Source of the DNA: Candidatus Latescibacterota bacterium
Lineage (GTDB): Bacteria > Latescibacterota > UBA2968 > UBA8231
Length of the DNA: 64,000 nucleotides
NCBI GenBank assembly: GCA_965248355.1
Contig: OZ252098.1
Coordinates: 224,001 to 288,000 of the forward strand
Direction: 5' to 3'
Under the pieces are notes generated by a model, which saw only the letters and a list, made by a program, of their open reading frames with translations, did not search any database and was not told the DNA's origin. This document shows, piece after piece, positions 1 through 64,000 of this stretch (position 1 is its first letter; every line of letters begins with the position of its first letter). The translations under genes and the position numbers were made by a program.

Positions 1-1440
1 CCGCGCAACACCATCGTGCCGACGCCGCAGACCCCGTTCCACGACGACTTCCTGCGCGCCTACGAGGTGTGGATCAACCCCAGGCAGACCGATCGCGCCG
101 GCGGCAGCCCCGACATCCTCGTCGAGCGGGTCACCAACAACACCGATCCCGTGGTCGACGTGCACCTCACCCCCCGGTACGTGCGCCTGGTCAAGCTCCG
201 CTCCCTGAGCGAGCAGCCCTACGAAGTGGACGAGCTGGAGATCTACGGCTCGGGCTACCTGGGCGAGGGGGTCTACTACTCGGACCTGATCGACCTCGGG
301 AGCCGGGCCACCATCGGCCCGATCCGCTGGGTGGAGGAGATCGCGGGCGGACCCGAATTCTCCGACTTGAGCGTGCGTGTGCGCACCGGAGACGACGGCA
401 CGCCGCTGGTCTTCAGGCGCCGGGTGCCCGACCCCGAGGACCCCGAGAGCACCGTCCTCGTCGAGATCACCCCGGAGGAGTACTGGAGTCTGGAGATGGA
501 CCAGGGGGGCGTCGTCGAGGATGTCGAGAACTGGAGCTCCTGGAAGTCGGCGGTCAAGGGGGGCCTGGTCACCGCCCCGACCCCGCGCCGCTGGGCACAG
601 TTCCGGCTGGAGTTCGCCGGCCGCCTCTTCGACACCCGGCAGGTGGACCACATCACCTTCCCCTACCTGCGGCCGCCGATCGCCGATACCCTCCGGGCGG
701 AGGTCTACCCGCGCCTGTCGCAGGTCGAGGAGCCGGCCAGCTTCCGCTACGCCGTCCGCCTGGGCCGCGGCGGGCCGATCCTCGGCTTCGACCAGCTCGA
801 GGTGGACACGACGGTGCCCATGGAGCGGGTGCGCGAGGTGAGGCTGAACGGCGCCGCCCTGGAGGCGGAGGTCCTGTTCTCCCGGAACGACGCCTTCCGC
901 ATCGGCTTCCCCCTCGTCTCGGGGGCGGGGGACGTGCTCGAGTTCACCTTCGATCTGCCCGTCTTCCGCTTCGGGACCACGTTCTCGGGCCGCGCCCTCA
1001 ACAGCCGCTTTCCCACGGTGCCCCAGCCTCTCGAGGCGGGCAACGCCACCGACTTCGGACCTGGCGACTTCGACGAGCTGTCCGGCCTCTTCGTGGCCAT
1101 CCCGGAGGAGCAGATCGGCCGCCTCGTAGGGGAGATCGCCCTCTCGACCCCGGTGTTGACGCCGAATGGAGACGGCCTCAACGACGGCCTGCTCGTGCGC
1201 TTCAACCTTCTGCAGCTGACCGACCGGGCCCCGGTGCGCTTCGACCTCTTCGATCTCTCCGGCCGGCGGGTGGCCCACGCCGACCTCGGGCTCCACGGCC
1301 TCGGGCCCTCGGAGTACCTCTGGGACGGCCGCGGGGTGGACGGCCGCGTCCTGGCGCCGGGAACCTACATGTGGCGGCTGCGGGTCGACGCCGACGCCTT
1401 CGCCGAAGACCACTTCGGCGTGCTGGCCGTGGCCTACTGA
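1..1440 (+). CDS. Secreted protein with C-terminal FlgD-Ig / T9SS-CTD-like domain (5' truncated by window edge)
   Basis: Frame open from base 1 (PRNTIVPTPQ...). C-terminus LTPNGDGLND...FDLSGRRV...WDGRGVDGRVLAPGTY is typical of FlgD-Ig/CHU_C-type tails; a discoidin-like segment RYVRLV..YEVDELEIYG lies near the start. Confidence 0.75.
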   Translation, partial: PRNTIVPTPQTPFHDDFLRAYEVWINPRQTDRAGGSPDILVERVTNNTDPVVDVHLTPRYVRLVKLRSLSEQPYEVDELEIYGSGYLGEGVYYSDLIDLGSRATIGPIRWVEEIAGGPEFSDLSVRVRTGDDGTPLVFRRRVPDPEDPESTVLVEITPEEYWSLEMDQGGVVEDVENWSSWKSAVKGGLVTAPTPRRWAQFRLEFAGRLFDTRQVDHITFPYLRPPIADTLRAEVYPRLSQVEEPASFRYAVRLGRGGPILGFDQLEVDTTVPMERVREVRLNGAALEAEVLFSRNDAFRIGFPLVSGAGDVLEFTFDLPVFRFGTTFSGRALNSRFPTVPQPLEAGNATDFGPGDFDELSGLFVAIPEEQIGRLVGEIALSTPVLTPNGDGLNDGLLVRFNLLQLTDRAPVRFDLFDLSGRRVAHADLGLHGLGPSEYLWDGRGVDGRVLAPGTYMWRLRVDADAFAEDHFGVLAVAY

Positions 1441-1454
1441 AAGCGGGGAAAGGG

Positions 1455-4088
1455 ATGGTGCGGATACTGACGATTCTGTTGCTCGCGGGGCTCTGGGGGC
1501 TCGCGGCCGAGGCCCAGGACTACGGCGCCCGCCTGGCCACGGTCCAGCGCGGAGGCCGCGTCAGCTTCGAGCCCACGGGTCCCGGGGTGCTCTTCGACGC
1601 CCTCGACCCGGCCCTGCGCAAGTGGTACGTGCCCCAGGAGCTCTATGCGGAGTACCAGTGGAAGCAGTGGCAGTACTCGAACTACGCCCGCCGGAACTAC
1701 CAGCGATACGTCTCCACCTCGCTGGAGGGAGACTACTGGTACGACGCCTACGGCAACCTGCTGACCCGCGGCTGGCTGGTCTACGACTGGCGTCAGCAGA
1801 ACTCGGCTCCCTTCGGCAGCGTGCTGGAGAAGACGGGCCGCTTCAGCGGCTGGTTTTCGAGTCTCGCCGTGGCCTCCGACCACAAGGGCCAGTACCACCT
1901 CGCGGTCACCGTGGGCAACCGCATCCGCACCACCCTGACGCCCATGACCTTCAGCAAGCCGGAATTCAACGGCCTGCAGTGGGACTTCGCCTCCGACAAG
2001 CACGCCATGACCCTGCTCATGTCTCGCATCAACGAGCCGAACTCCCCCGGGTACCTGCCGGAAGGGCGTACGAGCAACACCAACCTCTTCGGGGGACGGC
2101 TGGAGTCCCAGATCGGGGACTTCCTCGTGGTGGGCGGCACCTTCGTCAACGCCCACCACTCGGTCACCCAGCTCGACGGCTTCGGCAGCGATATCATCTC
2201 CGGTGTGTTGTCGGAGGGTCAGAACTTCCGCACCGTCACCCGCATCCAGGTGCGCATCGCCGACGACTCTCCCGGGGACGGCTCCGGCGGCGCCCTGTTC
2301 TCCTCCGACCTCCGGATCCACGACTTCGATGGCGGCACCGTCAGCGCCTCCGGGATCGGCTTCCGCCCCCTCGTGGAAGGGGGCCTGCAGCGGCCCGGGT
2401 ACCTGGCGGCGGACGGCGACGAGATCGTCGTCACCTACGATTTCAACGACCGCACCTACTCGGGGCCCGACCCGACGGAGATCGAGCGCGTCGAGGTCGA
2501 GCTGGTGGTGGCCAACGACTACCGCATCGAGATCGCCTCCGACCGGCAGACCAACGCCGACGGCTCCGTCGTCTTCCTGCCCTTGACGAGGGCCCGGGGC
2601 AACGTCCGGGACGGGTCGAACCAGCGCGTCCTGCGCTTCGACTACGGCGCGCCCACGGCCAACCAGATCGCCGGCTTCACGGTGGAGACCACGGACCTGC
2701 GCGGGCTGGACGCCTACCTGGAGGTCAACCTCAACCACCGCTACCGCAAGTACCCCAACCCGCACCGGGAGCGCCACGAGACCGCCCGGGACCGGTCCCT
2801 GGGATGGCTGCTCAACGTCTCCCGCAAGGACTACCCGTGGTTCGCCCTGGTCGAGGCCTTCGGCATGGACCCGGGGTACTCCACCTCCTTCGTCACCGTG
2901 GAGGAGCGTGCCTCGGTCCCGGACTACGGCAACCGTTTCGAGCTCTACGAGTTCGTCGAGGACAACGACGACTACGACCGCTATCCGGACTGGCGGCGCA
3001 AGGGCTCGCCGGCGGGCGACGAGGACGTCTTCCCGGGGCTCGACGAGAACAACGACCGAATCTGGGACTTCAACCAGAACGACAACGAAGAGCGTCAGAG
3101 CCTGATCCCCGACTGGGAGGAGCCCTTCCTGCGCTACTTCGCCGACCGCCCGGAGTACCTCTACGGCGTCGACTCCAACCACAACGGCACGGTGGACCGG
3201 TTCGAGAACGACGAGCGGCCCGACTACCCGTACCGGCGGGACCAGCAGGGCTACAACCTCTACGGCGGCGCCCATCTCGGCCCCGACGCGCGTCTCACCC
3301 TGGGCCGCATGGAGGTGGAGCAGCTCTCCGACGACCGCCACAACAGGGCCCTCTACGGACAGCTCGCCGTCGACTGGGACACGGCCGCCCGGGGCCGGCT
3401 CCGTCTCTTCCAGGACCTGCGCCGGGTGCGGGACACGATCCGGGACGACCTGCTGCAGTGGGTGCAGCTGCCCAACGCCCGGGGGGATCTCTTCGCCGTG
3501 ATCGACCCGCTGGCGGCGCAGGACACCTGGGTGAACACGACCTGGGCGGGATGGCAGCACCGGCGGACCTCCGGGCTGTCCCTCGACAACAAGGTGAAGT
3601 GGACGTGGTGGCGGCAGACCGACGACGACCTGGCTCTGGAGCTGCGGGGCCAGCGGTTGTCGTCGTACTTCCTCGGCGTCGTCAACAAGGCCCATTACAG
3701 CTGGAGCCTGGGCCGGGCGCTCATCACGCCCCGGTGGAAGAGCGAGTGGTCGCGCTCGGCCCCCGTGGCGCGGGAGGAGTCGCGCCGCCACGAGCTGACG
3801 GAGCTCTTCATGCTCGTGGTCCGTCACCCCATCATGCAGAAGAGCTTCGTCGAGGGCGGCCTGGAGTACGAGGTGTTCAACCAGCTGAGGGACCCGGTGC
3901 CCGCCGGGGCCAGCCCGTCCTACAGGGGGCTGACGACGACGGTGCAGGTGATGAACCTGTCCGAGTACCAGGGTTACCGGCTGACCACGACTCTCGGGTT
4001 CGAGGTCAGCCGCCGCGACCTCCGGTTCGAGCCGGTGACGACACGGACGCGGGGGTTCATCACCATCTACGCGGGCATCCAGGAATAG
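1455..4088 (+). CDS. Large exported, probably outer-membrane, hypothetical protein with Asp-rich putative Ca-binding loops
   Basis: ATG 1455 after GGAAAGGG; signal peptide MVRILTILLLAGLWGLAAEA; amphipathic beta-strand-like C-terminal third; DxNxD-type motifs. The part of ORF 69..4088 upstream of 1455 is an off-frame shadow. Confidence 0.7.
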   Translation: MVRILTILLLAGLWGLAAEAQDYGARLATVQRGGRVSFEPTGPGVLFDALDPALRKWYVPQELYAEYQWKQWQYSNYARRNYQRYVSTSLEGDYWYDAYGNLLTRGWLVYDWRQQNSAPFGSVLEKTGRFSGWFSSLAVASDHKGQYHLAVTVGNRIRTTLTPMTFSKPEFNGLQWDFASDKHAMTLLMSRINEPNSPGYLPEGRTSNTNLFGGRLESQIGDFLVVGGTFVNAHHSVTQLDGFGSDIISGVLSEGQNFRTVTRIQVRIADDSPGDGSGGALFSSDLRIHDFDGGTVSASGIGFRPLVEGGLQRPGYLAADGDEIVVTYDFNDRTYSGPDPTEIERVEVELVVANDYRIEIASDRQTNADGSVVFLPLTRARGNVRDGSNQRVLRFDYGAPTANQIAGFTVETTDLRGLDAYLEVNLNHRYRKYPNPHRERHETARDRSLGWLLNVSRKDYPWFALVEAFGMDPGYSTSFVTVEERASVPDYGNRFELYEFVEDNDDYDRYPDWRRKGSPAGDEDVFPGLDENNDRIWDFNQNDNEERQSLIPDWEEPFLRYFADRPEYLYGVDSNHNGTVDRFENDERPDYPYRRDQQGYNLYGGAHLGPDARLTLGRMEVEQLSDDRHNRALYGQLAVDWDTAARGRLRLFQDLRRVRDTIRDDLLQWVQLPNARGDLFAVIDPLAAQDTWVNTTWAGWQHRRTSGLSLDNKVKWTWWRQTDDDLALELRGQRLSSYFLGVVNKAHYSWSLGRALITPRWKSEWSRSAPVAREESRRHELTELFMLVVRHPIMQKSFVEGGLEYEVFNQLRDPVPAGASPSYRGLTTTVQVMNLSEYQGYRLTTTLGFEVSRRDLRFEPVTTRTRGFITIYAGIQE

Positions 4089-4094
4089 CGTCCG

Positions 4095-5831
4095 TCAGCG
4101 GCCGGAGCCTTCGGCCAGCTCGATGAACCGCCCCGCCGGCAGGTCCCGGTAGACCTCCCGGGCCCTGCCCGGCCACCAGACCTCCAGGCTGTCCACGCGG
4201 TCGTCCGGACCGAGCCCGAAGAGCACGCGGGGATCGCTCTGCGACAGGTAGCTGCGGCCGCTGCTGACCTCCCGCCACTGGGTCCCCGAGGCCGAGCGCA
4301 GGCGCAAGCGGGTGCCCTCGCCGCTGCCGGTGGCGGCGCGCCGCAGGCGCACGGACAGCCAGCCGTGGCCGCTCCCGCCCTCGTTGCGCAGCACCGACAC
4401 CCGGTCCCCGAGGTTGACCACCAGCAGATCCGGGTCGCCGTCGTTGTCCAGGTCGCCGGCGGCCGAGCCCCGGCTCACCCGCTCCTGGGCCAGTCCCGGG
4501 CCGGCGCGGGAGGTGACGTCGGCGAACAGGGTGTTGCCGTAGGCGCCGGGACCGCGGTTGTGGAACAGGAAGTTGCGCTGGCCGTAGGTCGTCGACCGGT
4601 CGAAGGAGCGCACGTTGTCGAGCACGTGGCCGTTGGCCACGAACAGGTCGAGGCGGCCGTCGCCGTCCACGTCGACGAGGTTGGTGCCGAAGGCCAGGGC
4701 CGGCACCGTGAGCGCGCCGGTTCCGGAGGAGAAGGCCTGGGGCAGGAAGAAGGATCCGTCTCCCTGGTTGCGGAAGAGGCCGTTCGGCTCCCCCTGGAAG
4801 TTCGTCACCGTGAGGTCGAGGCGGCCGTCCCCGTCGTAGTCGGCGGCGTCGATGCCCATGCCCGCCTCCGGCAGACCGCTCTCGCCGTAGGCGACGCCGG
4901 CCTGGGCGCCGCGCTCTGCGAAGGTGCCGTCCCCGCGGTTGATGAACAGGAAGTTCGGCGTCGCGTCGTTGGCCACGTACAGGTCCGTCCACCCGTCGCC
5001 GTCGAGGTCCCCGGTGATCACGCCCAGGCCCTTCCCCGAGGCCAGGTGGACGCCGGCGGCGGCGGAGACGTCGGTGAAGGCCGTCCCCCGGCCGCCGTCG
5101 TTGCGCAGCAGCAGGTCGCCGAGGCCCTCGAAGTTGTCGGGATGCGGGTACCCCTTCGGGCCGCCGGGGCCGGCGCCCTCGGAGCGGGACAGGTAGGGGA
5201 TCGTCTCCGTCCCGGCGTCGGACAATTCGTAGTCCACGTAGCGGGCCACGTAGAGATCCAGGTCGCCGTCGAGGTCGTGGTCGAGGACGGCGCAGCCGGT
5301 GCCCCAACCGCGGTCGCCGAGTCCGGCCGCGGCGGTCACGTCCCGGAAGGCGCCGCCGTCGTTCCGGAAGAGCACGTCGTCGCCGTAGTTGGTGACGTAC
5401 AGATCGTCGTCGCCGTCGCCATCGAGATCGCCGGCGACGCAGCCGTTGCCGTAGCCCCGGTGGCCGACACCGGTCCGGTCCGTCGTCTCGGCGAAGGTGC
5501 CGTCCCGGAGGCCGCGGAACAGCCGGTTGCCGGCGGCGGCCTTGTCGTCGACCGGCCCCAGGGGCTTCCCGTTCACGAGATACACGTCCAGCCACCCGTC
5601 GCGGTCATAGTCCCACAACATGACGCCGCCGCCCATGGTCTCCGGGAAGTACCGGTGCTCGCTGAAACCGCTCACGTGGGCGGCATCGAGGCCGATCTCG
5701 GCTGCCACGTCGACGAAGCGGACGTCGAAGCCTCCCGGCGCGGTCCCTTCGGACGGGGTCTCGGGGGGGAGAACCGGCTCGCAGCCCGCCAGGGCGGCCG
5801 CGGCCGCGGCCATGGGGATCCAGCGAGCCAC
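4095..5831 (-). CDS. CRTAC1-family (FG-GAP/VCBS repeats + ASPIC/UnbV) lipoprotein
   Basis: Repeated DxDxDGxxDL motifs; C-terminal GRSYLSQSDPRVLFGLG; lipobox LAGC. Start GTG 5831 or ATG 5813. Confidence 0.9.
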   Translation of the reverse strand: MARWIPMAAAAAALAGCEPVLPPETPSEGTAPGGFDVRFVDVAAEIGLDAAHVSGFSEHRYFPETMGGGVMLWDYDRDGWLDVYLVNGKPLGPVDDKAAAGNRLFRGLRDGTFAETTDRTGVGHRGYGNGCVAGDLDGDGDDDLYVTNYGDDVLFRNDGGAFRDVTAAAGLGDRGWGTGCAVLDHDLDGDLDLYVARYVDYELSDAGTETIPYLSRSEGAGPGGPKGYPHPDNFEGLGDLLLRNDGGRGTAFTDVSAAAGVHLASGKGLGVITGDLDGDGWTDLYVANDATPNFLFINRGDGTFAERGAQAGVAYGESGLPEAGMGIDAADYDGDGRLDLTVTNFQGEPNGLFRNQGDGSFFLPQAFSSGTGALTVPALAFGTNLVDVDGDGRLDLFVANGHVLDNVRSFDRSTTYGQRNFLFHNRGPGAYGNTLFADVTSRAGPGLAQERVSRGSAAGDLDNDGDPDLLVVNLGDRVSVLRNEGGSGHGWLSVRLRRAATGSGEGTRLRLRSASGTQWREVSSGRSYLSQSDPRVLFGLGPDDRVDSLEVWWPGRAREVYRDLPAGRFIELAEGSGR

Positions 5832-5832
5832 G

Positions 5833-7317
5833 TCAGCCGCCGCCGGACCGCTCTCCCATGCGGCGCAGGAAGGCGCGGGCCTCCTCCTGCAGGGCTGGAT
5901 CGGGGGAGGCGGCGAGCAGGCGTTCGTACGCGGCCGCGGCCTCGGCGCGTCGGCCGTGGCGCTTGTGAAGGCGGGCGAGGCCCAGGTGGGCGGTGGCCAG
6001 GTCGGGGTCGATCTCAAGAGCCAGACGGTAGCAGGCGGCGGCGCTGTCCTCACGTCCGGCGTGGACCCAGAGAGTCCCGAGGTTGAGGGCGGCCTGCGCC
6101 GAGGGTGCGCTGACGGCAAGGGCCCGGCGGAAAGCCGCGGCCGCAGCCTCGGGGTCGCCCTGCTGCAGGCGGACGTTGCCCAGGTTGTTGAGGGCCTCCC
6201 CGTGGTCCGGGTCGAGCGCCAGGGCTCGCTCGAGGGCGGCGGCGCCCTGGGCCAGGTCACCGCGCATCAGGAGCAGGGAGCCGAGGGAGAAGGCCAGGCG
6301 CACGTCTTCGAGCGGGGCCCCCGAGAGCACCTGCAGGGCCCGGAGCGTGTCCCCCCGGTCCCGGTACAGCCGCCCGAGCCGGAGCCGAGCGTCGGCGTGG
6401 CCGGCCTCGTAGGCCAGCACCGCCTCGTACTGGTGCGCCGCCTCCGCCTCCAGGCCGTCCCGCAGGAGCGTGCCGGCCAGCGCCAGGCGGGCCTCCACGT
6501 CGTCGGGCCGGCCGTCGAGGAGCCGGCGCAGCTGCTCGACCTCGCCGGCGCCCTGCCGAAGTCGCTCGAACCGTTCCAACAGTCTCTGGCCGCGCTCTCG
6601 ATCCCCCGAGGCGATCAGGGCGTTGGCCAGGCCGAAGAGGGCCTCGTGGTCCCGAGGGTCCAGTTCCACCGCGCGCTCGAAGGAAGCCGAGGCTCCCTCC
6701 ATGTCGCCGCGGGCCCGCTTGGAGACGGCCAGCAGGCGGTGGCTCGCCGCGTCTACGGGGTTTGCTCTCAAGGCCCGTCCAAGCTCCCTGTTGGCTTCGA
6801 CGTAGCGGCCGAGGCGGACGTACAGCTCTCCGAGGTGCCGGTGGGCGGCCGGGTCGCCGCTGCGGGCGGCCTCCCGGAAGGCCGCCTCGGCGCGCCCGTA
6901 TTCCCCCACCTTCATGCTGAACAGGCCGAGGGTCAGGTGGGAGGCTGCGAATCCGGCGTCGAGGTCGACGGCGCGCTCGAGTGCGGCCACCGCGTCGTCC
7001 AGGCGGCCCAGGTCGGCGAGCACCACGGCGAGGTTGTGGAGGACCTCCACCCGCCCGGGGTCGAGGGACAGGCAGGCCCGGTAGTGGGCCGCGGCGGAGT
7101 CCAGACGACCGAGCCGGGCGTGGACGTTTCCCAGGGCGGCGTGTGCTCGTGGGTCCGCCTCCGAGGCCAGCTCGGCGCGCAGGAGCGCCATGGCCTCGGC
7201 ATAGCGACCCTTCGCCAGATGCTCATCGGCTGCGGTGGCTTCCCCGGACGGTTGCGGTGAGGGGGAGCAGGCCAGGCAGAGCGTCAGCAGAAGGGGGAGG
7301 CTCGATCGTGGATGCAT
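5833..7317 (-). CDS. Tetratricopeptide repeat lipoprotein
   Basis: MHPRSSLPLLLTLCLAC lipobox; many TPR motifs (ALELDP..EALNNLG). Confidence 0.88.
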   Translation of the reverse strand: MHPRSSLPLLLTLCLACSPSPQPSGEATAADEHLAKGRYAEAMALLRAELASEADPRAHAALGNVHARLGRLDSAAAHYRACLSLDPGRVEVLHNLAVVLADLGRLDDAVAALERAVDLDAGFAASHLTLGLFSMKVGEYGRAEAAFREAARSGDPAAHRHLGELYVRLGRYVEANRELGRALRANPVDAASHRLLAVSKRARGDMEGASASFERAVELDPRDHEALFGLANALIASGDRERGQRLLERFERLRQGAGEVEQLRRLLDGRPDDVEARLALAGTLLRDGLEAEAAHQYEAVLAYEAGHADARLRLGRLYRDRGDTLRALQVLSGAPLEDVRLAFSLGSLLLMRGDLAQGAAALERALALDPDHGEALNNLGNVRLQQGDPEAAAAAFRRALAVSAPSAQAALNLGTLWVHAGREDSAAACYRLALEIDPDLATAHLGLARLHKRHGRRAEAAAAYERLLAASPDPALQEEARAFLRRMGERSGGG

Positions 7318-7328
7318 CGGTGAGACGG

Positions 7329-7356
7329 AACCTAAGGAGGCGCACCACCAGGGCAA
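7329..7356 (-). promoter_or_regulatory. Putative sigma70 promoter for the TPR-CRTAC1 pair
   Basis: TTGCCC-N16-TAGGTT on the minus strand, about 12 nt before ATG 7317. Confidence 0.35.
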
Positions 7357-7413
7357 GACACCCCTCTCACAGATGCCCGAGCCCCGGGAGGCCCCTCCGC
7401 GCGGGGCGGCCGT

Positions 7414-7441
7414 TTGCCGGCCCTCGGGGACGCGCTATCTT
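7414..7441 (+). promoter_or_regulatory. Putative sigma70 promoter for the CBM9-like gene
   Basis: TTGCCG-N16-TATCTT in the divergent intergenic region. Confidence 0.4.
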
Positions 7442-7524
7442 ACCGCCCGGTCCCCCAATCATCCCGCTCGACTCTGGACAATCGGCTCCCGGCAAGAGGG
7501 TGCCTCCGGCACCGCGACCAAGTG

Positions 7525-8451
7525 ATGAGCGCAGCATGCAAGAGCTCAGCTCCGGCCTTCGGCATCCGAGCCCTCGGCTTGGCCGTTCTCCTGGCGGCGA
7601 CGGCGGCCAGCAGCCATCTGCCCGATGGCCAGGAGATCTCCGCCTTCCAGTTTCCCGAGGGATCGGACCCCGAGGTCGACGGCCTGTTGGCAGACTGGGC
7701 CCTGGCTGGCCCGGCGACCCTGAGGACCGAGGATTTCATCGATCTCGTCGGTGGGGCCGCGGTCGACCCCGAGGATCTCGAGATCCTGGTGTGGGTCGGC
7801 TGGAGCCCGCACACCAATCGCCTCTACATCGCCGCCCAGGTCCGCGACGACAACCACCAGGTCGACCGCCCCGAGGGGACGGCCGCCACCCGCATCTTCC
7901 AGGACGACGACCTTGAGGTCTTCCTCGACGGCGACCACTCGGGCGGCCAATACGCGGACTTCAGTGATCTCAGCGGCAGCGAGCAGCTGCAGCGCAACGG
8001 CGCTCAGGCGAGCCACTTCGTGCTCGCCGGGCCCCACGACGACGGGGACTTCTTCGTGAACTACTCCGCCGCCGCCTGGTACTCCGAGCCCGACGGGGCG
8101 TACACCCGGGCGGCGCTGGCCATCGAGGGCGCCACGGGGGGCCCCGCCGTGGTCCGCTACGAGCTCAGCCTGGCCATCTTCGACGAGATCGACATGACGG
8201 CCGATTTCCTCAGCCGCCGGCGGCGGCTGGCCGAGAACGACGTCATCGGCTTCAACTTGGAGTTCTCCGACTACGACGGCCACTCGGAGTTGCTCGACGC
8301 CAAGTGGTCCCTGTCTGGCGGACACAACGCCTTCCGGCTGGCCGAGCGCTTTTCCGACCTGCGGCTGGAGCCACCGGTTTTCACCCGGGTCCAGCCCTCG
8401 ACCTGGGGCCGAATAAAATCTACATTTGCCTCGCCCCGAACGCTATATTAA
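7525..8451 (+). CDS. Secreted CBM9-like/DOMON-like protein with C-terminal TWGxIK motif
   Basis: Signal peptide; PEVDGLLADW, LYIAAQVRDD, DDLEVFLDGD, YELSL, IGFNLEFSDYD are CBM9-like hallmarks; ends VQPSTWGRIKSTF... Confidence 0.75.
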   Translation: MSAACKSSAPAFGIRALGLAVLLAATAASSHLPDGQEISAFQFPEGSDPEVDGLLADWALAGPATLRTEDFIDLVGGAAVDPEDLEILVWVGWSPHTNRLYIAAQVRDDNHQVDRPEGTAATRIFQDDDLEVFLDGDHSGGQYADFSDLSGSEQLQRNGAQASHFVLAGPHDDGDFFVNYSAAAWYSEPDGAYTRAALAIEGATGGPAVVRYELSLAIFDEIDMTADFLSRRRRLAENDVIGFNLEFSDYDGHSELLDAKWSLSGGHNAFRLAERFSDLRLEPPVFTRVQPSTWGRIKSTFASPRTLY

Positions 8452-8458
8452 GCCCCCG

Positions 8459-9211
8459 ATGACTCGATCCCACCGCCTGCGACGCTCGCTCTGGCTCCCG
8501 GCCGTTCTGGGGATGCTGTGTGGCGCGTCCGGCTGCGGTTACTATCATTACGCCGGTCCCCTGCAGCCATCCCTCGAGCAGCCGCCCGGGATGGCCGCAG
8601 ACGAGCGTGGAGTCGTGTTCGCCCAGGAGGAGTTCCGGGTCGAGGTGCGGGCCCTGACCGATGCCGATCTCAATCGCCAGTTTCTCCCCCACTCGACCTC
8701 GGGTCCAAAGTCGACCAATTCCTACACCTTCGGCGACACCCGCTTCTGGGAGGGAGATGCCGAGCGTTCCCGTTTCACCACGTTCCACCTCCGGGTCGTC
8801 AACCATCGCTACCCGAAGGTCAAGATCGATCCGGCGCGCATCGTCCTGCGGGCGGGGGGCGGAACCGAGTACTGGAGCCTCCAGTTGCAGCAACTCGATA
8901 CCTACTACCGGGCCTATGCGACCGGCTTTCGCGGAAACGAGTATGCCCGGTACCAGGAGCGCCTCGATCTGTTGCGGCGGACGCTCTACAAGAATGTGGA
9001 GGTCTTCGTCGGGCAGGAGGCGGAGGGATTCGTGATCTTCCCCGTCCTCCATCACGACGTGAGCGAAGTCGAAGTCGTCATCCACGATGCCGTGTTGCGG
9101 TTCGACTACCGCAACGAGCCCGTGGAGACAGTACGGATCAACGGCCGGTTCGAACGCGACATCGGCCGGATCTTCCGCGATGGTCGCCTCGAGATCGAGG
9201 CGACCGGCTGA
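8459..9211 (+). CDS. Hypothetical lipoprotein
   Basis: Hydrophobic N-terminus with ASGC lipobox; coherent ORF heading the downstream operon. Confidence 0.7.
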   Translation: MTRSHRLRRSLWLPAVLGMLCGASGCGYYHYAGPLQPSLEQPPGMAADERGVVFAQEEFRVEVRALTDADLNRQFLPHSTSGPKSTNSYTFGDTRFWEGDAERSRFTTFHLRVVNHRYPKVKIDPARIVLRAGGGTEYWSLQLQQLDTYYRAYATGFRGNEYARYQERLDLLRRTLYKNVEVFVGQEAEGFVIFPVLHHDVSEVEVVIHDAVLRFDYRNEPVETVRINGRFERDIGRIFRDGRLEIEATG

Positions 9212-9264
9212 TGTCCCGCCAGGGCCCGCGGGGAGCGCGGGCGGCCAGCAAGGAGGAGCCCCAA

Positions 9265-10200
9265 ATGGCAAGCAGGATCACCTTCACTCTGTCTATAGTC
9301 ATCGGTCTGGCCCTCGCGTCAGGAGCCGATGCGGTGGTGAACATCCAGAATCTGGGGGCCGGCGCCCGGTCGGCCTCCCTCGGCAACGCCTTCGTGGCGG
9401 TGGCCGACAACGGCGATGCGATGTTCGCCAACCCGGCCGGTCTGGCGACCTTGTCGGGACGTCAGCTGGCCTACACGAACGTGTCGCTGTTGCACTCGGG
9501 TCTCGACGACGACGACCTGGGTCAGCACGTGGTGTCGCTGACGCAGCCGTTGGGCGGGCGCCTGGCGCTGGGCGTGGGCTACGAGCGCATCGGCTCGGAC
9601 CAGATGTCGGAGAACGGCGCGTTTCTGGGGCTGGGCTATCGCCTGAGCCGCGACCTGCATCTGGGTCTGACGGGCAAGTACGTGTTCTGGCAGGTGGCCG
9701 CCTTCGACAGCAACGACCCGGTGTCGGGGCAGAGCGCGGGCTCTGTGGGCGCCGACGTGGGGCTGCTCTGGCGGACGCCTTTCCGGGGGGCGCGGCTGGG
9801 GGTGCAGCTGAAGAACGCGCTGCAGCCGAACGCCACCTGTGACTGTGCGGCCAACGGCGCGTCTCTGGCGTCGGGGGCCGGGGACCTTCCGATGGATCTG
9901 TCGGTGGGTCTGAGCCACCGCCGGGACCAGATGCTGTTGTCGGTTCAGTGGACGGTGCGGGACGTGGGCGGCGACGGTTCGGAGAGCCGTCTGGTGGTGG
10001 GCGGGGAGACGAGCCTGGTGGAGGGCTTGATGCTTCGCGCCGGTGGCAGCCGCATCTTCGAGGAGGACGCCCAGGGCGATCTGAACGCGGGATTGGGCTA
10101 TCGCTGGAAGAAGATGCTGTTCGACTACGGCTACCACATCCCCCTCGACCTGGCCGAGGCCAACGGTTCCCACCGCTTCTCCCTGGCCTGGCAGTTGTAA
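9265..10200 (+). CDS. PorV/PorQ-family (FadL-like) outer-membrane beta-barrel protein
   Basis: RBS AAGGAGG; signal peptide; GAGARSASLGNAFVAVADNGDAMFANPAGL hatch signature; C-terminal strand HRFSLAWQL. Confidence 0.82.
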   Translation: MASRITFTLSIVIGLALASGADAVVNIQNLGAGARSASLGNAFVAVADNGDAMFANPAGLATLSGRQLAYTNVSLLHSGLDDDDLGQHVVSLTQPLGGRLALGVGYERIGSDQMSENGAFLGLGYRLSRDLHLGLTGKYVFWQVAAFDSNDPVSGQSAGSVGADVGLLWRTPFRGARLGVQLKNALQPNATCDCAANGASLASGAGDLPMDLSVGLSHRRDQMLLSVQWTVRDVGGDGSESRLVVGGETSLVEGLMLRAGGSRIFEEDAQGDLNAGLGYRWKKMLFDYGYHIPLDLAEANGSHRFSLAWQL

Positions 10201-10218
10201 GGAGAGGAGACTCCTTCC

Positions 10219-13200
10219 ATGACGCTCTGGATCGGGCTGATCGCACTGGGACTGGGACTGGGCTCGAGCCTGTTCATCCCGGTGCCGCAAACGCTGAAGA
10301 CGAATTTCGACGCCGGCCAGAGCCTCTATGCTCTGGGCGAGTACGAAGGCGCGATCCTCGAGTACTCGAAGATCGTCAAGTTCGACAGCCGGGCCGTGCG
10401 CACCGACAGCGTGCGCGTCAGCTTCGGTGACGAGCTCGAGCTGCCGGTGATGGCGGCCGCCTGGTACCAGCTGGGCAACGCCCGCATGCGCAGCGGCCAG
10501 CATGAAGAGGCGGTGGACGCCTTCCGCGAGGTCATCGCCATGGAGTCGGTGGATGAGGACTTCCGGTCCCTCGTTCAGTTCCGCGTGGCCGAGACCCGCT
10601 TCCTCCAGAAGGAGTTCGAGAAGGCGGCCGAGGAGTACAAGCGCTACGCCGAGCTCTTCCCCACCTCGGACCTGGCCGGAGAGGCTTACTTCTACTCCGG
10701 CTGGAGCCAGTTCAATCTCGAGCGCTACGACGACGCGATCGGCACGCTTCGGGGCATGCTGGAGGCCTATCCCGGGGACCGCTACGCCTCCGACTCGCAG
10801 TTCCGCATCGCCTCTTCCTACTACGAGAAGGAGCAATACCAGAAGGCCGTTGACGAGGCCGAGATCGTCCTCGAGGCCTACCCCAGCAGCCCCGTCATCG
10901 CCCAGGCCACCTACCTGAAGGCGCAGGCCTTCGACCGGATGGAGCGTAGCGACGAGGCGATCGCCAGCTACCGGGAGGTGCGCGATCTCTACGACCGGAT
11001 GTACGAGTTGCTCCGCGGCTCCTTCCGGGAGGGCAAGAACGTCGACTTCGACAACTACCGGCAGCTGTTCGAGACCTCCTCCCTCCGCGTCGCCGAGATC
11101 TATCGGCGCAACGGCCAGTTCGAGGAGGCCTACCAGGAGTTGATTGCGGCACAGGAGACGGCCGAGGAGCGGTTCTACAAGGCCAAGGTGCAGATGCGCC
11201 TCGGCGACAACTACATGGAGTGGGGCCAGAAGGTTGAGGATCAAGCGCAGAAGCAAGAGCGTTTCGAGGAGGCCTACACCACCTACAACCAGGTGATCGA
11301 GCTCTACGGGGACACGCCGTACCCGCCTATCGCCCAGTACAACAAGGGCGAGGCCCGCTACTTCGCCCGGGACTACGGCGAGGCCCGCCAGGAGTACACC
11401 GCCGTCGCCACCCTCTATCCGGACAGCGAGACGGGCCTTCGGGCGAACGCCTTGTACAGCGCCGGCTGGTCTTCCGAGAAGCTGGACGACTTCGAGGCCG
11501 CCCTCGACATGTACGGCCAGGTGGTGGAGAGCTTTCCGCGCTCCGACCAAGCGCCTCTCTGCCTGTTGCGGATGGGCCGCGTCAACACGGAACAGCAGCG
11601 CTTCGACGAGGCTATCGAGGCCTACCGCATCATCGCGGAGGACTACGGCGAGACCCGCCATGCCGCCGACGCCAACTACGGGCTGGGACTGCTGTACAAG
11701 CAGCGAGGTGAGTTGGACAGCGCCATCGACGCCTTCTCCCGCGTTGGCCGGGAGGCCCGCGAAGTCTACGTGGCTTCCCTGATCGAGGCTGCCAACATCC
11801 ACATCGAGGCCGGCCGTTCCGAAGAGGGCCGCCAGGTCCTCGATCAACTGCTGGCGGGCGTCACCGGTGACCGCGTCCTGGAGGCGCAGGCACACTACCA
11901 GATCGCCCAGCTCGACCTGAACAATGACAACTACCTGGACGCCATCAATCGCTACACCAAGGTCATCGACGAATACCCCGAGTCCGACGTGATCCGGGAG
12001 GTTCGCTACGGCCGCGCTCTGGCGTACCACAAGGCGAATCGGTTCTCCAGGGCCCTGGCCGACTACCAGTGGCTCCTCCATCAGAACCTGCCGGAGAGCA
12101 TGGAGTTGAAGGTCAACTTTGCCATGGCCCTGTCCTTCGCCGCCCAGGGGCAGGATGCGGAGGCCACCGAGCTGTTGACGCAGGTGATCGAATCAGGCGA
12201 CGAGACGCTGGCGCGCAACGCCCAGTTGCAGCTGATCTCCATGGCCGAGAAGCAGGACCCGGAGGACGCCATCCGCACCTATGAGGACATGCTCTCCCGT
12301 CTGACGACGCAGGAGGACAAGGTGCGCGTCCTCATCCGCATGGCCAGCGCCTACTTCCGCCTCGGGCGGTACGAGCAGAGCGTGGCCGCCTCGCAGCAGC
12401 TCCTCGATCTGGCCACCGACGCGGAGGATATCGCCAACGCCTTGTTCGTGCAGGGCAACAGCCACTTCCGAGCCGGCGAGCTGGAGAAGGCCATCCAGAC
12501 TTACCAGACCATCGTCGACAACTACCCGCAGATCGGATGGGCGCGCAACGCTCAGTTCCAGATCGGCGCCGCGTACAACCAGATGTCCGGCGACGGCAAC
12601 GTCCAGTACCTGCCCTACGTGGCCGAGGCCTTCCAGTCGTACTACACGGCCTACGCCGATGACGAGAAGGCCGTCTACGCTTACTACTACAGCGCCTTTG
12701 CCGAGTACCGGATGGGCAAGTGGCGCGAGTCCAGCGAGACTTTCCAGGAGCTGGCCTCGCGCTTTCCGCGCTCGGAGTTCGCCCCCCAGTCCCTGTTCCG
12801 TGCGGGCGAGGCGGTCTTCAACCTGGCCCAGGGAGAGTCCCGGGAGAACAAGAAGGGCGTTTTCCGGGACGCCATGCGCAAGTACGACTCCGTGCTGGGC
12901 CGCTACCCGCGGTCCGACGTGGTCGACGACGCTCTCTACAACAAGGCCTGGGCCATTATCCACTTGTCCGATCTCGGGGAGGAGTACACGAAGGCCGACG
13001 CGCTTCCGTTCTTCGAGCGCATCGTAGCCGAGTATCCGGACGGCGATTTCGGCGCCGCCAGCCAGTTCACGCTGGGCGACTACTACTACGGCGAGAAGGA
13101 GTACGACCTGGCCTCGGCGAGTTACCGGAGATTCCTCGAGCTGTTTCCCGAGCAGCGCCTGAAGGCGAAGGACCGGGCCTTGCGCCGCAAGGCGTCGGTC

Positions 13201-13512
13201 CTCCTCGGCCACCTGTCGGAGATCGAGGCTTACAACGAGTACGCCGCGGGTGAGTCCCTGTTCGACGGCAAGCAGTACGAGGAGGCCATCGAGGTCTTCA
13301 AAGAGGTGATCGAGCGCTTTCCGGAGAGCGACCAGGCGGTCAATGCGGCCGTCAATATCGCCTCGGCGTACATGGCCCTCGAGGAATACCGCAAGGCGGC
13401 CGAGGAGTTCCAGCAGGTCGTCCAGAAATACGGGGGGATACAGCGGTTCTCCCCCCAGGTGGATTTCTCGAGGCAGCAGTTGCAGGCGCTCGAGGAAGCG
13501 CGTGTCCTGTGA
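10219..13512 (+). CDS. Very large TPR protein (BamD/CpoB-like repeats), 1097 aa
   Basis: RBS GAGGAG; N-terminal hydrophobic anchor; many repeats of the YP.S..A..A.Y..G type. Confidence 0.9.
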   Translation: MTLWIGLIALGLGLGSSLFIPVPQTLKTNFDAGQSLYALGEYEGAILEYSKIVKFDSRAVRTDSVRVSFGDELELPVMAAAWYQLGNARMRSGQHEEAVDAFREVIAMESVDEDFRSLVQFRVAETRFLQKEFEKAAEEYKRYAELFPTSDLAGEAYFYSGWSQFNLERYDDAIGTLRGMLEAYPGDRYASDSQFRIASSYYEKEQYQKAVDEAEIVLEAYPSSPVIAQATYLKAQAFDRMERSDEAIASYREVRDLYDRMYELLRGSFREGKNVDFDNYRQLFETSSLRVAEIYRRNGQFEEAYQELIAAQETAEERFYKAKVQMRLGDNYMEWGQKVEDQAQKQERFEEAYTTYNQVIELYGDTPYPPIAQYNKGEARYFARDYGEARQEYTAVATLYPDSETGLRANALYSAGWSSEKLDDFEAALDMYGQVVESFPRSDQAPLCLLRMGRVNTEQQRFDEAIEAYRIIAEDYGETRHAADANYGLGLLYKQRGELDSAIDAFSRVGREAREVYVASLIEAANIHIEAGRSEEGRQVLDQLLAGVTGDRVLEAQAHYQIAQLDLNNDNYLDAINRYTKVIDEYPESDVIREVRYGRALAYHKANRFSRALADYQWLLHQNLPESMELKVNFAMALSFAAQGQDAEATELLTQVIESGDETLARNAQLQLISMAEKQDPEDAIRTYEDMLSRLTTQEDKVRVLIRMASAYFRLGRYEQSVAASQQLLDLATDAEDIANALFVQGNSHFRAGELEKAIQTYQTIVDNYPQIGWARNAQFQIGAAYNQMSGDGNVQYLPYVAEAFQSYYTAYADDEKAVYAYYYSAFAEYRMGKWRESSETFQELASRFPRSEFAPQSLFRAGEAVFNLAQGESRENKKGVFRDAMRKYDSVLGRYPRSDVVDDALYNKAWAIIHLSDLGEEYTKADALPFFERIVAEYPDGDFGAASQFTLGDYYYGEKEYDLASASYRRFLELFPEQRLKAKDRALRRKASVLLGHLSEIEAYNEYAAGESLFDGKQYEEAIEVFKEVIERFPESDQAVNAAVNIASAYMALEEYRKAAEEFQQVVQKYGGIQRFSPQVDFSRQQLQALEEARVL

Positions 13513-13596
13513 CACGGACTTGCATCACCATATGAACCCTTGCTCAGCGATACGGGCAGAAAGCTCTGAGCTTTAACTCAAGGAGGATCAGCGATC

Positions 13597-14247
13597 ATGC
13601 TGGAGTTTTTCCAAGACGGCGGACCGTTCATGTGGCCCCTTGGCCTGTGGTCCATCATGGCCCTCGGGTTCTTCATCGAGCGCATCGTCACCTATGCGCG
13701 GATGCGCTCCGAGGATGAGTTAGCCGAGGTCACCAACGACGTCACCGGCCGCATCGACTCCGGGGCTTCCTTCGATCAGCTCCAGGAGTACTGCAGGGAG
13801 ATCGGCCGTCTGGAGGGTGACGTCTACGCCGAGGGGATCGAGCGCTTCGGGCACCTCTCCCGCGAGCAGCGCAGCATCGAGGAGATGCGCGCCGAGATGA
13901 ACGGCACGGTAGAGCGTGCCGCGAGCAGCTATCTGGAGCGCTACCTGTCGGTGATCCAGTTCGTGGCCAGCTCGGTCGTGCTCCTCGGCCTGCTGGGAAC
14001 GGTGAACGGAATGATCCGCGCCTTCGAAGGCATCGCCGAGAAGGGACTGGGTGAGCCGACCATCGTCGCCGCCGGCATCTCCGAGGCGCTGATCACGACG
14101 GTGACGGGTCTGGTCATCGCCGTGCCCTCCCTGGCCATCTACACCTACTTTTCCCAGCGCGCCGAGGGCAAGGGGATTCAGTTCGAGCCCTACGGTCATG
14201 GATTCGTAGATGCCCTGCTGCGCCGCTGGCAGGGCCAGACCGTCTAA
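13597..14247 (+). CDS. exbB: MotA/TolQ/ExbB proton-channel family protein
   Basis: GGPFMWPL start; LLGLLGTVNGMIRAF; AGISEALITTVTGLVIAVP; RBS AAGGAGG. Confidence 0.93.
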   Translation: MLEFFQDGGPFMWPLGLWSIMALGFFIERIVTYARMRSEDELAEVTNDVTGRIDSGASFDQLQEYCREIGRLEGDVYAEGIERFGHLSREQRSIEEMRAEMNGTVERAASSYLERYLSVIQFVASSVVLLGLLGTVNGMIRAFEGIAEKGLGEPTIVAAGISEALITTVTGLVIAVPSLAIYTYFSQRAEGKGIQFEPYGHGFVDALLRRWQGQTV

Positions 14248-14269
14248 CCGCGGGTGCGCGGAGGCTGAG

Positions 14270-14677
14270 ATGGCACAGGAAAAGAGGCGCTACGACGAGA
14301 AGCCGGACCTCACGCCGATGATCGACGTGGTGTTCCAGTTGCTGATCTTCTTCATGGTAACGGCGGTCTTCGCCATCACGCCCGGTCTCGACATCAAGCT
14401 GCCGGAGGCGGAGGAGGCCCAGGCGCCCGAGAAGGAGAACCTGTTCATCGTCGTCGATCAGGACGGCAACATGAAACTGAATCACCAGACGGTGACTTTC
14501 GCCAACCTGAAGGACCGGATCCAGGAGAAGCGCCAGATCCTGGACAACACGACGATGATCATCATACAAGGGGACGAGCGCGCCACCCACGGCCAGATCG
14601 TGCAGATCATGGATATCGCGCGCCAAGTGGGGGTGGTCGACCAGATCATCGCCACCGAGCCGCAACGAGGGAAGTAG
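14270..14677 (+). CDS. exbD: ExbD/TolR biopolymer transport protein
   Basis: LTPMIDVVFQLLIFFMV with the essential Asp; IIQGDERATHGQIVQIMD. Confidence 0.93.
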   Translation: MAQEKRRYDEKPDLTPMIDVVFQLLIFFMVTAVFAITPGLDIKLPEAEEAQAPEKENLFIVVDQDGNMKLNHQTVTFANLKDRIQEKRQILDNTTMIIIQGDERATHGQIVQIMDIARQVGVVDQIIATEPQRGK

Positions 14678-14688
14678 CCGCCGCCAAC

Positions 14689-14713
14689 GCCCCTCCGGCC
14701 TGGCCGGAGGGGC
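14689..14713. other. Perfect GC-rich inverted repeat between exbD and the DUF4159 gene
   Basis: GCCCCTCCGGCC-T-GGCCGGAGGGGC; no U-tract follows. Confidence 0.6.
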
Positions 14714-14742
14714 TCCGTTGAACCAGGCACGGGGAACGGAAA

Positions 14743-16083
14743 GTGGAAGAACGCAGAAAGATACTCTACGGCTCCTTTGGGATCGCCACCCTCCTTCACG
14801 TCCTCATCTTCGGGTTCTTCTCGAAGGGGGAGATGCTGGCGCTCAACGCCCTGCTCGGCGTGGCGCTCATCGTCGTTCTGTGGCGGGCCACGGCCGGCCG
14901 TCGGGGAGCCCTGTTCGTGAGTCTCGCGGTGGCTGTATGCATCGAGGCCGTCGCCTGGGGCGTTGCGTGGTACTACGAGCAGCAGGTCACCGAGGAAGAG
15001 ACGAAGCTGATCCGCTTCCAGGCGCCGCCGCCGATCCTGGAGAAGAACTTCGACCTGGCCAAGAAGCCGGAGATCTCCGAGGTGCAGATGGAGATGCTGG
15101 CCTCGCTGTCGCCGCCGGATCTGCCGACCGACATCAACGCCATCGCCGACGTGAGCGCCGTCGGTTCCGACCTGCTCGGGGCGGTTCTGCCCGGCAGCCA
15201 GGTGCTGGGCACGTTCTCCGGCGCCAAGGCGGAGGAGCTGGCCTTCGACGAGGTCGAGATGATCGAGCTCACGGAGACGGCTGCCCCGGTCCAGGAGGCA
15301 CTGAGCCTGAAGCAGGAGTTGCTGAACGTTCAGGACCTCGACTTTGGCCGCTATCAGGCGATCCTGATCCAGGACCCGGAGAACAAGCGCAACATCAAAG
15401 GGTTCTTCAACATGAGCGTCATCGACTACGACCTGGCGAACAAGAGCACCGACCGCTTCCCGACCGCCGTGGAGGAGTTGATGCGCTACATGCGTGACAA
15501 TACGCGGATCAACGCCCAGATCGAAGGGGTGACGTTGCGTCTGAGCGACACGCAGATCTTCAAGCAGCCCTTCCTCTACATGACGGGGAACAACGCGATC
15601 TTCCAGTTCTCCCAAACGGAAAGGGAGAACATGGGCGAGTACCTCCGTCAGGGCGGGTTCCTGTACGCGGAGGATATCCGCCATGCCAATTCGGCGGGCA
15701 GCCTGGAGGACACTGGCGCGGGAACGGCCGGGACCATCTTCGACCGCCAGTTCAAGGCGCTCATGAAGGACGAGCTCGTGCTCTCCGGTGACGGCGCCCG
15801 GTGGCAACGGGTCACCAAGGACCATCCCCTGTTCGAAAGCTTCTACGACTTCGGCGACGGTCCCCCCAAGGGAGGCGCGCCGGGGGGCAACGTCTTCGAC
15901 CTCGAAATGCTGGAGCTCCGCGGTCGAGTCGCGGTGGTATTCTCCGACCTCAACATCAGCTGGTACTGGGGCGATCCGAATGCCGACGCCCGGGAGAGAG
16001 GCCTGCAGTTCGGCGTCAACCTGATCGTCTTCGCCCTGACCCAGCCCGGCGGCATCGCCAACGTCAGTCAGTACTCCGAGTAG
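14743..16083 (+). CDS. Membrane-anchored DUF4159-domain protein with Pro/Glu-rich linker
   Basis: N-terminal TM helices; C-terminal QPFLYMTG...EYLRQGGFLY...HPLFESFYDF...GVNLIVFALT resembles DUF4159. Confidence 0.8.
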   Translation: MEERRKILYGSFGIATLLHVLIFGFFSKGEMLALNALLGVALIVVLWRATAGRRGALFVSLAVAVCIEAVAWGVAWYYEQQVTEEETKLIRFQAPPPILEKNFDLAKKPEISEVQMEMLASLSPPDLPTDINAIADVSAVGSDLLGAVLPGSQVLGTFSGAKAEELAFDEVEMIELTETAAPVQEALSLKQELLNVQDLDFGRYQAILIQDPENKRNIKGFFNMSVIDYDLANKSTDRFPTAVEELMRYMRDNTRINAQIEGVTLRLSDTQIFKQPFLYMTGNNAIFQFSQTERENMGEYLRQGGFLYAEDIRHANSAGSLEDTGAGTAGTIFDRQFKALMKDELVLSGDGARWQRVTKDHPLFESFYDFGDGPPKGGAPGGNVFDLEMLELRGRVAVVFSDLNISWYWGDPNADARERGLQFGVNLIVFALTQPGGIANVSQYSE

Positions 16084-16105
16084 CCAGAAGGTTTCGAGCC
16101 GACGT

Positions 16106-16140
16106 CACGAGCCCGGTCGAATGGTGCGACCGGGCTCGTG
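16106..16140. terminator. Probable bidirectional terminator hairpin between convergent genes
   Basis: 14-bp perfect stem CACGAGCCCGGTCG / CGACCGGGCTCGTG with a 7-nt loop. Confidence 0.65.
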
Positions 16141-16158
16141 CTCGTTCTCGCCGCACGG

Positions 16159-17913
16159 TCAGGATCCACCGGACCACCCGGCTCCCTGTCTCAGGCTGTG
16201 GGCGCCGGCGGCCAGTTGCCAGCGCTCCCGGCTGCCGTCGGACCAGCGTACGGTGACCGACGCCCCGGAAGCGCCGTCCAGTCCCACGTGAATCCTCGGA
16301 TCCGAGGCGGACAGGTAGCTGCCGGCGCCGTGAACCTGGCGGTGGAGCACGCGCTCGCCGAACCGGACCTCGATTCGGGCCCCCAGCCCGCTCCGATTGC
16401 CGGGCTGTCCCGAGACCAGGCTCAGGCTCAGCCCGGTGGATCCGCTCCGGTCGTTGCGCAGCAGGCGTGGCCCCCCTCCGTTGGTGGTGAGAATCAGATC
16501 CTCATCGCCGTCGTTGTCGTAGTCTCCGGCGGTCAGGGCGCGGCTCACGCGGGGCCGGGCCTCGGCCATCCACGACGCCTCTTCGGTGAAGCGGCCGGCG
16601 CCATCGTTGACCAGCAACTGGTCGGGTTGGGCATGTGACAGGCTGCTGTCGATGTCGGCGATGCGGTCGAGGACGTGACCGTTGGCGACCGCCAGATCGA
16701 GATCGCCATCGGCGTCGACGTCGAACAGGGCGGCGCCGAATCCGAGGGGGAGGAAGCTGGGTGAGGCCAGTCCGCGGAATCGGGTCTCGTCCGTGTACGC
16801 CGGGGCGTGCCGTCCGCCGTGGCGGTAGAGGGTGTTCGTCTCGCGGGAGAAGTTGGCCACAACCAGGTCCGGCCAGCCGTCTCCGTCCACGTCTCCGAAG
16901 TCCGCGCCCATGCCGGCCTCGGCGCGGCCGTCGGCATTGAACCGCACTCCCCAGGCCAGGCTGGTCTCCGTTACCCGGGGTGAGCCGCTGGTCCCGGTGT
17001 CGTTCCGATAGAGGAAGTTGGCCTCGCCGTCGTTGGCCACGAACCAGTCCGTGTCGCCATCGAGGTCGATGTCGGCCATGGCCAGCCCGAGACCGCGTCC
17101 GACGCCGGAAAGGCCTGCCTCCAAGGTCACGTCGGTCATCCTCAGGTCTCCCGTGCCGGCCTCGTTGAGGTAGAGGAGGTCCCGGGTCCCCGGATACCGG
17201 TCCGGATCGCAGTAGGTACGGATCGAGCCCCGGCGGCAGACCGGGATCCGGGCCGCGTCGAAGGGGACGTAGTTGACGACGACGAGGTCGAGGTCTCCGT
17301 CGAGATCGATGTCGACGAAGCCCGTTCCCGTGCCCCATCGGCGATCGTCGACGCCCATGGCTTCGGCCCGCTCCTGGAACCGCCGGTTGCTCTGAAGCAG
17401 CAGGGCGTTCGGGCCGACGTTGGTGACGAACAGATCGACGCCGCCGTCTCCATCCACGTCGGCGGCGGCCACCCCCATCCCGTAGCCGTCCTCTCCGGCT
17501 CCGGTGGCGTCGGTGACATCGACGAACCGGACGGGAAAGCCGGACCTCCCTCCGAGGTTCCGGTAAAGCCGGTTGGTCGGGGGCGCACGGACCCCATCGG
17601 AGTCCAGGAGAGTCCCGCCCTGGATCAGGTAGAGGTCCAGCCAGCCGTCGCCGTCGTAGTCGACCCAGGCGGCCCCTGCGCCAAAGGTCTCGGGACAGGC
17701 GAAGCGGCCGTCGGCGCCGCTGTCGTGCACGAAGTCGATCCCCGCGGACGTGGTGACATCGGAGAAGACTCTCGGCGGGGCCCCGGCGGAAGGATCTCCG
17801 CCCGAAAGCCCGCAGCCGAGACAGGAGAGCGAGAGGATGAAGCCGAAGAGCCTGGAGGGACGGGACAGAAGGGATGGCCCGGCAAGGCGTGGGGGCCCCG
17901 CCGCCTGGGTCAC
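16159..17913 (-). CDS. CRTAC1-family (FG-GAP + ASPIC/UnbV) protein
   Basis: DYDGDGWLDLY repeats; GAGSYLSASDPRIHVGL; lipobox-like CLGC. Start uncertain (GTG 17913 chosen). Confidence 0.88.
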   Translation of the reverse strand: MTQAAGPPRLAGPSLLSRPSRLFGFILSLSCLGCGLSGGDPSAGAPPRVFSDVTTSAGIDFVHDSGADGRFACPETFGAGAAWVDYDGDGWLDLYLIQGGTLLDSDGVRAPPTNRLYRNLGGRSGFPVRFVDVTDATGAGEDGYGMGVAAADVDGDGGVDLFVTNVGPNALLLQSNRRFQERAEAMGVDDRRWGTGTGFVDIDLDGDLDLVVVNYVPFDAARIPVCRRGSIRTYCDPDRYPGTRDLLYLNEAGTGDLRMTDVTLEAGLSGVGRGLGLAMADIDLDGDTDWFVANDGEANFLYRNDTGTSGSPRVTETSLAWGVRFNADGRAEAGMGADFGDVDGDGWPDLVVANFSRETNTLYRHGGRHAPAYTDETRFRGLASPSFLPLGFGAALFDVDADGDLDLAVANGHVLDRIADIDSSLSHAQPDQLLVNDGAGRFTEEASWMAEARPRVSRALTAGDYDNDGDEDLILTTNGGGPRLLRNDRSGSTGLSLSLVSGQPGNRSGLGARIEVRFGERVLHRQVHGAGSYLSASDPRIHVGLDGASGASVTVRWSDGSRERWQLAAGAHSLRQGAGWSGGS

Positions 17914-17972
17914 GGCGGCGGGGCCGTGTGGTGCCGAGCCGGGAAGATACGACCTGTCGGCGGGCAGGACCG

Positions 17973-18647
17973 TCAGAGCGCGTGCTTGATGGTCCCCCAG
18001 GTGACCGCCGTAACCTGGGTGGGGACCTCCACCGAGGCCTGCTGGCCGGGCAGGGCGCCCGGGGTGCCGAGCTCGGTGGACCCCGGATCCCAGCCGCTGG
18101 ACTCGGTGGCCGTGGTCCATGAGTCCTTCTCGTCGCCGCGGGCCTCCAGGTCGGTCCGGACCATGGCCGCCTTCGTCTCTCCGCTCAGACCGCCGAAGGG
18201 CGCGCCCCGTCCGTCGTCGATCCGGTCGATGACCGATCCCGACTCCGGCGGACCGTCGTACAGACGGAGGTGGAGCTTGGTGTTGGGCAGAGACACCTGT
18301 GGATCGACGAGAGAGGGAACTGTCGCCAGGCGCGAGCGCTCGTCGTCATGGCCGTAGTTGGAGATGAGAAAGACCTCGCCCGGCGCGAGCTGGCCGGACT
18401 CGATGAGCACCATCACGTTCTCGTCTTCGCCGTCGCCTCGGGTGATCGTCCAGCCGGCGAGGTCCACCGTCTCGGAACCGCGGTTGAAGAGCTCGATCCA
18501 CTCGTCGGAGCTGGAGGCGGAGCTACCCGCCCACATCAGCTCGCTCACGACGACGGACCCCGGCTCCTGGCCGGCGCCGGCGCCGACGCCGGCCAGGATC
18601 AGCCAGCCCGTCAGCCAGGGGGATGTGGGCAACACTCGAGTCAGCAT
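17973..18647 (-). CDS. Secreted lamin-tail-domain protein with C-terminal TWGxIK motif
   Basis: VVVSELMW...DEWIELFNRGSETVDLAGWTI is the LTD signature, with GTPG near the end; ends TQVTAVTWGTIKHAL; RBS GGGAGG. Confidence 0.85.
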   Translation of the reverse strand: MLTRVLPTSPWLTGWLILAGVGAGAGQEPGSVVVSELMWAGSSASSSDEWIELFNRGSETVDLAGWTITRGDGEDENVMVLIESGQLAPGEVFLISNYGHDDERSRLATVPSLVDPQVSLPNTKLHLRLYDGPPESGSVIDRIDDGRGAPFGGLSGETKAAMVRTDLEARGDEKDSWTTATESSGWDPGSTELGTPGALPGQQASVEVPTQVTAVTWGTIKHAL

Positions 18648-18714
18648 GGGGATGCCTCCCTTGAAGGGGTGTGGGGTGGGCGAGGAGACCTCTCTCGCCT
18701 TTCGGGGCGCCGTC

Positions 18715-18730
18715 TGCAACTCCCGTGCCG
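18715..18730 (-). promoter_or_regulatory. Putative sigma54 (-24/-12) promoter upstream of the LTD gene
   Basis: Minus strand CGGCACG-GGAG-TTGCA with exact GG-N10-GC spacing. Confidence 0.55.
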
Positions 18731-18909
18731 GCCCCCGTCCCCATGCTGAATCCCTCTGTCCTGCAGTCGGTTGGGAGATCTACTCGTGAATTCGGCCAGG
18801 CCGCGGTCGGTGTGGCCGTGGGCTCACACTCGTGGCGACGGAAGGACCCGGCCCGCAGGCATCTCCCTCCACGGAGGGCCGAAGAGGCTGGTGGGGAGCT
18901 GGAGTTGGA

Positions 18910-20352
18910 TCAGCTCCGGCGCCGCAGGGCTTCCTCGGTCAGCCGCTGCACCCCGCCGAAGCCGGCGTTGCTCATGAACAGCACCGTATCGCCCCGGGCT
19001 GCGAGGCCCGCCAGGTGCGCGGCGATCCTCTCGGCCGTGGGAAGGTGCCACGCCTCGAGGCCGCGGGACCGAAGATTCTCCACGAGACGGTCGGGCGAGA
19101 AGGGTTCCTCCCCGCCGCTGCGCTCCGGCCGCGGAACCGGCCCGACGATGACCGCATCGGCCTCGGCGAAGGCCTGCACGTAGCGCGACTCGAAGGTCGC
19201 CCTGGCGTTCGAGGCGCTGGCGGGCTCGAAGACCGCCCACAGCCGGCCGCGAGGAAAGGACCGGCGCACTCCGGCCAGGGTCTGGCCCACCGCCGTCGGA
19301 TGGTGGGCGAAGTCATCGATGAGCCTCACGCCGCCGATGGTGCCGAGGTGCTCCTGCCTGCGGCGCACCCCGGCGAAGCCGGACAGGGCGGCGCCGCAAC
19401 GCTCCGGGCCGGCTCCGGCAAAGGCGGCCGCCGCCAGCGCGCCCAGGGCATTGCGCAGGTTGTGCTCGCCGCCCAGGGACAGCCGCAGCCGGGCAAGGTG
19501 TCCCCCGGGGGCCACGAGGTCGAAGGACTGGCCCTGCTCGTCGGTCTCAACGTCGCAGGCCCGCCAGTGATTGTCGCGACCCAGGCCGAAGGTCTGCACC
19601 GGGGCCGGGGCTTCGGCCACGGTCTCGGCGACCACGGGATCATCTCCGTTGGCCAGGATGAGACCGGTCCGCGGCACCTGGTTGACGACCTGACGGAAGG
19701 CGCGGCGAATCTCGTCCAGGTCCCGGTAGATATCGGCGTGATCGAACTCGATGTTGTTGACGATGAGGACGTGGGGACGGTAGTACAGGAACTTCGCCGT
19801 CTTTGCGAAGTAGGCGCTGTCGTACTCGTCTCCCTCGATGACGAACCAGGGATCCGTGCCCAGGTGATAGGGACGGTCCAGGTCCCGCGGAAGGCCGGCC
19901 ACGAGCCAGGAGGGATCGAGCCCCCCGGACCGCAGAAGAACCGCGGCCATGGCCGTGGTGGTCGTCTTGCCGTGAGTGCCCGTGGCCACGATCGGTCGAT
20001 GGCCTGCCAGGAACAGGTCGCGCAGGATCTCGGGCAGGCTGGTGTAGGGGAGCCCGGCGTCGAGAACGGCTTCCAGCTCCGGATTGCCCCGGGAAACGGC
20101 GTTGCCCACGACGACGAGATCGGGCGCCGGATCGAGATTACCCGGATCGAATCCCTCGAAGAGGCGGATGCCCTCGGCCCGCAGAAAGTCGCTCAGGGGC
20201 GGGTAGACGTTGCGGTCGGACCCGGTGACGCGGTAGCCCCGGCTCTTCAGCAGGCCGGCCAGGGAGCCCATGGCCGTGCCGCAGGCGGCGATCAGATGGA
20301 TATGAGCGTCGGGAGAGAGTGGGATCACGTCATCCGCGGGAGCCGGGGCCAT
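18910..20352 (-). CDS. mpl: Murein peptide ligase (Mpl, MurC-like)
   Basis: HIHLIAACGTAMGSLA; GTHGKTTT; EGDEYDSAYF; EFDHADIY; DDFAHHPTAV; MSNAGFGG. Confidence 0.92.
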   Translation of the reverse strand: MAPAPADDVIPLSPDAHIHLIAACGTAMGSLAGLLKSRGYRVTGSDRNVYPPLSDFLRAEGIRLFEGFDPGNLDPAPDLVVVGNAVSRGNPELEAVLDAGLPYTSLPEILRDLFLAGHRPIVATGTHGKTTTTAMAAVLLRSGGLDPSWLVAGLPRDLDRPYHLGTDPWFVIEGDEYDSAYFAKTAKFLYYRPHVLIVNNIEFDHADIYRDLDEIRRAFRQVVNQVPRTGLILANGDDPVVAETVAEAPAPVQTFGLGRDNHWRACDVETDEQGQSFDLVAPGGHLARLRLSLGGEHNLRNALGALAAAAFAGAGPERCGAALSGFAGVRRRQEHLGTIGGVRLIDDFAHHPTAVGQTLAGVRRSFPRGRLWAVFEPASASNARATFESRYVQAFAEADAVIVGPVPRPERSGGEEPFSPDRLVENLRSRGLEAWHLPTAERIAAHLAGLAARGDTVLFMSNAGFGGVQRLTEEALRRRS

Positions 20353-20576
20353 TGGCGGGCCATTCGGCCTGATCTGGAAATATCAGGAGAGTATAGTGAC
20401 AGAAGGGCTTTCCGAGGGGCTGCCGGGGCTCCCGGTGTCGCGCGGAAAAAGCCGGCGCCATCTCCATGGCATCAGGCGACAGCCTTATCTTCGGAACAGG
20501 CATGAGGCGCCGAACGGACGCGCCCAGGCCGAGGCCCGGCTCGCCCAGGCCGATCGACAGGAGGCGAGGAGTGACG

Positions 20577-21575
20577 ATGTCAGCGGACGGCCCCATCGAT
20601 CTGTCCATCGTGGTCCCTTTGTACAACGAGGAGGAGAGCCTTGAGCCCCTGTGCGAGCAGATCGAGGCCGCCCTCTCCGGCCAGGACCTGTCCTTCGAGG
20701 TGGTCTTCGTCGACGATGGCAGCACCGACGGTTCCTTCGAGGTCCTCGGGGGGCTCGCGGGGAGCTACGGCTGGCTGCGGGCGGTTCGTTTCCGTCGCAA
20801 CTACCGCAAGGCGGCGGCCCTGGCCACAGGCTTCAAGGAGGCCCGGGGCCGGCTGGTGGCAACCCTCGACGCGGACCTGCAGGACGATCCGGCGGAGATC
20901 GCCAACCTGCTGGCCGCCCTCGAGGAAGGGGGCGGCCAGGACCTGGTGTCCGGATGGAAGAGGAAGCGTCGGGATCCGCTTACCAAGACCCTGCCGTCGA
21001 AGCTGTTCAACCTGATCACGTCGGCGGTCTCCGGCATCCGTCTGCACGACTTCAACTGCGGTCTCAAGCTGTACAGGCGCGAGGTTCTCGAGGAAGCCCT
21101 GCCGTATCTCTACGGCGAGCTCTACCGGTTCCTGCCCGCCATCGCCCACTGGGCGGGATACCGGGTGGGAGAACTGCCGGTCACCCACCACCCGCGCCGT
21201 TTCGGCCGTTCGAAGTTCGGCACCCGCCGCCTCCTCAACGGCCTGCTCGACCTGCTGTCGATCACCTTCGTGGTCCGCTTCATGTCCACGCCCATGCACG
21301 TCTTCGGCTCCCTGGGACTGTTGTGCACGCTCGGGGGCGGCGCCATCGGCGCCTATATCACCCACCTGTGGTGGCAGACCGGCACGATCCAGAACCGCCA
21401 CCCGCTGATGATGCTCGCCGTTCTTCTGATCATCGTCGGGATCCAGTTCTTCTCCACGGGCCTGCTTGGAGACATGCTCGCCAGCCTCCATCAACGGGGC
21501 GGACGAACACCGCCGATCAGGGATCGCCTGGGGCCGCACCCCGGCGCCTCCCGGGACTCCGGGAGCGGCCCCTGA
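20577..21575 (+). CDS. Glycosyltransferase family 2 (ArnC/DPM1-like polyprenol-phosphate glycosyltransferase)
   Basis: SIVVPLYNEEE; VDDGSTDGS; DADLQDDP; HDFNCGLK; two C-terminal TM helices. Confidence 0.9.
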   Translation: MSADGPIDLSIVVPLYNEEESLEPLCEQIEAALSGQDLSFEVVFVDDGSTDGSFEVLGGLAGSYGWLRAVRFRRNYRKAAALATGFKEARGRLVATLDADLQDDPAEIANLLAALEEGGGQDLVSGWKRKRRDPLTKTLPSKLFNLITSAVSGIRLHDFNCGLKLYRREVLEEALPYLYGELYRFLPAIAHWAGYRVGELPVTHHPRRFGRSKFGTRRLLNGLLDLLSITFVVRFMSTPMHVFGSLGLLCTLGGGAIGAYITHLWWQTGTIQNRHPLMMLAVLLIIVGIQFFSTGLLGDMLASLHQRGGRTPPIRDRLGPHPGASRDSGSGP

Positions 21576-21639
21576 GGCGGCGCCGGCGAGCCATCTCCCG
21601 GATGGTAAATCTGCGGCTTCGGGGGTATATTCGAGTGAG

Positions 21640-22143
21640 ATGAGCCTGCCCGACCAAACCCTGCGCCTGATCTTTCTCGATCTGCTGTTCCTGGTCCTCG
21701 CCGGAGCCATGGCCTTCTGGTTCCGGGCCTGGCTGAAGGAGCAGAAGAGGGAACTGGACCGGCGAGTGGCCTCCCTGGAGAGCCAGCAGCAGGGCCTGGC
21801 CCGGCTGGCCGAGCGGCTGGGCAACCTCTGCCGTACCCTCGAGCGGCCGGCGCCCGCCGCCTCGGAGCCCGTACCCGGGGCCCGCGGATCGGCGGCCCCG
21901 CCGCAGGCCGCCGGCGCGGCACCCTGGCCTGGGGCAGGCCTTGGCGAGAGCCGGCCCGGCAGGCCCGCAGGCGCCGGCCGGCGCCTGCGGGAGGAGCCGT
22001 CGGATCCCGGCCGCGACGCCTATCGCAGGGCCCGTGATCTCCTCGATCAGGGCCTCTCACCCGCCGAGATCTCCCGCCGCGTCGGACTGAGGATGTCGGA
22101 GGTGAATGTGTTGAAGCGGATGCGGGAGGCCGGGCGGCGGTAA
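21640..22143 (+). CDS. Single-TM coiled-coil protein with a C-terminal HTH-like (DUF2802-like) end
   Basis: N-terminal TM, coiled coil, Pro/Ala linker, then YRRARDLLDQGLSPAEISRRVGL..SEV. Confidence 0.6.
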   Translation: MSLPDQTLRLIFLDLLFLVLAGAMAFWFRAWLKEQKRELDRRVASLESQQQGLARLAERLGNLCRTLERPAPAASEPVPGARGSAAPPQAAGAAPWPGAGLGESRPGRPAGAGRRLREEPSDPGRDAYRRARDLLDQGLSPAEISRRVGLRMSEVNVLKRMREAGRR

Positions 22144-22159
22144 CGCCCGAAGGGTCGGC

Positions 22160-23215
22160 TCAGCCCTTCCGTACCAACCCGCCGAATTCCCGCAGCAGCC
22201 GATCGATCTCGCCGTCCGTACCGACGGAGATGCGCAGGCAGTCGGAGAGCCTGGGGTCGCCGCCGAAGTAGCGGACCAGGATGCGGCGTTGCCTCAGCCC
22301 CGAGGCGACGGTCCCGGCATCGACCCCGGAGGGCATCCGGGCGAGGACGAAGTTGGCCTCGGAGTCCCAGACGCGGCAGCCGTGTTCGCGGAGCGCCCGG
22401 GTCAGGCGGGAGCGCGTGGCCACGACCCGGCGCGCGTTGCTCCGCATCCATTCGATGTCGTCGAGGGCGGCCTCGGCGGCCACCTGGCTCAGGGTGTTGA
22501 CGTTGTAGTGCTCCTTCACCTTGCCCATCCCCTCGGCCAGCTCGGGGGCGGCGATGCAGAAGCCGACGCGGAGTCCGGCCAGGGAGAAGGACTTCGACAG
22601 GGTGCGGGCGACGATCACGTTGGCATGGCGGCGGACGAGGTCGACGGCGCCGCGGCGGGCGAAGTCGACGTATGCCTCGTCGACGACCAGGATACCGGAC
22701 ACCTCGGCGGCCAGGGACTCGAGATCTTCGCCGGACACGACCGTTCCCGAGGGGGAGTTCGGGTTGGGAACCAGGGTCAGGGGGGCCCTGGCGGCGGCCA
22801 GGGCGGCCGGAAGGGAGAAGTCGTCGTCGAATTCGATGGACGGCCGGCGGGCGTCCTGCAATTCGACGAGCTTGGCGTAGTACGGGTAGGTCGGCGTGGC
22901 GAAGGCCACCTCGTCCCCGGCGCCGGCAAAGCAGCGCACGGCGATGTTGAGCAGCTCGTCGGAGCCGTTGCCGACGACGAAGTGCTCCTGGCCGAGGCCG
23001 AAGAGGGCCGCCAGCCGCCGTCGCACCCCGGTGGCGCCGGCATCGGGATAGCGTCGCAGGCCTCCGTCCACGGCGGCGCGCAGGCGCGCCAGGACCAGCG
23101 GCGAAGGCGGGCAGGGGTTCTCGTTGGTATTGAGCTTGAGGTACTCCCCGTCGCCGGGCTGCTCCCCGGGGAGGTAGCCGGCCATTCCGGCGATGTGGGG
23201 AAGAAAGGGGGTCAT
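22160..23215 (-). CDS. hisC: Histidinol-phosphate aminotransferase
   Basis: KLNTNENP; GNGSDE; PNSPSG; VVDEAYVDF; RTLSKSFSLAGLRVG (PLP lysine); LRISVG. Confidence 0.93.
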   Translation of the reverse strand: MTPFLPHIAGMAGYLPGEQPGDGEYLKLNTNENPCPPSPLVLARLRAAVDGGLRRYPDAGATGVRRRLAALFGLGQEHFVVGNGSDELLNIAVRCFAGAGDEVAFATPTYPYYAKLVELQDARRPSIEFDDDFSLPAALAAARAPLTLVPNPNSPSGTVVSGEDLESLAAEVSGILVVDEAYVDFARRGAVDLVRRHANVIVARTLSKSFSLAGLRVGFCIAAPELAEGMGKVKEHYNVNTLSQVAAEAALDDIEWMRSNARRVVATRSRLTRALREHGCRVWDSEANFVLARMPSGVDAGTVASGLRQRRILVRYFGGDPRLSDCLRISVGTDGEIDRLLREFGGLVRKG

Positions 23216-23236
23216 CGGGCTCCAGGGCGGGGTGGC

Positions 23237-23266
23237 AAGGTATCCGGAGCCCGCGCACGGTGTCAA
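23237..23266 (-). promoter_or_regulatory. Putative sigma70 promoter of hisC
   Basis: TTGACA-N18-TACCTT on the minus strand. Confidence 0.5.
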
Positions 23267-23297
23267 CGGCCCCGCCCGTGCCGGCCGGAGCGGGGGT

Positions 23298-25571
23298 TTA
23301 TTCGGACTCGGCGGAACCCGGGTCTTCCGCGCGAAGCCCAGGCGGCTGCACGGCGACCTCGTCCACGCGCTGCACTTCCGTCACGCCTTCCACACCGTGC
23401 AGCTTCCTCACCACCTTCTGCAACTGCCGGGAGTCGTGCACGTCGATCCAGAACGTCTCCTCCACCATGTGGGCCAGCGTCCGGGTCTCGCAGCTGACGA
23501 TGTTGGCGCCCGTGTCGGAGATGATGCGGGTCACGTCGGACAGGAAGTACTTGCGGTCCTGTCCGCGAACGAGCAGTTGCACGGTGAAGGCCTGCTCCTC
23601 CTCGAGGTCCCAGGCCACCGGCGTGAGACGCTCCGGATCCTCGGCCAGGTCGGCGAAGTTGGGGCAGTCCGTGCGATGCACCGACAGGCCCCGGCCCCGG
23701 GTGATGAGCCCGATGATCGGGTCTCCGGGAATCGGCGTGCAGCACTTCCCGAAGTGAATCATCATGTCGTGCATGCCCTGGATGCGGATGCCGCGCTGGT
23801 CGCGGATCAGGGGTTTCACGCGCCGCTTCGGCGGGTTCGGCACGAGCCGGTTGACGACCCGGCTCACGGACAGGTAGCCGGAGCCGATGCCGGCGTAGAG
23901 GTGCTCGGTGTCGGCGAGGTTCAGGTCGGCGGCCAGCTCCTCCAGGGCCTCGCTGCCGGCGCGGTGGCGGTAGCGTTTCAGCTCGTGCTCGAGGATCTCC
24001 TGGCCAAGGCGCACGCTCTGGGAGAACTGCTCCTCCTTCAGCCAGCGGCGGATCGACTGGCGGGCCTTGGCGGTCTTGACCATCTCCAGCCACGACGGAT
24101 TCGGCTTCTGATGGGGAGAGGAGATGATCTGCACGGTGGCGCCGCTGCTCAGGGCCGTGCTCAGGGGCACGATCTGCCCGTCCACCTTCGCGGTCAGGCA
24201 GTGGAGACCGATGTCGGTGTGGATGGCGAAGGCGAAGTCGATGGGCGTCGCCTCCTTGGGCAGCTGGTGCAGGTCGCCCTTGGGCGTGAAGACGAAGATC
24301 TCGTCCTGGAACAACTCGATCTTCAGGTTCTCCATGAATTCCATGGGGTCGGTGGCGTCCCTCTGCCAGTCGAGGACCTGGCGCAGCCAGTTCATCTGCT
24401 GGTCGAGGTCGCTGCTCTCGCCGGCCGCGCCCGACTTGTAGCGCCAGTGGGCGGCGATGCCGATCTCCGCCGTGTGGTGCATCTCCCAGGTGCGGATCTG
24501 CACCTCCACGGCCATGCCCTGGGGGCCGATGACGGTGGTGTGCAGCGACTGGTACATGTTCGTCTTCGGCGTGGCGATGTAGTCCTTGAAGCGGTCCGGG
24601 ATGGGGCGGTAGAGGGTGTGCACCAGGCCCAGGGTGTGGTAGCACTCGCGCACCGTGCCGACGATGATGCGCACCGCCGTGAGGTCGTAGATCTCCTCGA
24701 AGGGTTTCACCTGGCCCCGCATCTTGTTGTAGATGCTGAAGAAGTTCTTCGGACGTCCGGTGATCTCGGCCTCGATGCCGTTGTGCCCGAGTTCCTCGGC
24801 GAGAGGGGTCTTGAAGCCGTCGATGAGGCGCTCCCGCTCCTCGCGGCGCATGGCCACCTTCTCGCGGATCTCGCGGTAGAAGTCGGGCTCGAGATGCTTG
24901 AGGCTGCGGTCCTCCAGCTCCCAGCGGATCCGGGCCAGGCCCAGGCGGTGGGCCAGGGGCGCGTAGACTTCGAGGGTCTCGTGGGAGATGCGCTGGCGCT
25001 GGTCGGCGTCGAGGGCATCCAGGGTGCGCATGTTGTGCAGCCGGTCGGCGAACTTGACCAGGATGACCCGGATGTCCTCGACCATGGACAACAGCATCTT
25101 GCGGAAGGTCTCGGCCTGGCGGGCCTCGCGGCTCTCGAGCTGGAAGCGTTCGATCTTGGTGACCCCGTCGATGAGGGCGGAGATCTTGGCCCCGAAACCG
25201 GACTCGATCTGCTCCTGTGTGACCGAGGTGTCCTCGACCACGTCGTGGAGGAGGCCGGCGGCGACGGTCGTCGAGTCGAGGCGCAACTGGGCGAGGATGC
25301 GGGCCACCTCGACGCTGTGCTGGAGGAAGGCCTCCCCCGACTTCCGGATCTGGCCGGCGTGGGCCTCGAGGGCGAAGTGGTAGGCGCGGGCCACCAGCCC
25401 GAAGTCGGCGGACTCGTTGCACGACGCCACCTCGATCAGCAGCATTTGCAGCTGCAGGTGGTCCCGCGAGTCCTCCAGCAGCTCCTCGAGGTCAGAGGTC
25501 GCCGCGGGGTCCGGCATCCCCTCCGCGTTCCGGAGAGGCGCTTCTTCGAGGGCGGTCCGGGAGGTGTTCAA
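23298..25571 (-). CDS. rel: Bifunctional (p)ppGpp synthetase/hydrolase, long RSH
   Basis: Intact HD motif (LLHDVVED), ADRLHNMRTL, RFKD synthetase motif, YQSLHT, TGS (FTPKG..ATPIDFAF), CC zinc-finger domain and ACT domain. Confidence 0.95.
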   Translation of the reverse strand: MNTSRTALEEAPLRNAEGMPDPAATSDLEELLEDSRDHLQLQMLLIEVASCNESADFGLVARAYHFALEAHAGQIRKSGEAFLQHSVEVARILAQLRLDSTTVAAGLLHDVVEDTSVTQEQIESGFGAKISALIDGVTKIERFQLESREARQAETFRKMLLSMVEDIRVILVKFADRLHNMRTLDALDADQRQRISHETLEVYAPLAHRLGLARIRWELEDRSLKHLEPDFYREIREKVAMRREERERLIDGFKTPLAEELGHNGIEAEITGRPKNFFSIYNKMRGQVKPFEEIYDLTAVRIIVGTVRECYHTLGLVHTLYRPIPDRFKDYIATPKTNMYQSLHTTVIGPQGMAVEVQIRTWEMHHTAEIGIAAHWRYKSGAAGESSDLDQQMNWLRQVLDWQRDATDPMEFMENLKIELFQDEIFVFTPKGDLHQLPKEATPIDFAFAIHTDIGLHCLTAKVDGQIVPLSTALSSGATVQIISSPHQKPNPSWLEMVKTAKARQSIRRWLKEEQFSQSVRLGQEILEHELKRYRHRAGSEALEELAADLNLADTEHLYAGIGSGYLSVSRVVNRLVPNPPKRRVKPLIRDQRGIRIQGMHDMMIHFGKCCTPIPGDPIIGLITRGRGLSVHRTDCPNFADLAEDPERLTPVAWDLEEEQAFTVQLLVRGQDRKYFLSDVTRIISDTGANIVSCETRTLAHMVEETFWIDVHDSRQLQKVVRKLHGVEGVTEVQRVDEVAVQPPGLRAEDPGSAESE

Positions 25572-25687
25572 GGGGGGGGGCGCTCACAAGCCCGGCCCGG
25601 CCGATGCGGGCTCGAAATCCGGCCTCGGGAAAACGGTGGTTACTTCATGACTGACAACGAGATACGTCATTGCGAGGCGCTGCCGCC

Positions 25688-25716
25688 AGTGTAATGAGCC
25701 CCTGGAGAGGTGTCAA
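25688..25716 (-). promoter_or_regulatory. Near-consensus sigma70 promoter for rel
   Basis: TTGACA-N17-TACACT on the minus strand; overlaps the start of the divergent NusG-II gene. Confidence 0.7.
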
Positions 25717-26095
25717 GCCGCCGCCCTGGCCCGCGCCTCCCAGCCCGGGGGACATCCTCCTCGTGGCGGCCGTGCTGGCCGCGGCGGCCCTGCTCGTGGC
25801 CCGGCCCGAGGGGCGGACGCCCCGGTCGGCGAGCGTGCGGGTGGGCCACGAGGTGGTGCGCGTCCTGCCGCTGGACGAAGGGGCGCGGCTCGACGTGACC
25901 GGGCCGGTCGGTGTGAGCCAGCTCCTGGTCGAGGACGGCCGCATCCGCGTCCTCGCATCTCCTTGCGCGCAGCAGGTCTGCGTCCGCCGGGGATGGTTGC
26001 GTCAGGTGGGAGACGTGGCGGTCTGCGTTCCCAACCGGCTCGTGGTCCGGGTCGAAGGGGCGGGCGGGCCCTCCTTCGACGGGGTCAGCCGCTGA
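25694..26095 (+). CDS. NusG domain II-containing protein (DUF1312-like)
   Basis: TM helix followed by RVLASPCAQQVCVRRGW...VCVPNRLVV with three conserved Cys. Confidence 0.85.
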   Translation: MSPWRGVKPPPWPAPPSPGDILLVAAVLAAAALLVARPEGRTPRSASVRVGHEVVRVLPLDEGARLDVTGPVGVSQLLVEDGRIRVLASPCAQQVCVRRGWLRQVGDVAVCVPNRLVVRVEGAGGPSFDGVSR

Positions 26096-26625
26096 TGGTC
26101 TCCGCCGGACGGCGCGTGGCCTTTCTGGGGCTGATGTCGGCCGTGGCCCTGATCCTGTTCGTCTTCGAGGCGGCGGTGCCGCGGCCCCTGCCGTGGATGA
26201 AGCTGGGGCTCGGCAACGCCGCCGTGCTGGCGACGCTGCTGCTCTTCGGCGGCCCTCCGGCCATCGCCGTGGGCGCCGTGAAGGTCCTCGTGGGCGGGCT
26301 GCTGAGCGGCGGTCTGGCCGGGCCGGCTTCGGTCATCGGGGGAAGCGCCGCGCTCACGAGTCTGGCCACGATGATCGGTCTCCACCGGTTCCTCCCCCGA
26401 CTGTTCAGTCCCGTGGGTCTGAGCGTGGCGGGAGCGGTCGTCCACCAGGCCACGCAGTTGCTGGTGGCCGAGATCTACCTGGCTCAGGCGGGTCTGCTCC
26501 GGCTGCTGCCCCTCTTTCTCGTGGGCGGGGTCCTGTCCGGAGCGATGACGGGACTGGTCACCTACTTCGCGGTGAGGGCGCTCATGCGAGCCGGTCACGG
26601 GAGCGGTCCCGCGGCCCGGGGATGA
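26095..26625 (+). CDS. Gx transporter family protein (heptaprenyl-PP synthase component I-like)
   Basis: EAAVPRPLPWMKLGLGN; GLSVAGAVVHQATQL; TGATG coupling to the upstream gene. Confidence 0.85.
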   Translation: MVSAGRRVAFLGLMSAVALILFVFEAAVPRPLPWMKLGLGNAAVLATLLLFGGPPAIAVGAVKVLVGGLLSGGLAGPASVIGGSAALTSLATMIGLHRFLPRLFSPVGLSVAGAVVHQATQLLVAEIYLAQAGLLRLLPLFLVGGVLSGAMTGLVTYFAVRALMRAGHGSGPAARG

Positions 26626-26665
26626 ATTGCGGGCCTGTGGCCGTTTGCCGATCATTGGCCCGGTC

Positions 26666-29600
26666 ATGACCGGTATCCGCCTGTCCCCCCGACTGCGCGC
26701 AGGAACCTTCGGCCTGCTCCTCGCCCTCGGCGCGGCGCAAGCCGCGGCAGAGGTCGACTTCGAGGCCCTTCGCCAGGTGGCCCCCGAGGACCGCCTGCGG
26801 CAGACCGTAGGCTTTTTCTCCGGCCTCGGTTCCCGGGTCGCCGGCTATCCCGGCGCCGAGCGGGCGGCCCTGCACATCCACCGCCAGTTCCGGCAGATCG
26901 GCCTGCACGACATCACCTTCCACAAGTACGACGTCTCCGTGCCCATCGACCGGGGGGGGGCGCTGAGGATCGCGGGCGGGCCTTCGGTCCGGCTCCACGG
27001 ACTGTGGCCGAACCTGGTGCGCACGTCGACCCTTCCCGACGGCGGCATCCACGGTCGGCTGATCTACGGTGGACGGGGGGAGTTCGAGGAGCTCGACGGT
27101 CAGGACGTGGAGGGAGCCGTCGTCGTCCTCGACTTCAACTCCGGTGACAACTGGCTCAACAGCGCCTTCCTCGGCGCCGCCGCCGTGGTCTTCATCGAGC
27201 CGGACTCGACCGTCTATCTCGAGGGGGAGCGGAAGTTCCTCACCATGCCCCTCGATCTGCCCCGGTTCTGGGTGAGCGGGTCGGATGGCCGGCTGCTGCG
27301 GAAGGCCATCGGGCCGGACGGACCGCCGCCCTCGGCCCATCTCGAGTACCGCATGGACTGGGAGCGGCGCCCGGCGTGGAACGTCATGGGCTTCATCCCC
27401 GGGTACGACCCCCTGCTCCAGAAGGACGTGATCGTCCTGGAGTCCTACTACGATGCCATGTCGGTGGTTCCCGCCCTCGCGCCCGGCGCCGAGCAGGCGG
27501 CCGGCATCACGGGTCTGCTGGAGCTGGCCCGCTACTTCCGCCAGCATCCGCCGGCGCGCTCGGTCCTGTTCCTGGCCACCTCGGCTCACCACCTCGCCCT
27601 GCGCGGCATCGACGACTTCATCCAGCGCTATCTGCGTGACGAGAATCCCTTCATCGACCGCATGGTCCTGCGCCGGGTCATCGAAGGGGCCCTGGCCCGC
27701 GGGCTGATCGGCGAGGGAGAGGACGGCGTCACCTACCAGCTCGGCGACCAGGTCTTCACCGGCAAGGAAGCGCTGGTACGCTCCGTGGCCGACCTCGACA
27801 CCGTCCTCGTGCGCGCCGTGGCCCAGGCCTCGATGGAGGACGGGGAGGATCTGATCGTCCAGGACGACGGCGCCTGGCGGGTCCGGTACCAGGACGGAGG
27901 AAAGATCCGCCAGGCCTCCTTCGACACCTCCGAAGACCTGCTCCGCGAGCTCGGCGACGACGAGGACCTCCGGCTGGGATTCTACCGCGAGTGGGTGGAT
28001 CCGAAGGTCGATTCCCTCTCCGTGAACCTGTTCATCAGTCTCGACCTGTCGACGCAGACCGACGAGCTGGGCATCTGGAACAGCAACTCGAGCTTTTACT
28101 ACAAGCGCTACTTCGCGCCCTTCGGCAAGAACTTCATGAACTACTCGCGAAAGGTGAGCCGCGAGCTCGGTTACAGCTTCCGCGACGTTCTGGTCAACGG
28201 AATCAGTCCCGAAGGGGGGAAGAGCTGGGAGACCTTCGTCCCCGGCGAGATCTCCGTCAACAGCGAGCTCGTGCTGACCACGGGCACCCCGGCCCTCGCC
28301 TTCGTCACCGTGAACGACGCCCGGTTTCTCGTCGACACGCCCCTCGACCGGCCGCAGAACATCCGCTACGACAACCTCTCGCGGCAGATCCGCGCCCTGG
28401 CGGGGATGTTCCACATGGCCTTCGAGGATCCGGAGCTCTTCCCCGACTTCAAGATGCGTCTCAAGGACACGATGCGGTCCCTGAAGGCCAGGACCATGAT
28501 CTTCCCCAGGCGCAGCATCGTTCCCGACCTGCCGCGCACCGGCGCCATCGGCGTCGTGCGCAACGGCAAGAAGAAGTCGTACAAGGGGGTGCGCGGCGAG
28601 TACTTCGAGGTCGTCGACGACGACGGGTCTTTCTTCGTCAACCGCATCCGCGTCGAGCAGGTCCAGGTGGAGGGCTACCGCATGGATCCGGCCACCGGCC
28701 GGGTCAGCTACGCGCCGGATCGCGGCATCCAGGGCGCCCAGGCCTACCCGATGCTGATCAAGATGGACTGGCGCGACAAGGAGTGGATGGTCGTTCTGTT
28801 CCCCTGTGAGGCCTTCAACTTCTTCGACATCGTCGACCCGCGCTACCTCACCAAGCTCTCCGAGGTCACCGTCTTCGACGAGACCAACGCCTCTCCCGTC
28901 GAGTACGGATACACCATCGGGGAAGGACCCTCGGCCAGGGACGAACCGGTGGGCGTGCTCTTCGCCCGCCCGGGGGCCTTCGTGAAGATGGGCTTCGGCG
29001 CCGGCATCCTCGGGTTCCGCTCCCTGCTGCTGAACTCCAAGAACCCCGACGACAAGGAGGAGGCCCTGGGCGAGGGCTTCGCCATGGAGCCGGGGAGCTC
29101 CTTCGCGCGCACCTCCTACCAGTCGGCCAAGGACATGTGGACCCTCGACGAGGCCCGCATGCGCGAGCTGAGGGGGTTCGCCATCGAGAACCAGCGCCTG
29201 AACGATCTGCACGAGCGCGCCCGGGGGGAGCTGGACCTGGCCGAAGAGGCCCTGGGGCGCAAGGAGTGGAGCGAGTTCGTGCGCCACACGCGCTCGGCCA
29301 TCGGACTGGAGTCACGGGCCTACCCCGACGTCAAGTCGACCCAGAACGACGTCATCCAGGGCATCATCTTCTTCATGGCCCTCGTCCTGCCCTGCGCCTA
29401 CTTCGCCGAGCGCCTGCTGATCACGGCGGCCACCGTCCAGCGCCAGATCATGGGCTTCGCCGGCATCTTCCTCGTCATCTGGATCGTCCTCTCCTTCGTC
29501 CACCCGGCCTTCGAACTGTCCAACCCCTTCGTCATCCTGCTGGCCTTCGTCATCCTCGTGCTCGCGGTCCTCGTCATGTGGATCATCTCCGGCCGGTTCA

Positions 29601-31483
29601 ACGAGCAGATGAAGAAGCTGCGCACCGAGGTGGCCGTCATCCACGACACCGACGTGAGCCGCTCCAGCGCCTCCCTCACCGCCTTCCTCCTGGGCATCTC
29701 CAACATGAAGCGCCGCAAGCTGCGCACGGCGCTGACCTTCGTCACCCTGTTGCTGCTCACCTTCACGGTCCTGTCCTTCACCTCCATCCAGACGTCCCTG
29801 CGCTACAACCAGATCGAGCGCGACAACGAGGGGCTCTACGAGGGCCTGCTGATCCGCAGCAAGGCGTGGACGCCCATGGAGGAGTCGGTTCTCGAGTACG
29901 CCCACAGCAACTTCGGCGACCGGGCCGCCATCGCGCCGAGGAGCTGGTACGACAACAAGAAGAAGGCCCACATCAAGATCAAGTACGGCGATGACGCCCA
30001 TAACGCCCTCGGCGTTCTCGGCCTGACCCCGGTCGAGACCGAGGTGACCGGTCTCGACCAGGCCCTGCTGGCGGGCCGCTGGTTCCGACCCGGCGAGGGG
30101 CGGGTCTGCATTCTGCCCAACGACATGCTCGGCGCGGACAAGCTCGGCATCGACATGATCGACGTCGACCGCGGCACCGTCACGGTACGCGTCTTCGGCG
30201 AGCGGTTCACCGTCATCGGCATCATCAACTCCACGCGCATGAAGGAGCTGAAGGATCTCGACGACGAGACCATGACCCCCGCCGACTTCGCCGTCACCGG
30301 CGGCCAGGCGGTGCAGGAGATCGCCGAGGAGGAGCAGCGGGAGAAGCAGGGCCTCGAGGACGCGCAGGTGGTGATCAAGCCCTTCGTCCACCTCGAGCCG
30401 GCCAACACCCTGCTCATGCCGTACCACACGTTGCGCAACGTGGGCAGCGGCAACCCCCTGCAGTCCGTGGCCGTCCGCTTCGAGGAGGGAGTCGACGAGC
30501 GCGCCGAGATCGAGCAGTTCCTGTCGCGGCTGGCGGTGACCCTCTTCGCCGGCATCCAGGAGCCGGGCGACGACTACATCAAGGTGTCGATCTACAGCTC
30601 CCTGGGCATGACCTCCCTGTCGGGCGTGGCCAACCTCTTCGTGCCGATCCTCATCGCCGCCCTCATCGTGCTCAACACGATGATGGGCAGCGTGTACGAG
30701 CGCTTCCGGGAGATCGGCATCTATTCCTCGGTGGGCCTGGCGCCGGGACACATCGCCTGGTTGTTCATGGCCGAGTCCTGCGTCTACTCCGTCCTCGGGG
30801 TGGTGGCCGGCTATCTCGTGGGCCAGGTCACGGCCACCCTCCTGACGGAGTTCGGGGTGGTCGCGGGCTTCACCCTCAACTATTCGTCCCTGTCGGCCGT
30901 GCTCTCCTGCATCCTGGTGATGGCCGTGGTCATGCTCTCCACCATCTATCCGGCCCGCAGGGCCTCGCAGTTGGCGGTGCCCGACGTGACCCGCCGCTGG
31001 CGGCTGCCGCGCCCGGAGGGTGACGTCTGGCACTTCGAGTTCCCCTTCACCGTGGCCGGCCGCGACGTGGTCGGCCTGTCGGTCTTCCTCATCGGCTACT
31101 TCGACTCCTACTCCGAGGAGTCGATCGGCACCTTCTACACCGACGGCGCCAAGCTGGGACGCCTCGACTCCGAGCACGGCGAGGGCTACACCATCGACAT
31201 GAACATCTGGCTGGCGCCCTTCGACCTGGGGGTCAGCCAGCACGTGGTCATCCGCGCCCTGCCCGAGGCCGAGCACAACATCTACCAGGTTCAGCTCGAC
31301 ATCCGCCGCCTGAGCGGCGAGGACGCCTCGTGGCGGCGCGTCAACCAGCGTTTCATGAACGTCATCCGCAAGCAGTTCCTCATCTGGCGCACCGTCGACG
31401 CCGAGGCCAAGGAGGCCTACCGGCGCCAGGGACAGGAGCTGCTGGCCGGCGCCCGCGCCGACTCCGTCTCCGCCTCCGCCTGA
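26666..31483 (+). CDS. Fusion of a PA/M28-peptidase-like ectodomain with an FtsX/MacB-like permease, ~1600 aa
   Basis: Signal peptide; SRVAGYPG, NVMGFIPG..DVIVLESYYD, GITGLLELAR (M28 fold); NMKRRKLRTALT, VYERFREIGIYSSVG, YPARRAS (FtsX/MacB). Confidence 0.85.
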   Translation: MTGIRLSPRLRAGTFGLLLALGAAQAAAEVDFEALRQVAPEDRLRQTVGFFSGLGSRVAGYPGAERAALHIHRQFRQIGLHDITFHKYDVSVPIDRGGALRIAGGPSVRLHGLWPNLVRTSTLPDGGIHGRLIYGGRGEFEELDGQDVEGAVVVLDFNSGDNWLNSAFLGAAAVVFIEPDSTVYLEGERKFLTMPLDLPRFWVSGSDGRLLRKAIGPDGPPPSAHLEYRMDWERRPAWNVMGFIPGYDPLLQKDVIVLESYYDAMSVVPALAPGAEQAAGITGLLELARYFRQHPPARSVLFLATSAHHLALRGIDDFIQRYLRDENPFIDRMVLRRVIEGALARGLIGEGEDGVTYQLGDQVFTGKEALVRSVADLDTVLVRAVAQASMEDGEDLIVQDDGAWRVRYQDGGKIRQASFDTSEDLLRELGDDEDLRLGFYREWVDPKVDSLSVNLFISLDLSTQTDELGIWNSNSSFYYKRYFAPFGKNFMNYSRKVSRELGYSFRDVLVNGISPEGGKSWETFVPGEISVNSELVLTTGTPALAFVTVNDARFLVDTPLDRPQNIRYDNLSRQIRALAGMFHMAFEDPELFPDFKMRLKDTMRSLKARTMIFPRRSIVPDLPRTGAIGVVRNGKKKSYKGVRGEYFEVVDDDGSFFVNRIRVEQVQVEGYRMDPATGRVSYAPDRGIQGAQAYPMLIKMDWRDKEWMVVLFPCEAFNFFDIVDPRYLTKLSEVTVFDETNASPVEYGYTIGEGPSARDEPVGVLFARPGAFVKMGFGAGILGFRSLLLNSKNPDDKEEALGEGFAMEPGSSFARTSYQSAKDMWTLDEARMRELRGFAIENQRLNDLHERARGELDLAEEALGRKEWSEFVRHTRSAIGLESRAYPDVKSTQNDVIQGIIFFMALVLPCAYFAERLLITAATVQRQIMGFAGIFLVIWIVLSFVHPAFELSNPFVILLAFVILVLAVLVMWIISGRFNEQMKKLRTEVAVIHDTDVSRSSASLTAFLLGISNMKRRKLRTALTFVTLLLLTFTVLSFTSIQTSLRYNQIERDNEGLYEGLLIRSKAWTPMEESVLEYAHSNFGDRAAIAPRSWYDNKKKAHIKIKYGDDAHNALGVLGLTPVETEVTGLDQALLAGRWFRPGEGRVCILPNDMLGADKLGIDMIDVDRGTVTVRVFGERFTVIGIINSTRMKELKDLDDETMTPADFAVTGGQAVQEIAEEEQREKQGLEDAQVVIKPFVHLEPANTLLMPYHTLRNVGSGNPLQSVAVRFEEGVDERAEIEQFLSRLAVTLFAGIQEPGDDYIKVSIYSSLGMTSLSGVANLFVPILIAALIVLNTMMGSVYERFREIGIYSSVGLAPGHIAWLFMAESCVYSVLGVVAGYLVGQVTATLLTEFGVVAGFTLNYSSLSAVLSCILVMAVVMLSTIYPARRASQLAVPDVTRRWRLPRPEGDVWHFEFPFTVAGRDVVGLSVFLIGYFDSYSEESIGTFYTDGAKLGRLDSEHGEGYTIDMNIWLAPFDLGVSQHVVIRALPEAEHNIYQVQLDIRRLSGEDASWRRVNQRFMNVIRKQFLIWRTVDAEAKEAYRRQGQELLAGARADSVSASA

Positions 31484-31502
31484 CCCGCAACCTCGTCTGA
31501 GC

Positions 31503-33989
31503 ATGCTGCGACGCAAGAGCAACGCCAATCAGGAAATCGAGGAGTACCGCGACCTCCTCGAGACGCCGACAGAGTTCGAGGACGGCTTTACGCGCAAGGC
31601 GATTCTCGGGGTCTTCTTCGTCGCCTTCATCATGATCCCGGGGAACATGTACCTCAGCCTCATGGTGGGCGGTTCCCTCGGCGCCGCCGCGGAGTGGGTG
31701 ACGATCATCCTCTTCGCCGAGATCACCAAGCGGTCCTTCACCTCCCTGACGCGCCAGGAGGTCTACGTCCTCTACTACGTGGCGGCGGGGCTGATCGCCG
31801 CCGAGACGGGCGCTTTCGAGGGACTGCTGTGGAACCAGTACCTGCGCCAGTCGCCGCCGGCCCAGCAGTTCGGCATCGCCAACCTGATCCCCGACTGGTG
31901 GGCGCCGCCCCTGGAGTCGCCGGCCCTGCTGCAGCGGACTTTCCTGCACACGGACTGGATCATCCCTATCGGGCTCCTGCTGGCGCAGTTCGTGATCTCG
32001 CGGGTCTCGTGGTTCACCATGGCCTACGTGCTCTTCCGGCTCAACTCCGACTACGAGCGCCTGCCCTTCCCCTTCGCGCCCGTGGCCGCCCAGGGCGCCA
32101 CGGCCCTGGCCGAGACCACCCAGGGTGTGGAATCGTGGCGCTGGAGGGTGTTCTCCGCCGGCGCCATGATCGGACTGGTCTTCGGAACCCTGTACGTGGC
32201 GATCCCGGCGATCTCCGGCTCCCTGCTCACCAAGCCGATCCAGCTGATCCCCATCCCCTTCGTCGATTTCACCCAAGTCACGGGCAACTTCATTCCGGCC
32301 ACGCCCCTCGGGTTCACCGCCCACCTGGGGCCGATCTTCGCCGGCCTCGTCATGCCCTTCTGGGGGGTCATGGGCACCTTCCTCGGCGTCGTCGCCCACT
32401 CGGTGGCCAACCCGATCCTGTACGACCTCGGCTACCTCGAGATCTGGCAACCGGGCATGGGCGCCATCGAGACCTTCTTCGTCAACTCCGTCGACTTCTG
32501 GATGAGCTTCGGCATCGGCACGACCATCGCCATCGCCCTCATCGGCGTCTGGCAGGTCTTCCAGGGTGTGCGCACCGCCAGGGCCGCCAGGGCCGCCGGC
32601 GGGGTAGGCCGCACCTGGGCCGTGCCCGAAGGACGCGGCGATTTCCCCCTGTGGATCGCCCTGTCCCTGTACTCCCTGACCGCCGCCGGCCTGATCGCCA
32701 TCGCCTGGATCTTCCTGCCCGCCTTCCACCAGTTCATCTGGTTCTTCCTGTTCTTCGGCTTCGTGCTGACCCCGCTCCAGTCCTTCGTGAACGCCCGTCT
32801 CGTGGGCATGGTGGGGCAGACGATCGAAATCCCGTACGTGCGCGAGGCGACGATCATCTTCTCCGGGTACCAGGGCGTGGACATCTGGTTCATGCCCTTC
32901 CCCCTGGGCAACTACGGCGCCCAGACCCAGAAGTTCCGCGAGATCGAGCTCACGGGGACCAAGTTCACGAGCATCATCAAGGCCGAGATCGTGATGGTGC
33001 CCATCGTCCTGTTCGCCACCTTCCTGTACTCCTCCTACATCTGGAAGCTGGCCCCCATCCCCTCGGCCTCGTACCCCTACGCCCAGGTCATGTGGCGCCT
33101 GCGGGCTCTCCAGACCTGCATCTGGTTCACGGGCACCCTGAGGAGCGAGCTGACGGAGTCGCCGGAGCGCAACAGCGCCACCTGGCTGCCGTCGAACCTG
33201 GTGGAAGGGGAGTGGTGGTACTGGCGCGTGCGCGCCGCCGACCGCCAGTGGATCGAGTCGCAGGGAAAGCGCGGGGAAGCCGGTCCCTGGTCCCCGAAGC
33301 GGGCCTTCTACACCCACTTCCGCGAAGGCCTGCCCGAGCACGTGCTGTCCATGCCGCCCGGGGCCCTGGAGGAGACGGCGCCGGCCGCGCCCGGCGGCCT
33401 GGGGCTGCGCGCCGAGGGGCCGGCCACGGTGAGCCTGCCGAACGCCGCGGAGCTGGTCCGCGACGCCGTGGCCTCTCCGGACCGCCTGCCGGAGCTGATC
33501 GAGGGCGACAGGCCGGTGATCGGCATCGCCACCACGCCGCGCCCGGCCCTGCGGGCTTCCAGCGGCCAGGCCCTGCCCGCCGGCTGGGAGTACTACTTCG
33601 CCGTCGATACCGATCCGAACTTCACCAGCCCCTGGCTCCAGCGGTCCAGCGACGAGCCCTGGCTGTTCCGGGCGATCAAGAAAGAGATCATCATCGCCGG
33701 GACCGTCGTCGGCCTGGGCAGCTACATCTTCCTGTCCGCCTTCGGGTTGCCGATCCTCCTCGTCTTCGGGTACGTGCGTGCCCTGACGACGATCCCCCAC
33801 TGGATGGTCACCGAGGTCATCGGCGCCCTGCTGGCGCGCTACTACTTCTGGAACAAGTACGGACGGCAGCAGTGGCGCACCTATGCGCCGGTCCTCGCCG
33901 TCGGCTTCGCCTGCGGCATGGCGCTCATGGGCATGGCGTCCATCTCCATCGCCCTGATCCAGAAGTCGGTATCGGTCCTCATCTTCTAG
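31503..33989 (+). CDS. OPT-like (oligopeptide transporter superfamily) membrane protein with an inserted soluble domain
   Basis: Many TM helices; FTRKAILG, DYERLPFPFAPV and APIPSASYP resemble OPT/peptide-transporter motifs; a hydrophilic insert spans about 33140-33660. Confidence 0.75.
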   Translation: MLRRKSNANQEIEEYRDLLETPTEFEDGFTRKAILGVFFVAFIMIPGNMYLSLMVGGSLGAAAEWVTIILFAEITKRSFTSLTRQEVYVLYYVAAGLIAAETGAFEGLLWNQYLRQSPPAQQFGIANLIPDWWAPPLESPALLQRTFLHTDWIIPIGLLLAQFVISRVSWFTMAYVLFRLNSDYERLPFPFAPVAAQGATALAETTQGVESWRWRVFSAGAMIGLVFGTLYVAIPAISGSLLTKPIQLIPIPFVDFTQVTGNFIPATPLGFTAHLGPIFAGLVMPFWGVMGTFLGVVAHSVANPILYDLGYLEIWQPGMGAIETFFVNSVDFWMSFGIGTTIAIALIGVWQVFQGVRTARAARAAGGVGRTWAVPEGRGDFPLWIALSLYSLTAAGLIAIAWIFLPAFHQFIWFFLFFGFVLTPLQSFVNARLVGMVGQTIEIPYVREATIIFSGYQGVDIWFMPFPLGNYGAQTQKFREIELTGTKFTSIIKAEIVMVPIVLFATFLYSSYIWKLAPIPSASYPYAQVMWRLRALQTCIWFTGTLRSELTESPERNSATWLPSNLVEGEWWYWRVRAADRQWIESQGKRGEAGPWSPKRAFYTHFREGLPEHVLSMPPGALEETAPAAPGGLGLRAEGPATVSLPNAAELVRDAVASPDRLPELIEGDRPVIGIATTPRPALRASSGQALPAGWEYYFAVDTDPNFTSPWLQRSSDEPWLFRAIKKEIIIAGTVVGLGSYIFLSAFGLPILLVFGYVRALTTIPHWMVTEVIGALLARYYFWNKYGRQQWRTYAPVLAVGFACGMALMGMASISIALIQKSVSVLIF

Positions 33990-34010
33990 CCCCTCACAAG
34001 CCAGGAAGTC

Positions 34011-35135
34011 ATGTCCGAGCGTGACGGGCTGCCGGCGGGGGAGGGCAGGGCGCCGGAAGGGACCGCCTCCGGGGCCGGATCCTCCTTGGCCCCCGGGGGC
34101 CGCCGCTACGACTTCGGCTGGCAGGGGATCCGGCTGTGTGTCCCGCAGGAGTGGGAGCTGGGAAAGGTCGACGGAGACGCGGCCAGCGGCTACGCCCGGC
34201 TCGACGACACGCGCATGGTGCGGGCCGAGATCGAGTGGCGGGCGCCCCCCAAGCGCGGCATGCGCCGGCCCGTGGAGGACCTGGTGGGCCGCTATATCGA
34301 CCAGTTGCAGAAGAAGGCGGACAAGGCGGGCATGAAGCTGCGCGTCGAACGACGCGCGAAGTTCCTCAAGGACAAGCGCTGGCTCGAGGGCAGCGAGTAC
34401 GAGACCTTCGTCTGGCAGGCGGACTACCGCGCCTACAACCTGGCCCGGGCCTGCCCGGTCTGCGGCCGCATCGTCCTGCTGCGGGTGCTGGCGGGAAAGG
34501 ACGACGGCGGCGCCGAGATCGGCCTGGTGAACGAGATCCTGCCCACCCTGGAGGACCACCCGCGCGGCGAGCTGCAGTTCTGGAGCCTCTACGGCCTCAC
34601 CTTTCACGTCCCCCCGGACTTTCAGCTCACCGAGAAGGAGCTGAAGTCGGGCCACGTGAAGCTGATCTTCGAGAAGGACGGGGGCGCACAGACCCTGCGC
34701 GTGCATCGCCTGAGCATGGCCCACATGCTGTTGAAGGATACGGGCATCATGGACTGGTACCCCTCCTTCTTCCGCAAGGACCTGCGCGACGTCAATCACG
34801 AGGTCGCCGAGGCCACCATACGCGGCCACCAGGGCCTGCGAGTCAGCGGCCGGCCTCAGAGCCGCTGGCGCCAGATCCTGCGGCCCTTGCCGTTCGTCAA
34901 CCCGAGGCCGAGGCGCCACCTGCGGGGCGTCGCGTGGCACTGCCCCGACCTGAATCGCATCTGCATCGTCGAGCACCTGTTCAAGAAGGTCGATCAGGCC
35001 GGCGAGATCCTCGACGAGGTCATGGACGGATATGTTTGCCACGAAGAAGAAGCCGCAGCTGACCCGGGAGGCGATGATGGAGTCGCGCCCGGCGCGCAAC
35101 GAGTTGCTGGCGTGGGAGGACACGGAGGAGGGTGA
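34011..35135 (+). CDS. Hypothetical cytoplasmic protein with an internal two-fold repeat
   Basis: Coherent ORF with host-like codon usage; repeated W.G...VP..W/F.L motifs; the last ~30 codons overlap the next gene. Confidence 0.7.
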   Translation: MSERDGLPAGEGRAPEGTASGAGSSLAPGGRRYDFGWQGIRLCVPQEWELGKVDGDAASGYARLDDTRMVRAEIEWRAPPKRGMRRPVEDLVGRYIDQLQKKADKAGMKLRVERRAKFLKDKRWLEGSEYETFVWQADYRAYNLARACPVCGRIVLLRVLAGKDDGGAEIGLVNEILPTLEDHPRGELQFWSLYGLTFHVPPDFQLTEKELKSGHVKLIFEKDGGAQTLRVHRLSMAHMLLKDTGIMDWYPSFFRKDLRDVNHEVAEATIRGHQGLRVSGRPQSRWRQILRPLPFVNPRPRRHLRGVAWHCPDLNRICIVEHLFKKVDQAGEILDEVMDGYVCHEEEAAADPGGDDGVAPGAQRVAGVGGHGGG

Positions 35136-35475
35136 GGTCCGGATCACGGTGACCCGCCAGGAGACCTGGAAGACGCGCCTGCTGTCGAAGGTCTTCTACA
35201 TCCCCGAGAAGCGGACCATCACCCTCGACGAGGTCGGCGCCCAGGTGTGGCAGATGTGCGACGGCCGCACCTCCGTGGCGCAGATGATCGAAGGCCTCCG
35301 GGACCACTACAAGCTCGACCGCAAGGAGGCGGAGGTCTCCCTCCTGTCCTATCTGAAGACCCTCGGCCAGAAGCGGTTCGTCGGGTTCCTCGTGGAGGGC
35401 GCCGGCAGGACGCCCCCCGCGGAAGGGGGTGGCCGGAGAGGCAAGGATGCCAGCGGCAAGAAGTGGAAACGGTGA
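35032..35475 (+). CDS. PqqD-family / RiPP recognition element-like protein
   Basis: ITLDEVGAQVWQMCDGRTSVAQMIEGL..HY.L...EAEVSLLSYLKTLGQKRFV matches the PqqD winged-helix pattern. Confidence 0.85.
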   Translation: MFATKKKPQLTREAMMESRPARNELLAWEDTEEGEVRITVTRQETWKTRLLSKVFYIPEKRTITLDEVGAQVWQMCDGRTSVAQMIEGLRDHYKLDRKEAEVSLLSYLKTLGQKRFVGFLVEGAGRTPPAEGGGRRGKDASGKKWKR

Positions 35476-35598
35476 GCGCCCCGCCCGCCCCGCGGGAAGG
35501 CCTGCGGTCCTTCTTCCGGACCTGCCGGCTCGAGGATCCGCCCTCTCCGGGACCCGCCGCCCTGGCGGGCCCGAACTGATGCCGGGCGGACCCCGGGT

Positions 35599-36204
35599 GT
35601 GAGAGCGGCGGCGGATCGATCCGGCCCCGGGACCGACAGGGCGGCGCGCTGGATCACCCATCTCCTCAGCCCGCCGGGCCTGGCCCTGGCCGTCTTCCTG
35701 TGGCTGCCCGCCGGTGAGGCCCCGCTGCCCTGGGTGTGGAGCAAGGCCCTGGCCATCCTCCTGTTCTCCATCGGCCCGGCCGCCCTCCTCGGCTCTCTGG
35801 CCAGGGGCCAGGGAGTGACCGACATCTACGATCCCCCCCGCCATCTGCGCAGGCGCTTCCTGATCGTGGGGACTCTCTGCTACGGCATCGGGTACGCGGT
35901 ACTGGAAGGGCTCCAGATGCCGCCGGACCAGCGCTGGGCGGCGGCCTCCTTCGCCGTCGGCGCCGCCGGGGTGGGGCTGGTGAACCGCTGGTGGAAGATC
36001 AGCATCCACAGCGCCGGCTCCGGCGGCGCCGCCGTGGTGGCGGCAACCGTCCTGGGAGCCCCTTGGTGGCCCCTCTGCGCGGCCCTTCCCCTGGCGGCGG
36101 CATGGGCGCGATGGCGTCGGGGTGCCCACTCCCTGGCGCAGCTGGTGGCCGGCGCCGGCTTGGGCGCCGCTGTCACCCTCCTGTTGCGAGCCTTCTTGAT
36201 GTGA
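35599..36204 (+). CDS. PAP2-like integral membrane protein
   Basis: Multiple TMs; WKISIHSAG and WARWRRGAHSLAQLVAG resemble PAP2 motifs. Confidence 0.65.
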   Translation: MRAAADRSGPGTDRAARWITHLLSPPGLALAVFLWLPAGEAPLPWVWSKALAILLFSIGPAALLGSLARGQGVTDIYDPPRHLRRRFLIVGTLCYGIGYAVLEGLQMPPDQRWAAASFAVGAAGVGLVNRWWKISIHSAGSGGAAVVAATVLGAPWWPLCAALPLAAAWARWRRGAHSLAQLVAGAGLGAAVTLLLRAFLM

Positions 36205-38417
36205 GCGGTCCGGACCTCTTCGAGGGAGCCGGGGGCGCCGGCCGGGAGGACTCGGCCGCCGGGGGGGGTGTGCGTCTGAAGGGGTTGATCGACCACATCA
36301 CCTTCCAGAACCCGGAGAACGGCTACACCATCGCCCGGCTGCGGCCGGAGGGGGAGGGGGAGCCGGTCACCGTCGTCGGCACCATGGCCGTCTCCGCCGG
36401 TGAGAGCGTGCAGCTGGAGGGCACCTGGGACCGGCATCCCCGCTTCGGCCGGCAGCTTCAGGTGGACTCGTGCATCCCCGACTACCCGGCCACCGTCGAG
36501 GGCATCGAGCGCTACCTCGGCTCGGGGCTGATCAAGGGGATCGGCCCGGTGATGGCCGAGCGCATCGTGGCCCGCTTCGGCGAGTCCTCCCTCGAGGTGA
36601 TCGACACCCGGCCGCGGCAGCTGCTGGAGATCGAGGGGCTCGGGGAGAAGCGCGTGCGGGCCATCGCCGAGGCCTGGAAGGAGCAGCGCCGCATCCGCGA
36701 CGTCATGGTCTTCCTCCAGTCCCACGGCGTCGGCACGGGCCACGCCGTGCGCATCTACCAGCAATACGGCGAGGAGGCCATCCACAGCGTCCGGCAGGAT
36801 CCCTACCGGCTGCAGCGCGACGTGCGCGGCATCGGCTTCCAGACGGCGGACCGGATCGCCGGCGATCTCGGCATCGCCCGCGACGCGCCGGAGCGCGTGC
36901 GCGCCGGCCTCCGCTACCTGCTGGAGGAGGCCGCCGACGAGGGCCACCTCTTTCTGCGCCAGGACGAGCTGGCCTCGGGGGCCGCCGAGCTGCTCGGCGT
37001 GGACCCCGGATCCTTCCCGGAGGCGCTCTCGGCCCTCCAGGAATCAGGTGAGGTCGTCGTGGAAGGGCAGGACTGCTATCCCGGGCGCCTGCACCGGGCC
37101 GAGCGCGGCGTGGCGCTGGCCCTGCAGCGGCTCATCGCCTCCCCGGGACCGCCCGTCGCCCGCCGGACAGGGGAGGGGGACGCCGCCGGGGACGCATCCC
37201 TGGGCAAGGACCAGCGGTGGGCCCTGGACCAGGTGGGCGCGGGGAAGGTCCTGGTCGTCACCGGCGGTCCCGGAACGGGCAAGACCACGATCACCCGCCA
37301 GATCGTGCAGCGGCTGGAGGCCGCCGGCCTGCGGGTGGCCCTGTGCTCGCCCACGGGACGGGCCGCCAAGCGCCTGACCGAGGCCACCAGCCGCGAGGCC
37401 CGCACCATCCACCGGCTCCTCGAGTTCGCGCCCCGGGAGGGCGGCTTCCGCCGCCACGAGAACCTGCCCCTCGAGGCGGAGGCCGTCATCGTCGACGAGA
37501 GCTCCATGATCGACATCTCCCTGATGAACGCCCTCCTGCGCGCCGTTCCCGACGCCGCCCGGCTGATCCTGGTGGGCGACGCCGACCAGTTGCCCTCGGT
37601 CGGGCCGGGCCACGTGCTCGGGGACATCATCGACTCCGGCGCCGTGCCCGTGGCGCGCCTGCGCCACATCTACCGCCAGGCCGTGGACAACCTCATCGTC
37701 ACCAACGCCCACCGCATCAACGGGGGCGAGTGGCCGCGGATCGACAACCGCTCGGACTCCGGCTTCTACTTCGTCGAGGAGGACGACCCCGCCCGCGTGG
37801 CCGAGCGCCTCGTGGACCTGGTGGCGCGCCGGCTGCCGCAAGGCCGGGACCTCGACCCCATGCGGCAGGTCCAGGTCCTGACCCCGATGTACCGCGGCGA
37901 GACCGGCGCGGTGCAGCTCAACCGCCGGCTCCAGGAGCGGCTGAACCCGGGACGCAGGTCCCATACCGTCGGCGACCGCGAGCTGCGCGAGGGGGACCGG
38001 GTGATGCAGGTGCGCAACAACTACGACAAGGGGGTATTCAACGGCGACCTGGGCCGCATCGGCCGCCTGGAGACGGGGGAGGATTCCTTCGCCGAGGTCG
38101 TCTTCGACGCCGGCGGCGTGCAGCGCTACGAGCTGTCGGAGCTCGACCAGCTGAACATGGCCTACGCCATCAGCATCCACCGGGCCCAGGGCTCGGAGTT
38201 CCCCGCCGTCGTCCTGCCCCTGACGACCCAGCACTACCCGATGCTGCAGCGCAATCTCCTCTACACCGCCGTCACCCGGGCCCGGGAGCTGTTCGTCCTC
38301 ATCGGCAGCCAGCGCGCCCTGAGGCGGGCCATCGAAAACGACCGCCCCGCCCGGCGGAACACCAACCTGGCCGCCCGGCTGCGCACGGCCCTGGCCGGCC
38401 CGGAGGCCCCCGGCTAG
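36201..38417 (+). CDS. recD2: ATP-dependent RecD2-like DNA helicase
   Basis: N-terminal ITFQNPENGYTI; HhH IKGIGP; Walker A GGPGTGKT; DESSM; GDADQLPSVG; AYAISIHRAQGSEF; LYTAVTRA. Confidence 0.95.
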   Translation: MSGPDLFEGAGGAGREDSAAGGGVRLKGLIDHITFQNPENGYTIARLRPEGEGEPVTVVGTMAVSAGESVQLEGTWDRHPRFGRQLQVDSCIPDYPATVEGIERYLGSGLIKGIGPVMAERIVARFGESSLEVIDTRPRQLLEIEGLGEKRVRAIAEAWKEQRRIRDVMVFLQSHGVGTGHAVRIYQQYGEEAIHSVRQDPYRLQRDVRGIGFQTADRIAGDLGIARDAPERVRAGLRYLLEEAADEGHLFLRQDELASGAAELLGVDPGSFPEALSALQESGEVVVEGQDCYPGRLHRAERGVALALQRLIASPGPPVARRTGEGDAAGDASLGKDQRWALDQVGAGKVLVVTGGPGTGKTTITRQIVQRLEAAGLRVALCSPTGRAAKRLTEATSREARTIHRLLEFAPREGGFRRHENLPLEAEAVIVDESSMIDISLMNALLRAVPDAARLILVGDADQLPSVGPGHVLGDIIDSGAVPVARLRHIYRQAVDNLIVTNAHRINGGEWPRIDNRSDSGFYFVEEDDPARVAERLVDLVARRLPQGRDLDPMRQVQVLTPMYRGETGAVQLNRRLQERLNPGRRSHTVGDRELREGDRVMQVRNNYDKGVFNGDLGRIGRLETGEDSFAEVVFDAGGVQRYELSELDQLNMAYAISIHRAQGSEFPAVVLPLTTQHYPMLQRNLLYTAVTRARELFVLIGSQRALRRAIENDRPARRNTNLAARLRTALAGPEAPG

Positions 38418-39154
38418 AGCCGCAGGCGCTTGAACAGCTCCTCCGGCACGAGCCGAATCAGAAGCAGGATCCAGCGCCAGAACCAGGGCGTGTAGACCAC
38501 GTTCCGCCGCCGCCGCCAGGCGCGCAGGATGTCGTCGGCCACCCGCTCCGGCGAGGCCACGAGGAACAGCCCCTCGCGGCCTTCCGTCATGGGTGTGTCC
38601 ACGAAGCCCGGCTTCACCGTCATGACGTGCACCCCGGCGGGCGCCAGCCGGTTGCGCAGGCCCTGCAGGAAGATGGTCAGCCCGCCCTTCGAGGCCCCGT
38701 ACACGTAGTTGGACTGCCGGCCCCGGTCGCCGGCGACGGAGCTCACGGCGATGAGGCCGCCCTCGCGCCGCTCCTCCAGGTCGTTGGCCAGGTGGCCGAG
38801 GCAGACGGCGGCGGCGGTGAAGTTGGTCATCAGGGTAGCCGTCATCTCCCCCGTGTCGTGCCGTGCCTCCTGTGGATCGCCGGAGTAGCCGAAGACGCAG
38901 ACCACGAGGTCGAAGGGCCCGGCGCCGTCGCGGACCCGGTCCGCGAGGCCGGCGTGGGTCTCCAGGTCGAGGGCGTCGAACTCGAGCAGGTCCACCTGCC
39001 GTTGCCAGCGCAGGCGCAGGTCGGAGGCCAACGGCTCGAGCCGGCTGCAGCGGCGGGAGGCCAGCACCAGGTCCCAGCCGTCGCCGGCCAGCCTGACCGC
39101 CAGGGCCTGGGCGATGGCGGAGCGGGCCCCGAGGAGGAGGGCGCGGCCGCTCAC
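38414..39154 (-). CDS. SDR oxidoreductase, DprE2-like
   Basis: GARSAIA; SSVAGDRGRQSNYVYGASK (YxxxK); KPGFVDTPMT. Confidence 0.88.
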   Translation of the reverse strand: MSGRALLLGARSAIAQALAVRLAGDGWDLVLASRRCSRLEPLASDLRLRWQRQVDLLEFDALDLETHAGLADRVRDGAGPFDLVVCVFGYSGDPQEARHDTGEMTATLMTNFTAAAVCLGHLANDLEERREGGLIAVSSVAGDRGRQSNYVYGASKGGLTIFLQGLRNRLAPAGVHVMTVKPGFVDTPMTEGREGLFLVASPERVADDILRAWRRRRNVVYTPWFWRWILLLIRLVPEELFKRLRL

Positions 39155-40461
39155 GTCAGCCCCGTGCGGTCGGAGAGAGCCGAGCGGAAGCGGCCCTCCG
39201 GGTCGTAGCGCCGCCGGGCGGCGCGGAACTCGTCGAGGCGGGGGTACATGGCCTCGGTCTGCTCCGGGGTGAGGAGGGCGTCCTTGGCCAGGTAGACGCG
39301 GCCCCCGGCGGCGGCCACCGTGCCGGCGGCGGCGCCCAGGGCCTCCTCGATCCGCGAGGTGCGCGGGAAGTCGAGAGCCAGGGTGTATCCCGGCATGGGG
39401 AAGCCGAGGGGCCCGCCCGGGTGGTCGCCGAAGGTCTTGAGCACCGCCAGGGAGCAGGGCGCCGCCCGCCGGGTGCGTTCGATCACGTCCCCCATCACCG
39501 CCTCGCCGTCGTCGAAGGGGACGGCGAACTGAAACTGCAGGAAGCCCCGGGGCCCGTAGGCGCGGTTCCAGTGGGCCACGCCGTCGAGGGGATGGAAGTA
39601 GGGTCCGTAGTGGATCCGCCGGTGCCTGCGGCGCCGTAGCTGCCGCCGGTAGTAGAGTATGTTGAGCAGGCGCACGCCGGCGCGCCGCACCAGGTTGGCG
39701 GGCAGGGCGGGCAGCTTCCACCTCGGGTCCCGGTGCAGGGGGGACAGGGCCGGGCCTTCGGCGTGCTCGCCGAGCAGCACGTGGCCGCGCCCCCGGCGGC
39801 CGCCCCGGGCCAGCAGGTCGATCCAGGCCACGGAGTAGGGGTGCCGGTCCTGGGTCTCGCGCAGGAGCTGGCAGGTTTCCCGCAGGCCTCCCGTGCGCAG
39901 GCTGATGTTGTCGATGAAGGCGGAGCGCACCGGCGCCAGCCGCAGGGTGACGGCGTGGATCAGCCCGGTCAGCCCCATCCCCCCCAGGGTGGCCCAGAAC
40001 AGGTCGGCGCGGTCGGCTCGCGAGCAGCGCACCACGTCGCCGCCGGCGAGGACCATCTCGAGCTCGTCCACGAAGGCCCCGAAGGCGCCGTGGCGGTGGT
40101 GGTTCTTGCCGTGCACGTCGGCGGCGACGCAGCCGCCGAGGGTGCAGTGCCGGGTCCCCGGGGTGACCGCGGGGAACCAGCCGCGGGGGAGGGAGAAGCG
40201 GATCACGTCGTCGAGGGTGACCCCGGCCTGGGCCTTCAGGACCCCGCCCCCGGCGTCGAAGTCGAGGAGGTGGCGCAGGGGGACGGCCGACACCACGCGG
40301 TCGCCCAGGGCCGCGTCTCCGTAGCTGCGGCCGGCGCCGCGGCCGATGCCGGCGTGGGGATACCGCGCCAGCCGCCGCAGATCGTCGAGGTCCCGGGCGC
40401 GGTGGACGGCGCCGTGCATGCGCGGATAGCGCCCCCAACCGTGCAGTGGTTCGGTCTTCAC
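39151..40461 (-). CDS. FAD-binding oxidoreductase, DprE1-like
   Basis: GWGRYP; RGAGRSYGDA; TLGGCVAADVHGKNHH; YSVAWID; GGRVYLAKDA. Confidence 0.9.
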   Translation of the reverse strand: MKTEPLHGWGRYPRMHGAVHRARDLDDLRRLARYPHAGIGRGAGRSYGDAALGDRVVSAVPLRHLLDFDAGGGVLKAQAGVTLDDVIRFSLPRGWFPAVTPGTRHCTLGGCVAADVHGKNHHRHGAFGAFVDELEMVLAGGDVVRCSRADRADLFWATLGGMGLTGLIHAVTLRLAPVRSAFIDNISLRTGGLRETCQLLRETQDRHPYSVAWIDLLARGGRRGRGHVLLGEHAEGPALSPLHRDPRWKLPALPANLVRRAGVRLLNILYYRRQLRRRRHRRIHYGPYFHPLDGVAHWNRAYGPRGFLQFQFAVPFDDGEAVMGDVIERTRRAAPCSLAVLKTFGDHPGGPLGFPMPGYTLALDFPRTSRIEEALGAAAGTVAAAGGRVYLAKDALLTPEQTEAMYPRLDEFRAARRRYDPEGRFRSALSDRTGLT

Positions 40462-40508
40462 GCAGCCTTTGTCCCGGGAGCTGGATGGATGCGGCGGTCC
40501 TCCTCTTG

Positions 40509-40537
40509 TAGGTAACCCCTCGCCGGGGGCCTGGCAA
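40509..40537 (-). promoter_or_regulatory. Putative sigma70 promoter of the DprE1/E2-like pair
   Basis: TTGCCA-N17-TACCTA on the minus strand. Confidence 0.35.
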
Positions 40538-40582
40538 GAAGCCAGGTAGCCCCTGGCCGGCGGGCCGAGTACATTCGATCGC

Positions 40583-42508
40583 ATGGATCCCTCCGCCTCT
40601 ACCCTGCTGGCTCTCAGTCTGGCCGCCCTCGTAGGGGGCCCCCTGCTCTACGGGGCCGCCCGGCTCTCGGGCCGCATGATGGCCGCCCTCGACGGGTTCG
40701 TGCTCGTCGCCATGGGCGGCCTCGTCCTCCTGCAACTGCTGCCGGCCAGCGCGGCCCTGGCGGGCTGGGTGCCGGCGGCGGCCGCCGTCGCCGCGGGTCT
40801 GTGGCTGCCCGCGCTCATCGGGCGGTATCTGCCGTCCCTGGAGCGCCCCGTCCGCGTCATCGCCCTCCTTCTCGGGCTCGCCGCCATGGCCGCGCACGCC
40901 TGCACCGACGGCCTGGCCCTGTCCGGGCGGACCCCCGGGACCTCTCTCACGCCGCCCATGGCCGTCCTCCTCCGTCTGCCCGTGGGCCTGGCGGTCTGGT
41001 TCCTCCTGCGGCCGCTCTACGGCCTGGCGCCGGCCCTGGCCGCCCTGGGGGCGTTGGCGGCGTCTACGGCGGGCGGCTTCCTGGGCTTTGTCCCGGGCGA
41101 GGCGGCCATGGACAGCCGCCCCTGGGGACTCTTCCAGGCCGTCTCCGCCGGCGCCCTGCTGCACCTCGTCCTGCGTCGCTCCTACCCGGTGGCGTCCGGC
41201 GTCGAAGGCCCGGCCGCCCGGCGCTGGCAGTCGGGCCTGGGAGCGGTGGCCGCGCTGCTGCTGCTGTGGGCGCTCCCCGTCGGACAGGGAGGGGCCGGGG
41301 CGCTGGCCGGCATGGCCGGCGTGTTCTACAACCTGGCCCGGGAGTCGGCGCCCGCCCTGCTCATCGCCTACGTCGGCGCCGGCCTCGTGTTCGCCCTCCT
41401 GCCCCAGGGCACGGTGGACTGGATGGGGCGAGGCTCACGGCTCTCCCAGGCGGCGCGGGGCATGGCGTTCGGTCTGCCCCTGCCCGTCTGCTCCTGCGGC
41501 GTCGTGCCCCTGTACCGGTCGATCGTGGTCGCCGGGGTCCCGCCCACGGCGGCCATGGCCTTCCTCATCGCCACGCCGGAGCTCAGCCTCGACGCCATCC
41601 TCATCTCCCTGCCCCTGCTGGGAGGGGAGTTCACGGTCGCCCGGGTGGCGGCGGCCGCCGCCGTCGCCCTCGGCACGGGGTGGTTCGTGGGCCGCTTCGC
41701 CTCGCGGCTCCTGCCCCAGGGCCAGGCGGCCGCCACCGAGGGGGGCCGGCCGCCGGTGATCTCGCGCCTGCGCACGGGACTCTCCCAGGGCCTGGGCGAG
41801 GTGGTGGACTCCACGGCGCCCTGGATCCTCGTGGGGCTGGCCCTCGCCGCCTTGGCCCACGACCTGATGGGTTCCCGGTGGTCGGAGCTGGTGCCGCCCG
41901 GGTTCGAGGTGGAGATCATGGCCCTGGTGGGCATGCCGGTCTACGTCTGCGCCGCCGGGGCCACGCCCCTGGTGGCGGTCCTGGTCCTCAACGGCGTCTC
42001 CCCGGGGGCGGCCCTGGCCTTCCTGATCACCGGACCGGCGACCAACGTCACCACCCTGGGCGTGCTCACGCAGCTCCACGGGCGCCGGATCGCCCTGCTC
42101 TTCGCCGCCTCGGTGGTGGTCATCACCGTCCTCCTCGGCCGCGCCGTCAACGGCCTGACGGAGGTCGCCGGCGTCGTGCCCGACCTCGAGCACGCCGGTC
42201 ACGGGGCCGGGTGGCGGGACCTGTGCCTGGCCGCGCTCGGGGCGCTGATTCTGGCCTCCCTGGTCCGCCGGGGTCCGCGCGCCTTCGTGGGCCAGATCCT
42301 CGAAGCCGGGGAGGCAGAGCCGGCCGCGGACCGCCCGGATTCCTGCTGCGAGTCGGAGGCCGAGCCCGACTGCTGCGGGGGGTCGTCCGAGCCGGAGCCC
42401 GACTGCTGCGCAGGTTCGTCGGCGCCCGAGCCCGAGGCCGAGTCCGACTGCTGCGGCACCTCCACGGCTTTACCCGAGACAGGGGACCGCGCGAGAACCA
42501 CTTCCTGA
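40583..42508 (+). CDS. DUF318/ArsP-type metal permease with a ZIP-like N-terminal part and Cys-pair tail
   Basis: PLPVCSCGVVP, FLIATPE, YVCAAGATP and FLITGPATN are DUF318-like motifs; four DxCC/DCC units at the C-terminus. Confidence 0.85.
   Translation: MDPSASTLLALSLAALVGGPLLYGAARLSGRMMAALDGFVLVAMGGLVLLQLLPASAALAGWVPAAAAVAAGLWLPALIGRYLPSLERPVRVIALLLGLAAMAAHACTDGLALSGRTPGTSLTPPMAVLLRLPVGLAVWFLLRPLYGLAPALAALGALAASTAGGFLGFVPGEAAMDSRPWGLFQAVSAGALLHLVLRRSYPVASGVEGPAARRWQSGLGAVAALLLLWALPVGQGGAGALAGMAGVFYNLARESAPALLIAYVGAGLVFALLPQGTVDWMGRGSRLSQAARGMAFGLPLPVCSCGVVPLYRSIVVAGVPPTAAMAFLIATPELSLDAILISLPLLGGEFTVARVAAAAAVALGTGWFVGRFASRLLPQGQAAATEGGRPPVISRLRTGLSQGLGEVVDSTAPWILVGLALAALAHDLMGSRWSELVPPGFEVEIMALVGMPVYVCAAGATPLVAVLVLNGVSPGAALAFLITGPATNVTTLGVLTQLHGRRIALLFAASVVVITVLLGRAVNGLTEVAGVVPDLEHAGHGAGWRDLCLAALGALILASLVRRGPRAFVGQILEAGEAEPAADRPDSCCESEAEPDCCGGSSEPEPDCCAGSSAPEPEAESDCCGTSTALPETGDRARTTS
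42338..42459 (+). repeat. Imperfect coding repeat (GAGyCCGACTGCTGC units) encoding acidic Cys-Cys motifs
   Basis: DSCCESEAEP-DCCGGSSEPEP-DCCAGSSAPEPEAES-DCCGTS. Confidence 0.75.
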
Positions 42509-44442
42509 TGGACCACAGCGGCCGCATCCTCTCCCGCGAACGCCGGCCCGACCCCTACTCGTTCCAGTCCCTGATTCCCGCCTCCGACCAGCAGCGCTTC
42601 AACGATGGCTCCCACCACCGGATCCACGACCTCCTCGGCGCCCATCCCCGGACGGTGGAGGGCCGCGACGGCGTGCACTTCGCCGTGTGGGCGCCGGCGG
42701 CTGCGCGGGTCAGCGTGGTGGGCGACTTCAACCACTGGGACGGCCTCTGCCACCCCATGCGCCGGCTGGGGTCCAGCGGCCTCTGGGAGCTCTTCGTTCC
42801 CGGCCTGGGCGCCGGGGCCCTCTACAAGTACGAGATCCTGAGCCCCGAGGGGCGACTGCTGGAGAAGGCCGATCCGGTGGCCTTCGCCTCCGAGGTGCCG
42901 CCGCGCACGGCCTCGGTGGTGACCGCCGGGCCCAACTTCGAGTGGACCGACGACGACTGGATGGAGCGGCGCGAAGGCCGCCGGTGGGCGCGGGAGCCCC
43001 TTTCCATCTACGAGGTCCATCCCGGCTCGTGGAGGCGCGGCTCGGGGGGAGAGACCCTGGGCTGGCGCCGGCTCGCCCCCGAGCTGGCGGAGTACGCCGC
43101 CGGCCTGGGCTTCACCCACGTGGAGCTCATGGCCGTGGCCGAGCATCCCTTCGACGGCTCCTGGGGATACCAGGTGACCGGCTACTTCGCGCCCACGGCC
43201 CGGCTCGGGCCGCCCGCCGACTTCGCCTGGTTCGTGGACCACCTCCACAGCCGGGGGCTCGGCGTGATCCTCGACTGGGTGCCCGGCCACTTCCCGGAGG
43301 ACGCCCACGGCCTGGCGCGGTTCGACGGCACGACCCTCTACGAGAGCGCCGAGCTCGGCCTGCATCCCGACTGGGGCACCTTGACCTTCGACTTCGCGTG
43401 CCCGCAGGTGAGGGCCTTCCTGCAGTCCAACGCCCTGTTCTGGCTGGACCGCTTCCACGTGGACGGGCTGCGGGTCGACGCCGTGTCGTCCATGCTCTAC
43501 CTGGACTACTCGCGCCGCGAGGGGGAGTGGACCCCGAACCGCCACGGCGGGCGGGAGAACCTGGAGGCCATCGAGTTCCTGAGAGAGACCAACCGGCTGG
43601 TGCACGGCCATTGCCCAGGGGCGCTGACCCTGGCCGAGGAGTCCACGGCGTGGCCCGGCGTGTCCCGGCCGCAGGAGGCCGGCGGCCTCGGCTTCGGGTT
43701 CAAGTGGAACATGGGGTGGATGAACGACGTGCTGCGCCACATGGGCCGCGATCCCGGGGACCGGCGGTTCCACCTGTCGGACCTCACCTTCGCCGCCCAC
43801 TACGCCCACGCCGAGAACTTCCTCCTGCCCCTGAGCCACGACGAGGTCGTCCACGGAAAGCGGTCGCTGCTGGAGAAGATGCCGGGGGGCGAGTGGCAGC
43901 GGTTCGCCAACCTGCGGCTGCTGCTCGCCTACATGTTCGCCTTCCCCGGCAAGAAGCTGCTGTTCATGGGGGGGGAGTTCGGCCAGCGGCCGGAGTGGAG
44001 CCACCTGCAGGGCCTGGAGTGGTCGAGCCTGGAGCAGGTGCGGCACCGGGGCGTTCGGGACCTCGTGCGGGACCTCAACGGGCTCTACCGGTGCCATCCC
44101 GGTCTGTACGGCACCGACTGCGACGAGGACGGGTTCGAGTGGATCGACGCCGGCGGCACGGAGAGCGCGGCCCTCGCCTTCGAGCGGCGCTCGGGGGAGG
44201 AGGACCTCCTGGTGGCGGCCTGCAACTTCACCCCGGAGCCGCGGCACGGCTACCGCCTGGGCCTGCCCCGTCCCGGGCGCTGGCGGGAGCGCCTCAACAC
44301 CGACGCCGTGGACTACGGCGGCTCCGGAGCCGGCAACTGCGGCGTGGTGGAGGCCGGGGAGGAGCCCTGCCACGGGCGCCGCTGGTCGGCGGTCCTCACC
44401 CTTCCCCCCTTGGCCGCCCTGGTCCTGGTGCCGCCGGGCTGA
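42508..44442 (+). CDS. glgB: 1,4-alpha-glucan branching enzyme (short N-terminus)
   Basis: FAVWAP; SWGYQVTGYFAP; RVDAVSSMLY; AEEST; SHDEVVHGK (GH13 catalytic D/E/D). Confidence 0.96.
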   Translation: MDHSGRILSRERRPDPYSFQSLIPASDQQRFNDGSHHRIHDLLGAHPRTVEGRDGVHFAVWAPAAARVSVVGDFNHWDGLCHPMRRLGSSGLWELFVPGLGAGALYKYEILSPEGRLLEKADPVAFASEVPPRTASVVTAGPNFEWTDDDWMERREGRRWAREPLSIYEVHPGSWRRGSGGETLGWRRLAPELAEYAAGLGFTHVELMAVAEHPFDGSWGYQVTGYFAPTARLGPPADFAWFVDHLHSRGLGVILDWVPGHFPEDAHGLARFDGTTLYESAELGLHPDWGTLTFDFACPQVRAFLQSNALFWLDRFHVDGLRVDAVSSMLYLDYSRREGEWTPNRHGGRENLEAIEFLRETNRLVHGHCPGALTLAEESTAWPGVSRPQEAGGLGFGFKWNMGWMNDVLRHMGRDPGDRRFHLSDLTFAAHYAHAENFLLPLSHDEVVHGKRSLLEKMPGGEWQRFANLRLLLAYMFAFPGKKLLFMGGEFGQRPEWSHLQGLEWSSLEQVRHRGVRDLVRDLNGLYRCHPGLYGTDCDEDGFEWIDAGGTESAALAFERRSGEEDLLVAACNFTPEPRHGYRLGLPRPGRWRERLNTDAVDYGGSGAGNCGVVEAGEEPCHGRRWSAVLTLPPLAALVLVPPG

Positions 44443-44547
44443 CCGGGGGCTTCGTATATTCCACCGGATCCCCGGGGTCCGCAGGCCCGTCCTCCTGCCA
44501 CCGGCCCCGGGCGCGGGAGACTCCGTGCGAGAAAGGTTGATCAAGCC

Positions 44548-45405
44548 ATCGTCGACTTCCTGAGCGGGGCCGCGCATCATCTGCGGTCACGGCCCCTGCC
44601 GTTGGCCGGCACCGCCGTCCTCGCCGGCCTGGTCGTGGTGGCCCTCCTGGCGCCGCTGCTGGCGCCCTTCGACCCGCTGGACCAGGACCTCTACCAGCGC
44701 CTGCGACCGCCGTCGTGGGACCATCCCATGGGCACCGACGACTTCGGCCGCGACATCCTCAGCCGCGTGATCCACGGTTCCCGCATCTCCCTGCGCATCG
44801 GCGGGATCTGCATCGGCATCTCCCTCACCCTGGGCACCGCCCTGGGCCTGGTAGCCGGGTACCGCGGCGGCCTTACCGATACCCTCGTCATGCGCCTCGT
44901 GGACATGATGCTCGCCTTCCCTTCGATCCTGCTGGCCATCGCCATCGTCGCCGTCATCGGCCCCGGGATCGACAATGTCATGATCGCCGTGAGCATCGTC
45001 CTCGTGCCCCAGTTCGCCCGGCTGGTGCGGGCCCAGGTGCTCTCCCTGCGCGAGCTCGCCTACGTCGAGGCGGCGCGCGCCCTCGGCGCCGGCCACCTGC
45101 GCATCATCGCCTTCAGCCTGCTGCCCAATTGCGGCGCGCCCCTGATCGTGCAGACCTCCCTCAGCCTGGCCACGGCCATCCTCGACGCGGCGGGCCTCAG
45201 CTTCCTCGGCCTCGGCGCCCAGCCCCCGACGCCGGAGTGGGGGGCCATGCTCAACAGCGGCCGCGAGTTGCTCCTCAAGGCGCCGTGGGTGATGACCTTC
45301 CCCGGCTTGGCGATCTTCGCCGTCGCTCTGGCCCTCAACGTCGTCGGCGACGGCCTGCGCGACGCCCTCGACCCCCGCCGGCCGACCTGGCCCGCGGCCG
45401 CCTGA
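44548..45405 (+). CDS. dppC: Peptide ABC transporter permease DppC/OppC (start uncertain)
   Basis: HPMGTDDFGRDILSRV; YVEAARALGA (EAA loop); LSFLGLGAQPPTPEWG; GDGLRDALDP. First canonical start is TTG 44602, but the frame is open upstream. Confidence 0.88.
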   Translation: MVDFLSGAAHHLRSRPLPLAGTAVLAGLVVVALLAPLLAPFDPLDQDLYQRLRPPSWDHPMGTDDFGRDILSRVIHGSRISLRIGGICIGISLTLGTALGLVAGYRGGLTDTLVMRLVDMMLAFPSILLAIAIVAVIGPGIDNVMIAVSIVLVPQFARLVRAQVLSLRELAYVEAARALGAGHLRIIAFSLLPNCGAPLIVQTSLSLATAILDAAGLSFLGLGAQPPTPEWGAMLNSGRELLLKAPWVMTFPGLAIFAVALALNVVGDGLRDALDPRRPTWPAAA

Positions 45406-47210
45406 TGGTCATGCTCCTGCGCGGTGCGGCCCTGTGGGCGGCCCTGGCCCTGACCTGGTCGTGCGCCGGGACGATTCAGGGCCGGGGGCCGTTGCCGGAG
45501 CCCTCCGAGGAGGCCCGCCGGAAGGCCATGGAGTACTTCGTCAACGCCAAGGTCTTCGAGTCCCAGGGCAACCATCTGGGGGCCATCGTGGCCCTGCGCT
45601 CGGCCGCCGATCTCGACCCTACGTCGCCCACGATCCACGCCCAGCTGGCGCGCAACTACGACCGCATCCGCGACTACCACATGGCCGTCCATTTCGCCCG
45701 CAAGGCCCTGGCCCTGGACCCGGAGCTGACGGCCCTGCGCTACCAGCTCCTGCGCTGGCTGGACTCGGTGGGGACCCCGGGCGAGGTGGGGGAGCAGCTG
45801 GAGGCGCTCATCGATCGGGACCCCCACAACTGGCAGCTCTACTCGTACCTGGCGCGCACCTACATGGAGACCGGACGCGAGGATCGCGTCGACCCCCTCT
45901 TCGACCGCCTCCTCCACCAGGAAGGCACGCCCGTCGACGTGCGTGTCAACGTGGCCTACGTGCTCTCCCGCAGCGGCCGCCGCGAGCGGTCGGAGGCCGT
46001 CTTCCGCCAGGTCCTGGCCGAGGACCCCACCGTGGAGGACGCCTGGCTGGGGCTCGGCGAGCTGCAGTTTGCGCGCGGCGCGCGGCCGGCGGCGCTGGCC
46101 TCCTTCCAGGCCGGAGCGCGCTTCGTCCCCGACAGCTCGGCCCTCATGTACGAGTTCGCCCGCCTGCTGGAGACGGTGGAGCAGCTGACGCCGATCCTCG
46201 ACACCGAGCAGGCGGCCTACCTCTATCGCCTGGGCATCGCCCTGTCGGAGATGGAGAAGTACCCGCTGGCCGCCGTGGTTTTCGAGCGAATCGTCGGCCG
46301 CAGGCCCGGTCACGTGGACGGCTGGCTCGGGACGGCCCACTACTACCTGCAGGTGGGCCGTCCCGAGCGCGCCGAGGAGATCCTGGAGGAAGCGGTGCGG
46401 GCCATGCCCGACAGCCTCGATCTCTACCTGTTCTGGGGTGCGGCCCTCGAGGCGGCGGAACGGCCCGAGGAGGCCCTGGCCGTGTACGAGAGGGCGGCCC
46501 TGCGGCGGCCCGACTCGGTCGATCTCTACCTCGCCTGGGGCCGGAACCTCGAGCAGCGCCGCCTCTGGCCCGAGGCGATCGAACGCTACCGCGAGGCCGT
46601 GGAGGCCGACTCGACCGAGGTCGAGGCCTACCTGCATTGGGGGGGAGCCTTGCAGGGGCTCGGCCGGTGGGAGGAGGCCATCGAGCGCCTGACCCGGGCC
46701 GTGGACCTGGAGGCGGAAGGGACCTACGCCCTGATGTACCTCGGCAGCGCCCTGGAGGAGGCCTCCCGGGAATCCCCGGGGGCCGGGTACTTCGAGCGCG
46801 CCGTCGACTGCTTCCGGCAGCTCATCGCCTTGCGGCCGGACGACGCCTATGCCCTCAACTATCTGGGCTACAGCTTCGCCGAGCGCGGCGTCCATCTCGA
46901 GGAGGCGGTGGAACTGCTCACCCGCGCCGTGGCCATCGAGCCCGACAACGGAGCCTTCTTCGACAGTCTCGGGTGGGCCTACTACCGGCTCGGGGAGCTG
47001 GAGGAGGCGGAACGCTGCCTGGCCAGGGCCCTGCAGGAGATGGAGGACCACGAGTCCGAGGAGCAGGCCGTGATCCTCGACCACGCCGGGGACATCGCCG
47101 ACGCCCTCGGCAAGCGCGACGAAGCCGTGCACCACTGGCAGCGCGCCCTGGATCTGACGCCGGAAAACGAGGAGGTCCGGGAAAAGCTGGAGGCCCGGCC
47201 GTCGCCGTGA
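45405..47210 (+). CDS. TPR lipoprotein
   Basis: Lipobox-like LTWSC; TPRs; C-terminal ALNYLGYSFA...AFFDSLGWAYYRLG...ILDHAGD. Confidence 0.88.
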   Translation: MVMLLRGAALWAALALTWSCAGTIQGRGPLPEPSEEARRKAMEYFVNAKVFESQGNHLGAIVALRSAADLDPTSPTIHAQLARNYDRIRDYHMAVHFARKALALDPELTALRYQLLRWLDSVGTPGEVGEQLEALIDRDPHNWQLYSYLARTYMETGREDRVDPLFDRLLHQEGTPVDVRVNVAYVLSRSGRRERSEAVFRQVLAEDPTVEDAWLGLGELQFARGARPAALASFQAGARFVPDSSALMYEFARLLETVEQLTPILDTEQAAYLYRLGIALSEMEKYPLAAVVFERIVGRRPGHVDGWLGTAHYYLQVGRPERAEEILEEAVRAMPDSLDLYLFWGAALEAAERPEEALAVYERAALRRPDSVDLYLAWGRNLEQRRLWPEAIERYREAVEADSTEVEAYLHWGGALQGLGRWEEAIERLTRAVDLEAEGTYALMYLGSALEEASRESPGAGYFERAVDCFRQLIALRPDDAYALNYLGYSFAERGVHLEEAVELLTRAVAIEPDNGAFFDSLGWAYYRLGELEEAERCLARALQEMEDHESEEQAVILDHAGDIADALGKRDEAVHHWQRALDLTPENEEVREKLEARPSP

Positions 47211-47968
47211 ACTGGCGATCGGCCGCGGCGGCGGCCCTGCTCGCCGCGGCCGTCATCAACGCCTGCGGCCCCCCTCCCCCGGTGACGCGCGAGGGCTGGC
47301 CGGGCGGCGCCGCCGGCGAGGTGGCCGCCCTCCTGCGAGCGGACTTCGCCGCCGTGCAGGCCCTCACCGACCTGACCGCCGAGGCCCGGCTCACCATCAC
47401 CCACGAGCAGGGCCGCCACTCCCTCGGCACCTCCATCCTCTTCCGGCCCCCGGACCTGCTGCGCCTCGACGTGCAGGGCCCGCTCTTCCATCACGTGCTC
47501 TCCGCCGTGGTCGAGGCCGACACCCTGCTGGCCGTGATCGAGGGCCGCCGCATGGCCCTTCATGCCGACGACGGTCTCGACTATTTCCTCGACATCGACC
47601 TGGGCGGGTACGATCCCCGCTGGGCCCTGCTCGGGGTGGTCCTGCCCGGAGACCCCGACACCGCGCTGGTCCGCTATCCGGGCGCCGGTCGGGCGGTGGT
47701 CCCCCTCGAGACCCCGGACCTGCCGCCGCGCCGCCTGACCCTGGACCTGCACCGCGGGTTCGTGGTGGGCGAGGAGATCCTCGACGATTCCGGGCAGGTG
47801 CGGTGGTCGCGCCGCCTGCAGCGCTTCCGGCGTCTGCCCGGCACCGACCTCTACCTGCCCCGATCGGTGCGCATCGAGAACCGCGGACGCACCCTGGAGC
47901 TGGAGTACGGAAAGGTGAGGACCGGCCGCGGCCTGGAGCGGGCCGCGTTCTTCACCGGCCTGCGCTAG
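47207..47968 (+). CDS. LolA/LolB-fold-like (DUF4292-like) lipoprotein
   Basis: Lipobox INAC; RPPDLLRLDVQGPL; LPRSVRIE..LELEY; GTGA coupling to the TPR gene. Confidence 0.6.
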   Translation: MNWRSAAAAALLAAAVINACGPPPPVTREGWPGGAAGEVAALLRADFAAVQALTDLTAEARLTITHEQGRHSLGTSILFRPPDLLRLDVQGPLFHHVLSAVVEADTLLAVIEGRRMALHADDGLDYFLDIDLGGYDPRWALLGVVLPGDPDTALVRYPGAGRAVVPLETPDLPPRRLTLDLHRGFVVGEEILDDSGQVRWSRRLQRFRRLPGTDLYLPRSVRIENRGRTLELEYGKVRTGRGLERAAFFTGLR

Positions 47969-48938
47969 CCGCTTCAGGCAGGAAGCGCAGCGTGAAGGCG
48001 GCCTGGACATCCACGGCCCCCGCCTCGATCAGCCTCGCATCGCTCATCTGCTCATGCAGCTCCCGCCAGCGGTTCGGGGTCATGGAGCCAATGCCCTTCT
48101 CGCGGGCCACCGGGTCGATGACCAGGGGCGCCGAGGCCTCGGCCCCGTAAGCGAGGATCTTCAGGCTCATCTCGGGGTTGAGGGCGTGGATGCGGCGGTT
48201 GGTGGCCTCCGGATCGGCGAGGTACCTCTCCCAGCCCTCGACGCTGGCGCGGACGACGGCGGCCACCAGCGGCGGATGCGCCGCGATCGTCTGCTCGCTG
48301 GCGACGAGGACACTGGCATAGGGATTGAAGCCGATGTCGGCCACGAGCAGGGCCCTGGGATCGGCGCCGCGGGACCGGGCCACGTAGGGCTCGCTGAAGA
48401 CGTAGCCCTGCTGGGCGAAGTCCTGGTCCATGAGGAACCGGGTCACGTTGCCGGGGTAGGGGACGATCCTGACATCCTTGAGGGGGTACTTCCACCGCAG
48501 GTAGTGGGAGAAGGCCGGGCGCTGCGACATGGCGAGGGTCATGCCTTCGATCTGCGAGATGTCGTCGATGCCGGAGCTGCGGTGGACCATGATGCAGCGC
48601 GGGTTGATCTGGTAGGGAGCCATGAGGGCCACCACGGGGGCCTGGCGGGCGCGGGCGTAGAGGACGTCGTCGGCATTGGTCACGCCGAACTCCACCTCGC
48701 CCGTGGCGACGCGCTGGATGACGGGAGCGTCGGGGCCGCCGCCGAGGATGTCGACCGCGACGCCGTGGGCCTCGTAGCGGCCGTGGACCTGGGCGGCGTA
48801 GAACCCGCCGTGCTCGGCTTCGGGGAACCAGTTGAGGGCGAGCTGGACCTGGGGCAGGGCGCCGGGGACCGGCTCTTCTTCCCTGGAGGCGCAGCCGGCG
48901 AGGAGGCCGGCCAGGAGCGCGTGCGCGAGAAGGGTCAT
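47952..48938 (-). CDS. NMT1/THI5-type ABC substrate-binding lipoprotein
   Basis: Lipobox LAGC; LNWFPEAEHGGFYAA; VDILGGGP. Confidence 0.88.
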   Translation of the reverse strand: MTLLAHALLAGLLAGCASREEEPVPGALPQVQLALNWFPEAEHGGFYAAQVHGRYEAHGVAVDILGGGPDAPVIQRVATGEVEFGVTNADDVLYARARQAPVVALMAPYQINPRCIMVHRSSGIDDISQIEGMTLAMSQRPAFSHYLRWKYPLKDVRIVPYPGNVTRFLMDQDFAQQGYVFSEPYVARSRGADPRALLVADIGFNPYASVLVASEQTIAAHPPLVAAVVRASVEGWERYLADPEATNRRIHALNPEMSLKILAYGAEASAPLVIDPVAREKGIGSMTPNRWRELHEQMSDARLIEAGAVDVQAAFTLRFLPEAASAGR

Positions 48939-48955
48939 GAAGTCCTCCGGCCCCC

Positions 48956-49738
48956 TCAGGGCGGTGTTCCCGTCCAGCGCCTGAGCAGGACGTTGCTCAG
49001 GGCGCCCACGGCGGTGAAGATCGACAGCCCCAGCAACGTGCAGAACAGGATGCAGGCGAAGAGGTAGTCGGTACGGGCCTGCCCGTTGGTGAGGATGATC
49101 AGGTAGCCCAGGCCGAAGTGGCGGGTCCCGTAGCCGGCGAAGAACTCGCCCACGATGGCGCCGATGACGGACAGCCCGCTGGAGATCCGGGCGCCGGTGA
49201 GCATCTGCGGCACGGCCCCCGGGACGCGGAGCTTGAAGAGGACCTGCCAGCGGCTGGCGTCGTTGAGGACGAAGAGGTCGAGGAGGTGGGGATCGACGCG
49301 GGTCAGGCCGGCGGTGGTGTTGGCGATGACCGGGAAGAGGGAGAGGATGAAGGCCACGGCCACCACCCCCTGCAGGCCGTAGCCGATCCAGAGGACGATG
49401 AGGGGCGCGATGGCCACGATGGGCACCGTCTGCAGGAAGATCGCATAGGGGTAGAGGCTGCGCTCGATGAGGCGCGATTGCGAGAACAGCAGCGACACCA
49501 GGAAACCGAAGGCGAGGCTGAGGCAGAGGCCGAGGACCGCGCCCAGGGCGGTGAGCAGGGTGGCGGAGAGCAGGCGCGGCAGGTTTTCCGCCGCCGCCCG
49601 GGCCACGAGCAGGGGGCCGGGCAGCAGGAAGGGCTTGATGTCGAAGAGGGTCACGGCTCCCTGCCAGGCGCACAGGACCACGAGGAAGAAGAGCAGGGGA
49701 GGCATGGCGCCGGCCGCGAGGGCGCGCAGGCGCTGCAT
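48956..49738 (-). CDS. SsuC/TauC-type ABC permease
   Basis: LQTVPIVAIAPL; KLRVPGAVP; GAIVGEFFAG..GLGYLI. Confidence 0.9.
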   Translation of the reverse strand: MQRLRALAAGAMPPLLFFLVVLCAWQGAVTLFDIKPFLLPGPLLVARAAAENLPRLLSATLLTALGAVLGLCLSLAFGFLVSLLFSQSRLIERSLYPYAIFLQTVPIVAIAPLIVLWIGYGLQGVVAVAFILSLFPVIANTTAGLTRVDPHLLDLFVLNDASRWQVLFKLRVPGAVPQMLTGARISSGLSVIGAIVGEFFAGYGTRHFGLGYLIILTNGQARTDYLFACILFCTLLGLSIFTAVGALSNVLLRRWTGTPP

Positions 49739-50517
49739 CAGGCGCCCGCCTCGGCCAGCCGGCCCGAGATCTCCCCTGCCATGCGGATGAACTCGGGCGT
49801 CGTGCGCAGGGCGGGATCGCGCGGGTAGGGGAAGGGAACGTCCATGTCGGCCAGGATGCGGCCCGGCCGGGCGCTCATGACCAGGACCTGCTGGCCTAGA
49901 AAAAGGGCTTCGTGGACGTTGTGGGTGACGAAGAGGCCCGTCCAGCGGTCCTCCAGCCAAAGGCGCAGCAGCTCTTCGTTGAGGCGCTGGCGCGTGATCT
50001 CGTCGAGGGCGGCGAAGGGCTCGTCGAGGAGCAGGAGCCGGGGGCGGGTGGCGAGAGCCCGGGCGATGGAGGCCCGCATCCGCATGCCGCCGGAAAGCTG
50101 GGCCGGGAAGGCGTCCGCGAATTCGGTGAGGCCCACCAGCTCGAGGAGCTTCCGGACCCGGGCCGGGTCGGGCGTCCGGCGCAGTTCCAGGGGCAGTCCG
50201 ACGTTGCGGGCCACCGAGCGCCAGGGCAGGAGGGTTGGATCCTGGAAGACGAAGCCCAGGTCCGGCTGGCCGCCGAGCGCCCGGCGCGGGGCCTCGCCGT
50301 TGACGGTGAGCCCGCCGGCCGTGGGTTCGTCGAGGCCGGCCACCAGCCGCAGGAGGGTGGACTTGCCGCAGCCCGAGGGCCCGACGATGGAGGCGAAGCG
50401 CCCGCGCCCTATGTCCAGATCGACGCCGCGCAGCGCCTCGACGCCGGAGGAGAAGCGCTTGTCCAGTCCGCGGGCGGCGATCCGTCCCTCCTCCTCCTGG
50501 ACCCCGGCCGTCTTCAA
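49738..50517 (-). CDS. SsuB/TauB-type ABC ATPase
   Basis: GPSGCGKST; LSGGMRMR; LLLDEPFAALD; FVTH. Confidence 0.93.
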   Translation of the reverse strand: MKTAGVQEEEGRIAARGLDKRFSSGVEALRGVDLDIGRGRFASIVGPSGCGKSTLLRLVAGLDEPTAGGLTVNGEAPRRALGGQPDLGFVFQDPTLLPWRSVARNVGLPLELRRTPDPARVRKLLELVGLTEFADAFPAQLSGGMRMRASIARALATRPRLLLLDEPFAALDEITRQRLNEELLRLWLEDRWTGLFVTHNVHEALFLGQQVLVMSARPGRILADMDVPFPYPRDPALRTTPEFIRMAGEISGRLAEAGA

Positions 50518-51161
50518 AAAGCGTAGCCCAGGGCCAGCTGTCCTCCCGTTGCGGACCCCTTCAGAGCGCCCAGGTGCAAGTGGAGCGCCTTGCCGTACTT
50601 GAACCGCACCCGGTCGCGCTTCTCCTCGATCACCTGGATCCCGTGGGCGAAGTCGTAGACGTAGTCAGCCGCCAGAGTGAGGGCGCCGAGAAGGATCAGC
50701 GCGCCTCCCGGCAGGAAGCCGGGCTCCCGTTTCTGCTCGCGCAGGCGGTATTGGGTGGTCGTGCCGTCGATCTCCACGGGGATCTTCTCGTACCGGCGTT
50801 CGCGGTCCCCGTCCTCGGGGTTGAGCACCAGGAGCTCGAAGTCCGACTCGGGAAAATCGCCCTCGCCCAGCAGGGCCGCGCCCGCCACGATCGAGACCGC
50901 CCCCAGCAGGCCGGTGGTCAGCAGCCGCTTGCCGGTCCGGGGCTCGCCCGCGTAGAAGTGCATCATTCCCGGCACCGGGATGGCGCTCAGGGCCAGGCCC
51001 ACGGAGAGGCGGCGGTTCATGTCCCGGTACTCCTCCCAGGTCATGCCCTTGGGCAGGGGCACCAGCGGGACCTCGGTCAGGTCGTCCTGGGCATGCGCGC
51101 CCATCGGTGAGAGAAGGGCCAGGGAGAGCCCCGTGAGCCAGCACGGCAGATACTTCCTCAT
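50514..51161 (-). CDS. Exported hypothetical membrane protein
   Basis: Signal peptide ending AHA; PVPGMMHFYAG (TM2/DUF5683-like); C-terminal LGYAF. Confidence 0.6.
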   Translation of the reverse strand: MRKYLPCWLTGLSLALLSPMGAHAQDDLTEVPLVPLPKGMTWEEYRDMNRRLSVGLALSAIPVPGMMHFYAGEPRTGKRLLTTGLLGAVSIVAGAALLGEGDFPESDFELLVLNPEDGDRERRYEKIPVEIDGTTTQYRLREQKREPGFLPGGALILLGALTLAADYVYDFAHGIQVIEEKRDRVRFKYGKALHLHLGALKGSATGGQLALGYAF

Positions 51162-51204
51162 CGGGTCGATCCGTCCTTTCTGATGGGTTGGTCAGGCGGT
51201 GAGG

Positions 51205-51747
51205 TCAGAATTTCCGCTTGTAGAAGAACCTCATGACATCGTCCTCGCCAAGAAGTTCGTTGTAGAACTCGTAGGCTTGGGCGTCGAAGTCATCCATCTG
51301 TCTCGAGAGGGACAGCAAACTCTCCCTGGTGAGGATCAGCGTCAGGTCGTCCCCGTCCAGGAAGTACTTCCACCGCTCGACGGTGCCGTCTTCCTCGGTG
51401 GAGATCAAGACGTCGTCATCGATGCGCCAGGTGCCCTTGTGGCCGCTGTCGTCCTCCCAGGTCCTGTCCGGATTGAAGCGAAGGCTGTATCGCCAAGCGC
51501 GGAGACCCTCCTCGGAACGTGCGAAGGCCTCGTCGACAATCGCCTCGGCGTCCGGGAGGCTCATTCCCTGCTCGGCGGCGTACTCGATGAACCGTCCGGC
51601 GAGGACCTCGACGAGATCCGTCCCCTCGAAGATCCAGGTTCCTACGAGTTCAGCCTCGGGCCCCGTAGGCCCCTTGTCGTCGCCGCAGCCGGTCATCCCC
51701 ACCGTGGCCAGGATGATGGCGATGCTCGCCGTCGTCAGCACCTTCAC
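51205..51747 (-). CDS. Lipocalin-like lipoprotein
   Basis: GTG start coupled to the upstream gene; MTGCGDDK lipobox; LVGTW and GTWRI motifs. Confidence 0.65.
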   Translation of the reverse strand: MKVLTTASIAIILATVGMTGCGDDKGPTGPEAELVGTWIFEGTDLVEVLAGRFIEYAAEQGMSLPDAEAIVDEAFARSEEGLRAWRYSLRFNPDRTWEDDSGHKGTWRIDDDVLISTEEDGTVERWKYFLDGDDLTLILTRESLLSLSRQMDDFDAQAYEFYNELLGEDDVMRFFYKRKF

Positions 51748-52610
51748 GATTCGGCTTCCCTGCTCGGGACGAACTCGCCCTCCGGCCTCGGGTGGTGTTG
51801 CCAGTGGCCGCCGGGGTCCGTTCCGCGGCAGAGGATGGCGCCCCGGTTCCAGCCCTTGTGGGCGCGCACCTCGGGCGGCACGAAGCGCATCGTCAGGCCG
51901 CAGCGCCGGCGGTCGGACAGGTTCGGCATCGATCCGTGCAGCAGGAGGTCGGTGTGCAGGGACATCTGCCCTGCCCGCATGACGAACGATACCGGGGCGC
52001 CGCCGTAGCGGGCGGGATCGAGGACGGTCTGGTTGAGGACGTTGTTCTCGCCGGCCTCGCTGCGGTGAAAGGGAATCTGCCCGTGCAGGTGGGAGCGCGG
52101 CACCACGGCCATGGCGCCGTTGTCCTCGTCGGCGTCGTCGATGGCCAGCCACACGGTGACCGTGCGGCTCGGGGTCAGGGGCCAGTACGAGGCGTCCTGG
52201 TGCCAGCTGACCTGGCGCTCGTCCCCGGGCAGCTTGCAGAAGAAGTGCGCCCCCCAGCAGATCAGGTCCTGCCCGAGCAGGTCCTGCACGTAGTCGAGGA
52301 TGCGCGGCTCCGTGATCAGGTCCCACAGGCCGGCGCAGTGGCGCTGCCAGCCGTTGATGGAGTAGGCGTCCCATCCGGCGGCGGCGGCCCGGTCCATCAG
52401 GTCGTCGAAGTAGGCCCGGTTGGCCTCGGCCTCGGCGGGGGTGAACACGTCCAGGGGGAAGACGAACCCCAGCTCGTCGTACTGCCTGAGCTGTGCGGTC
52501 GTCAGGAAGCGGGGCCGGTCGTGATGGACGGGGTAGAACCGCAAGTCGCGGTCGACCTCCGGCATGGCGTCGGTGATGGAGCCTTCTCGGCTGCCCGGGG
52601 GATTCGTCAT
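51744..52610 (-). CDS. Phytanoyl-CoA dioxygenase (PhyH) family Fe/2OG dioxygenase
   Basis: WHQDASYW; VWLAIDDA..NG; LLHGSMPN.S.RRR. Confidence 0.9.
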   Translation of the reverse strand: MTNPPGSREGSITDAMPEVDRDLRFYPVHHDRPRFLTTAQLRQYDELGFVFPLDVFTPAEAEANRAYFDDLMDRAAAAGWDAYSINGWQRHCAGLWDLITEPRILDYVQDLLGQDLICWGAHFFCKLPGDERQVSWHQDASYWPLTPSRTVTVWLAIDDADEDNGAMAVVPRSHLHGQIPFHRSEAGENNVLNQTVLDPARYGGAPVSFVMRAGQMSLHTDLLLHGSMPNLSDRRRCGLTMRFVPPEVRAHKGWNRGAILCRGTDPGGHWQHHPRPEGEFVPSREAES

Positions 52611-53848
52611 CGGCCGCCTCCCATCTCCTCCCAGACCCGACGGGCCCGGTCCATCGCCTCGGGAGTCGGCTCCCGGGCGGCCAGGATGCTCGACGGCGCC
52701 CGCGGATCTCCCCCCGGCCAGGGCGACCAGGTGTCGTCCTGGTACCGCGCTCTCTGCGCCTCGTCGCTGAAGTCCGGCACCTCGACGGGGTGTCCCTCCT
52801 GCAGGGCGCTCCGCCAGGCGAGGATGCCGACGGAGCTCATGGCCACGGCCCGGTACACGTCCAGGAAGGGCGGTCGCCCCGACCGGATCGCCCGGGCGAA
52901 GTGGAAGTTGGTCCAGAAGTCCCCGCCGCCGTGTCCGGCCCGTTCGGCCAGGTCGGCGTGCTCCGGCCACTCGGGCTGGTACGAGCGCTCGAGGGGCTCT
53001 CCGGGCCAGCGGTTCCACGGCTCGTGCCAGACGCGCACCTGGCCGGGTCCGAAGTAGCCCGGGCCGCGGGCGATCTCCATGGCCCCGCCCGTGCCGTGGA
53101 CGCGATACCAGTTGCTGTGGCCGGGCAGGGTGAGCCCGAAGATGCGGAACACGGCGCCGTCGTCCGTGCGGCACAGGATCACCGAGCCGGCGTCCCCGCG
53201 GCGCACGGAGCCGTCCTCGATCTCGGGGGCGGCGATGGACAGGCCGTTGACCATGCGGGGCACGGAGCCGGTGATGTACACCAGCGGCGCCAGGGCGTGG
53301 GTGCAGTAGTAGGTGGAGGGGATCCAGTTGCGCCAGTGATTCTCGCCGGGAGCCAGGCGCAGGCGCGCCTCGGGGGCCATGGGATGGTTGTACTCGCCCT
53401 CGGCGTAGGTCACGCGGCCGATTTCCCCGGTGCGGTAGAGCCTGCGCATCTCCTGGCTGAAGAGGGTGTAGCAGTAGTTCTCGGCGAGCATGTAGACGCG
53501 TCCCGAGCGCTCCACCGCGCGGCACAGCGCGACGCCGTCGGCGAGGGTGCCGTTGGCCGCCGTCTCGGAGAGGACGTGCTTGCCGGCCTCCAGGGCCCGC
53601 ACCGCGAAGGGCGCGTGCTCGTGGAAGTAGTTGGCCAGGATGACGGCGTCCAGGCCGCAGCCCAGGAAGGCGTCGTAGTCGGTGAAGGTGGCCACGCCGT
53701 AGGCGCGGCCCACCGTCTCCAGGCGCTCCTCCCAGACGTCGCAGATGGCCGCCAGCCTCATGCCCACGGCCTCGGTGGCCCCCTTGATGAAGCTCTCGCC
53801 GCGCCGCACCCCGACGACGCCGACCCGTATCTCCTTGTCCTGATCCAC
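52607..53848 (-). CDS. Gfo/Idh/MocA-family oxidoreductase
   Basis: IRVGVVG; ALEAGKHVLSE; YMLAENY; YCTHAL. Confidence 0.88.
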   Translation of the reverse strand: MDQDKEIRVGVVGVRRGESFIKGATEAVGMRLAAICDVWEERLETVGRAYGVATFTDYDAFLGCGLDAVILANYFHEHAPFAVRALEAGKHVLSETAANGTLADGVALCRAVERSGRVYMLAENYCYTLFSQEMRRLYRTGEIGRVTYAEGEYNHPMAPEARLRLAPGENHWRNWIPSTYYCTHALAPLVYITGSVPRMVNGLSIAAPEIEDGSVRRGDAGSVILCRTDDGAVFRIFGLTLPGHSNWYRVHGTGGAMEIARGPGYFGPGQVRVWHEPWNRWPGEPLERSYQPEWPEHADLAERAGHGGGDFWTNFHFARAIRSGRPPFLDVYRAVAMSSVGILAWRSALQEGHPVEVPDFSDEAQRARYQDDTWSPWPGGDPRAPSSILAAREPTPEAMDRARRVWEEMGGGR

Positions 53849-53871
53849 AGGTAGTCTGCCTCCCTCTCTCT

Positions 53872-54876
53872 TCAGTCGTAGCGGATGCGCGGGTCGAGCC
53901 AGGCGTAGAGCACGTCGGCGGCGAGGTTGATCAGGATGAAGAGCGTCGCCAGCAGCAGCACCCCGCCCTGGACGGCCCGGAAGTCCCGGGCCAGGACCGC
54001 CAGGTAGAGCCAGCGCCCGATGCCGGGCCAGGCGAAGATCGTCTCGGTGATGATGGCGCCGCCCAGAAGATACCCGAACTCCAGGGCGATCACGGTCAGG
54101 GTGGGGATGAAGGCGTTGCGCAGGGCGTGACGCACCAGGACCGTCATGGGCGCCAGGCCCTTGGCGCGGGCCGTGCGGATGTAGTCCTCGCCCATTACCT
54201 CCAGAAGGCTGGAGCGGGTCATGCGGGCGATCACGGCCAACGGGATGGTCCCCAGGGCCACCGCCGGCAGCACGAGGTGGCGCACCACGTCGCCGAGGGC
54301 CTCCAGGTCGCCGGCCAGCAGCGCGTCGAGGAGGTAGAAGCCGGTGCGCGGCTCGATGTAGACGTGGGCCGAGAGCCGGCCGGAGATGGGGAACAGGGGC
54401 AGCTCCACGGCCAGCACGAGGATGAGGATGAGAGCCAGCCAGAACACGGGCATGGAGATGCCGGCGGTGGCCGCGGTCATGCTCAGGTGATCGACCAGGC
54501 CGCCGCGGCGGACGGCGGCCGCCATGCCGAGGCCGAGGCCGCCGGCGATGGCGAAGCACATGGCCGCCAGGGTCAGCTCGCAGGTGGCCGGAAAGCGGTC
54601 GAAGATCTCCACCGTGATCAGCTCGTGGGTGCGGAAGGACCGGCCCAGGTCGCCGCGCAGGAGATCGGCGAAGAACCGGCCGAGCTGCACGTGGAAGGGC
54701 TGGTCGAGGCCGAGCTCCTGGCGCAGCGCCGCCAGGGTCTCGGCGTTGGCGCGCTCGCCGAGCATCACCTGGGCGGGGTCCCCCGGGACCAGGTAGATCA
54801 TCAGGAACACGAGGACCGAGATCCCGAGCACCGTCGGGACCAGGAGGGCCAGGCGCCGCAGGATGAAGGCGGTCAC
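53872..54876 (-). CDS. dppB: Peptide ABC transporter permease DppB
   Basis: PGDPAQVMLG; GDLGRSF; DYIRTARAKGL; ETIFAWPGIG; LDPRIR. Confidence 0.93.
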   Translation of the reverse strand: MTAFILRRLALLVPTVLGISVLVFLMIYLVPGDPAQVMLGERANAETLAALRQELGLDQPFHVQLGRFFADLLRGDLGRSFRTHELITVEIFDRFPATCELTLAAMCFAIAGGLGLGMAAAVRRGGLVDHLSMTAATAGISMPVFWLALILILVLAVELPLFPISGRLSAHVYIEPRTGFYLLDALLAGDLEALGDVVRHLVLPAVALGTIPLAVIARMTRSSLLEVMGEDYIRTARAKGLAPMTVLVRHALRNAFIPTLTVIALEFGYLLGGAIITETIFAWPGIGRWLYLAVLARDFRAVQGGVLLLATLFILINLAADVLYAWLDPRIRYD

Positions 54877-54925
54877 GGACCCGGGTCGAGGCTGGAGCGG
54901 GCGGGTCCGGGCGCGGCCGGGCGGC

Positions 54926-56503
54926 TCACCGCGGGGCGAAGGAGACGGGCTGGAACCACTTGCTGCCGGTGGGGTGCAGGGCGAAGCCGCGCACGTCCTG
55001 GCGGAAGGCGGCCGTCTGCGTGGCGTGCACCAGCGGCACCCAGGGCGCGTCCCCGTGGACGATCTGCTGGGCCTGGCGGTAGAGCCGGGTGCGCAATACC
55101 GGGTCGACGCTGCGCCGGGCCTCGACGAGCACCTCGTGGAATTCGTCGGATCGGTAGAAGGCCACGTTCTGGGCCGGCTTCACCGCCGCCGTCTTGTCCA
55201 GCAGGACGTAGAGGAAGTTGTCGGGGTCGCCGTTGTCGCCCGTCCACCCCAGCAGGCACATGTCGTGCTGCCCGTCGAAGACCTTGTCGAGGTAGGTGGC
55301 CCACTCGGTCAGGACCAGCTCCGCCCGGATGCCCACGCGCCCCAGGTCGGCCTGCAGGGCCTGGGCGATCTTCTCCGGCTGCGGCATGTAGGGCCGCGTG
55401 GCCCGGGGCACCCACAGCTCGGTGGAGAACCCGTCGGCCAGGCCGGCCTCGGCCAGCAGCTCCCGGGCGCGCTGTGGATCGTAGGCGTAGCCGGCCACGT
55501 CGTCGTTGTAGCTCCACATGGTGGGCGGGATCGGGTTCTTGGCGGGAACGGCCAGGCCGGCGTAGAAGTTGTCCACCAGGGACTGCTTGTTGACGGCGTG
55601 GTTGACGGCGCGGCGCACCCGGAGGTCGCCGAAGGGCTCCTTGTCCAGGTTCATCGCCAGGTAGCCCACGTTCATCCCGGGCTGCGTGAGCAGCTGGATC
55701 TCCGGATCGGAGCGGATGCTCTCGATGAACTCCGGGTTGAGGTTGTCGACGCCGTGGACGTCGCCGGAGCGCAGCTCGAGAAAGCGCACGGAGGCGTCCT
55801 GGATGTACTTGAACACCAGGCGGTCGATCCGGGGAAGCTCCCCCCAGTAGCCGTCGAAGCTCTCCAGAACGATGCGCTCGTCCTTGCGCCACTCCACGAA
55901 GCGGAAGGGGCCCGTGCCCACCGGGTTCTTGAAGAAGTCGGCGCCGTGGCGCTCCACCGCCGCCGGCGAGACGATGCCGCAGAAGTTCATGCCCAGGGTG
56001 GAGAGGAAGGGGGCGTTGGCGGCGGCCAGCTCCATGACGAAGGTCGAGTCGTCGGGGGCGGACATGTGCGCGACGATGTCGTCCATGCCCATGTCCTTCC
56101 AGTACTTGTAGTTCCCGGCCGCGGGCCTGTACCGGGGATGGTCGGGGAAGAACTGGCGGCCGAGGGAGAACAGGACCGCCTGGGCGTCGAAGGGTGTGCC
56201 GTCGTGGAAGCGCACGTCCGTGCGCAGGTGGAAGGTCCAGCGCCGGCCGTCCTCGCTGACCTCCCAGCGGCGGGCCAGCTGGGGGCGGACCTGCGTCGAC
56301 TCCGGCTCGTAGGTGACCAGGGTCTCGTAGAGGTTGTCGCAGACCTTGAAGGACTCGCCGTCGTTCTCCAGGGCCGGATCGAGGCCCACCGAGTCGGCGC
56401 CGCGTCCGAAGACCAGCACCTTCGGCGCATCGGGGCCGGGGCCGCCGCCGCAGGCGGCCAACAGCAGGAGGGCGCCGAGAGCGCCCAGGCGGGAAGGGGC
56501 CAC
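54926..56503 (-). CDS. dppA: Peptide ABC transporter substrate-binding lipoprotein DppA
   Basis: Lipobox LAAC; LDPA; FHDGTPFDA; PVGTGPF; GWTGDNGDPDNF. Confidence 0.92.
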   Translation of the reverse strand: MAPSRLGALGALLLLAACGGGPGPDAPKVLVFGRGADSVGLDPALENDGESFKVCDNLYETLVTYEPESTQVRPQLARRWEVSEDGRRWTFHLRTDVRFHDGTPFDAQAVLFSLGRQFFPDHPRYRPAAGNYKYWKDMGMDDIVAHMSAPDDSTFVMELAAANAPFLSTLGMNFCGIVSPAAVERHGADFFKNPVGTGPFRFVEWRKDERIVLESFDGYWGELPRIDRLVFKYIQDASVRFLELRSGDVHGVDNLNPEFIESIRSDPEIQLLTQPGMNVGYLAMNLDKEPFGDLRVRRAVNHAVNKQSLVDNFYAGLAVPAKNPIPPTMWSYNDDVAGYAYDPQRARELLAEAGLADGFSTELWVPRATRPYMPQPEKIAQALQADLGRVGIRAELVLTEWATYLDKVFDGQHDMCLLGWTGDNGDPDNFLYVLLDKTAAVKPAQNVAFYRSDEFHEVLVEARRSVDPVLRTRLYRQAQQIVHGDAPWVPLVHATQTAAFRQDVRGFALHPTGSKWFQPVSFAPR

Positions 56504-56507
56504 GGGA

Positions 56508-57500
56508 CTACTCGGAAAACGCCGCGTCGAAGGCCGCCTCGGAGGGCTCGAAGTCGACTTCCTTGACGAAGGCGCAGGCCTCGGCGGCGCCGTGCTCGCG
56601 GTCCATGCCGCCGTCCTCCCACTCCACCGACAGGGGGCCGTCGTAGTGGATCCGGTTGAGGGCGCGGATGATCTCCTCGAAGTCGATGTTGCCGCGGCCA
56701 AGGGAGCGGAAGTCCCAGTAGCGGCGCCGGTCTCCGAAGGCGGTGTGGCCGCCGAAGACGCCGGCCTCGGTGGGTATGGCCGACCAGCCAACATCCTTCA
56801 TGTGGACGTGGAAGATGCGGTCGGCGAAGCGGTGGATGAACTCCACGTAGTCGACCCCCTGGTAGCCGAGGTGGCTGGGATCGTAGTTGAACCCGAAGGC
56901 GGGATGGCCGTCGAGGGCCTCGATGGCGCGCTCGGCCGAGGCGATGTCGAAGGCGATCTCCGTGGGGTGCACCTCGAGGGCGAACTTGACCCCCGCCTGC
57001 TGGAACTCGTCGAGGATCGGGCGGAAGCGGGCTGCGAAGTCGGAGAAACCGGCGTCGATCATGTCGTCGGACGTGGGCGGGAAGGAGTAGAGCAGGTGCC
57101 AGATGGAGCTGCCCGTGAAGCCGTTGACCACCCCCACGCCGAGCCGGGCGGCGGCCCGGGCCGTGGCCACGAGCTCGGAGGCCGCCCGCTGGCGCACGCC
57201 CTCGGGGTCGCCGTCGCCCCACACGTACTCCGGCAGGATCGCCTGGTGGCGCTCGTCGATGTTGTCGCACACGGCCTGGCCCACCAGGTGGGCGGAGATC
57301 GAGAACAGCTCCAGGTCGTGCTCCTCGAGGAGGGCCCGGCGGCCCTCGCAGTAGGCGTCGTCGGCCCGGGGCACCTCGAAGTGGTCTCCCCAGCAGGCCA
57401 GCTCGAGTCCGTCGTAGCCGAAGCTGCGCGCCTTCTCGCACAGGGTCGGCGTGTCGAGGTCCGCCCACTGGCCGGTGAACAAGGTAACGGGTCTGGCCAT
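56508..57500 (-). CDS. Sugar phosphate isomerase/epimerase (IolE / xylose-isomerase-like TIM barrel)
   Basis: [34 protein letters not shown]. Confidence 0.9.
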
Positions 57501-57546
57501 TCTGTCCTCTCCTCTTCCGGGTTCTCCAAAGGCCCGCGCCCCGGGG

Positions 57547-58317
57547 TCAGCGCCGCGCGGACTTCATCCTTCGCAGGTCGATGTCGAAGATGCGCAGGAA
57601 GCGCCCGCCGAACTCGCCCACCACCTCCGGGATCTCGTCGTCGTCGATGTCGAGCAGGCCGATGCGCTCGCCGAAGCTCTCCGGCGACTGCCACTCCAGG
57701 TCGCGGTAGCGGGCGTCGAAGACGAAGCCGTCGTTGAGGACGATCTCCTCGGCGCCGTCGCCGTCGACGTCCCCCACCAGGAGGTCGCTGGAGGTCAGGT
57801 TGTCCTGGTCGCTGCGCCACTCCTCGAAACGGTCGCGCCCGTCGTAGATGACCAGCCGGCCATCGGCGACGAAGAGCAGTTCCAGCGGGTCGTCGTCGTC
57901 GACGTCGTGTACGGCCATGGCCGAAATGTCCCCGTAGTCGGTGGCGGGGTTGCTCCACAGGACGTGGTAGTCGCCCAGGTCGAGGAAGTGGATGCGGCCG
58001 CCCTCGGTGTAGACGAGGATCTCCCGGAGGCCGTCGAGATCGACGTCGGCCAGGATCAGGCCGGAGACGGCGCTCTCCAGGTACTCGCTGATCCAGACCT
58101 CCGCGTAGGCTCCGTCCCGGCCTTCGTAGACGTGCACGAAGCCGTGGATGTCGCCGAGGGCGAAGCGCTCCACGCCCTCCTTGCCGGGCGGCAGGGGCAG
58201 GACGCAGTCGAACTCGGCGAAGGCCCCCAGGCCGGCGATCGCCGAGACCTCCGGGCCCGAGGCGGATGTCGCCTGCAGGCCGAGGCCCAGAACAAGGGTG
58301 AGGGCTGCGCTCTTCAT
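57547..58317 (-). CDS. Secreted FG-GAP/VCBS repeat protein
   Basis: Signal peptide; [40 protein letters not shown]. Confidence 0.75.
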
Positions 58318-59528
58318 CCGGTATTCTCCTCGGCGGCGGAAACGGCCGCCCCGTACACGCTGAGGATCGGTACGCGGCAGCGCCGGGCCAGTCCGGCGCA
58401 GTCGTCGTACTCCGGGGCCACCCGGCGGCGCCCGTCGAGGCGGGCCACCTTCACCCGAACCGGACCGAACTCGGTCTCCACCGAGAGGGTGGAGCGCTCC
58501 AGCACGCGCCTCTCCACTTCGTAGTGGCGCACGCCGAGACTGGTGGTCTCCCCCAGGACGACCTCGGAGACCACCTCGAGGTGCTCCGGGTCGACGAGCA
58601 CGCTGAGCAGGTGGCCGGGGCGGTTCTTCTTCATCAGCACGGGGGTCACGTACAGGTCCCGGGCCCCGGCCTCGAGGAGGCGGTCGAAGAGGTAGCCGTA
58701 GACCTCGGGGTTCATGTCGTCCACGTTGGCTTCGAGCACGACGCAGCGGCGCCCGTCGCCGTCCGCCGCCGCCACGGGCTCCGACAGTCTCAGACGCACC
58801 ACGTTGGGGGCCGTTTCCAGGTCCCGGCTCCCGGCCCCGTAGCCGATGGCGGCGACACGCATGGCCGGGGCGGCGCCGAAGGTCTCGGCCAGGGTCGTGA
58901 TCAGGGCGGCGCCCGTGGGCGTCACCAGCTCGGCGGTGACCTCGGTCTGCACCAGGGGCACCCCCCGGCACAGGGCCAGCACGCCGGGGGCCGGAAGGGG
59001 GTAACGGCCGTGGGCGCACTCCACGGTGCCGGTGCCGCAGTGCAGGGCGGAGGAGTAGACGCGGGTCACGCCGAGGAGGCGCAGGCCGGCCACGGCTCCG
59101 GCGATGTCGACGACGGCATCGAGGCTGCCGGCTTCGTGGAGGCCCACGGACTCCACGTCGACGCCGTGGACCGCGGCCTCGGCCTCGGCCAGGCGGCGGA
59201 AGACCCGGCGGGACGTGGCCTTGTCCGCCTCGTCGAGATCGCTGCCGTCGATCCGGGCCAGCAGGTCCTTCAGGTGGGTGTGCGGGGCATGGCCGGGATC
59301 GAGGTGGTGCTCTCCGGCCGCGGCCGGGGTCTGCCCGTCGATCTCCACCTGCACCCGGGTGGCCTTCAGCCCGCAACGGCCGACCGTCTCGCAACGCAGG
59401 CGGCCGCCCACGCCGATCCGGTCGACCTCCTGCTGCAGCCTCCCCGGGTCGAGGCCCGCGTCGATGACGGCGCCGAGGATCATGTCGCCGCTGACGCCGG
59501 AGAGACAGTCGAAGTAGGCTGTGGTCAC
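58314..59528 (-). CDS. larC: Nickel-pincer cofactor biosynthesis protein LarC
   Basis: YFDCLSGVSGDMILGA; His-rich HHLDPGHAPHTH; AEAAVHG; ELVTPTGAA; EANVDDM; MKKNRPG; ETTSLGVR; PEYDDC. Confidence 0.92.
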   Translation of the reverse strand: MTTAYFDCLSGVSGDMILGAVIDAGLDPGRLQQEVDRIGVGGRLRCETVGRCGLKATRVQVEIDGQTPAAAGEHHLDPGHAPHTHLKDLLARIDGSDLDEADKATSRRVFRRLAEAEAAVHGVDVESVGLHEAGSLDAVVDIAGAVAGLRLLGVTRVYSSALHCGTGTVECAHGRYPLPAPGVLALCRGVPLVQTEVTAELVTPTGAALITTLAETFGAAPAMRVAAIGYGAGSRDLETAPNVVRLRLSEPVAAADGDGRRCVVLEANVDDMNPEVYGYLFDRLLEAGARDLYVTPVLMKKNRPGHLLSVLVDPEHLEVVSEVVLGETTSLGVRHYEVERRVLERSTLSVETEFGPVRVKVARLDGRRRVAPEYDDCAGLARRCRVPILSVYGAAVSAAEENTG

Positions 59529-59941
59529 GTCTTGTCCGAGGTCCGCGAGGAGCGCCGGAACTCCGCCCGCCGGCGCTTCCAGTCCAGCTCCTCGTCGAGA
59601 TGGAAGACATCGACGAAGTCCTCGATGCAATCCTCCTCGGTCTTGCTCATCATTTCGTTGTCGACCAGGTTGAAGACGATCTCGCCGAAGTCGCGGGTCT
59701 CCCGGATCCCCCAGTCCTCGAAGACGGAGATGGCGAGGGGGCCGAATCGGTCGAGGGCGTGCTCGCTGATGCCGCATACCAGGTCGCGGCCGGACACGTG
59801 CCGCTGATCCTTGGGCAGGGAGGCCTTGCCGAGCTTTTCCACCGTGTGCTGCAAGGCCTCGTACACGAACAGGTAGGCGGCCTGCTTGTAGCGGCCGTCC
59901 CGGTGGACGATCTCTTCCAGCTTGTCGGAGCCCTCGTCCAT
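59525..59941 (-). CDS. Minf_1886-family protein
   Basis: DGRYKQAAYLFVYEAL..RHVSGRDL..FGPLA..WGIRET.DFGEIVFNLV..D..EDF. Confidence 0.8.
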   Translation of the reverse strand: MDEGSDKLEEIVHRDGRYKQAAYLFVYEALQHTVEKLGKASLPKDQRHVSGRDLVCGISEHALDRFGPLAISVFEDWGIRETRDFGEIVFNLVDNEMMSKTEEDCIEDFVDVFHLDEELDWKRRRAEFRRSSRTSDKT

Positions 59942-60020
59942 CTGAGGCCGGTTCCGGGTATGGAGGGGCGGTCCGGGGAGCGAGGCGGGCGGCCAAAGTC
60001 AACGGCCCCCCGCCGGGTTG

Positions 60021-61325
60021 TCAAGGTCCCCTGGCGGCCAGGACGGAGCCCCGGGAACGGAGCGCATCGTCGAGGCGCTCCCGAAGCACCCGGTGGTGCT
60101 CCTGGAAGGCGGCCCGGTACTCGGCGGCCAGGGGGCGGCCGCCGCCGCGGTTGACGGTGGACGGGTCGATGTGCCGCCCGTTCTGGATCAGTTCGTAGTG
60201 GAGGTGGGGACCGGTGGCGCGGCCCGTGGCGCCCACGTGGCCCACGTGATCCCATTTCCCCACCCGCTGGCCCTTGCGCACCAGGATCCGGCTCAGGTGA
60301 GCGTAGCGGGTGCGGTAGCCGTTGGCGTGCTTGATCTCCACCATCTTGCCGTAGCCGCCGTTCCAGCCGGCGTGGGTCACCCGGCCCCTGGCCGTGGACC
60401 ATACGGGCGTGCCGGGGGCCGCGGCGTAATCGGTTCCGAGGTGGGGCAGGGCGCGCTTGAGGATGGGATGAAAGCGGCGGCGGGAGAAGGGCGAGCTGAT
60501 GCGCCGGAAGGACATGGGCTTGAGGAGGAACATGCGCTCGAGGGACTTGCCGGTTTCGTCGTAGTAATCCCCGGCGCCGTTGGACATCTCGTAATAGACA
60601 CCCACCCGGGAGACGGTCTCGCCCTCGTAGCGCGCCATCAGGATCCTCCCGTAGCGCAGGAACCGGCCGTCGACCGACTGGCGCGTGAACACGAGACCGA
60701 GGCGGTCGCCGTGGCGCGGACCCGTGTGGAAGTCGATGACGGATCCGAAGACGTCGTCCACGACCATGTCGGTGAGGGCGTCGTCCTCGCCGGCGGCGGC
60801 GATGGCGTTGAAGAGGTTGTCCACGATGACGACCTGGAGGGTCTCCGTCGTCTCCGTCACGGGCCGTTGCCACCGCCGGGCGACGAGGTCCTCCTCCCGG
60901 CGCTCCACGAGGACGGGCCTGTCCGGTTCTTTCAGCGGCGTATACTCGAAGCGCGCCACCGCGCGCAGGCTGTCCAGCTCGAGCCGGAAGGAGTCGCCCG
61001 GTTTCGAGTCCTTGCGGCCGTCGAAGACCGGGGACAGGGCCGTTCCCAGGAGGGTGATCTGAAGGTCGGAGACCCGGTGCCGCTTGAGAACCAGATAGAT
61101 GGAATCGTCGGGTCCCAGGGTGTCGGCGATGACGTGGCGTTGGGTCGGCGGCGCCCGGAGGCTGGCCACGACGGGAACGACGGCCGCCTGGACAGCGGCC
61201 AGCCCCTCCCCGGGGGCCGCTGTGGCGGAGGGGCGCGCGTGCAGGTCGATACGTACGAAGGTCAGGGCGGTCAGGGCGGTCAGGAAACCCCAGAACCCCA
61301 CGGAAGAGCGCGGTGGCAGGCTCAT
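60021..61325 (-). CDS. M23-family peptidoglycan DD-endopeptidase (MepM-like)
   Basis: HLGTDYAA (HxxxD); YAHLS; TGPHLHYE (HxH). Confidence 0.92.
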   Translation of the reverse strand: MSLPPRSSVGFWGFLTALTALTFVRIDLHARPSATAAPGEGLAAVQAAVVPVVASLRAPPTQRHVIADTLGPDDSIYLVLKRHRVSDLQITLLGTALSPVFDGRKDSKPGDSFRLELDSLRAVARFEYTPLKEPDRPVLVERREEDLVARRWQRPVTETTETLQVVIVDNLFNAIAAAGEDDALTDMVVDDVFGSVIDFHTGPRHGDRLGLVFTRQSVDGRFLRYGRILMARYEGETVSRVGVYYEMSNGAGDYYDETGKSLERMFLLKPMSFRRISSPFSRRRFHPILKRALPHLGTDYAAAPGTPVWSTARGRVTHAGWNGGYGKMVEIKHANGYRTRYAHLSRILVRKGQRVGKWDHVGHVGATGRATGPHLHYELIQNGRHIDPSTVNRGGGRPLAAEYRAAFQEHHRVLRERLDDALRSRGSVLAARGP

Positions 61326-61385
61326 GCAAATCCAGTTTATGCGGGAAAACGTTGTATGTACGGGAGAACGCGGAGGGGGCCGCGC

Positions 61386-61413
61386 TTGACCAAGTGGGGG
61401 CGGCCCCTATGCT
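61386..61413 (+). promoter_or_regulatory. Putative sigma70 promoter of rlmN
   Basis: TTGACC-N16-TATGCT. Confidence 0.55.
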
Positions 61414-61492
61414 ACACAGGCGCCATGGCCGCGTCAACCCGCCCTCTCTCCGCCTTCGCCGGTCCGCTCCCGGTCCCTCTCCCTCCTTCGTC

Positions 61493-62572
61493 GTGACCCC
61501 CGACGGGCCCGCAGCGGATCTCGATCTCAAGGGACTGCTCCCGGAACGGCTCCGGCGGCTGGCCGTCGATCTGGGGGAGCCCGCGTACCGAGGCGACCAG
61601 CTGTTCTCCTGGATTCACGGCCGCGGCGAGGACCGGCTGGAGTCGATGTCCAATTTGCCCCGCCGTCTGCGTCAGGCCCTGGGCGAGGCGGGCGCCCATG
61701 TGAGCCGTCTCGAGCTGCTCGAGAGGCGCGACTCGGGGACGGGGATGGCCGTCAAGTTCATCTTCGGCGACGGCGGCGGGGCCCAGTTCGAGTCGGTCCT
61801 CATCCTCGACGGCCGGCGGCGCACCCTCTGCCTGTCCTCGCAGGTCGGCTGTCCGTTGGACTGCAAGTTCTGCGCCACCGGGCGCATGGGGTTTCTCCGC
61901 AACCTGACGGCGGCGCAGATCGTCGATCAGCTGCTGCAGGTCCACGCCGACGCCGTCACGGAGGGCCACGGCCGGATCACCAACATCGTCATGATGGGGA
62001 TGGGGGAGCCCCTGCTGAACTACGACGCGGTGACCACGGCCCTGAGGCTGATCCGGCGGGCCGAGGGACCATCCGTCGGCGGCCGGCGCATCACGGTCTC
62101 CACGGCCGGGTACCTGCCGGGGATCCGCCGGCTGGCGGAGGACGATCTCAACGTCGGTCTGGCCATCTCCCTCAACGCCACGACCGACGAGGTCCGTGAG
62201 CGGCTGATGCCGATCAACCGCAGGTGGCCCATCGCCGACCTGCTGGCGGCGGCGCGCTACTACTTCGACCGCCAGGGCCGCCGGGTCACCTTCGAGTACG
62301 TGCTCATGCGGGACGTAACCGACACCGAGGCGGACGCCGAGCGTCTGGCCCGGCTGACGGCCGACGTGCCATGCAAGATCAACCTGATCCCCTACAACGA
62401 GCTGGCCCCCGGCGACCCCGAAGCGCCGGTCTTCCACCGGCCCGGGAGAACGCGGATCGAGGCGTTCCGGCGCCGGCTGGAATCGGCGACCGGGAGGACC
62501 GTGCGCCTCCGAGAGAGCCGGGGGCGGGACATCGACGCCGCCTGCGGGCAGCTCTACCGCCGTCCCTCGTGA
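61493..62572 (+). CDS. rlmN: 23S rRNA (A2503-C2) / tRNA methyltransferase RlmN
   Basis: CLSSQVGCPLDCKFC; MGMGEPLLN; FEYV; DIDAACGQL. Confidence 0.95.
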   Translation: MTPDGPAADLDLKGLLPERLRRLAVDLGEPAYRGDQLFSWIHGRGEDRLESMSNLPRRLRQALGEAGAHVSRLELLERRDSGTGMAVKFIFGDGGGAQFESVLILDGRRRTLCLSSQVGCPLDCKFCATGRMGFLRNLTAAQIVDQLLQVHADAVTEGHGRITNIVMMGMGEPLLNYDAVTTALRLIRRAEGPSVGGRRITVSTAGYLPGIRRLAEDDLNVGLAISLNATTDEVRERLMPINRRWPIADLLAAARYYFDRQGRRVTFEYVLMRDVTDTEADAERLARLTADVPCKINLIPYNELAPGDPEAPVFHRPGRTRIEAFRRRLESATGRTVRLRESRGRDIDAACGQLYRRPS

Positions 62573-63075
62573 AGGCGGCGGGGCACCTGGCGGGGGGCTC
62601 CCTGGCCGGCGTCGCCGCGGCCGCCGCGGCGAGCGCCGCCGGCGCCATTCCCGGGGTGGGTGATCCCGTGTGGTGGGCGGTCTTCGCCACCACCCTGTTC
62701 TTCTCCCTCTTTCCCGACGTCGACACCGATTCCCTGCCGCGGCGGTGGTTCTACAGGGGCGTCCTGGCGGGGCTGCTGTGGCTGGCGTGGAGCGGCCGGT
62801 GGCAGCTGGCGACGCTGCTGGCCGTCCTGTCGACCCTCCCCCTCGTCGATCATCACCGGGGCTGGACCCACGGGCGCCTGACCCCCGTACTCGCCGTCGG
62901 CCTGCTGGGGGCGGGCTGCCTGTGGTGGCGGGGCGATCTGCGGGGGGCCTGGGAGAGCGGCGGGGCCTCGATCCCGGCCGCCGATATCGTCCTCCTGGCG
63001 GCGGCCCTCGCCGGCTGGTACACCCATCTGCTTCTCGACGGCCGGTTCCGCCTCTTCCCCGACGACGGGGCCTAG
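62569..63075 (+). CDS. Membrane-bound metal-dependent hydrolase (YdjM-like)
   Basis: FPDVD; HRGWTH; GWYTHLLLD. Confidence 0.8.
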   Translation: MKAAGHLAGGSLAGVAAAAAASAAGAIPGVGDPVWWAVFATTLFFSLFPDVDTDSLPRRWFYRGVLAGLLWLAWSGRWQLATLLAVLSTLPLVDHHRGWTHGRLTPVLAVGLLGAGCLWWRGDLRGAWESGGASIPAADIVLLAAALAGWYTHLLLDGRFRLFPDDGA

Positions 63076-63112
63076 CGGCGCAACGCGGGTCGGACCGTGT
63101 GCTCCGAGCTCG

Positions 63113-64000
63113 ATGAGAGCAACAACACCATGGCGTACGAGGTCGTCGTCGCAGAGGCTGTGCGAGCCCTTCGGATTCTTTCGGGGCAACGTCCTTGTCC
63201 TCACCTTGTCGGGGAGCCTGGGAATGTTCTCCCGGGCCATGGCCTTCCCCTACGTCCCCCTGTACATCCTGGCTCTCGGAGGCGAGCCGGAGCAGATCGG
63301 GTTCGTCTATGCCCTGGGGCCTCTCGGCGGGCTGCTGGCCTTTCCGGTGGCCGGCTATCTCGCCGACCACATGAACCGGGCTCGGCTGATCGCGGCGGCC
63401 GGCTACTGCTCCGCCGGGGCGGTGCTCGTGAACGCCCTGGCGCCGAGCTGGGAATGGGTGGCGGCGGCGATGTTGATGCGGGGATTCGCCGTCTTCCACT
63501 TCCCGGCCTCATCGGCGATCGTCGCCGACTCCCTGCCTCCCGGAAACCGGGGCCGCGGCATGGCGACCATGGCCGCCCTGACCGGGGGGCCGGCGCTGTT
63601 CGCGCCATTCGTGGCCGGCGTGGCCATCGACGCCTGGGGCGTCGACGCGGGGATGCGGATCCTCTACGTGGTGATGGCCGCGGCCTATGCGGTGGGCGCG
63701 ACGATCAACCTGGTCTTCATTCGCGAGACCCGGGAGTCGCCGGAGGCGGTGAGCGCCGCGAACCTCGGACGGACATTGCGCCGTTCCTACACGGGCATCC
63801 CGGCGCTGCTGCGGGGCTTTCCGCCCTCCCTTCGGGCGGTGTCGGTGGTGATCATCCTGTGCTTCCTCGCCAACGGGGTGGCCAGCCCCTTCTGGGTGGT
63901 GTACGCCAGGACCCATATCGGGCTGAGCGCTTCGCAGTGGGGGCTGATCCTGCTGGTGGAGACGGGTCTGCGGAACCTCACGACCATTCCCGCGGGGTTC
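63113..64000 (+). CDS. MFS transporter (3' truncated by window edge)
   Basis: Open frame with no stop, so it is absent from the ORF track: ...FRGNVLVLTL...PYVPLYILALG...AGYLADHMNRARLI (motif A)...IVADSLPPGNRGRG. Confidence 0.85.
   Translation, partial: MRATTPWRTRSSSQRLCEPFGFFRGNVLVLTLSGSLGMFSRAMAFPYVPLYILALGGEPEQIGFVYALGPLGGLLAFPVAGYLADHMNRARLIAAAGYCSAGAVLVNALAPSWEWVAAAMLMRGFAVFHFPASSAIVADSLPPGNRGRGMATMAALTGGPALFAPFVAGVAIDAWGVDAGMRILYVVMAAAYAVGATINLVFIRETRESPEAVSAANLGRTLRRSYTGIPALLRGFPPSLRAVSVVIILCFLANGVASPFWVVYARTHIGLSASQWGLILLVETGLRNLTTIPAGF

Follow-up and report, generated by a model that had tools for sequence, protein, structure and literature searches.

The nearest described relatives of the system considered here are the vWA force transducers, a class of non-TonB transducers encoded in operons of the order TPR-tolQ-tolR-tolR-transducer (Williams-Jones 2025, PMC12204202). 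As the accessible text of that study presents them, they combine a His-bearing helix of the SHLS type with a conserved post-helix box, with a domain II of about 100 residues that is disordered, and with a globular C-terminal domain other than that of TonB (PMC12204202). Within its accessible portions, the main text does not name the Latescibacteria, and DUF4159 (PF13709) appears in neither text nor supplement; the supplement lists a canonical tolR-tolA-tolB-pal-cpoB locus in a Latescibacteria MAG, evidence that a real Tol-Pal system exists in the phylum. A giant TPR protein is known from the Agl-Glt machinery of Myxococcus xanthus, where, according to the accessible text, GltD has been modelled as a pillar between the TonB-like GltG/J and the outer-membrane barrels (PMC11761067).

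The locus described here lies in a window (the whole stretch of DNA analysed) of 64,000 nucleotides from a Candidatus Latescibacterota bacterium (GCA_965248355.1, OZ252098.1:224001-288000), and its seven genes (Table 1) look like a so far undescribed version of the machinery by which energy from the inner membrane reaches the outer one. On balance we favour the view that these genes specify a machine for trans-envelope force transduction, of the same kind as Ton, Tol and Agl-Glt and assembled from non-canonical parts. In our reading it represents a third system, neither Ton nor Tol, which carries pmf-derived force and ends at a PorV-like barrel.

Table 1. Features of the cluster, in window coordinates
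Feature	Position	Strand	Basis
g0, secreted CBM9-like protein, 308 aa	7525..8451	+	Pfam CBM9_1, Atlas neighbours, synteny
g1, lipoprotein, 250 aa, family-less	8459..9211	+	GC3 frame, lipobox Cys, alignment
g2, PorV/PorQ/FadL superfamily barrel, 311 aa	9265..10200	+	NF033709, AF2, Foldseek
g3, giant TPR protein, 1097 aa	10219..13512	+	Pfam TPR families, TIGR02795, TIGR03302
g4, ExbB/TolQ-family stator subunit, 216 aa	13597..14247	+	PF01618
g5, ExbD/TolR-family stator subunit, 135 aa	14270..14677	+	PF02472
g6, DUF4159 protein, candidate periplasmic force transducer, 446 aa	14743..16083	+	PF13709
Perfect 14-bp GC-rich hairpin	16106..16140	.	sequence, folding

A first-pass annotation of this DNA had described a co-directional cluster closed by a strong hairpin, and this description holds: the genes follow one another with gaps of 7, 53, 18, 84, 22 and 65 nt, and the arms of the hairpin (16106-16119 and 16127-16140, with a 7-nt loop) lie between convergent stop codons. 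The 75-nt spacer that contains it folds at -39.3 kcal/mol (z = -3.45), a value matched by none of 200 shuffles. The hairpin is absent from the list of a consensus terminator scan because no T run follows it, and it is likely to be a bidirectional terminator. The boundaries at the other end had to be redrawn. The stretch 8459-10200, previously taken as a single barrel gene, holds two genes, a lipoprotein gene and the barrel gene, and its GC3 signal changes frame near 9200; in the 560-aa open reading frame 8518-10200 the 5' half is spurious. The start of the unit, formerly placed at 8459, also moves, as g0 ends immediately before g1 and is present with the other genes in 31 of the 38 related loci that were testable, so that the unit begins about 930 nt further upstream. 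For g5 the ATG at 14270 is the probable start, as opposed to the longest-ORF start at 14210.

Gene order was checked by tblastn in 78 related loci, most of them labelled Candidatus Latescibacterota, with positions scored upstream of the DUF4159 gene and with denominators that count testable loci only. ExbD is found there in 72/72 loci, ExbB in 68/68 and the TPR gene in 51/51, which is the order TPR, tolQ-like, tolR-like and transducer seen in the vWA transducer operons (PMC12204202, accessible text). The barrel is adjacent upstream in 39/42 and g1 is present in 31/39; no order violation was met among the tested loci, and the cluster is thus a conserved unit and not a set of chance neighbours, in support of the first-pass annotation. 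The module spans genomes of GC 0.47 to 0.70 and is still present where the identity of g6 is down to 48-50%. In five loci (L032, L035, L045, L051 and L060) the ExbD is another one, with 28-32% identity, and in four of them a different ExbB (25-32% identical) is visible as well, L032 ending at a contig edge. The same g6 follows in all five at 58-65% identity, and the link between g6 and its motor therefore outlives replacement of the motor. The L035 motor consists of one TolQ-like and two TolR-like genes, which confirms here the two-TolR form of the vWA operons as these are described in the accessible text.

In one lineage the module begins directly after glycolysis genes, which makes the barrel the first core gene, and g0 and g1 are absent from several lineages in which the core remains. 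We take the core module to be barrel, TPR, ExbB, ExbD and transducer, with g0 and g1 as lineage-specific accessories. A narrower reading, in which ExbB, ExbD and the DUF4159 protein alone cooperate while the barrel, the TPR and the genes upstream are transcribed along with them but serve other functions in the envelope, could draw on the three loci that have no adjacent barrel (L064, L066 and L069), on the coming and going of g0 and g1, and on the promiscuity of TPR proteins. We regard it as very improbable in view of the TPR and barrel counts, the constant order, the short gaps and the wide GC range, and also given that a linkage of TPR, motor and transducer recurs in an unrelated transducer class (PMC12204202, accessible text).

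Both motor subunits score above the Pfam gathering scores (g4 87.1 bits for PF01618 against 22.9, g5 99.5 bits for PF02472 against 25.4), two threonines of g4, T135 and T168, are invariant in 17/17 sequences and the membrane Asp of g5 in 20/20. We take these three to be the equivalents of the E. coli residues, the threonines being those conserved in ExbB helices 2 and 3. Judged from their sequences, g4 and g5 are an ExbBD-type motor of the MotA/TolQ/ExbB - ExbD/TolR 5:2 stator family with its key proton-path residues intact, in agreement with the earlier assignment. The closest PDB entries to g4 are TolQ (8vlw/9avi, E = 2e-10) and ExbB (5sv0, E = 2e-9). The likeness to Ton extends to the motor family and its conserved Asp and Thr, but both proteins fall far below the ExbB and ExbD equivalog cutoffs (TIGR02797, 57.1 bits against 206.2; TIGR02803, 48.8 against 152.95), and they also score below those for TolQ (77.3 bits against 221) and TolR (68.1 against 127.3). 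The partners of either system are missing from the cluster: Pfam and NCBIfam searches of the seven cluster proteins gave no match to TonB_C, TolA, TolB, Pal/OmpA or the plug of a TonB-dependent receptor, as the first-pass annotation had noted for all but TolA, and neither a TonB C-domain nor a plug receptor was found in the other window ORFs scanned.

The giant TPR protein begins with a hydrophobic segment and contains about nine modules of the YbgF/BamD type, recovered as nine separate stretches by TIGR02795 (291 bits, cutoff 90.1) and in 9 stretches by TIGR03302 (233 bits). Against the full-length CpoB model NF008068 it reaches 100.6 bits with a cutoff of 383, and against PorW/SprE 93 bits with a cutoff of 250, a repeat-level match. 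It is presumed to be a periplasmic scaffold. Together with the TolQ/TolR-like motor and the TolA-like topology of g6, these CpoB/YbgF-type modules are shared with Tol-Pal, and the cluster might be imagined as an alternative Tol-Pal system that stabilises the outer membrane or serves division, with the TPR as CpoB, g6 as TolA, and barrel and lipoprotein in the place of TolB/Pal. In keeping with this idea g4 and g5 score slightly better against the TolQ/TolR models than against those of ExbB/ExbD, one locus is returned per genome record, and sequence conservation is very strong. Such a role is nevertheless unlikely: the cluster proteins contain no TolB propeller, no TolA domain and no peptidoglycan-binding domain, and the canonical tol-pal locus in one Latescibacteria MAG (PMC12204202, accessible supplement) speaks against a replacement of Tol. 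The cluster further differs from Tol-Pal in having neither TolB nor Pal nor a TolA domain III, and in a TPR that is nine modules long.

The TonB-like anchor protein g6 is an unusual one, and its sole Pfam family is PF13709 (102.3 bits). Three membrane helices (2-25, 28-49 and 54-81) are followed by a linker (83-193) and the DUF4159 domain (~200-446), and the AF2 model shows three helices, a region 83-193 that is mostly below pLDDT 50 and a globular domain. Immediately after the helices lies a post-helix box (~90-112) with nearly invariant F92, P97, L99 and P109, which forms no beta-strand in the AF2 model; of 81 sequences, 71 have the box, and every one of these also has [SAG]xxxH in a hydrophobic helix that precedes it. 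At the anchor-helix position 34 of 38 relatives have His, three (the window protein included) Glu and one Leu, and Ala or Ser stands at -4 in 33 of the 38; the SHLS-type helix was scored in this check by its S/A-x3-H positions. In the clade of the window the third helix carries Glu, and AxxxH is found in an extra first helix. The protein therefore has the build of TonB and TolA, with an anchor helix, a box, a linker of ~110 residues and a globular DUF4159 domain, and because of this TonB/TolA-type anchor helix, the box and the long disordered linker it is g6, and not the TPR, that is the best candidate for the coupler between motor and outer membrane.

How far this likeness reaches can be judged from several comparisons. 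Foldseek places the globular domain closest to 4i66 (E = 1.8e-10, TMt 0.81), the other matches being weak, sub-threshold ones to ThuA-like and glutamine amidotransferase chains at E >= 6e-3; the matches listed include neither a vWA nor a TonB chain. In the best 120 of 129 hits, distant relatives combine the N-terminal module with DUF4159 alone and never with a TonB C-domain, so the resemblance to TonB is one of pattern and topology and not demonstrated homology. Two related loci (L075 and L079) encode short secreted DUF4159 proteins with no motor genes nearby, and the domain is hence not intrinsically coupled to a motor. As in Ton, exbD is followed by a gene whose product has an [S/A]xxxH anchor helix, a linker and a globular domain, but a TonB C-terminal domain and a plug-bearing receptor of 22 strands are both absent, and the outer-membrane partner is a 14-strand barrel of PorV/FadL type. 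With the vWA transducers, as the accessible text describes them, g6 shares the His helix, the post-helix box, the disordered linker and a non-TonB C-terminal domain; it differs in that this domain is DUF4159, 4i66-like, instead of vWA, in that most of its clade has three helices where the vWA proteins have one, and in that a PorV-family barrel belongs to the unit (PMC12204202). The accessible accounts of Agl-Glt likewise describe a motor resembling TolQR, long disordered linkers in the transducers, a TPR of >1000 aa as periplasmic pillar, barrels and a lipoprotein in the outer membrane, and a surface protein; GltG and GltJ, however, have TonB-like C-terminal domains that g6 lacks, one gene of the barrel region is described as OmpA-like, Glt also has a cytoplasmic platform, and the resemblance of its core complex to the cluster is architectural only (PMC3169522, PMC11761067).

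The barrel had been called PorV-like, which is correct for its family and fold but does not extend to PorV proper. It aligns over positions 3-325 of the 326 in the PorV/PorQ family profile NF033709 (E = 1e-21), yet its 77.9 bits stay below the cutoff of 90, and the equivalogs for PorV (NF033710, 21.4 bits against 250) and PorQ (30.5 against 220) are far from reached. The AF2 model (pLDDT 77.8) has 14 strands and is closest in Foldseek to 8gl6_F and 6h3i_F (TMq 0.71, rmsd 4.5-4.6), both from solved structures of type 9 secretion complexes and both taken here to be PorV; FadL, TodX and TbuX follow at TMq 0.56-0.67 and rmsd 7-11.6. The N-terminal segment of the barrel is conserved. The first-pass annotation had inferred from such features a T9SS-related or novel trans-envelope system. 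A conserved unit with an intact motor, no Ton/Tol partners and a PorV-nearest barrel makes a novel system a fair description, whereas the tie to T9SS, with the PorV cutoffs failed, is unsupported.

In its explicit form that proposal is a T9SS accessory module, with the barrel as a cargo shuttle or anchor of the PorV/PorQ/PorP type, the TPR replacing PorW/SprE and ExbBD acting in place of or beside GldLM. That a barrel of PorV fold shares one functional context with a TPR and a pmf motor of the 5:2 type does recall T9SS, and the host is a member of the FCB group. To the two presumed PorV chains and the weak matches to PorV_fam, PorQ and PorV2 can be added weak PorP/SprF matches of barrels in related loci, the sub-threshold PorW/SprE match of the TPR, and a protein with a FlgD/PorU-like C-terminus encoded two genes upstream in L064. 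The neighbouring genes had also been cited for conserved C-terminal tails, and a TWGxIK tail does occur on two window ORFs; the type-B/CHU_C-like domain at the C-terminus of ORF 1-1440 is weak and below the Pfam cutoffs. Set against this, every T9SS equivalog cutoff is failed by barrel and TPR, the TPR match is at repeat level, the motor is ExbBD and not GldLM, SprA and GldK/L/M/N are unmatched among the window ORFs scanned, the tail of g0 is a short motif and no T9SS C-terminal domain, and a literature search found no link between Latescibacteria and T9SS. We therefore assign the module a low probability.

The two accessory genes bear on a different question. The product of the first, g0, has a signal peptide, matches CBM9_1 marginally (23.7 bits, Pfam cutoff 23.4) and has CBM9_1 clusters as its Atlas neighbours, and 30 of 32 orthologues retain its [ST]WGx[ILV]K tail at the C-terminus. 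The product of g1 has a lipobox Cys in its translation and a mean column identity of 70% in a 17-sequence alignment; it matches no Pfam or NCBIfam family, and an Atlas search returns unnamed lipoprotein clusters only. A barrel, a lipoprotein and a binding protein resemble uptake loci, and the cluster could be an energised importer in which the FadL/PorV-type barrel is the substrate channel, g6 pulls its N-terminal plug in the manner of TonB-dependent import, and g0 and g1 capture substrate at the surface. The close structural matches to FadL, TodX and TbuX, the CBM9-like carbohydrate-binding domain and the conserved N-terminal segment of the barrel would fit. This is unlikely, if somewhat less so than the T9SS module, as no glycoside hydrolase or inner-membrane transporter accompanies the cluster among the window ORFs and in the related loci, g0 and g1 are lost in several lineages while the core stays, and a TPR of this size is without counterpart in uptake systems. 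A core envelope role is also the better fit for the fact that g5 is 100% identical in loci where g6 is only 88-90% identical.

For the force-transduction machine that we prefer, the following mechanism can be envisaged. ExbB and ExbD would assemble in the inner membrane as a 5:2 stator driven by the pmf, on whose ExbB pentamer rim the [S/A]xxxH helix of g6 would dock as TonB and TolA do, while the post-helix box would engage the periplasmic ExbD dimer and act as a "motor box". The disordered linker would span the peptidoglycan and the DUF4159 domain would grip an outer-membrane complex based on the PorV-like barrel, with the giant TPR as a periplasmic scaffold, like the role proposed for GltD in Myxococcus. 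As a best guess, the force would serve at the outer membrane to gate the barrel or to pull on its conserved N-terminal plug segment, so that a secreted partner is passed through, exposed or held; the tail-tagged g0, together with the lipoprotein g1, is the obvious choice for this partner.

A more far-reaching possibility, to which we attach little weight, is that the operon is a self-contained ExbBD-powered machine for sorting [S/T]WGx[I/L/V]K-tailed proteins at the outer membrane, a functional parallel of T9SS. In that case pmf energy would reach the PorV-like barrel by way of the DUF4159 transducer and the giant TPR, and the barrel would recognise the tag and pass the tagged protein through or anchor it at the cell surface, with g0 as the cognate cargo. 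If this were true, the cluster would represent a new secretion or surface-display pathway, and g6 a new class of TonB-like transducer.

Seven plus-strand genes, separated by gaps of 7 to 84 nt, form a single unit in the window that we regard, on balance, as a probable operon for force transduction of neither the TonB nor the TolA type, with a DUF4159 protein as its candidate transducer and a PorV-type barrel as the outer-membrane partner. Its gene order is kept in every testable related locus. The first-pass annotation had placed five genes at 8459-16083; the cluster itself stands, but the count had to be corrected to six real plus-strand genes, and the seventh, encoding a CBM9-like protein, lies outside that span. 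Long spurious ORFs are common in the window because its G+C content is about 70%, and reading frames were chosen by third-position GC (GC3). A 560-aa ORF at 8518-10200 was rejected as a single gene, since a GC3 frame switch near 9200 marks its first half as an artefact.

Coordinates of the seven-gene unit and its closing hairpin in the window
Feature	Position	Strand	Remark
Secreted CBM9-like protein	7525-8451	+	stop 7 nt before the lipoprotein gene
250-aa lipoprotein	8459-9211	+	signal peptide and lipobox Cys
311-aa barrel	9265-10200	+	
1097-aa TPR protein	10219-13512	+	
ExbB	13597-14247	+	
ExbD	14270 (probable start)-14677	+	
446-aa DUF4159 protein	14743-16083	+	
Perfect 14-bp hairpin	16106-16140		between convergent stops

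For the 250-aa lipoprotein, the Atlas clusters recovered were all unnamed. On the minus strand, a 507-aa TPR gene precedes the unit and a CRTAC1-like FG-GAP/UnbV_ASPIC gene follows it. The spacer that contains the hairpin has a folding energy of -39.3 kcal/mol (z = -3.45); the terminator scan missed the hairpin, a sigma-70 promoter scan of 7000-16600 returned 0 sites, and the window gave no matches to Rfam families or tRNAs. CRTAC1-like proteins occur on either side of the operon (4095-6260 and 16159-18120, both minus strand), the downstream one in a position conserved in closer relatives. Elsewhere in the window, a 1618-aa ORF (26627-31483, plus strand) combines a weak M28 peptidase match with a C-terminal FtsX-like permease domain and is followed by two ORFs of no family (31503-33989 and 34011-35135).

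Full-length relatives of the DUF4159 protein number 316 at E <= 0.001, the best 120 being 65-97% identical, and the few that are named among those listed are labelled Candidatus Latescibacterota. A locus scan, with one genome per species and a 14-sequence alignment as query, yielded 242 related loci, and the analysis used the best 80 of them (L001-L080). The majority bear the label Latescibacterota; the rest are assigned to Gemmatimonadetes or further phyla, or carry no label. Synteny was counted by tblastn of the seven window proteins at loci with enough upstream sequence, excluding the standalone paralogues L075 and L079. Among the testable loci of these best 80 of 242, ExbD lies upstream of the DUF4159 gene in 72 of 72, ExbB in 68 of 68 and the TPR gene in 51 of 51; the counts upstream are 39/42 for the barrel (absent in L064, L066 and L069), 31/39 for the lipoprotein and 31/38 for the CBM9-like gene, and no violation of the order was found. 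The core from barrel to DUF4159 gene is kept at GC 0.47-0.59 and at DUF4159 protein identities near 50%, and in L071 it starts directly after pfk-gap-pgk. Where the adjacent barrel is missing, in the lineage of L064 (132-5486) and L069 (7-1707), an 876-aa protein that matches no family is encoded before the TPR gene, and in L064 an 828-aa protein with a weak PorU/FlgD-like C-terminus stands before that.

ExbB (PF01618, 87.1 bits) and ExbD (PF02472, 99.5 bits) are clear family members. On HMM scores, the sole measure by which grouping with canonical Ton/Tol motors was judged, both are far under the equivalog cutoffs (ExbB: TolQ 77.3 versus 221, ExbB 57.1 versus 206; ExbD: TolR 68.1 versus 127, ExbD 48.8 versus 153), and in comparison with solved structures their distances to TolQ/TolR and to ExbB/ExbD are about the same. 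The motor looks functional, since the membrane Asp of ExbD and two Thr residues of ExbB are invariant among orthologues. ExbD is 100% identical where the DUF4159 protein is only 88-90% identical. Five loci (L032, L035, L045, L051 and L060) keep the same DUF4159 protein but have a different, TolQ/TolR-like motor: ExbD differs in all five (28-32% identical) and ExbB in four (25-32% identical), the contig of L032 ending before ExbB; the motor of L035 consists of one TolQ-like and two heterologous TolR-like genes. Judged by these sequence comparisons, the motor has been exchanged while its link to the DUF4159 protein persisted. Gene spacing in L045, L051 and L060 points to a TolQ/TolR-like motor of the L035 type. 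Complex prediction with two copies of ExbD residues 40-135 and DUF4159 protein residues 82-135 scored 0.00 in both runs, which were made without controls and carry no verdict either way.

The TPR protein is built of about nine modules of the YbgF/BamD type, and the seven cluster proteins contain no TolA, TolB or Pal/OmpA. An envelope-stability role, as an alternative Tol-Pal system, is very improbable. The cluster is also unlikely to be the Tol-Pal system of the phylum, because Williams-Jones et al. 2025 (PMC12204202) list a canonical tolR-tolA-tolB-pal-cpoB locus for a Latescibacteria MAG in their supplement.

In its build, the DUF4159 protein resembles a force transducer. Its AF2 model, based on a 38-sequence alignment, has membrane helices at 2-25, 28-49 and 54-81, a stretch largely below pLDDT 50 at 83-193 and a globular domain from about 200. 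By the published definition, transducers of the TonB/TolA type combine a helix whose SHLS His binds to the rim of the motor, a 'motor box' within the disordered stretch after the helix, and a periplasm-spanning domain II followed by a globular C-terminal domain (PMC12204202). The position aligned to Glu68 of the window protein is His in 34 of 38 sequences, Glu in three and Leu in one, and the residue four positions before it is Ala or Ser in 33 of the 38. More distant orthologues have one SxxxH helix; in three-helix forms, the window protein included, the first helix has a second AxxxH, and most of these forms retain SxxxH in the third. Among three-helix forms, Glu or Leu at the third-helix His position occurs only in the closest clade of the window protein (L001-L011 and L040), where the anchor-helix His, encoded within 14743-14990, is replaced by Glu, or by Leu in L010 and L040. 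After the helix follows a box in which F92, P97, L99 and P109 are nearly invariant; it is present in 71 of 81 sequences, all 71 with [SAG]xxxH in a hydrophobic helix upstream, and of the 10 others one is a Tyr variant, while the rest are truncated, are frameshifted or are standalone paralogues.

The globular domain matches the structure of the uncharacterised Hoch_4089 (4i66; TMt 0.81, E = 1.8e-10); other fold matches, to ThuA-like, glutamine amidotransferase and IFT52 N-domain chains, are weak (E at least 6e-3), and no vWA or TonB chain is among the matches listed. The likeness to TonB is one of pattern and topology, because none of the 120 matches listed, out of 129, joins the N-terminal module to a TonB C-domain. 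At E <= 0.001 an exhaustive search recovered 938 relatives, and many of these are 410-430 aa long, have a single N-terminal helix and show 25-30% identity along their full length; a profile search for the distant group returned 439 proteins, and tblastn of one distant relative against plasmids gave no match. Within each of two sets of distant single-helix relatives, P0437-P0439 and P0432, P0442 and P0449, the members have their longest contig in common (2.36 Mb and 4.2 Mb), which suggests multiple DUF4159 paralogues per genome, as with TonB. The short DUF4159 proteins at L075:9809-10729 and L079:905-1774 (about 290-306 aa) have neither an anchor helix nor motor genes nearby and make up a standalone branch of their own within the domain family. 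To our knowledge DUF4159 has a solved structure (4i66) and no assigned function, and in the literature searched it is named only by the Pfam database paper.

The barrel matches the PorV/PorQ family model from end to end (E = 1e-21; 77.9 bits versus a cutoff of 90) and stays under the PorV, PorQ and PorV2 equivalog cutoffs. Its AF2 model, built with 22 orthologues, has 14 strands (pLDDT 77.8), and in the PDB it is matched best by 8gl6_F and 6h3i_F (TMq 0.71, rmsd about 4.5), each of them chain F of a solved type 9 secretion complex and presumably PorV. A T9SS accessory role is nonetheless highly unlikely; no paper on type IX secretion in Latescibacteria or Latescibacterota was found in the literature searched, nor one on a cluster of PorV, ExbB and ExbD by title and abstract. 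The first-pass annotation had offered a T9SS-related or a novel trans-envelope system, and it is the latter that the analysis supports, the T9SS link finding no support. The next structural matches are FadL, TodX and TbuX (TMq 0.56-0.67, rmsd 7-11.6); neither a receptor plug domain nor a TonB C-domain is present in the seven cluster proteins. Energised uptake is an unlikely function. We favour a mechanism in which the DUF4159 protein would act on the barrel in a Ton-like fashion, serving a secreted partner. The N-terminal segment of the barrel is highly conserved. In L062 a second PorV-family barrel (11194-12156; NF033709, 66.5 bits) directly follows the DUF4159 gene, besides the one before the TPR gene.

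At its C-terminus the CBM9-like protein has a short motif, [S/T/G]WGx[I/L/V]K, retained in 30 of 32 orthologues. Taken over the window and the 80 loci, all stop-to-stop ORFs of 120 aa or more together have the motif at 38 sites within the last 30 residues and at none in 773,514 other residues. Two sites lie in the window (8401-8418, and 17985-18002 on the minus strand) and 36 in the loci; 31 belong to CBM9-like orthologues and seven to unrelated proteins, among them a lamin-tail-domain protein (17973-18779, minus strand). An exosortase-type signal was rejected because no membrane helix follows the motif, and no paper on it was found in the literature searched. The motif may be an unrecognised sorting tag, and the boldest reading that the data allow is that the machine whose genes adjoin the CBM9-like gene would recognise this tag. 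A 5'-open ORF at 1-1440 (plus strand) has a C-terminal domain that resembles a T9SS type-B sorting domain, with weak FlgD_ig (25.3 bits) and CHU_C (23.2 bits) matches, both under the cutoff of 27, and a TPNGDG-type motif.

We know of no cultured members of the phylum, and of few routes by which inner-membrane energy reaches the Gram-negative outer membrane: Ton, Tol, Agl-Glt, the GldLM motor of T9SS and a vWA class proposed in 2025. The closest architectural analogy is the Agl-Glt model of Myxococcus, in which a motor resembling TolQR and transducers whose disordered linkers are long are combined with a giant TPR protein, GltD, as pillar; barrels and a lipoprotein in the outer membrane and a surface protein complete the set (PMC11761067, PMC3169522). 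The vWA class, a new class of transducers with a vWA C-terminal domain, shares with the present operon both operon grammar (TPR-tolQ-tolR-tolR-transducer) and transducer plan, whereas the present operon has a DUF4159 head and an extra PorV-family barrel; DUF4159 (PF13709) is absent from the text and supplement of that study (PMC12204202). If our reading is true, the cluster would add a DUF4159-headed transducer to the known envelope energy routes and would provide the first functional context for DUF4159. Unlike the vWA class, the operon points to a candidate outer-membrane target, the PorV-type barrel, and the question of what a non-TonB transducer pulls on would therefore become directly testable.

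What the first reader, a model, noticed from the sequence alone, without database searches (positions are those of the whole stretch)
26666..35475. ATPase-less operon: peptidase-like/FtsX giant, OPT-like transporter, duplicated-domain protein and stand-alone PqqD
Seen: four co-directional, tightly spaced genes encoding a ~1600-aa M28-like ectodomain fused to an FtsX/MacB membrane module, an OPT-like polytopic protein, an unknown cytoplasmic protein and a PqqD/RRE. Known: MacB/FtsX/LolCE permeases need a cognate ABC ATPase, OPTs are secondary peptide carriers, and RREs bind peptides. The operon has no ATPase, radical SAM enzyme or precursor peptide. Inference: an uncharacterised peptide capture, translocation or processing machine with peptide-binding modules on both sides of the membrane, possibly energised by the OPT-like subunit rather than by ATP.
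Basis: partly seen in the sequence, partly recalled or inferred. Interest (0 to 1): 0.85.

Follow-up and report, generated by a model that had tools for sequence, protein, structure and literature searches.

The report
ABC machine operon missing its motor genes
These four genes are real, but they are part of a conserved, undescribed six-gene membrane machine whose ATP-burning motor genes sit elsewhere in this genome, so it is probably not an ATP-independent device.

Summary
Four co-directional genes encode a 1618-aa PA/M28-like plus FtsX/MacB protein ("giant"), an 828-aa permease, a 374-aa protein and a PqqD-like protein. No ATPase, radical SAM enzyme or precursor lies nearby.

The "ATPase-less" reading fails by its own refutation test.
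- In five Latescibacterota genomes of three families, the same four genes are followed directly by a short FtsX permease and a MacB/LolD-type ABC ATPase.
- G000 keeps that pair as a single copy 2.28 Mb away.
- The pair, the permease and the 374-aa protein share one phyletic profile: near-universal in the phylum, missing from one family.
- A distant metagenomic subgroup keeps the order 374-aa homologue, PqqD, FtsX, ATPase.

By predicted fold, the permease matches OPT/Yellow-Stripe transporters (Z 19.8 to HvYS1). The 374-aa protein is a tandem PsbP/Mog1-like domain pair. The M28 metal site is remodelled but conserved.

Best reading: an ATP-driven type VII ABC mechanotransducer with an asymmetric FtsX pair, coupled to an OPT-fold permease, with two cytoplasmic accessory proteins. 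Its substrate and transport direction are unknown. This scan has noted the same module before on other DNA. Five literature searches listed no paper whose title or abstract start describes it.

The parts
25963..26625 (+). PF07456 (Hpre_diP_synt_I family) small membrane protein. The real start is probably the ATG near 26095. It is a conserved upstream neighbour in family f1 only, and is possibly co-transcribed.
   Evidence: Pfam E 3.2e-31. Found upstream of the giant in f1 loci. No tblastn hit at E<=1e-4 in the contiguous six-gene operons of f8/f11/f12.
26627..31483 (+). Giant membrane protein (1618 aa from TTG, 1605 aa from ATG 26666). Order of parts: signal/anchor, PA/M28-like ectodomain, about 550 aa of further ectodomain, 3 TM helices, FtsX/MacB module, 170-aa C-terminal cytoplasmic domain.
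   Evidence: Pfam. PDB sequence hits to YwaD/AAP aminopeptidases and to MacB 5lil, E 1.7e-11. TM scan. Four paralogues in G000.
27380..27649 (+). M28-like core stretch (aa 252-341) with a remodelled metal site: Y274, D276, E289, H321, H322.
   Evidence: Alignment to 2anp and 6hc6. Conservation in 89 giants: Y 85/89, D 89/89, E 88/89, H 89/89, H 64/89 with F 21/89. The canonical ligand numbering is recalled, not from a call.
29732..30976 (+). FtsX/MacB-type permease module (aa 1036-1450): TM1, periplasmic core domain, TM2-4. It is preceded by a MacB-like pre-TM1 helix motif.
   Evidence: Pfam FtsX and weak MacB_PCD. MacB, YtrF, LolC and LolF hits. TM segments 1036-1054, 1331-1349, 1376-1407 and 1422-1440.
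31503..33989 (+). OPT/Yellow-Stripe-fold polytopic permease (828 aa) carrying an Ig-like beta-sandwich insert.
   Evidence: AF2 model pLDDT 84.3, pTM 0.82. Foldseek: the only 2 hits at E<=1e-3 are HvYS1 7wst/7wsr at 2.7e-8. VIA Z 19.8, rmsd 4.8 over 548 residues. PF03169 gives 21.8 bits, below the cut-off of 25.8.
33138..33653 (+). Ig-like beta-rich insert of the permease (aa 546-717). Which side of the membrane it faces was not determined.
   Evidence: DSSP strands in the model. Weak Ig-like matches, Z 4-5.4. Absent from the shorter paralogues, which align only to aa 1-549 and 723-828.
34011..35135 (+). Cytoplasmic protein made of two tandem PsbP/Mog1/DcrB-like domains (core aa 32-340). No TM segment. 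Single copy.
   Evidence: AF2 model pLDDT 82.4. Foldseek PsbP 1v2b 9.1e-6, two-domain TplEi 5h7y 1.2e-5, DcrB, SciW. Alignment. One match per genome in 149 of 168 genomes.
35032..35475 (+). PqqD-like (RRE-type) small cytoplasmic protein.
   Evidence: PF05402 E 3.4e-13. All NCBIfam PqqD models score below their cut-offs. Conserved from residue 1 across 24 orthologues.
35490..35507 (+). Terminator-like hairpin 15 nt after the pqqD stop codon. Weak evidence for the end of the operon.
   Evidence: 5 sites found in the region against 3.4 expected.
23298..25571 (-). RelA/SpoT, divergent upstream neighbour (left boundary of the operon).
   Evidence: Pfam HD_4, RelA_SpoT, TGS, ACT.
35736..38417 (+). 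RecD2-type helicase, downstream neighbour (right boundary). Not part of the system.
   Evidence: Pfam. It neighbours the operon only in family f1.

Best explanation
SHOWN. The four genes are the front part of a conserved six-gene system: giant PA/M28-like FtsX protein, OPT-fold permease, tandem PsbP-like protein, PqqD-like protein, short FtsX permease (234 aa, no periplasmic domain) and a MacB/LolD-type ABC ATPase. In this genome the last two genes were moved 2.28 Mb away, to G000 2,536,083-2,537,601.

INFERRED. The machine is an ATP-driven type VII ABC 'mechanotransducer'. Two ATPase copies would sit under an asymmetric permease pair (giant plus short FtsX, as LolC/LolE sit on LolD). ATP binding and hydrolysis in the cytoplasm would move the giant's periplasmic core domain and its large peptidase-like head.

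MOST SPECULATIVE. The head has a remodelled but conserved pocket in place of the di-zinc site. It would capture a peptide-like substrate outside and hand it to the adjacent OPT-fold permease for uptake. The two cytoplasmic proteins, which travel with the motor genes in other lineages, would bind the cargo or gate the ATPase.

My odds: an ATPase-dependent six-part system 0.85; giant/short-FtsX heterodimer 0.6; uptake rather than export 0.4.
For: 1. Contiguous operons. Giant-permease-p374-pqqD-sFtsX-ATPase lie together in G008 (f8), G024 (f11) and G026/G029/G030 (f12). pqqD-sFtsX-ATPase lie together in G031 (f13) and G033/G035/G036 (f14). The ATPase follows sFtsX directly in 20 of 20 genomes examined.

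2. Breakpoints at each of the three junctions between the giant-permease pair, p374, pqqD and the sFtsX-ATPase pair, in different lineages, while the genes stay in the genome.
- f1: four genes plus two.
- f2/f3/f4/f9: giant-permease, p374-pqqD (5 of 5 loci), and sFtsX-ATPase.
- f13/f14: p374 alone.

3. Matching phyletic profiles over 168 genomes. Permease 154/168; p374 149/168; sFtsX orthologue at E<=1e-46 in 147 of 155 non-f10 genomes. All three are 0/13 in family f10.

4. A distant p374 subgroup (27-33% identity) on metagenome contigs keeps p374-PqqD-FtsX-ATPase. PqqD follows p374 in 15 of 18 contigs; two of the other three end at or within about 80 nt after p374, and L190 has 330 nt downstream without a PqqD hit. 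FtsX follows in 13 and the ATPase in 9, which is every contig that reaches far enough.

5. The G000 ATPase has intact Walker A, signature, Walker B and H-loop motifs (sequence printed). Its best NCBIfam matches are LolD, MacB and YbbA.

6. In G000, the four giants plus one further gene (a fifth FtsX domain at 3,185,733) are the only FtsX genes without an ABC ATPase within 10 kb. sFtsX is single copy and lacks a periplasmic domain.

7. The giant keeps the MacB-like pre-TM1 helix motif and TM2-4.

8. OPT fold of the permease. The giant lies directly upstream of the permease in 68 of 71 loci.

9. Metatranscriptome contigs from four runs of one study (95-99% identical) bridge the giant/permease and permease/p374 junctions in all four runs, and p374/pqqD in three. 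DNA carry-over is not excluded.
Against: - No physical interaction was shown. The giant could work as a homodimer or with another ATPase.
- There are four giant-permease pairs but only one motor set in G000, so the stoichiometry is unexplained.
- The phyletic agreement rests on one clade (f10), which is a single evolutionary event.
- The permease is an OPT relative by fold only. Pfam, hhalign and a PDB profile search are not significant.
- A PqqD/RRE protein usually serves cytoplasmic precursor peptides, which fits export or maturation better than uptake.
- The distant cassette has no giant or OPT-fold gene in the contig, so the motor set can work without them.
Confidence: 0.55

Rival explanations
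1. Export or maturation machine. PqqD binds a cytoplasmic (RiPP-like or other) peptide. The OPT-fold protein or the FtsX pair moves it out. The ATP-driven peptidase-like head then processes it or passes it on in the periplasm, as MacB expels periplasmic substrates.
For: - PqqD family membership.
- PqqD stays with the FtsX-ATPase motor in f13/f14 and in the distant cassette.
- From recalled knowledge, type VII ABC systems act outward.
Against: - No precursor-like small ORF, radical SAM enzyme or other maturase in any contiguous operon examined.
- From recalled knowledge, the characterised members of the OPT fold are importers.
- The canonical M28 catalytic residues are replaced.
- p374 and sFtsX (G000) are single-copy, and the set is near-universal in the phylum. 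This looks like housekeeping rather than a secondary-metabolite cluster.
Confidence: 0.2
2. Envelope-remodelling regulator of the FtsEX type. The motor moves the pseudo-peptidase head to switch a periplasmic hydrolase or binding partner on and off. The OPT-fold permease only recycles the released fragments.
For: - The remodelled M28 site is conserved but non-canonical.
- There are weak sequence hits to Nicalin, a non-catalytic M28-like membrane-complex subunit (E 0.02).
- FtsEX-EnvC and YbbAP-TesA are precedents for type VII ABC systems that control hydrolases (starts of abstracts in the search listing).
Against: - No hydrolase or EnvC-like gene is conserved in the operons.
- Giant-permease coupling is very tight (68 of 71 loci), and several paralogous pairs per genome suggest several substrates rather than one regulatory switch.
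Confidence: 0.12
3. In family f1 the four-gene operon works without ATP, driven by the OPT-like secondary carrier, and the distant sFtsX-ATPase pair belongs to an unrelated system.
For: - No ABC ATPase within 10 kb of any of the four giant-permease pairs in G000.
- 0 of 80 related loci carry the sFtsX orthologue.
Against: - Contiguity of all six genes in 5 genomes of 3 families, and of PqqD with the motor in 4 more.
- Shared presence and absence across 168 genomes.
- The p374-PqqD-FtsX-ATPase cassette in a distant lineage.
- The giant keeps the MacB-type permease core and the pre-TM1 motif.
Confidence: 0.07

Closest known systems
LolCDE (type VII ABC, two different FtsX-type permeases on a LolD dimer)
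   Same: A MacB/LolD-type ATPase gene (best NCBIfam hit LolD, 226 bits) encoded with FtsX-fold permeases. There are two unlike FtsX proteins in one conserved gene set. PDB sequence hits to LolC/LolE/LolF.
   Different: All NCBIfam Lol models score far below their cut-offs. One partner has no periplasmic domain. The other carries a 900-aa PA/M28-like ectodomain, three extra TM helices and a C-terminal cytoplasmic domain. An OPT-fold permease, a tandem PsbP-like protein and a PqqD protein are added. The genes are dispersed in most lineages. The heterodimer itself was not tested.
MacB of MacAB-TolC
   Same: Best solved relative of the giant's permease module (5lil E 1.7e-11) and of sFtsX (5gko E 1.4e-16). 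From recalled knowledge it uses a mechanotransmission principle.
   Different: The ATPase is not fused. No MacA-like adaptor or TolC gene was seen in the loci. The periplasmic head is of a different kind.
YbbAP-TesA and FtsEX-EnvC (type VII ABC systems that work with periplasmic hydrolases)
   Same: A type VII ABC motor paired with a hydrolase-like periplasmic element (known only from the starts of abstracts in the listing: PMC12646458, PMC10214136).
   Different: Here the hydrolase-like domain is fused to the permease and has lost the canonical catalytic residues. A transporter-fold partner and cytoplasmic accessory proteins are present.
OPT / Yellow Stripe-like transporters (HvYS1, PDB 7wst; Pfam PF03169)
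   Same: Fold: Z 19.8, 548 of 601 residues aligned. The next TM match scores Z below 5.
   Different: 12% identity. Pfam OPT is below its cut-off. hhalign against bona fide OPT proteins of the same phylum gives probability 7%. There is an Ig-like insert, and the gene is always encoded next to a giant FtsX protein.
PqqD / RRE peptide chaperones of RiPP pathways
   Same: PF05402 domain above its cut-off.
   Different: No NCBIfam PqqD model reaches its cut-off. No precursor or maturase genes are present. It is linked to an ABC motor and a PsbP-like protein. No paper in the library holds both 'PqqD' and 'FtsX'.
PsbP/Mog1/DcrB-fold proteins, including the two-domain T6SS immunity proteins TplEi/Tli4
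   Same: The fold of each half of p374, and the tandem arrangement.
   Different: 8-13% identity and no family hit by sequence. p374 is cytoplasmic (no signal peptide or TM segment), and its gene context is different.

Membership tests
Type VII ABC transporter (MacB/LolCDE/FtsEX) | FtsX-type four-helix permease domain (PF02687) | tested here: met
   Giant aa 1338-1448, E 2.2e-15. sFtsX E 7e-19. PDB hits to MacB, LolC, YtrF.
Type VII ABC transporter (MacB/LolCDE/FtsEX) | Periplasmic core domain between TM1 and TM2 | tested here: inconclusive
   Giant: MacB_PCD scores 20.4 bits, below the cut-off of 27, but a 290-aa loop sits between TM1 (1036-1054) and TM2 (1331-1349). sFtsX has only about 50 residues there.
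Type VII ABC transporter (MacB/LolCDE/FtsEX) | Cognate MacB/LolD-type nucleotide-binding subunit | tested here: met
   Not in the window. It is encoded at G000 2,536,083-2,536,880 next to sFtsX. It is contiguous with the four genes in 5 genomes and co-distributed with them. This is genetic linkage only.
Type VII ABC transporter (MacB/LolCDE/FtsEX) | Physical complex and ATP-driven mechanotransmission | not testable with these tools
   Needs purification, ATPase assays or cryo-EM.
OPT / YSL transporter family (PF03169) | Sequence membership (Pfam gathering score) | tested here: not met
   hmmscan found no hit for 13 members. Six-frame search gave 21.8 bits against a cut-off of 25.8, C-terminus only. 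hhalign probability 7%.
OPT / YSL transporter family (PF03169) | OPT fold | tested here: met
   Foldseek 2.7e-8, TM 0.63 normalised to the target. VIA Z 19.8. This rests on a predicted model.
OPT / YSL transporter family (PF03169) | Proton-coupled import of oligopeptides or metal chelates | not testable with these tools
   Needs transport assays.
M28 metallopeptidase | M28 domain by sequence | tested here: inconclusive
   27.3 bits against a cut-off of 21.3, but only profile positions 1-78 of 193 match. PDB hits to AAP and YwaD at E about 1e-3.
M28 metallopeptidase | Di-zinc ligands and the catalytic Glu-Glu pair | tested here: not met
   Tyr at the first His ligand (85/89). Glu at the bridging Asp (88/89). 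His-His/Phe at the Glu-Glu pair (89/89 and 64+21/89). The canonical numbering is recalled. The two distal ligands could not be aligned.
PqqD / RRE | PqqD domain | tested here: met
   PF05402, 50.1 bits against a cut-off of 23.4.
PqqD / RRE | Encoded with a precursor peptide and a maturase | tested here: not met
   Neither is present in the window or in the contiguous operons.
PsbP/Mog1/DcrB-like fold (p374) | Alpha-beta sandwich fold, present twice | tested here: met
   22 Foldseek hits at E<=1e-3, led by PsbP and including the two-domain TplEi/Tli4. No sequence family hit.

The most novel reading that the evidence does not exclude
One engine, many heads. A single-copy cytoplasmic and motor set (short FtsX, ABC ATPase, tandem PsbP-like protein, PqqD) would serve several interchangeable giant-ectodomain/OPT-fold pairs: four in this genome, perhaps also some of the roughly 26 DUF6785 permeases. 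That would be a hybrid transport architecture in which a type VII ABC mechanotransducer powers or gates secondary-transporter-fold permeases. No paper found in the five searches run here describes such a thing.
Probability: 0.3. Interest if true: 0.85.

Novelty: new variant of a known kind. Interest (0 to 1): 0.6.

Why it matters
If the model holds, a near-universal housekeeping system of Latescibacterota joins two transporter worlds not known to work together. Relatives of its cytoplasmic subunit carry source labels from Armatimonadota and Poribacteria, and the family has 1729 representative clusters.

The two worlds are an ATP-driven MacB/Lol-type mechanotransducer and an OPT-fold permease. 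The system also gives a non-RiPP job to a PqqD/RRE protein and a cytoplasmic job to a PsbP-like fold.

There is also a methodological lesson. An 'orphan' FtsX permease can have its motor encoded megabases away. Comparing how one operon has been broken up across lineages can recover the missing parts.

Tried and rejected
- Complex prediction of p374 (aa 30-350) with PqqD (aa 1-125): no answer, score 0.01. It says nothing either way.
- Sequence-level tests of the OPT relationship. The PDB profile search with the permease alignment gave 0 hits. Pfam on 13 members gave no OPT hit. hhalign of the permease against real OPT proteins gave probability 7%, against DUF6785 2.7%, and DUF6785 against OPT 3.4%. 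None is significant.
- An ABC ATPase 0.9 kb upstream of DUF6785-giant-permease in f3/f4 loci (L041, L046, L079-81, L083, L084, L094, L098) looked like a local motor. I rejected it. In the 4 loci scanned (L041, L046, L079, L083) a tRNA-Phe gene on the opposite strand separates it from the module. It is only 56-60% identical to the G000 ATPase, while in the two genomes checked (G054, G088) an 80% orthologue sits beside sFtsX elsewhere in the same genome.
- The ATPase Pfam-scanned near L119 is MalK-type, a sugar importer. L049 is the same genomic region as L119, and the similar-looking L122 hits were not scanned. Weak ATPase hits 9 kb downstream in L067, L070 and L104 were taken as unrelated.
- The search for related loci on genome contigs returned only in-phylum loci, so cross-phylum synteny of the giant-permease pair was not tested here.
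- Metagenome scans. A single distant protein found nothing. A six-sequence subgroup alignment worked.
- Taxon labels. 20 cluster look-ups gave one organism label. Atlas labels are leads only.
- Small-ORF search in the sFtsX/ATPase gaps and after pqqD: nothing conserved.
- RNA contigs leave the hpre region (about 25754-26461) thinly covered. No conclusion was drawn from that.
- The search of earlier findings by place: nothing.
- The 833-aa + strand ORF 23193-25694 was rejected as a shadow ORF of RelA/SpoT.
Full report
**1. Observation**

The window is about 70% G+C. It lies at G000:C1:224001-288000 of a 5.50-Mb single-contig genome. The homologues of its proteins carry Latescibacterota labels, some of them Gemmatimonadetes.

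Third-position G+C is 0.89-0.95, as expected of real genes in this genome.

- Pfam confirms an FtsX domain, a partial M28 domain and a sub-threshold MacB periplasmic core domain in the 1618-aa protein. It also confirms a PqqD domain in the last protein. The two middle proteins match no Pfam or NCBIfam family.
- The true upstream gene is RelA/SpoT on the minus strand. The 833-aa + strand ORF there is a shadow ORF.
- A small PF07456 membrane-protein gene ends 1 nt before the giant ORF.
- A RecD2 helicase gene follows 260 nt after pqqD.
- A terminator-like hairpin lies 15 nt after pqqD. This is weak: 5 sites were found against 3.4 expected.
- No ABC ATPase domain lies within 14.5 kb.

**2. What the two unknown proteins are**

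*The 828-aa protein.* It was modelled on an alignment of 54 homologues: pLDDT 84.3, pTM 0.82. It has exactly two significant Foldseek matches in the PDB, both the barley Yellow Stripe 1 transporter (2.7e-8). VIA-align gives Z 19.8 and rmsd 4.8 over 548 of 601 residues, and the next membrane-domain match is below Z 5.

By sequence the link is not significant:
- Pfam OPT reaches 21.8 bits against a cut-off of 25.8, on the C-terminus only.
- 13 family members give no OPT hit.
- hhalign against eight bona fide OPT proteins of the same phylum gives probability 7%.

So it has the OPT fold but is not a member of the Pfam family. Residues 546-717 form an Ig-like insert that is absent from the shorter paralogues.

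*The 374-aa protein.* It was modelled on 36 homologues: pLDDT 82.4. It is two tandem PsbP/Mog1/DcrB-like domains (PsbP 9.1e-6; the two-domain T6SS immunity protein TplEi 1.2e-5). It has no TM segment and no invariant catalytic-looking residues.

**3. The giant**

A hydropathy scan places TM helices at 909-927, 944-962 and 969-987, then the FtsX set at 1036-1054, 1331-1349, 1376-1407 and 1422-1440. About 170 residues follow. This gives an ectodomain of about 860 residues, three extra helices, a MacB-type module and a cytoplasmic tail.

The C-terminal half hits MacB (5lil, E 1.7e-11), YtrF, LolC and LolF. The stretch before TM1 aligns, weakly, with MacB's pre-TM1 helix.

The N-terminal part aligns with the PA/M28 aminopeptidase YwaD and with Aeromonas-type leucyl aminopeptidase at E about 1e-3, and more weakly with Nicalin.

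At the positions that I recall as the first His ligand, the bridging Asp and the Glu-Glu pair, 89 giants carry Tyr (85), Glu (88), His (89) and His/Phe (64/21). The site is therefore non-canonical yet under strong constraint. It has been remodelled, not left to decay.

**4. Synteny and paralogy**

G000 holds four giant+permease pairs. p374, PqqD and the PF07456 gene are single copy. None of the four pairs has an ABC ATPase within 10 kb.

- The permease occurs in 154 of 168 genomes of the phylum and in 0 of 13 genomes of family f10.
- Among the 80 related loci from public genomes, a giant lies directly upstream of the permease in 68 of the 71 with room for it.
- p374+pqqD follow the permease in 34 of the 76 with room.
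- Any ABC ATPase lies within 10 kb in 14 of 80 (on the hits).
- In family f1 the whole neighbourhood RelA | PF07456 - (DUF6785) - giant - permease - p374 - pqqD - RecD2 is kept (8 of 8 f1 loci).
- DUF6785+DUF6784 proteins (Pfam) often flank the modules. They number about 26 in G000.

**5. The missing motor**

G000 has one short FtsX protein (234 aa, about 50 residues between TM1 and TM2) directly followed by a 265-aa ABC ATPase, at 2,536,083-2,537,601. The ATPase motifs are intact. Its best NCBIfam matches are LolD, MacB, YbbA, DevA and FtsE, all below their cut-offs.

I examined the surroundings of this pair in 20 genomes.
- The ATPase follows sFtsX in all 20.
- In G008 (f8), G024 (f11) and G026, G029 and G030 (f12), the order is giant - permease - p374 - pqqD - sFtsX - ATPase, on one strand and tightly packed.
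- In G031 (f13) and G033, G035 and G036 (f14) it is pqqD - sFtsX - ATPase.
- In the other 11 genomes the pair stands apart.

Elsewhere the set is cut at other junctions.
- p374-pqqD form a stand-alone pair in f2, f3, f4 and f9 (5 of 5 loci).
- p374 stands alone in f13/f14.

Orthologues of sFtsX (E<=1e-46) occur in 147 of 155 non-f10 genomes. The eight exceptions are 60-89% complete. None of the 13 f10 genomes has one (best E 1.3e-16, paralogue level). p374 occurs once per genome in 149 of 168 genomes, again 0 of 13 in f10. Because f10 is one clade, this profile counts as a single event.

**6. Outside the phylum**

A profile of p374 finds 1729 cluster representatives at E<=1e-3 (929 at 1e-10). 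One carries an Armatimonadetes label. Atlas neighbours are labelled Armatimonadota and Poribacteria, which are leads only.

A subgroup 27-33% identical to ours was found on 18 metagenome contigs. There PqqD follows p374 in 15 contigs, an FtsX permease with a periplasmic insert follows in 13, and an ATPase 69-75% identical to that of G000 follows in 9. That is every contig that reaches far enough. L190 is the one unclear case. A STAS/zinc-ribbon protein precedes p374 in the one contig scanned in Pfam, L184 (three others have an ORF of the same size and place), and no giant or OPT-fold gene is on these contigs.

So p374-PqqD-FtsX-ATPase is an older cassette. In Latescibacterota its FtsX has lost the periplasmic domain, and a giant FtsX protein with an OPT-fold partner has joined.

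**7. Expression**

Metatranscriptome contigs of four runs of one study, 95-99% identical to the window, bridge the giant/permease and permease/p374 junctions in all four runs, and the p374/pqqD overlap in three. Contigs cannot show a single transcript, and DNA carry-over was not excluded.

**8. Mechanism**

*Shown:* the genetic linkage of six genes, the folds, the domain order, and the remodelled M28 site.

*Inferred:* a type VII ABC complex with an asymmetric permease pair on an ATPase dimer. A FtsX protein without a periplasmic domain has nothing of its own to move. Apart from one further gene, the giants are the only FtsX genes in G000 without an ATPase nearby.

*More speculative:* the ATP-driven head captures a peptide-like substrate and feeds the OPT-fold permease, while p374 and PqqD act on the cytoplasmic side.

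The one complex prediction I could run (p374 with PqqD) gave no answer.

**9. Known or new**

Five library searches were run: FtsX/oligopeptide transporter/Latescibacter; DUF6785, DUF6784, PF20581, PF20580; type VII ABC/MacB/PqqD/orphan permease; PqqD with FtsX; and Latescibacteria transport terms.
- Searches returned no paper at all.
- In the listings of the other three, no title or abstract start describes this system.
- I saw only the search listings and the starts of abstracts. I read no paper, and supplements were closed.

Earlier notes of this scan describe the same module in other genomes, some with the ATPase in the operon. They prompted the search for a remote motor, which I then tested independently within this phylum.

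I class the finding as a new variant of a known kind (type VII ABC systems). It has unprecedented partners, and the 'ATPase-less' claim is withdrawn.

Noticed in passing
G000 genome-wide (e.g. 1013714-1015420, 1016094-1017797, 5122694-5124586); L134:10694-12589: DUF6785+DUF6784 polytopic proteins (about 650 aa) are expanded to about 26 loci in this genome and often sit beside giant/permease modules. No paper in the library mentions these Pfam names. Their fold was not tested here.
   Followed up: partly
L112:5202-14787 and L115: A variant module in a sister genome: FtsX permease (395 aa, with MacB_PCD) - ABC ATPase - FG-GAP/ASPIC/TPR protein (903 aa) - permease paralogue - DUF6785.
   Followed up: partly
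window 16159-18120 (-): An FG-GAP_3 + UnbV_ASPIC protein, the same kind as the one inside the L112 variant module.
   Followed up: no
G000:C1:3185733-3186089 (-): A fifth FtsX domain (in a 1061-aa open frame) with no ABC ATPase hit within 10 kb.
   Followed up: no
L184:9453-13731 (and L176, L177, L185): A distant cassette: STAS/zinc-ribbon protein (Pfam-confirmed in L184; same-sized ORF in the other three) - p374 homologue - PqqD - FtsX (470-483 aa, with a periplasmic insert) - ATPase about 70% identical to that of G000. No giant or OPT-fold gene is on these contigs.
   Followed up: partly
L041:2846-2921, L046:3106-3181, L079:2665-2740, L083:2900-2975: A conserved tRNA-Phe gene on the opposite strand lies between a paralogous MacB-type ATPase and the DUF6785-giant-permease module in families f3/f4.
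   Followed up: yes
window 35032-35135: The 104-nt overlap of p374 and pqqD is specific to this genus. Most orthologues of p374 stop about 35 codons earlier (330-343 aa).
   Followed up: partly
window 23193-25694 (+): An 833-aa ORF without family hits is a shadow of the RelA/SpoT gene on the minus strand (23298-25571).
   Followed up: yes
L135 (G000 2,534,485-2,542,552): The relocated sFtsX-ATPase pair lies downstream of a 733-aa GT2 glycosyltransferase and an RmlD-like reductase, and next to YdjM and GNAT genes. The RmlD-like gene stays near the pair in f1-f4.
   Followed up: partly

Follow-up and report, generated by a model that had tools for sequence, protein, structure and literature searches.

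An M28-fold ectodomain with replaced active-site residues is fused to a MacB/FtsX-type permease in a Candidatus Latescibacterota bacterium

Introduction

Several bacterial aminopeptidases, i.e. the Aneurinibacillus AM-1 enzyme (2ek8), Bacillus subtilis BSAP/YwaD (6hc6), Pseudomonas PaAP (8ac7) and a Shewanella enzyme (3iib), share a build in which a PA domain is inserted in an M28 fold. These PA-M28 enzymes are soluble, secreted and catalytically active, and they carry a di-zinc site. The same fold is also found in ectodomains without a working di-zinc site, such as those of nicalin (BOS complex, 7tm3/6w6l), nicastrin (gamma-secretase, 5a63) and the transferrin receptor, which are anchored to membrane machines through single-pass anchors and are used for recognition. 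Such inert M28 ectodomains have so far been known mainly from eukaryotes.

Hydrolase folds are also met at the outer face of Type VII ABC systems. As far as described in PMC12646458, the periplasmic partners on which these systems act include hydrolases and activators of hydrolases. In FtsEX–EnvC and YbbAP–TesA, the MacB/FtsX-type permease exerts its effect beyond the membrane, on or via a protein with a hydrolase fold; this partner is a protein of its own, and the operon includes the gene of the ATPase.

Here, we analysed a 64,000-nt window of a Candidatus Latescibacterota genome (contig OZ252098.1, positions 224,001 to 288,000), in which a single gene combines elements of both groups of systems. 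The ectodomain of its product, hereafter the head, has the build of the PA-M28 aminopeptidases but differs from them by the replacement of four of the five zinc-ligand positions and of the general base, by an inserted subdomain of about 115 aa and by its fusion to a membrane part of about 1,000 aa.

Gene architecture

The stretch that had first drawn attention (27430–28350) lies entirely within one open frame encoding 1,618 aa (Table 1). This frame may start at TTG 26627 or, more likely, at ATG 26666, which opens a signal peptide; full-length homologs measure 1,580–1,630 aa and are up to 91 % identical. From the N terminus, the signal peptide is followed by the PA and M28-fold ectodomain, three transmembrane helices, the MacB/FtsX-type permease and a tail on the cytoplasmic side. 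A hydropathy scan gave seven transmembrane segments in all, i.e. more than the usual four, and extra helices are likewise described for YbbP (in PMC12646458, as far as it treats this protein).

The assignment of the permease part to the FtsX type is based on a PF02687 match (FtsX C-terminal transmembrane region) well above the cut-off (57.2 bits versus 25.5, E 2.2e-15), together with a periplasmic core domain located between TM1 and TM2. The match of the latter to MacB_PCD was weak, at 20.4 bits and thus under its cut-off of 27, and the family profile matched MacB (5lil, chain residues 268–655) with an E value of 3.2e-18. This FtsX module was present in 96 of the 98 representative clusters with a length of 1,300 aa or more.

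Two further regions matched no named family. The extracytoplasmic region between the head and the membrane helices had no match in Pfam and hit only unnamed clusters in the Protein Atlas (aa 600–906, best 0.81), and phmmer recognised it in 93 of the 98 long representatives. The C-terminal domain, for which Pfam and NCBIfam gave no match, was found by phmmer in 92 of the 98.

Table 1. Features of the head-permease gene and its partner gene (positions in the window)
Feature	Coordinates	Strand	Basis
Whole gene, 1,618-aa membrane protein	26627..31483	+	Single open frame, GC3 0.94, homolog lengths
Signal peptide, aa 14–40	26666..26746	+	By eye from the translation: basic residues, then a hydrophobic core and an end rich in Ala
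PA + M28-fold ectodomain (head), aa 41–620	26747..28486	+	AF2, VIA, Foldseek, Pfam PF04389
Y274-Y275-D276, for HxD (Tyr at the Zn2 His ligand, Asp retained)	27446..27454	+	HMMER and MAFFT alignments
P286-G-A-E289-Q290, in place of PGAxD	27482..27496	+	HMMER alignments to PDB chains; loop one residue shorter
H321-H322, in place of catalytic Glu and Zn1-ligand Glu	27587..27592	+	HMMER alignments to PDB chains
Lineage-specific inserted subdomain, aa ~341–456, between HH strand and D473 strand	27647..27994	+	Paralog and homolog alignments, AF2
D473, corresponding to D179 of Aeromonas aminopeptidase (Asp ligand of Zn2)	28043..28045	+	MAFFT alignment to a canonical M28 from this genome
D564-A-R566 ... 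D570-T-P-L-D574, in place of HTxxD (DTPLD at 28334–28348)	28316..28348	+	MAFFT and HMMER alignments
Second extracytoplasmic region, aa 621–906	28487..29344	+	No Pfam match; phmmer recognition in homologs
Three extra transmembrane helices, aa ~908–993	29348..29605	+	Hydropathy scan
MacB/FtsX-type (Type VII ABC) permease, aa ~1020–1450: TM1, periplasmic core domain, TM2–4	29684..30976	+	PF02687, MacB profile match, hydropathy
Conserved cytoplasmic C-terminal domain, aa 1451–1618	30977..31480	+	phmmer recognition in homologs
Partner gene, 828-aa OPT-fold permease with Ig-like extracytoplasmic insert (aa ~545–716)	31503..33989	+	AF2, VIA, Foldseek

Fold of the head and its relatives

Both the family profile and structure comparison place the head in the M28 fold. 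In the sequence itself, Pfam Peptidase_M28 (PF04389) was recognised at aa 252–333 (E 3.6e-6, 27.3 bits versus a cut-off of 21.3), the match covering profile positions 1–78 of 193 only. The AF2 model of aa 41–620 is very confident (pLDDT 94.9, pTM 0.94), and in the VIA fold search its first row was 2ek8 (Z 30.0); Aeromonas aminopeptidase 1rtq scored Z 29.1 (rmsd 2.5, 266 of 291 residues) and Shewanella 3iib Z 28.2. Foldseek gave an E value of 1.2e-21. The PA-M28 aminopeptidases were the best matches by fold (Z 30.0, 28.2 and 26.0) and also by profile, with E values of 1.2e-23 for 2ek8 and 1.4e-20 for YwaD, and they share with the head a motif skeleton comprising D276, S279, P286-G-A, G327, D473 and T-P-x-D. 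The transferrin receptor (Z 26.3) and the glutaminyl cyclases, which are single-zinc enzymes with the M28 fold (Z 24–25), matched the model as well. These data are best explained by a descent of the head from PA-domain M28 aminopeptidases, with loss of their co-catalytic di-zinc centre.

The earlier note had instead compared the domain to nicalin and nicastrin, and for nicalin there is a basis in sequence. When the M28 cores of the four paralogs in this genome were combined in a profile, nicalin was the top PDB match (E 8.8e-7, versus 1.3e-5 to 4.6e-4 for Aeromonas aminopeptidase chains), nicalin was significant with the 68-sequence family profile (E 9.3e-10), and in both the head and nicalin the YD and GA motifs are equally far apart. 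Considering that the head, nicalin and nicastrin are all ectodomains anchored to a polytopic membrane machine, it is tempting to see in the head a prokaryotic member of the nicalin/nicastrin lineage, with specific shared ancestry and acting as gatekeeper for a membrane complex. However, the margin of nicalin over Aeromonas aminopeptidase in the four-core comparison is only about 4–9 bits, the full profile scores the bacterial PA-M28 enzymes far higher, and nicastrin was not significant against the family profile (E 0.07). A fold search, which that note had proposed as a check, did not favour the comparison: the nearest structures in the PDB were active bacterial PA-M28 aminopeptidases (Z 28–30), and neither nicalin nor nicastrin was among the 50 best rows (Z 18.1 at rank 50), although a relative could also lie outside this list. 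In addition, nicalin has lost other residues: its HxD motif still has the His, and Gly-Lys aligns with H321 and position 322. We therefore regard a specific common lineage as highly unlikely. What the head has in common with nicalin, nicastrin and the transferrin receptor is an ectodomain of the M28 fold that lacks a working di-zinc site, whereas these proteins are eukaryotic and have single-pass anchors and other partners. A further difference is that in the head family the substituted residues are themselves near-invariant.

Replacement of the active-site residues

Residue equivalences were taken from HMMER alignments to PDB chains and from a MAFFT alignment with a canonical M28 sequence of the same genome, in which the motifs read H / D / EE / D / H. 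For the last motif, the alignment with 2ek8 (domain 2) is not significant alone and serves for the register only. The six active-site positions, canonically H, D, E, E, D and H, read Y274, E289, H321, H322, D473 and D570 in the head. In place of the zinc-ligand set His, Asp, Glu, Asp, His there are thus Tyr274, Glu289 (in a shortened loop), His322, Asp473 and Asp570, and the general-base Glu has given way to His321. As judged from these alignments, the di-zinc site is lost: Tyr stands for the Zn2 His, Glu for the bridging Asp, His for the general-base Glu, His, in this protein, for the Zn1 Glu and Asp for the Zn1 His.

These replacements had been read from the letters alone before any search was run, and the alignments bear that reading out for YYD in place of HxD (Y274-Y275-D276), for GAEQ in place of GADD (G287-A288-E289-Q290; the register of E289 relative to the bridging Asp is uncertain by one because the loop is one residue shorter), for the retained Asp of the SLD motif (D473, aligned to the Zn2-ligand Asp) and for DTPLD in place of the terminal HTxxD (D570-T-P-L-D574). 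The reading of the catalytic EE as HH holds for the present protein, in which H321-H322 align to the Glu pair; across the family, the first His alone is characteristic.

Conservation of the pocket

An alignment of homologs, likewise proposed earlier as a check on the ligands, showed that the canonical H-D-E-E-D-H set occurs in none of the 114 aligned family members, while the substituted positions are near-invariant. These family alignments were built on hand-picked subsets (113 and 67 of 269 homologs); in the hmmalign alignment of 156 rows, about 73 lack a full second half, and only first-half positions are quoted from it. Tyr is found at position 274 in 98 of the 114 members (His in 7, Phe in 4), D276 in all 114, H321 and G327 in 113 each and D473 in 111. 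Position 289 is Glu in 86, Asp in 14 and another residue in the remaining 14, and in the C-terminal motif D564 is kept in 105, R566 in 111, D570 in 96, P572 in 112 and D574 in 113. By comparison, the mean column identity across the 114 members is 18 %. The commonest combinations at positions 274/289/321/322/473/570 are YEHHDD (28 members) and YEHFDD (23). Position 322 is the exception, with Phe in 47, His in 36, Gly in 9, Tyr in 8 and Cys in 6 members, i.e. H322 is limited to the close clade and scattered other members, and Phe is the plurality elsewhere. Among 121 close homologs, E289 (119/119), H321 (120/120), H322 (116/120), D473 and D570 (both 121/121) are nearly or fully fixed.

The loss of the canonical ligands, together with the partial Pfam match, would also be expected of a decaying relic, i.e. 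a peptidase domain drifting without function. Yet the substituted positions are near-invariant among 114 members at 32–91 % identity and therefore do not indicate decay, the fold is predicted with very high confidence, and the domain is kept in all four paralogs and in 138 of 151 genomes, so we find a relic scarcely credible. The pocket is evidently under strong selection and therefore used.

Conservation of this strength would also be expected of a catalytic site. The head could be an active hydrolase with a re-wired, putative single-metal centre (e.g. E289, H322 and D570, or Y274, E289 and D473 as ligands) and H321 as general base, which would cleave a peptide, amide or ester presented by the permease. 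The Zn1 residues of the query clade (Glu, His, Asp) are in fact of the usual ligand chemistry, i.e. two carboxylates and one His, with the positions of His and carboxylate swapped. The best single-sequence PDB match of the head is 2anp (E 3.4e-4), the E151H variant of Aeromonas proteolytica aminopeptidase, which has a His at the general-base position as the head has H321. This variant is called ‘functional’ in a title cited by PMC4320195, and to the extent of that title a His base would be compatible with catalysis; however, the di-zinc site of 2anp is intact but for this one engineered substitution, whereas the head has altered metal ligands too. The match of the model to single-zinc glutaminyl cyclases and the example of YbbAP–TesA, in which a hydrolase is supplied by a Type VII ABC system according to PMC12646458 as far as it covers that system, point in the same direction. 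Against a hydrolase stands the variability of position 322, at which Phe (47/114) outnumbers His (36/114), and H322 shows no covariation with an acidic residue at 289 plus D570, this pair being present in 29 of the 36 members with His and in 58 of the 78 without. Because position 289 is non-acidic in 14 of the 114 members and D570 is replaced in 18, there is no family-wide ligand triad. These counts weaken the proposal of a new His-based metal site made in the earlier note, and we consider an active hydrolase with such a centre rather unlikely; hydrolysis by the classical mechanism is unlikely as well.

Inserted subdomain

The same note had described a long insertion interrupting the fold, at about 27660–28020. 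Such an insertion is present, though its span is about 27647–27994, and it is a folded subdomain rather than a disordered segment: AF2 predicts an alpha/beta structure with mean pLDDT values of 92–97 in blocks of 10 residues. It measures at least 100 residues in 100 of the 121 close homologs and 12–28 residues in the remaining 21, is absent or far shorter in paralogs 2–4 and has few conserved positions.

A variable, fast-evolving subdomain beside the pocket is what would be expected of a protein-contact surface. It is therefore conceivable that the head is an EnvC-like allosteric activator or scaffold, which would switch an extracytoplasmic enzyme or the neighbouring permease without binding a small-molecule or peptide ligand of its own. 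FtsEX-type systems indeed act via a periplasmic activator that controls hydrolases (PMC12646458, within what it describes), and head and permease are parts of one polypeptide chain in 96 of the 98 long representatives. On the other hand, conservation peaks at the former active-site positions and not on any identified surface, and the genes conserved across the 18 loci compared are those of membrane permeases, with no candidate target enzyme among them. A purely allosteric role thus seems unlikely.

Partner genes and distribution

The gene directly downstream encodes an 828-aa protein that, by its model, has an OPT transmembrane fold. The match to barley YS1 (7wsr_A) reached a VIA Z of 18.4 over 538 of 600 residues, versus Z 7.1 for the next best, and Foldseek gave an E value of 6.7e-9, with a model pLDDT of only 77.4. 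By sequence or profile search, the protein had no match in the PDB, and the Pfam OPT profile matched none of the four paralogous partners at E values up to 10.

An OPT-fold gene lies directly downstream of the head-permease gene in 15 of the 18 loci, a DUF6785 membrane gene adjoins it in 13, and every one of the 18 has one or both. A profile–profile comparison of the OPT-fold partner family with DUF6785 proteins was not significant (probability 2.4 % and 1.3 %). With OPT-fold and DUF6785 membrane proteins as conserved neighbours and the hydrolase-fold domain fused to the permease, these loci differ from those of FtsEX–EnvC and YbbAP–TesA. A complex prediction of the head with the Ig-like insert of the partner (residues 540–722) scored 0.00, which is no verdict either way. 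The 374-aa ORF at 34011–35135 was rejected as a part of the module, having no homolog in the other 17 loci.

The head-permease family comprises 681 clusters at 50 % identity (E <= 1e-30). Matches were found in 138 of 151 sampled genomes of the phylum, usually as several copies per genome, and there are four paralogs in the present genome. No description of the module was found in the literature searched.

Proposed role of the head

Since the zinc-binding and catalytic residues are swapped and the swap is kept phylum-wide, the most likely role of the head is one of binding or regulation and not that of an ordinary peptidase. We would give about an even chance to the more specific reading that it is the non-canonical, probably non-proteolytic, ligand-binding part of a Type VII ABC-like/OPT membrane module. 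On this reading, the pocket most likely binds a ligand, such as a peptide or an amine-bearing substrate held by its acidic and aromatic residues. The proposal of a non-catalytic recognition domain survives in part: the absence of the di-zinc ligands and of the Glu base, together with the strong constraint on their replacements, fits a changed, probably non-peptidase role. Counting against a purely ligand-binding head, a putative mononuclear metal site may exist among Y274, E289, H321, H322, D473 and D570, the composition of the clade's Zn1 set is canonical, and a His base may allow catalysis. In addition, the OPT match is to a metal-chelate transporter, YS1, and is silent on peptide cargo.

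If the head is such a ligand-binding part, the permease module could move it by mechanotransmission, as FtsEX does with EnvC or YbbAP with TesA, and the head might capture or release cargo for the adjoining OPT-fold permease(s). Taken further, the head, as either a cargo-recognition or a re-wired His-dependent catalytic element, would make the module an undescribed envelope machine, in which a Type VII ABC-style engine uses an aminopeptidase-derived receptor to load or unload OPT-fold permeases; as a whole, we hold this proposal to be doubtful. If true, it would represent a new coupling of ATP-driven mechanotransmission to secondary-type transporters and, whether through convergence or deep ancestry, the bacterial equivalent of the dead M28 gatekeepers nicalin, nicastrin and transferrin receptor. 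Regardless, a large bacterial family has gone the same way as the eukaryotic inert ectodomains, and its former active site now carries a new, fixed set of residues. The ligand of the pocket, once found, would assign a function to a conserved membrane module of three genes, and it would provide a test of whether mechanotransmission by Type VII ABC systems can be used for import.

Finally, the permease module would be driven by a separately encoded MacB/LolD-type ATPase. An ABC ATPase gene was located upstream in 2 of the 18 loci and was absent from the examined flanks in the other 16, so that the ATP-driven step rests on an unlinked candidate. In the present genome, an unlinked ATPase homolog without an adjoining permease is encoded at G000:C1:1283485-1284237, and it is 52–57 % identical to the two linked ones.

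Domain architecture and spread of the fusion gene

A single open frame (GC3 0.94) encodes a protein of 1,618 aa. Based on Pfam matches and a hydropathy scan, which places seven membrane segments C-terminal to residue 908, its domain order is a signal peptide, around 870 extracytoplasmic residues, three transmembrane (TM) helices, a MacB/FtsX module (TM1, periplasmic domain, TM2-4) and a 168 aa cytoplasmic tail. The earliest in-frame start is a TTG at 26627, two bases past the stop of the upstream Hpre_diP_synt_I-family gene; the ATG at 26666, with which a typical signal peptide begins, is the likelier start.

Locations of the features discussed (window positions and residues of the named protein, or positions on own-genome paralog loci L009 and L011 and on the genome contig G000:C1)
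Feature	Position	Strand	Remarks
Fusion gene	26627-31483	+	1,618 aa
Peptidase_M28 (Pfam)	aa 252-333		E 3.6e-6; 27.3 bits vs cut-off 21.3; match limited to profile positions 1-78 of 193
Insertion in M28-like domain	aa ~341-456 (nt ~27647-27994)	+	~115 extra residues, between HH strand and D473 strand
MacB periplasmic core domain (Pfam)	aa 1044-1222		weak match
FtsX (Pfam)	aa 1338-1448		E 2.2e-15
C-terminal cytoplasmic domain	aa 1451-1618 (30977-31480)	+	no family match
OPT-fold partner	31503-33989	+	828 aa
Ig-like beta-sandwich insert of partner	aa ~545-716
NusG_II-domain protein and Hpre_diP_synt_I-family membrane protein	25670-26625	+	directly upstream of fusion gene
374 aa ORF	34011-35135	+
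PqqD-domain ORF	35032-35475	+	147 aa; E 3.4e-13; overlaps end of 374 aa ORF
FG-GAP/ASPIC-UnbV repeat proteins	4095-6260; 16159-18120	-	two genes
TPR protein	10219-13512	+	1,097 aa
ExbB/ExbD pair	13597-14677	+
Opp/Dpp-like peptide ABC importer	48956-56794	-	SBP_bac_5, two BPD_transp_1 permeases, ABC ATPase
DUF6785 and DUF6784 membrane proteins	L009 3380-7916; L011 12495-14390		631-718 aa; flank paralogs
Mutator-family and IS3-type (rve) transposases	L011 4298-6773		immediately upstream of paralog 4
Second Mutator-like ORF	L011 18108-19379		downstream of paralog 4
MacB/LolD-type ABC ATPase	G000:C1:1283485-1284237	-	250 aa

The protein is a covalent fusion of an M28-fold head to a Type VII ABC-type permease. 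A search among 1.84 billion cluster representatives returned 2,472 clusters at E <= 1e-3, 681 of them at E <= 1e-30, and the majority of the best 150 matches were 1,400-1,700 aa long. Of these 150 representatives, 98 have at least 1,300 aa, and the FtsX module is present in 96 of them. The C-terminal domain is also conserved (92 of the 98) and could be a docking site for an ATPase or regulator. Homologs were labelled as Latescibacterota and Gemmatimonadetes MAGs; matches at E <= 1e-20 occurred in 138 of 151 sampled genomes of the phylum, the 13 matchless genomes all belonging to one family.

An altered but conserved active site

The head carries Y274-Y275-D276, G287-A288-E289-Q290, H321-H322, D473 and D570-T-P-L-D574, so that all five motifs lie where the earlier note had placed them when it read HxD as YYD, GADD as GAEQ and the catalytic EE as HH. 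Their equivalence to M28 ligands follows from several comparisons. HMMER alignments to solved aminopeptidases put SHHD opposite SYYD and the EE pair opposite HH, the best single-sequence PDB match, chain 2anp, itself having His at the first Glu. In a MAFFT alignment, the motif columns are occupied by His, Asp, Glu-Glu, Asp and His in a canonical M28 protein from this genome, and the fold match to Aeromonas aminopeptidase extends across the entire core (residues 1-563 of the model; 266 residues at rmsd 2.5). For the last motif, the alignment to 2ek8 is not significant alone and sets the register only. Compared with canonical M28 enzymes, the GA-loop lacks one residue. Since the loop is equally short in 23 family sequences with Asp instead of E289, the latter is most simply read as the counterpart of the bridging Asp, in a register uncertain by one position.

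In a close set of the query and 120 homologs, each at least 49 % identical, position 274 is Tyr in 115 sequences and Phe in four (two gaps), E289 is found in 119/119, H321 in 120/120, H322 in 116/120, and D473, D570 and D574 in 121/121 each. A wide set of 114 hand-picked aligned sequences (32-91 % identity) separates family-wide from clade-specific substitutions. Here, D276 (114/114), H321 (113), D473 (111), R566 (111) and D574 (113) form an invariant pocket core, position 274 is Tyr in 98, His in seven and Phe in four, position 289 is Glu in 86, Asp in 14 and another residue in 14, and D570 is kept in 96. Position 322 varies (Phe 47, His 36, Gly 9, Tyr 8, Cys 6). The HH pair occurs in all 23 sequences at least 47 % identical to the query and in 13 scattered others and is, on this alignment, a trait of the query's clade. 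The other three genome paralogs read YFD/E/HF/D/A, YYD/E/HF/D/D and HYD/E/HF/D/D. None of the 114 members has the canonical M28 residue set. The head thus has an aminopeptidase fold without the classical di-zinc centre, and its substituted pocket residues are fixed. Judged from sequence, the altered site is conserved and not decaying; a decaying relic, which this conservation contradicts, is extremely improbable.

The main alternative is a hydrolase with a re-wired site that depends on a single metal or on His. In the query's clade, the Zn1 ligand chemistry recurs in E289, H322 and D570, though at exchanged positions, and an Aeromonas aminopeptidase variant with His at the general-base position is reportedly 'functional', according to the title of the study. 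However, no full set of three ligands is shared across the family, and H322 shows no covariation with an acidic residue 289 plus D570 (29/36 with His, 58/78 without), so that we regard this as rather unlikely. The most likely reading is that the pocket binds a ligand and does not cleave it by the M28 mechanism.

The earlier note was right about a long insertion, although its range of 27660-28020 needs adjusting (see table). The insertion was modelled as helices and two small sheets (mean pLDDT of 92-97 in 10-residue blocks) and has few conserved positions. It reaches at least 100 residues in 100 of the 121 close homologs (12-28 in the other 21) and in 19 of the 114 representatives, of which 82 have fewer than 40 and 13 an intermediate length; in paralogs 2-4 it is missing or far shorter. 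It represents an accessory subdomain that is specific to the lineage and occupies a variable site.

Fold and relationship to nicalin

The AlphaFold model of residues 41-620 (68-row alignment) reached a mean pLDDT of 94.9 and a pTM of 0.94. PA-domain M28 aminopeptidases led its Foldseek matches, i.e. 2ek8 (E 1.2e-21), then BSAP/YwaD and 3iib, with GCPII, PaAP and the transferrin receptor (TfR) lower. An independent fold search gave 2ek8 (Z 30.0), 1rtq (29.1), 3iib (28.2), fungal LapA (28.1), TfR (26.3), glutaminyl cyclases (24-25), GCPII (23.2) and the GPI-transamidase chain 7w72_A (19.3).

The proposed likeness to nicalin has a local basis in sequence; that to nicastrin was not significant. 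Neither was among the best 50 matches of the independent search (rank 50, Z 18.1). Against the PDB, the 68-row profile matched 2ek8 (E 1.2e-23), YwaD (1.4e-20), MacB (3.2e-18), Aeromonas aminopeptidase (5e-11 to 5e-9), nicalin (9.3e-10), TfR (1e-5) and nicastrin (0.07). With an M28-core profile of the four paralogs, nicalin ranked top (E 8.8e-7), followed by the E151H aminopeptidase (1.3e-5), YwaD (1.1e-4) and other Aeromonas aminopeptidase chains, wild type included (3.4e-4 to 4.6e-4), a lead of a few bits only. The head and nicalin have YD-to-GA stretches of equal length. In nicalin, however, the first position of HxD is still His, and Gly-Lys aligns with the HH pair. The likeness to nicalin is real but local, the residue losses look independent, and true kinship with nicalin or nicastrin is very unlikely.

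The residue-level description of the head, the division of its substitutions into family-wide and clade-specific ones, the weighing of its nicalin likeness and the character of its insertion are new here. In a literature search with subscription journals mostly outside its coverage, nothing was found on DUF6785 or on bacterial M28 aminopeptidases in connection with nicalin, only unrelated work was returned for FtsX together with M28 and permeases, no fusion of Type VII ABC, OPT and peptidase was among the matches listed, judged by title, and a passage on M28 in the Latescibacter literature only names it among peptidase families.

Paralogs, partner genes and neighbourhood

The genome, a single 5.5 Mb contig, harbours four paralogs of the whole protein, each followed by a homolog of the 828 aa membrane protein (40-56 % identity among them). 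This partner had no Pfam family match and is predicted to have the OPT transporter fold: its model (pLDDT 77.4) matched only barley Yellow Stripe 1 (YS1), an OPT-family member (Z 18.4, 538/600 residues aligned; next row Z 7.1), and both Foldseek matches at E <= 1e-3 were YS1 (E 6.7e-9). Among 18 loci, of which four are in this genome and 14 in further genomes of the phylum, the OPT-fold gene lies directly downstream of the fusion gene in 15 and a DUF6785/DUF6784 membrane gene (assigned by Pfam) adjoins it in 13; all 18 have one or both. Profile comparison of DUF6785 proteins with the OPT-fold partner was not significant.

Only 2/18 loci contain an ABC ATPase gene within the retrieved flank, in both cases of the MacB/LolD kind, upstream and on the same strand. 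An ATPase 52-57 % identical to these two is encoded elsewhere in the genome, next to uvrB-like and dehydrogenase-like genes and with no permease gene alongside; it is a candidate, and only that, for a shared motor of the four paralogs. By analogy with the action of FtsEX on EnvC and of YbbAP on TesA, described in PMC12646458, the permease module and an unlinked ATPase would move the head by mechanotransmission, and the head may serve the neighbouring permeases. That the pocket binds a ligand, the head is so moved and it serves these permeases, all taken together, has about an even chance of being correct; an EnvC-like activator role of the head is unlikely.

Paralog 4 has transposase genes immediately upstream and a second Mutator-like ORF downstream, which suggests that this copy lies in a mobile or rearranged region.

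Around the fusion gene in the window, the NusG_II and Hpre_diP_synt_I genes showed no tie to the module in the other loci, and the 374 aa ORF had neither a Pfam match nor a homolog in the other 17 loci. PqqD domains are peptide-recognition elements of RiPP pathways; no further RiPP genes were seen near the PqqD ORF. Repeat-protein, TPR and ExbB/ExbD genes and a peptide importer lie farther out (see table).
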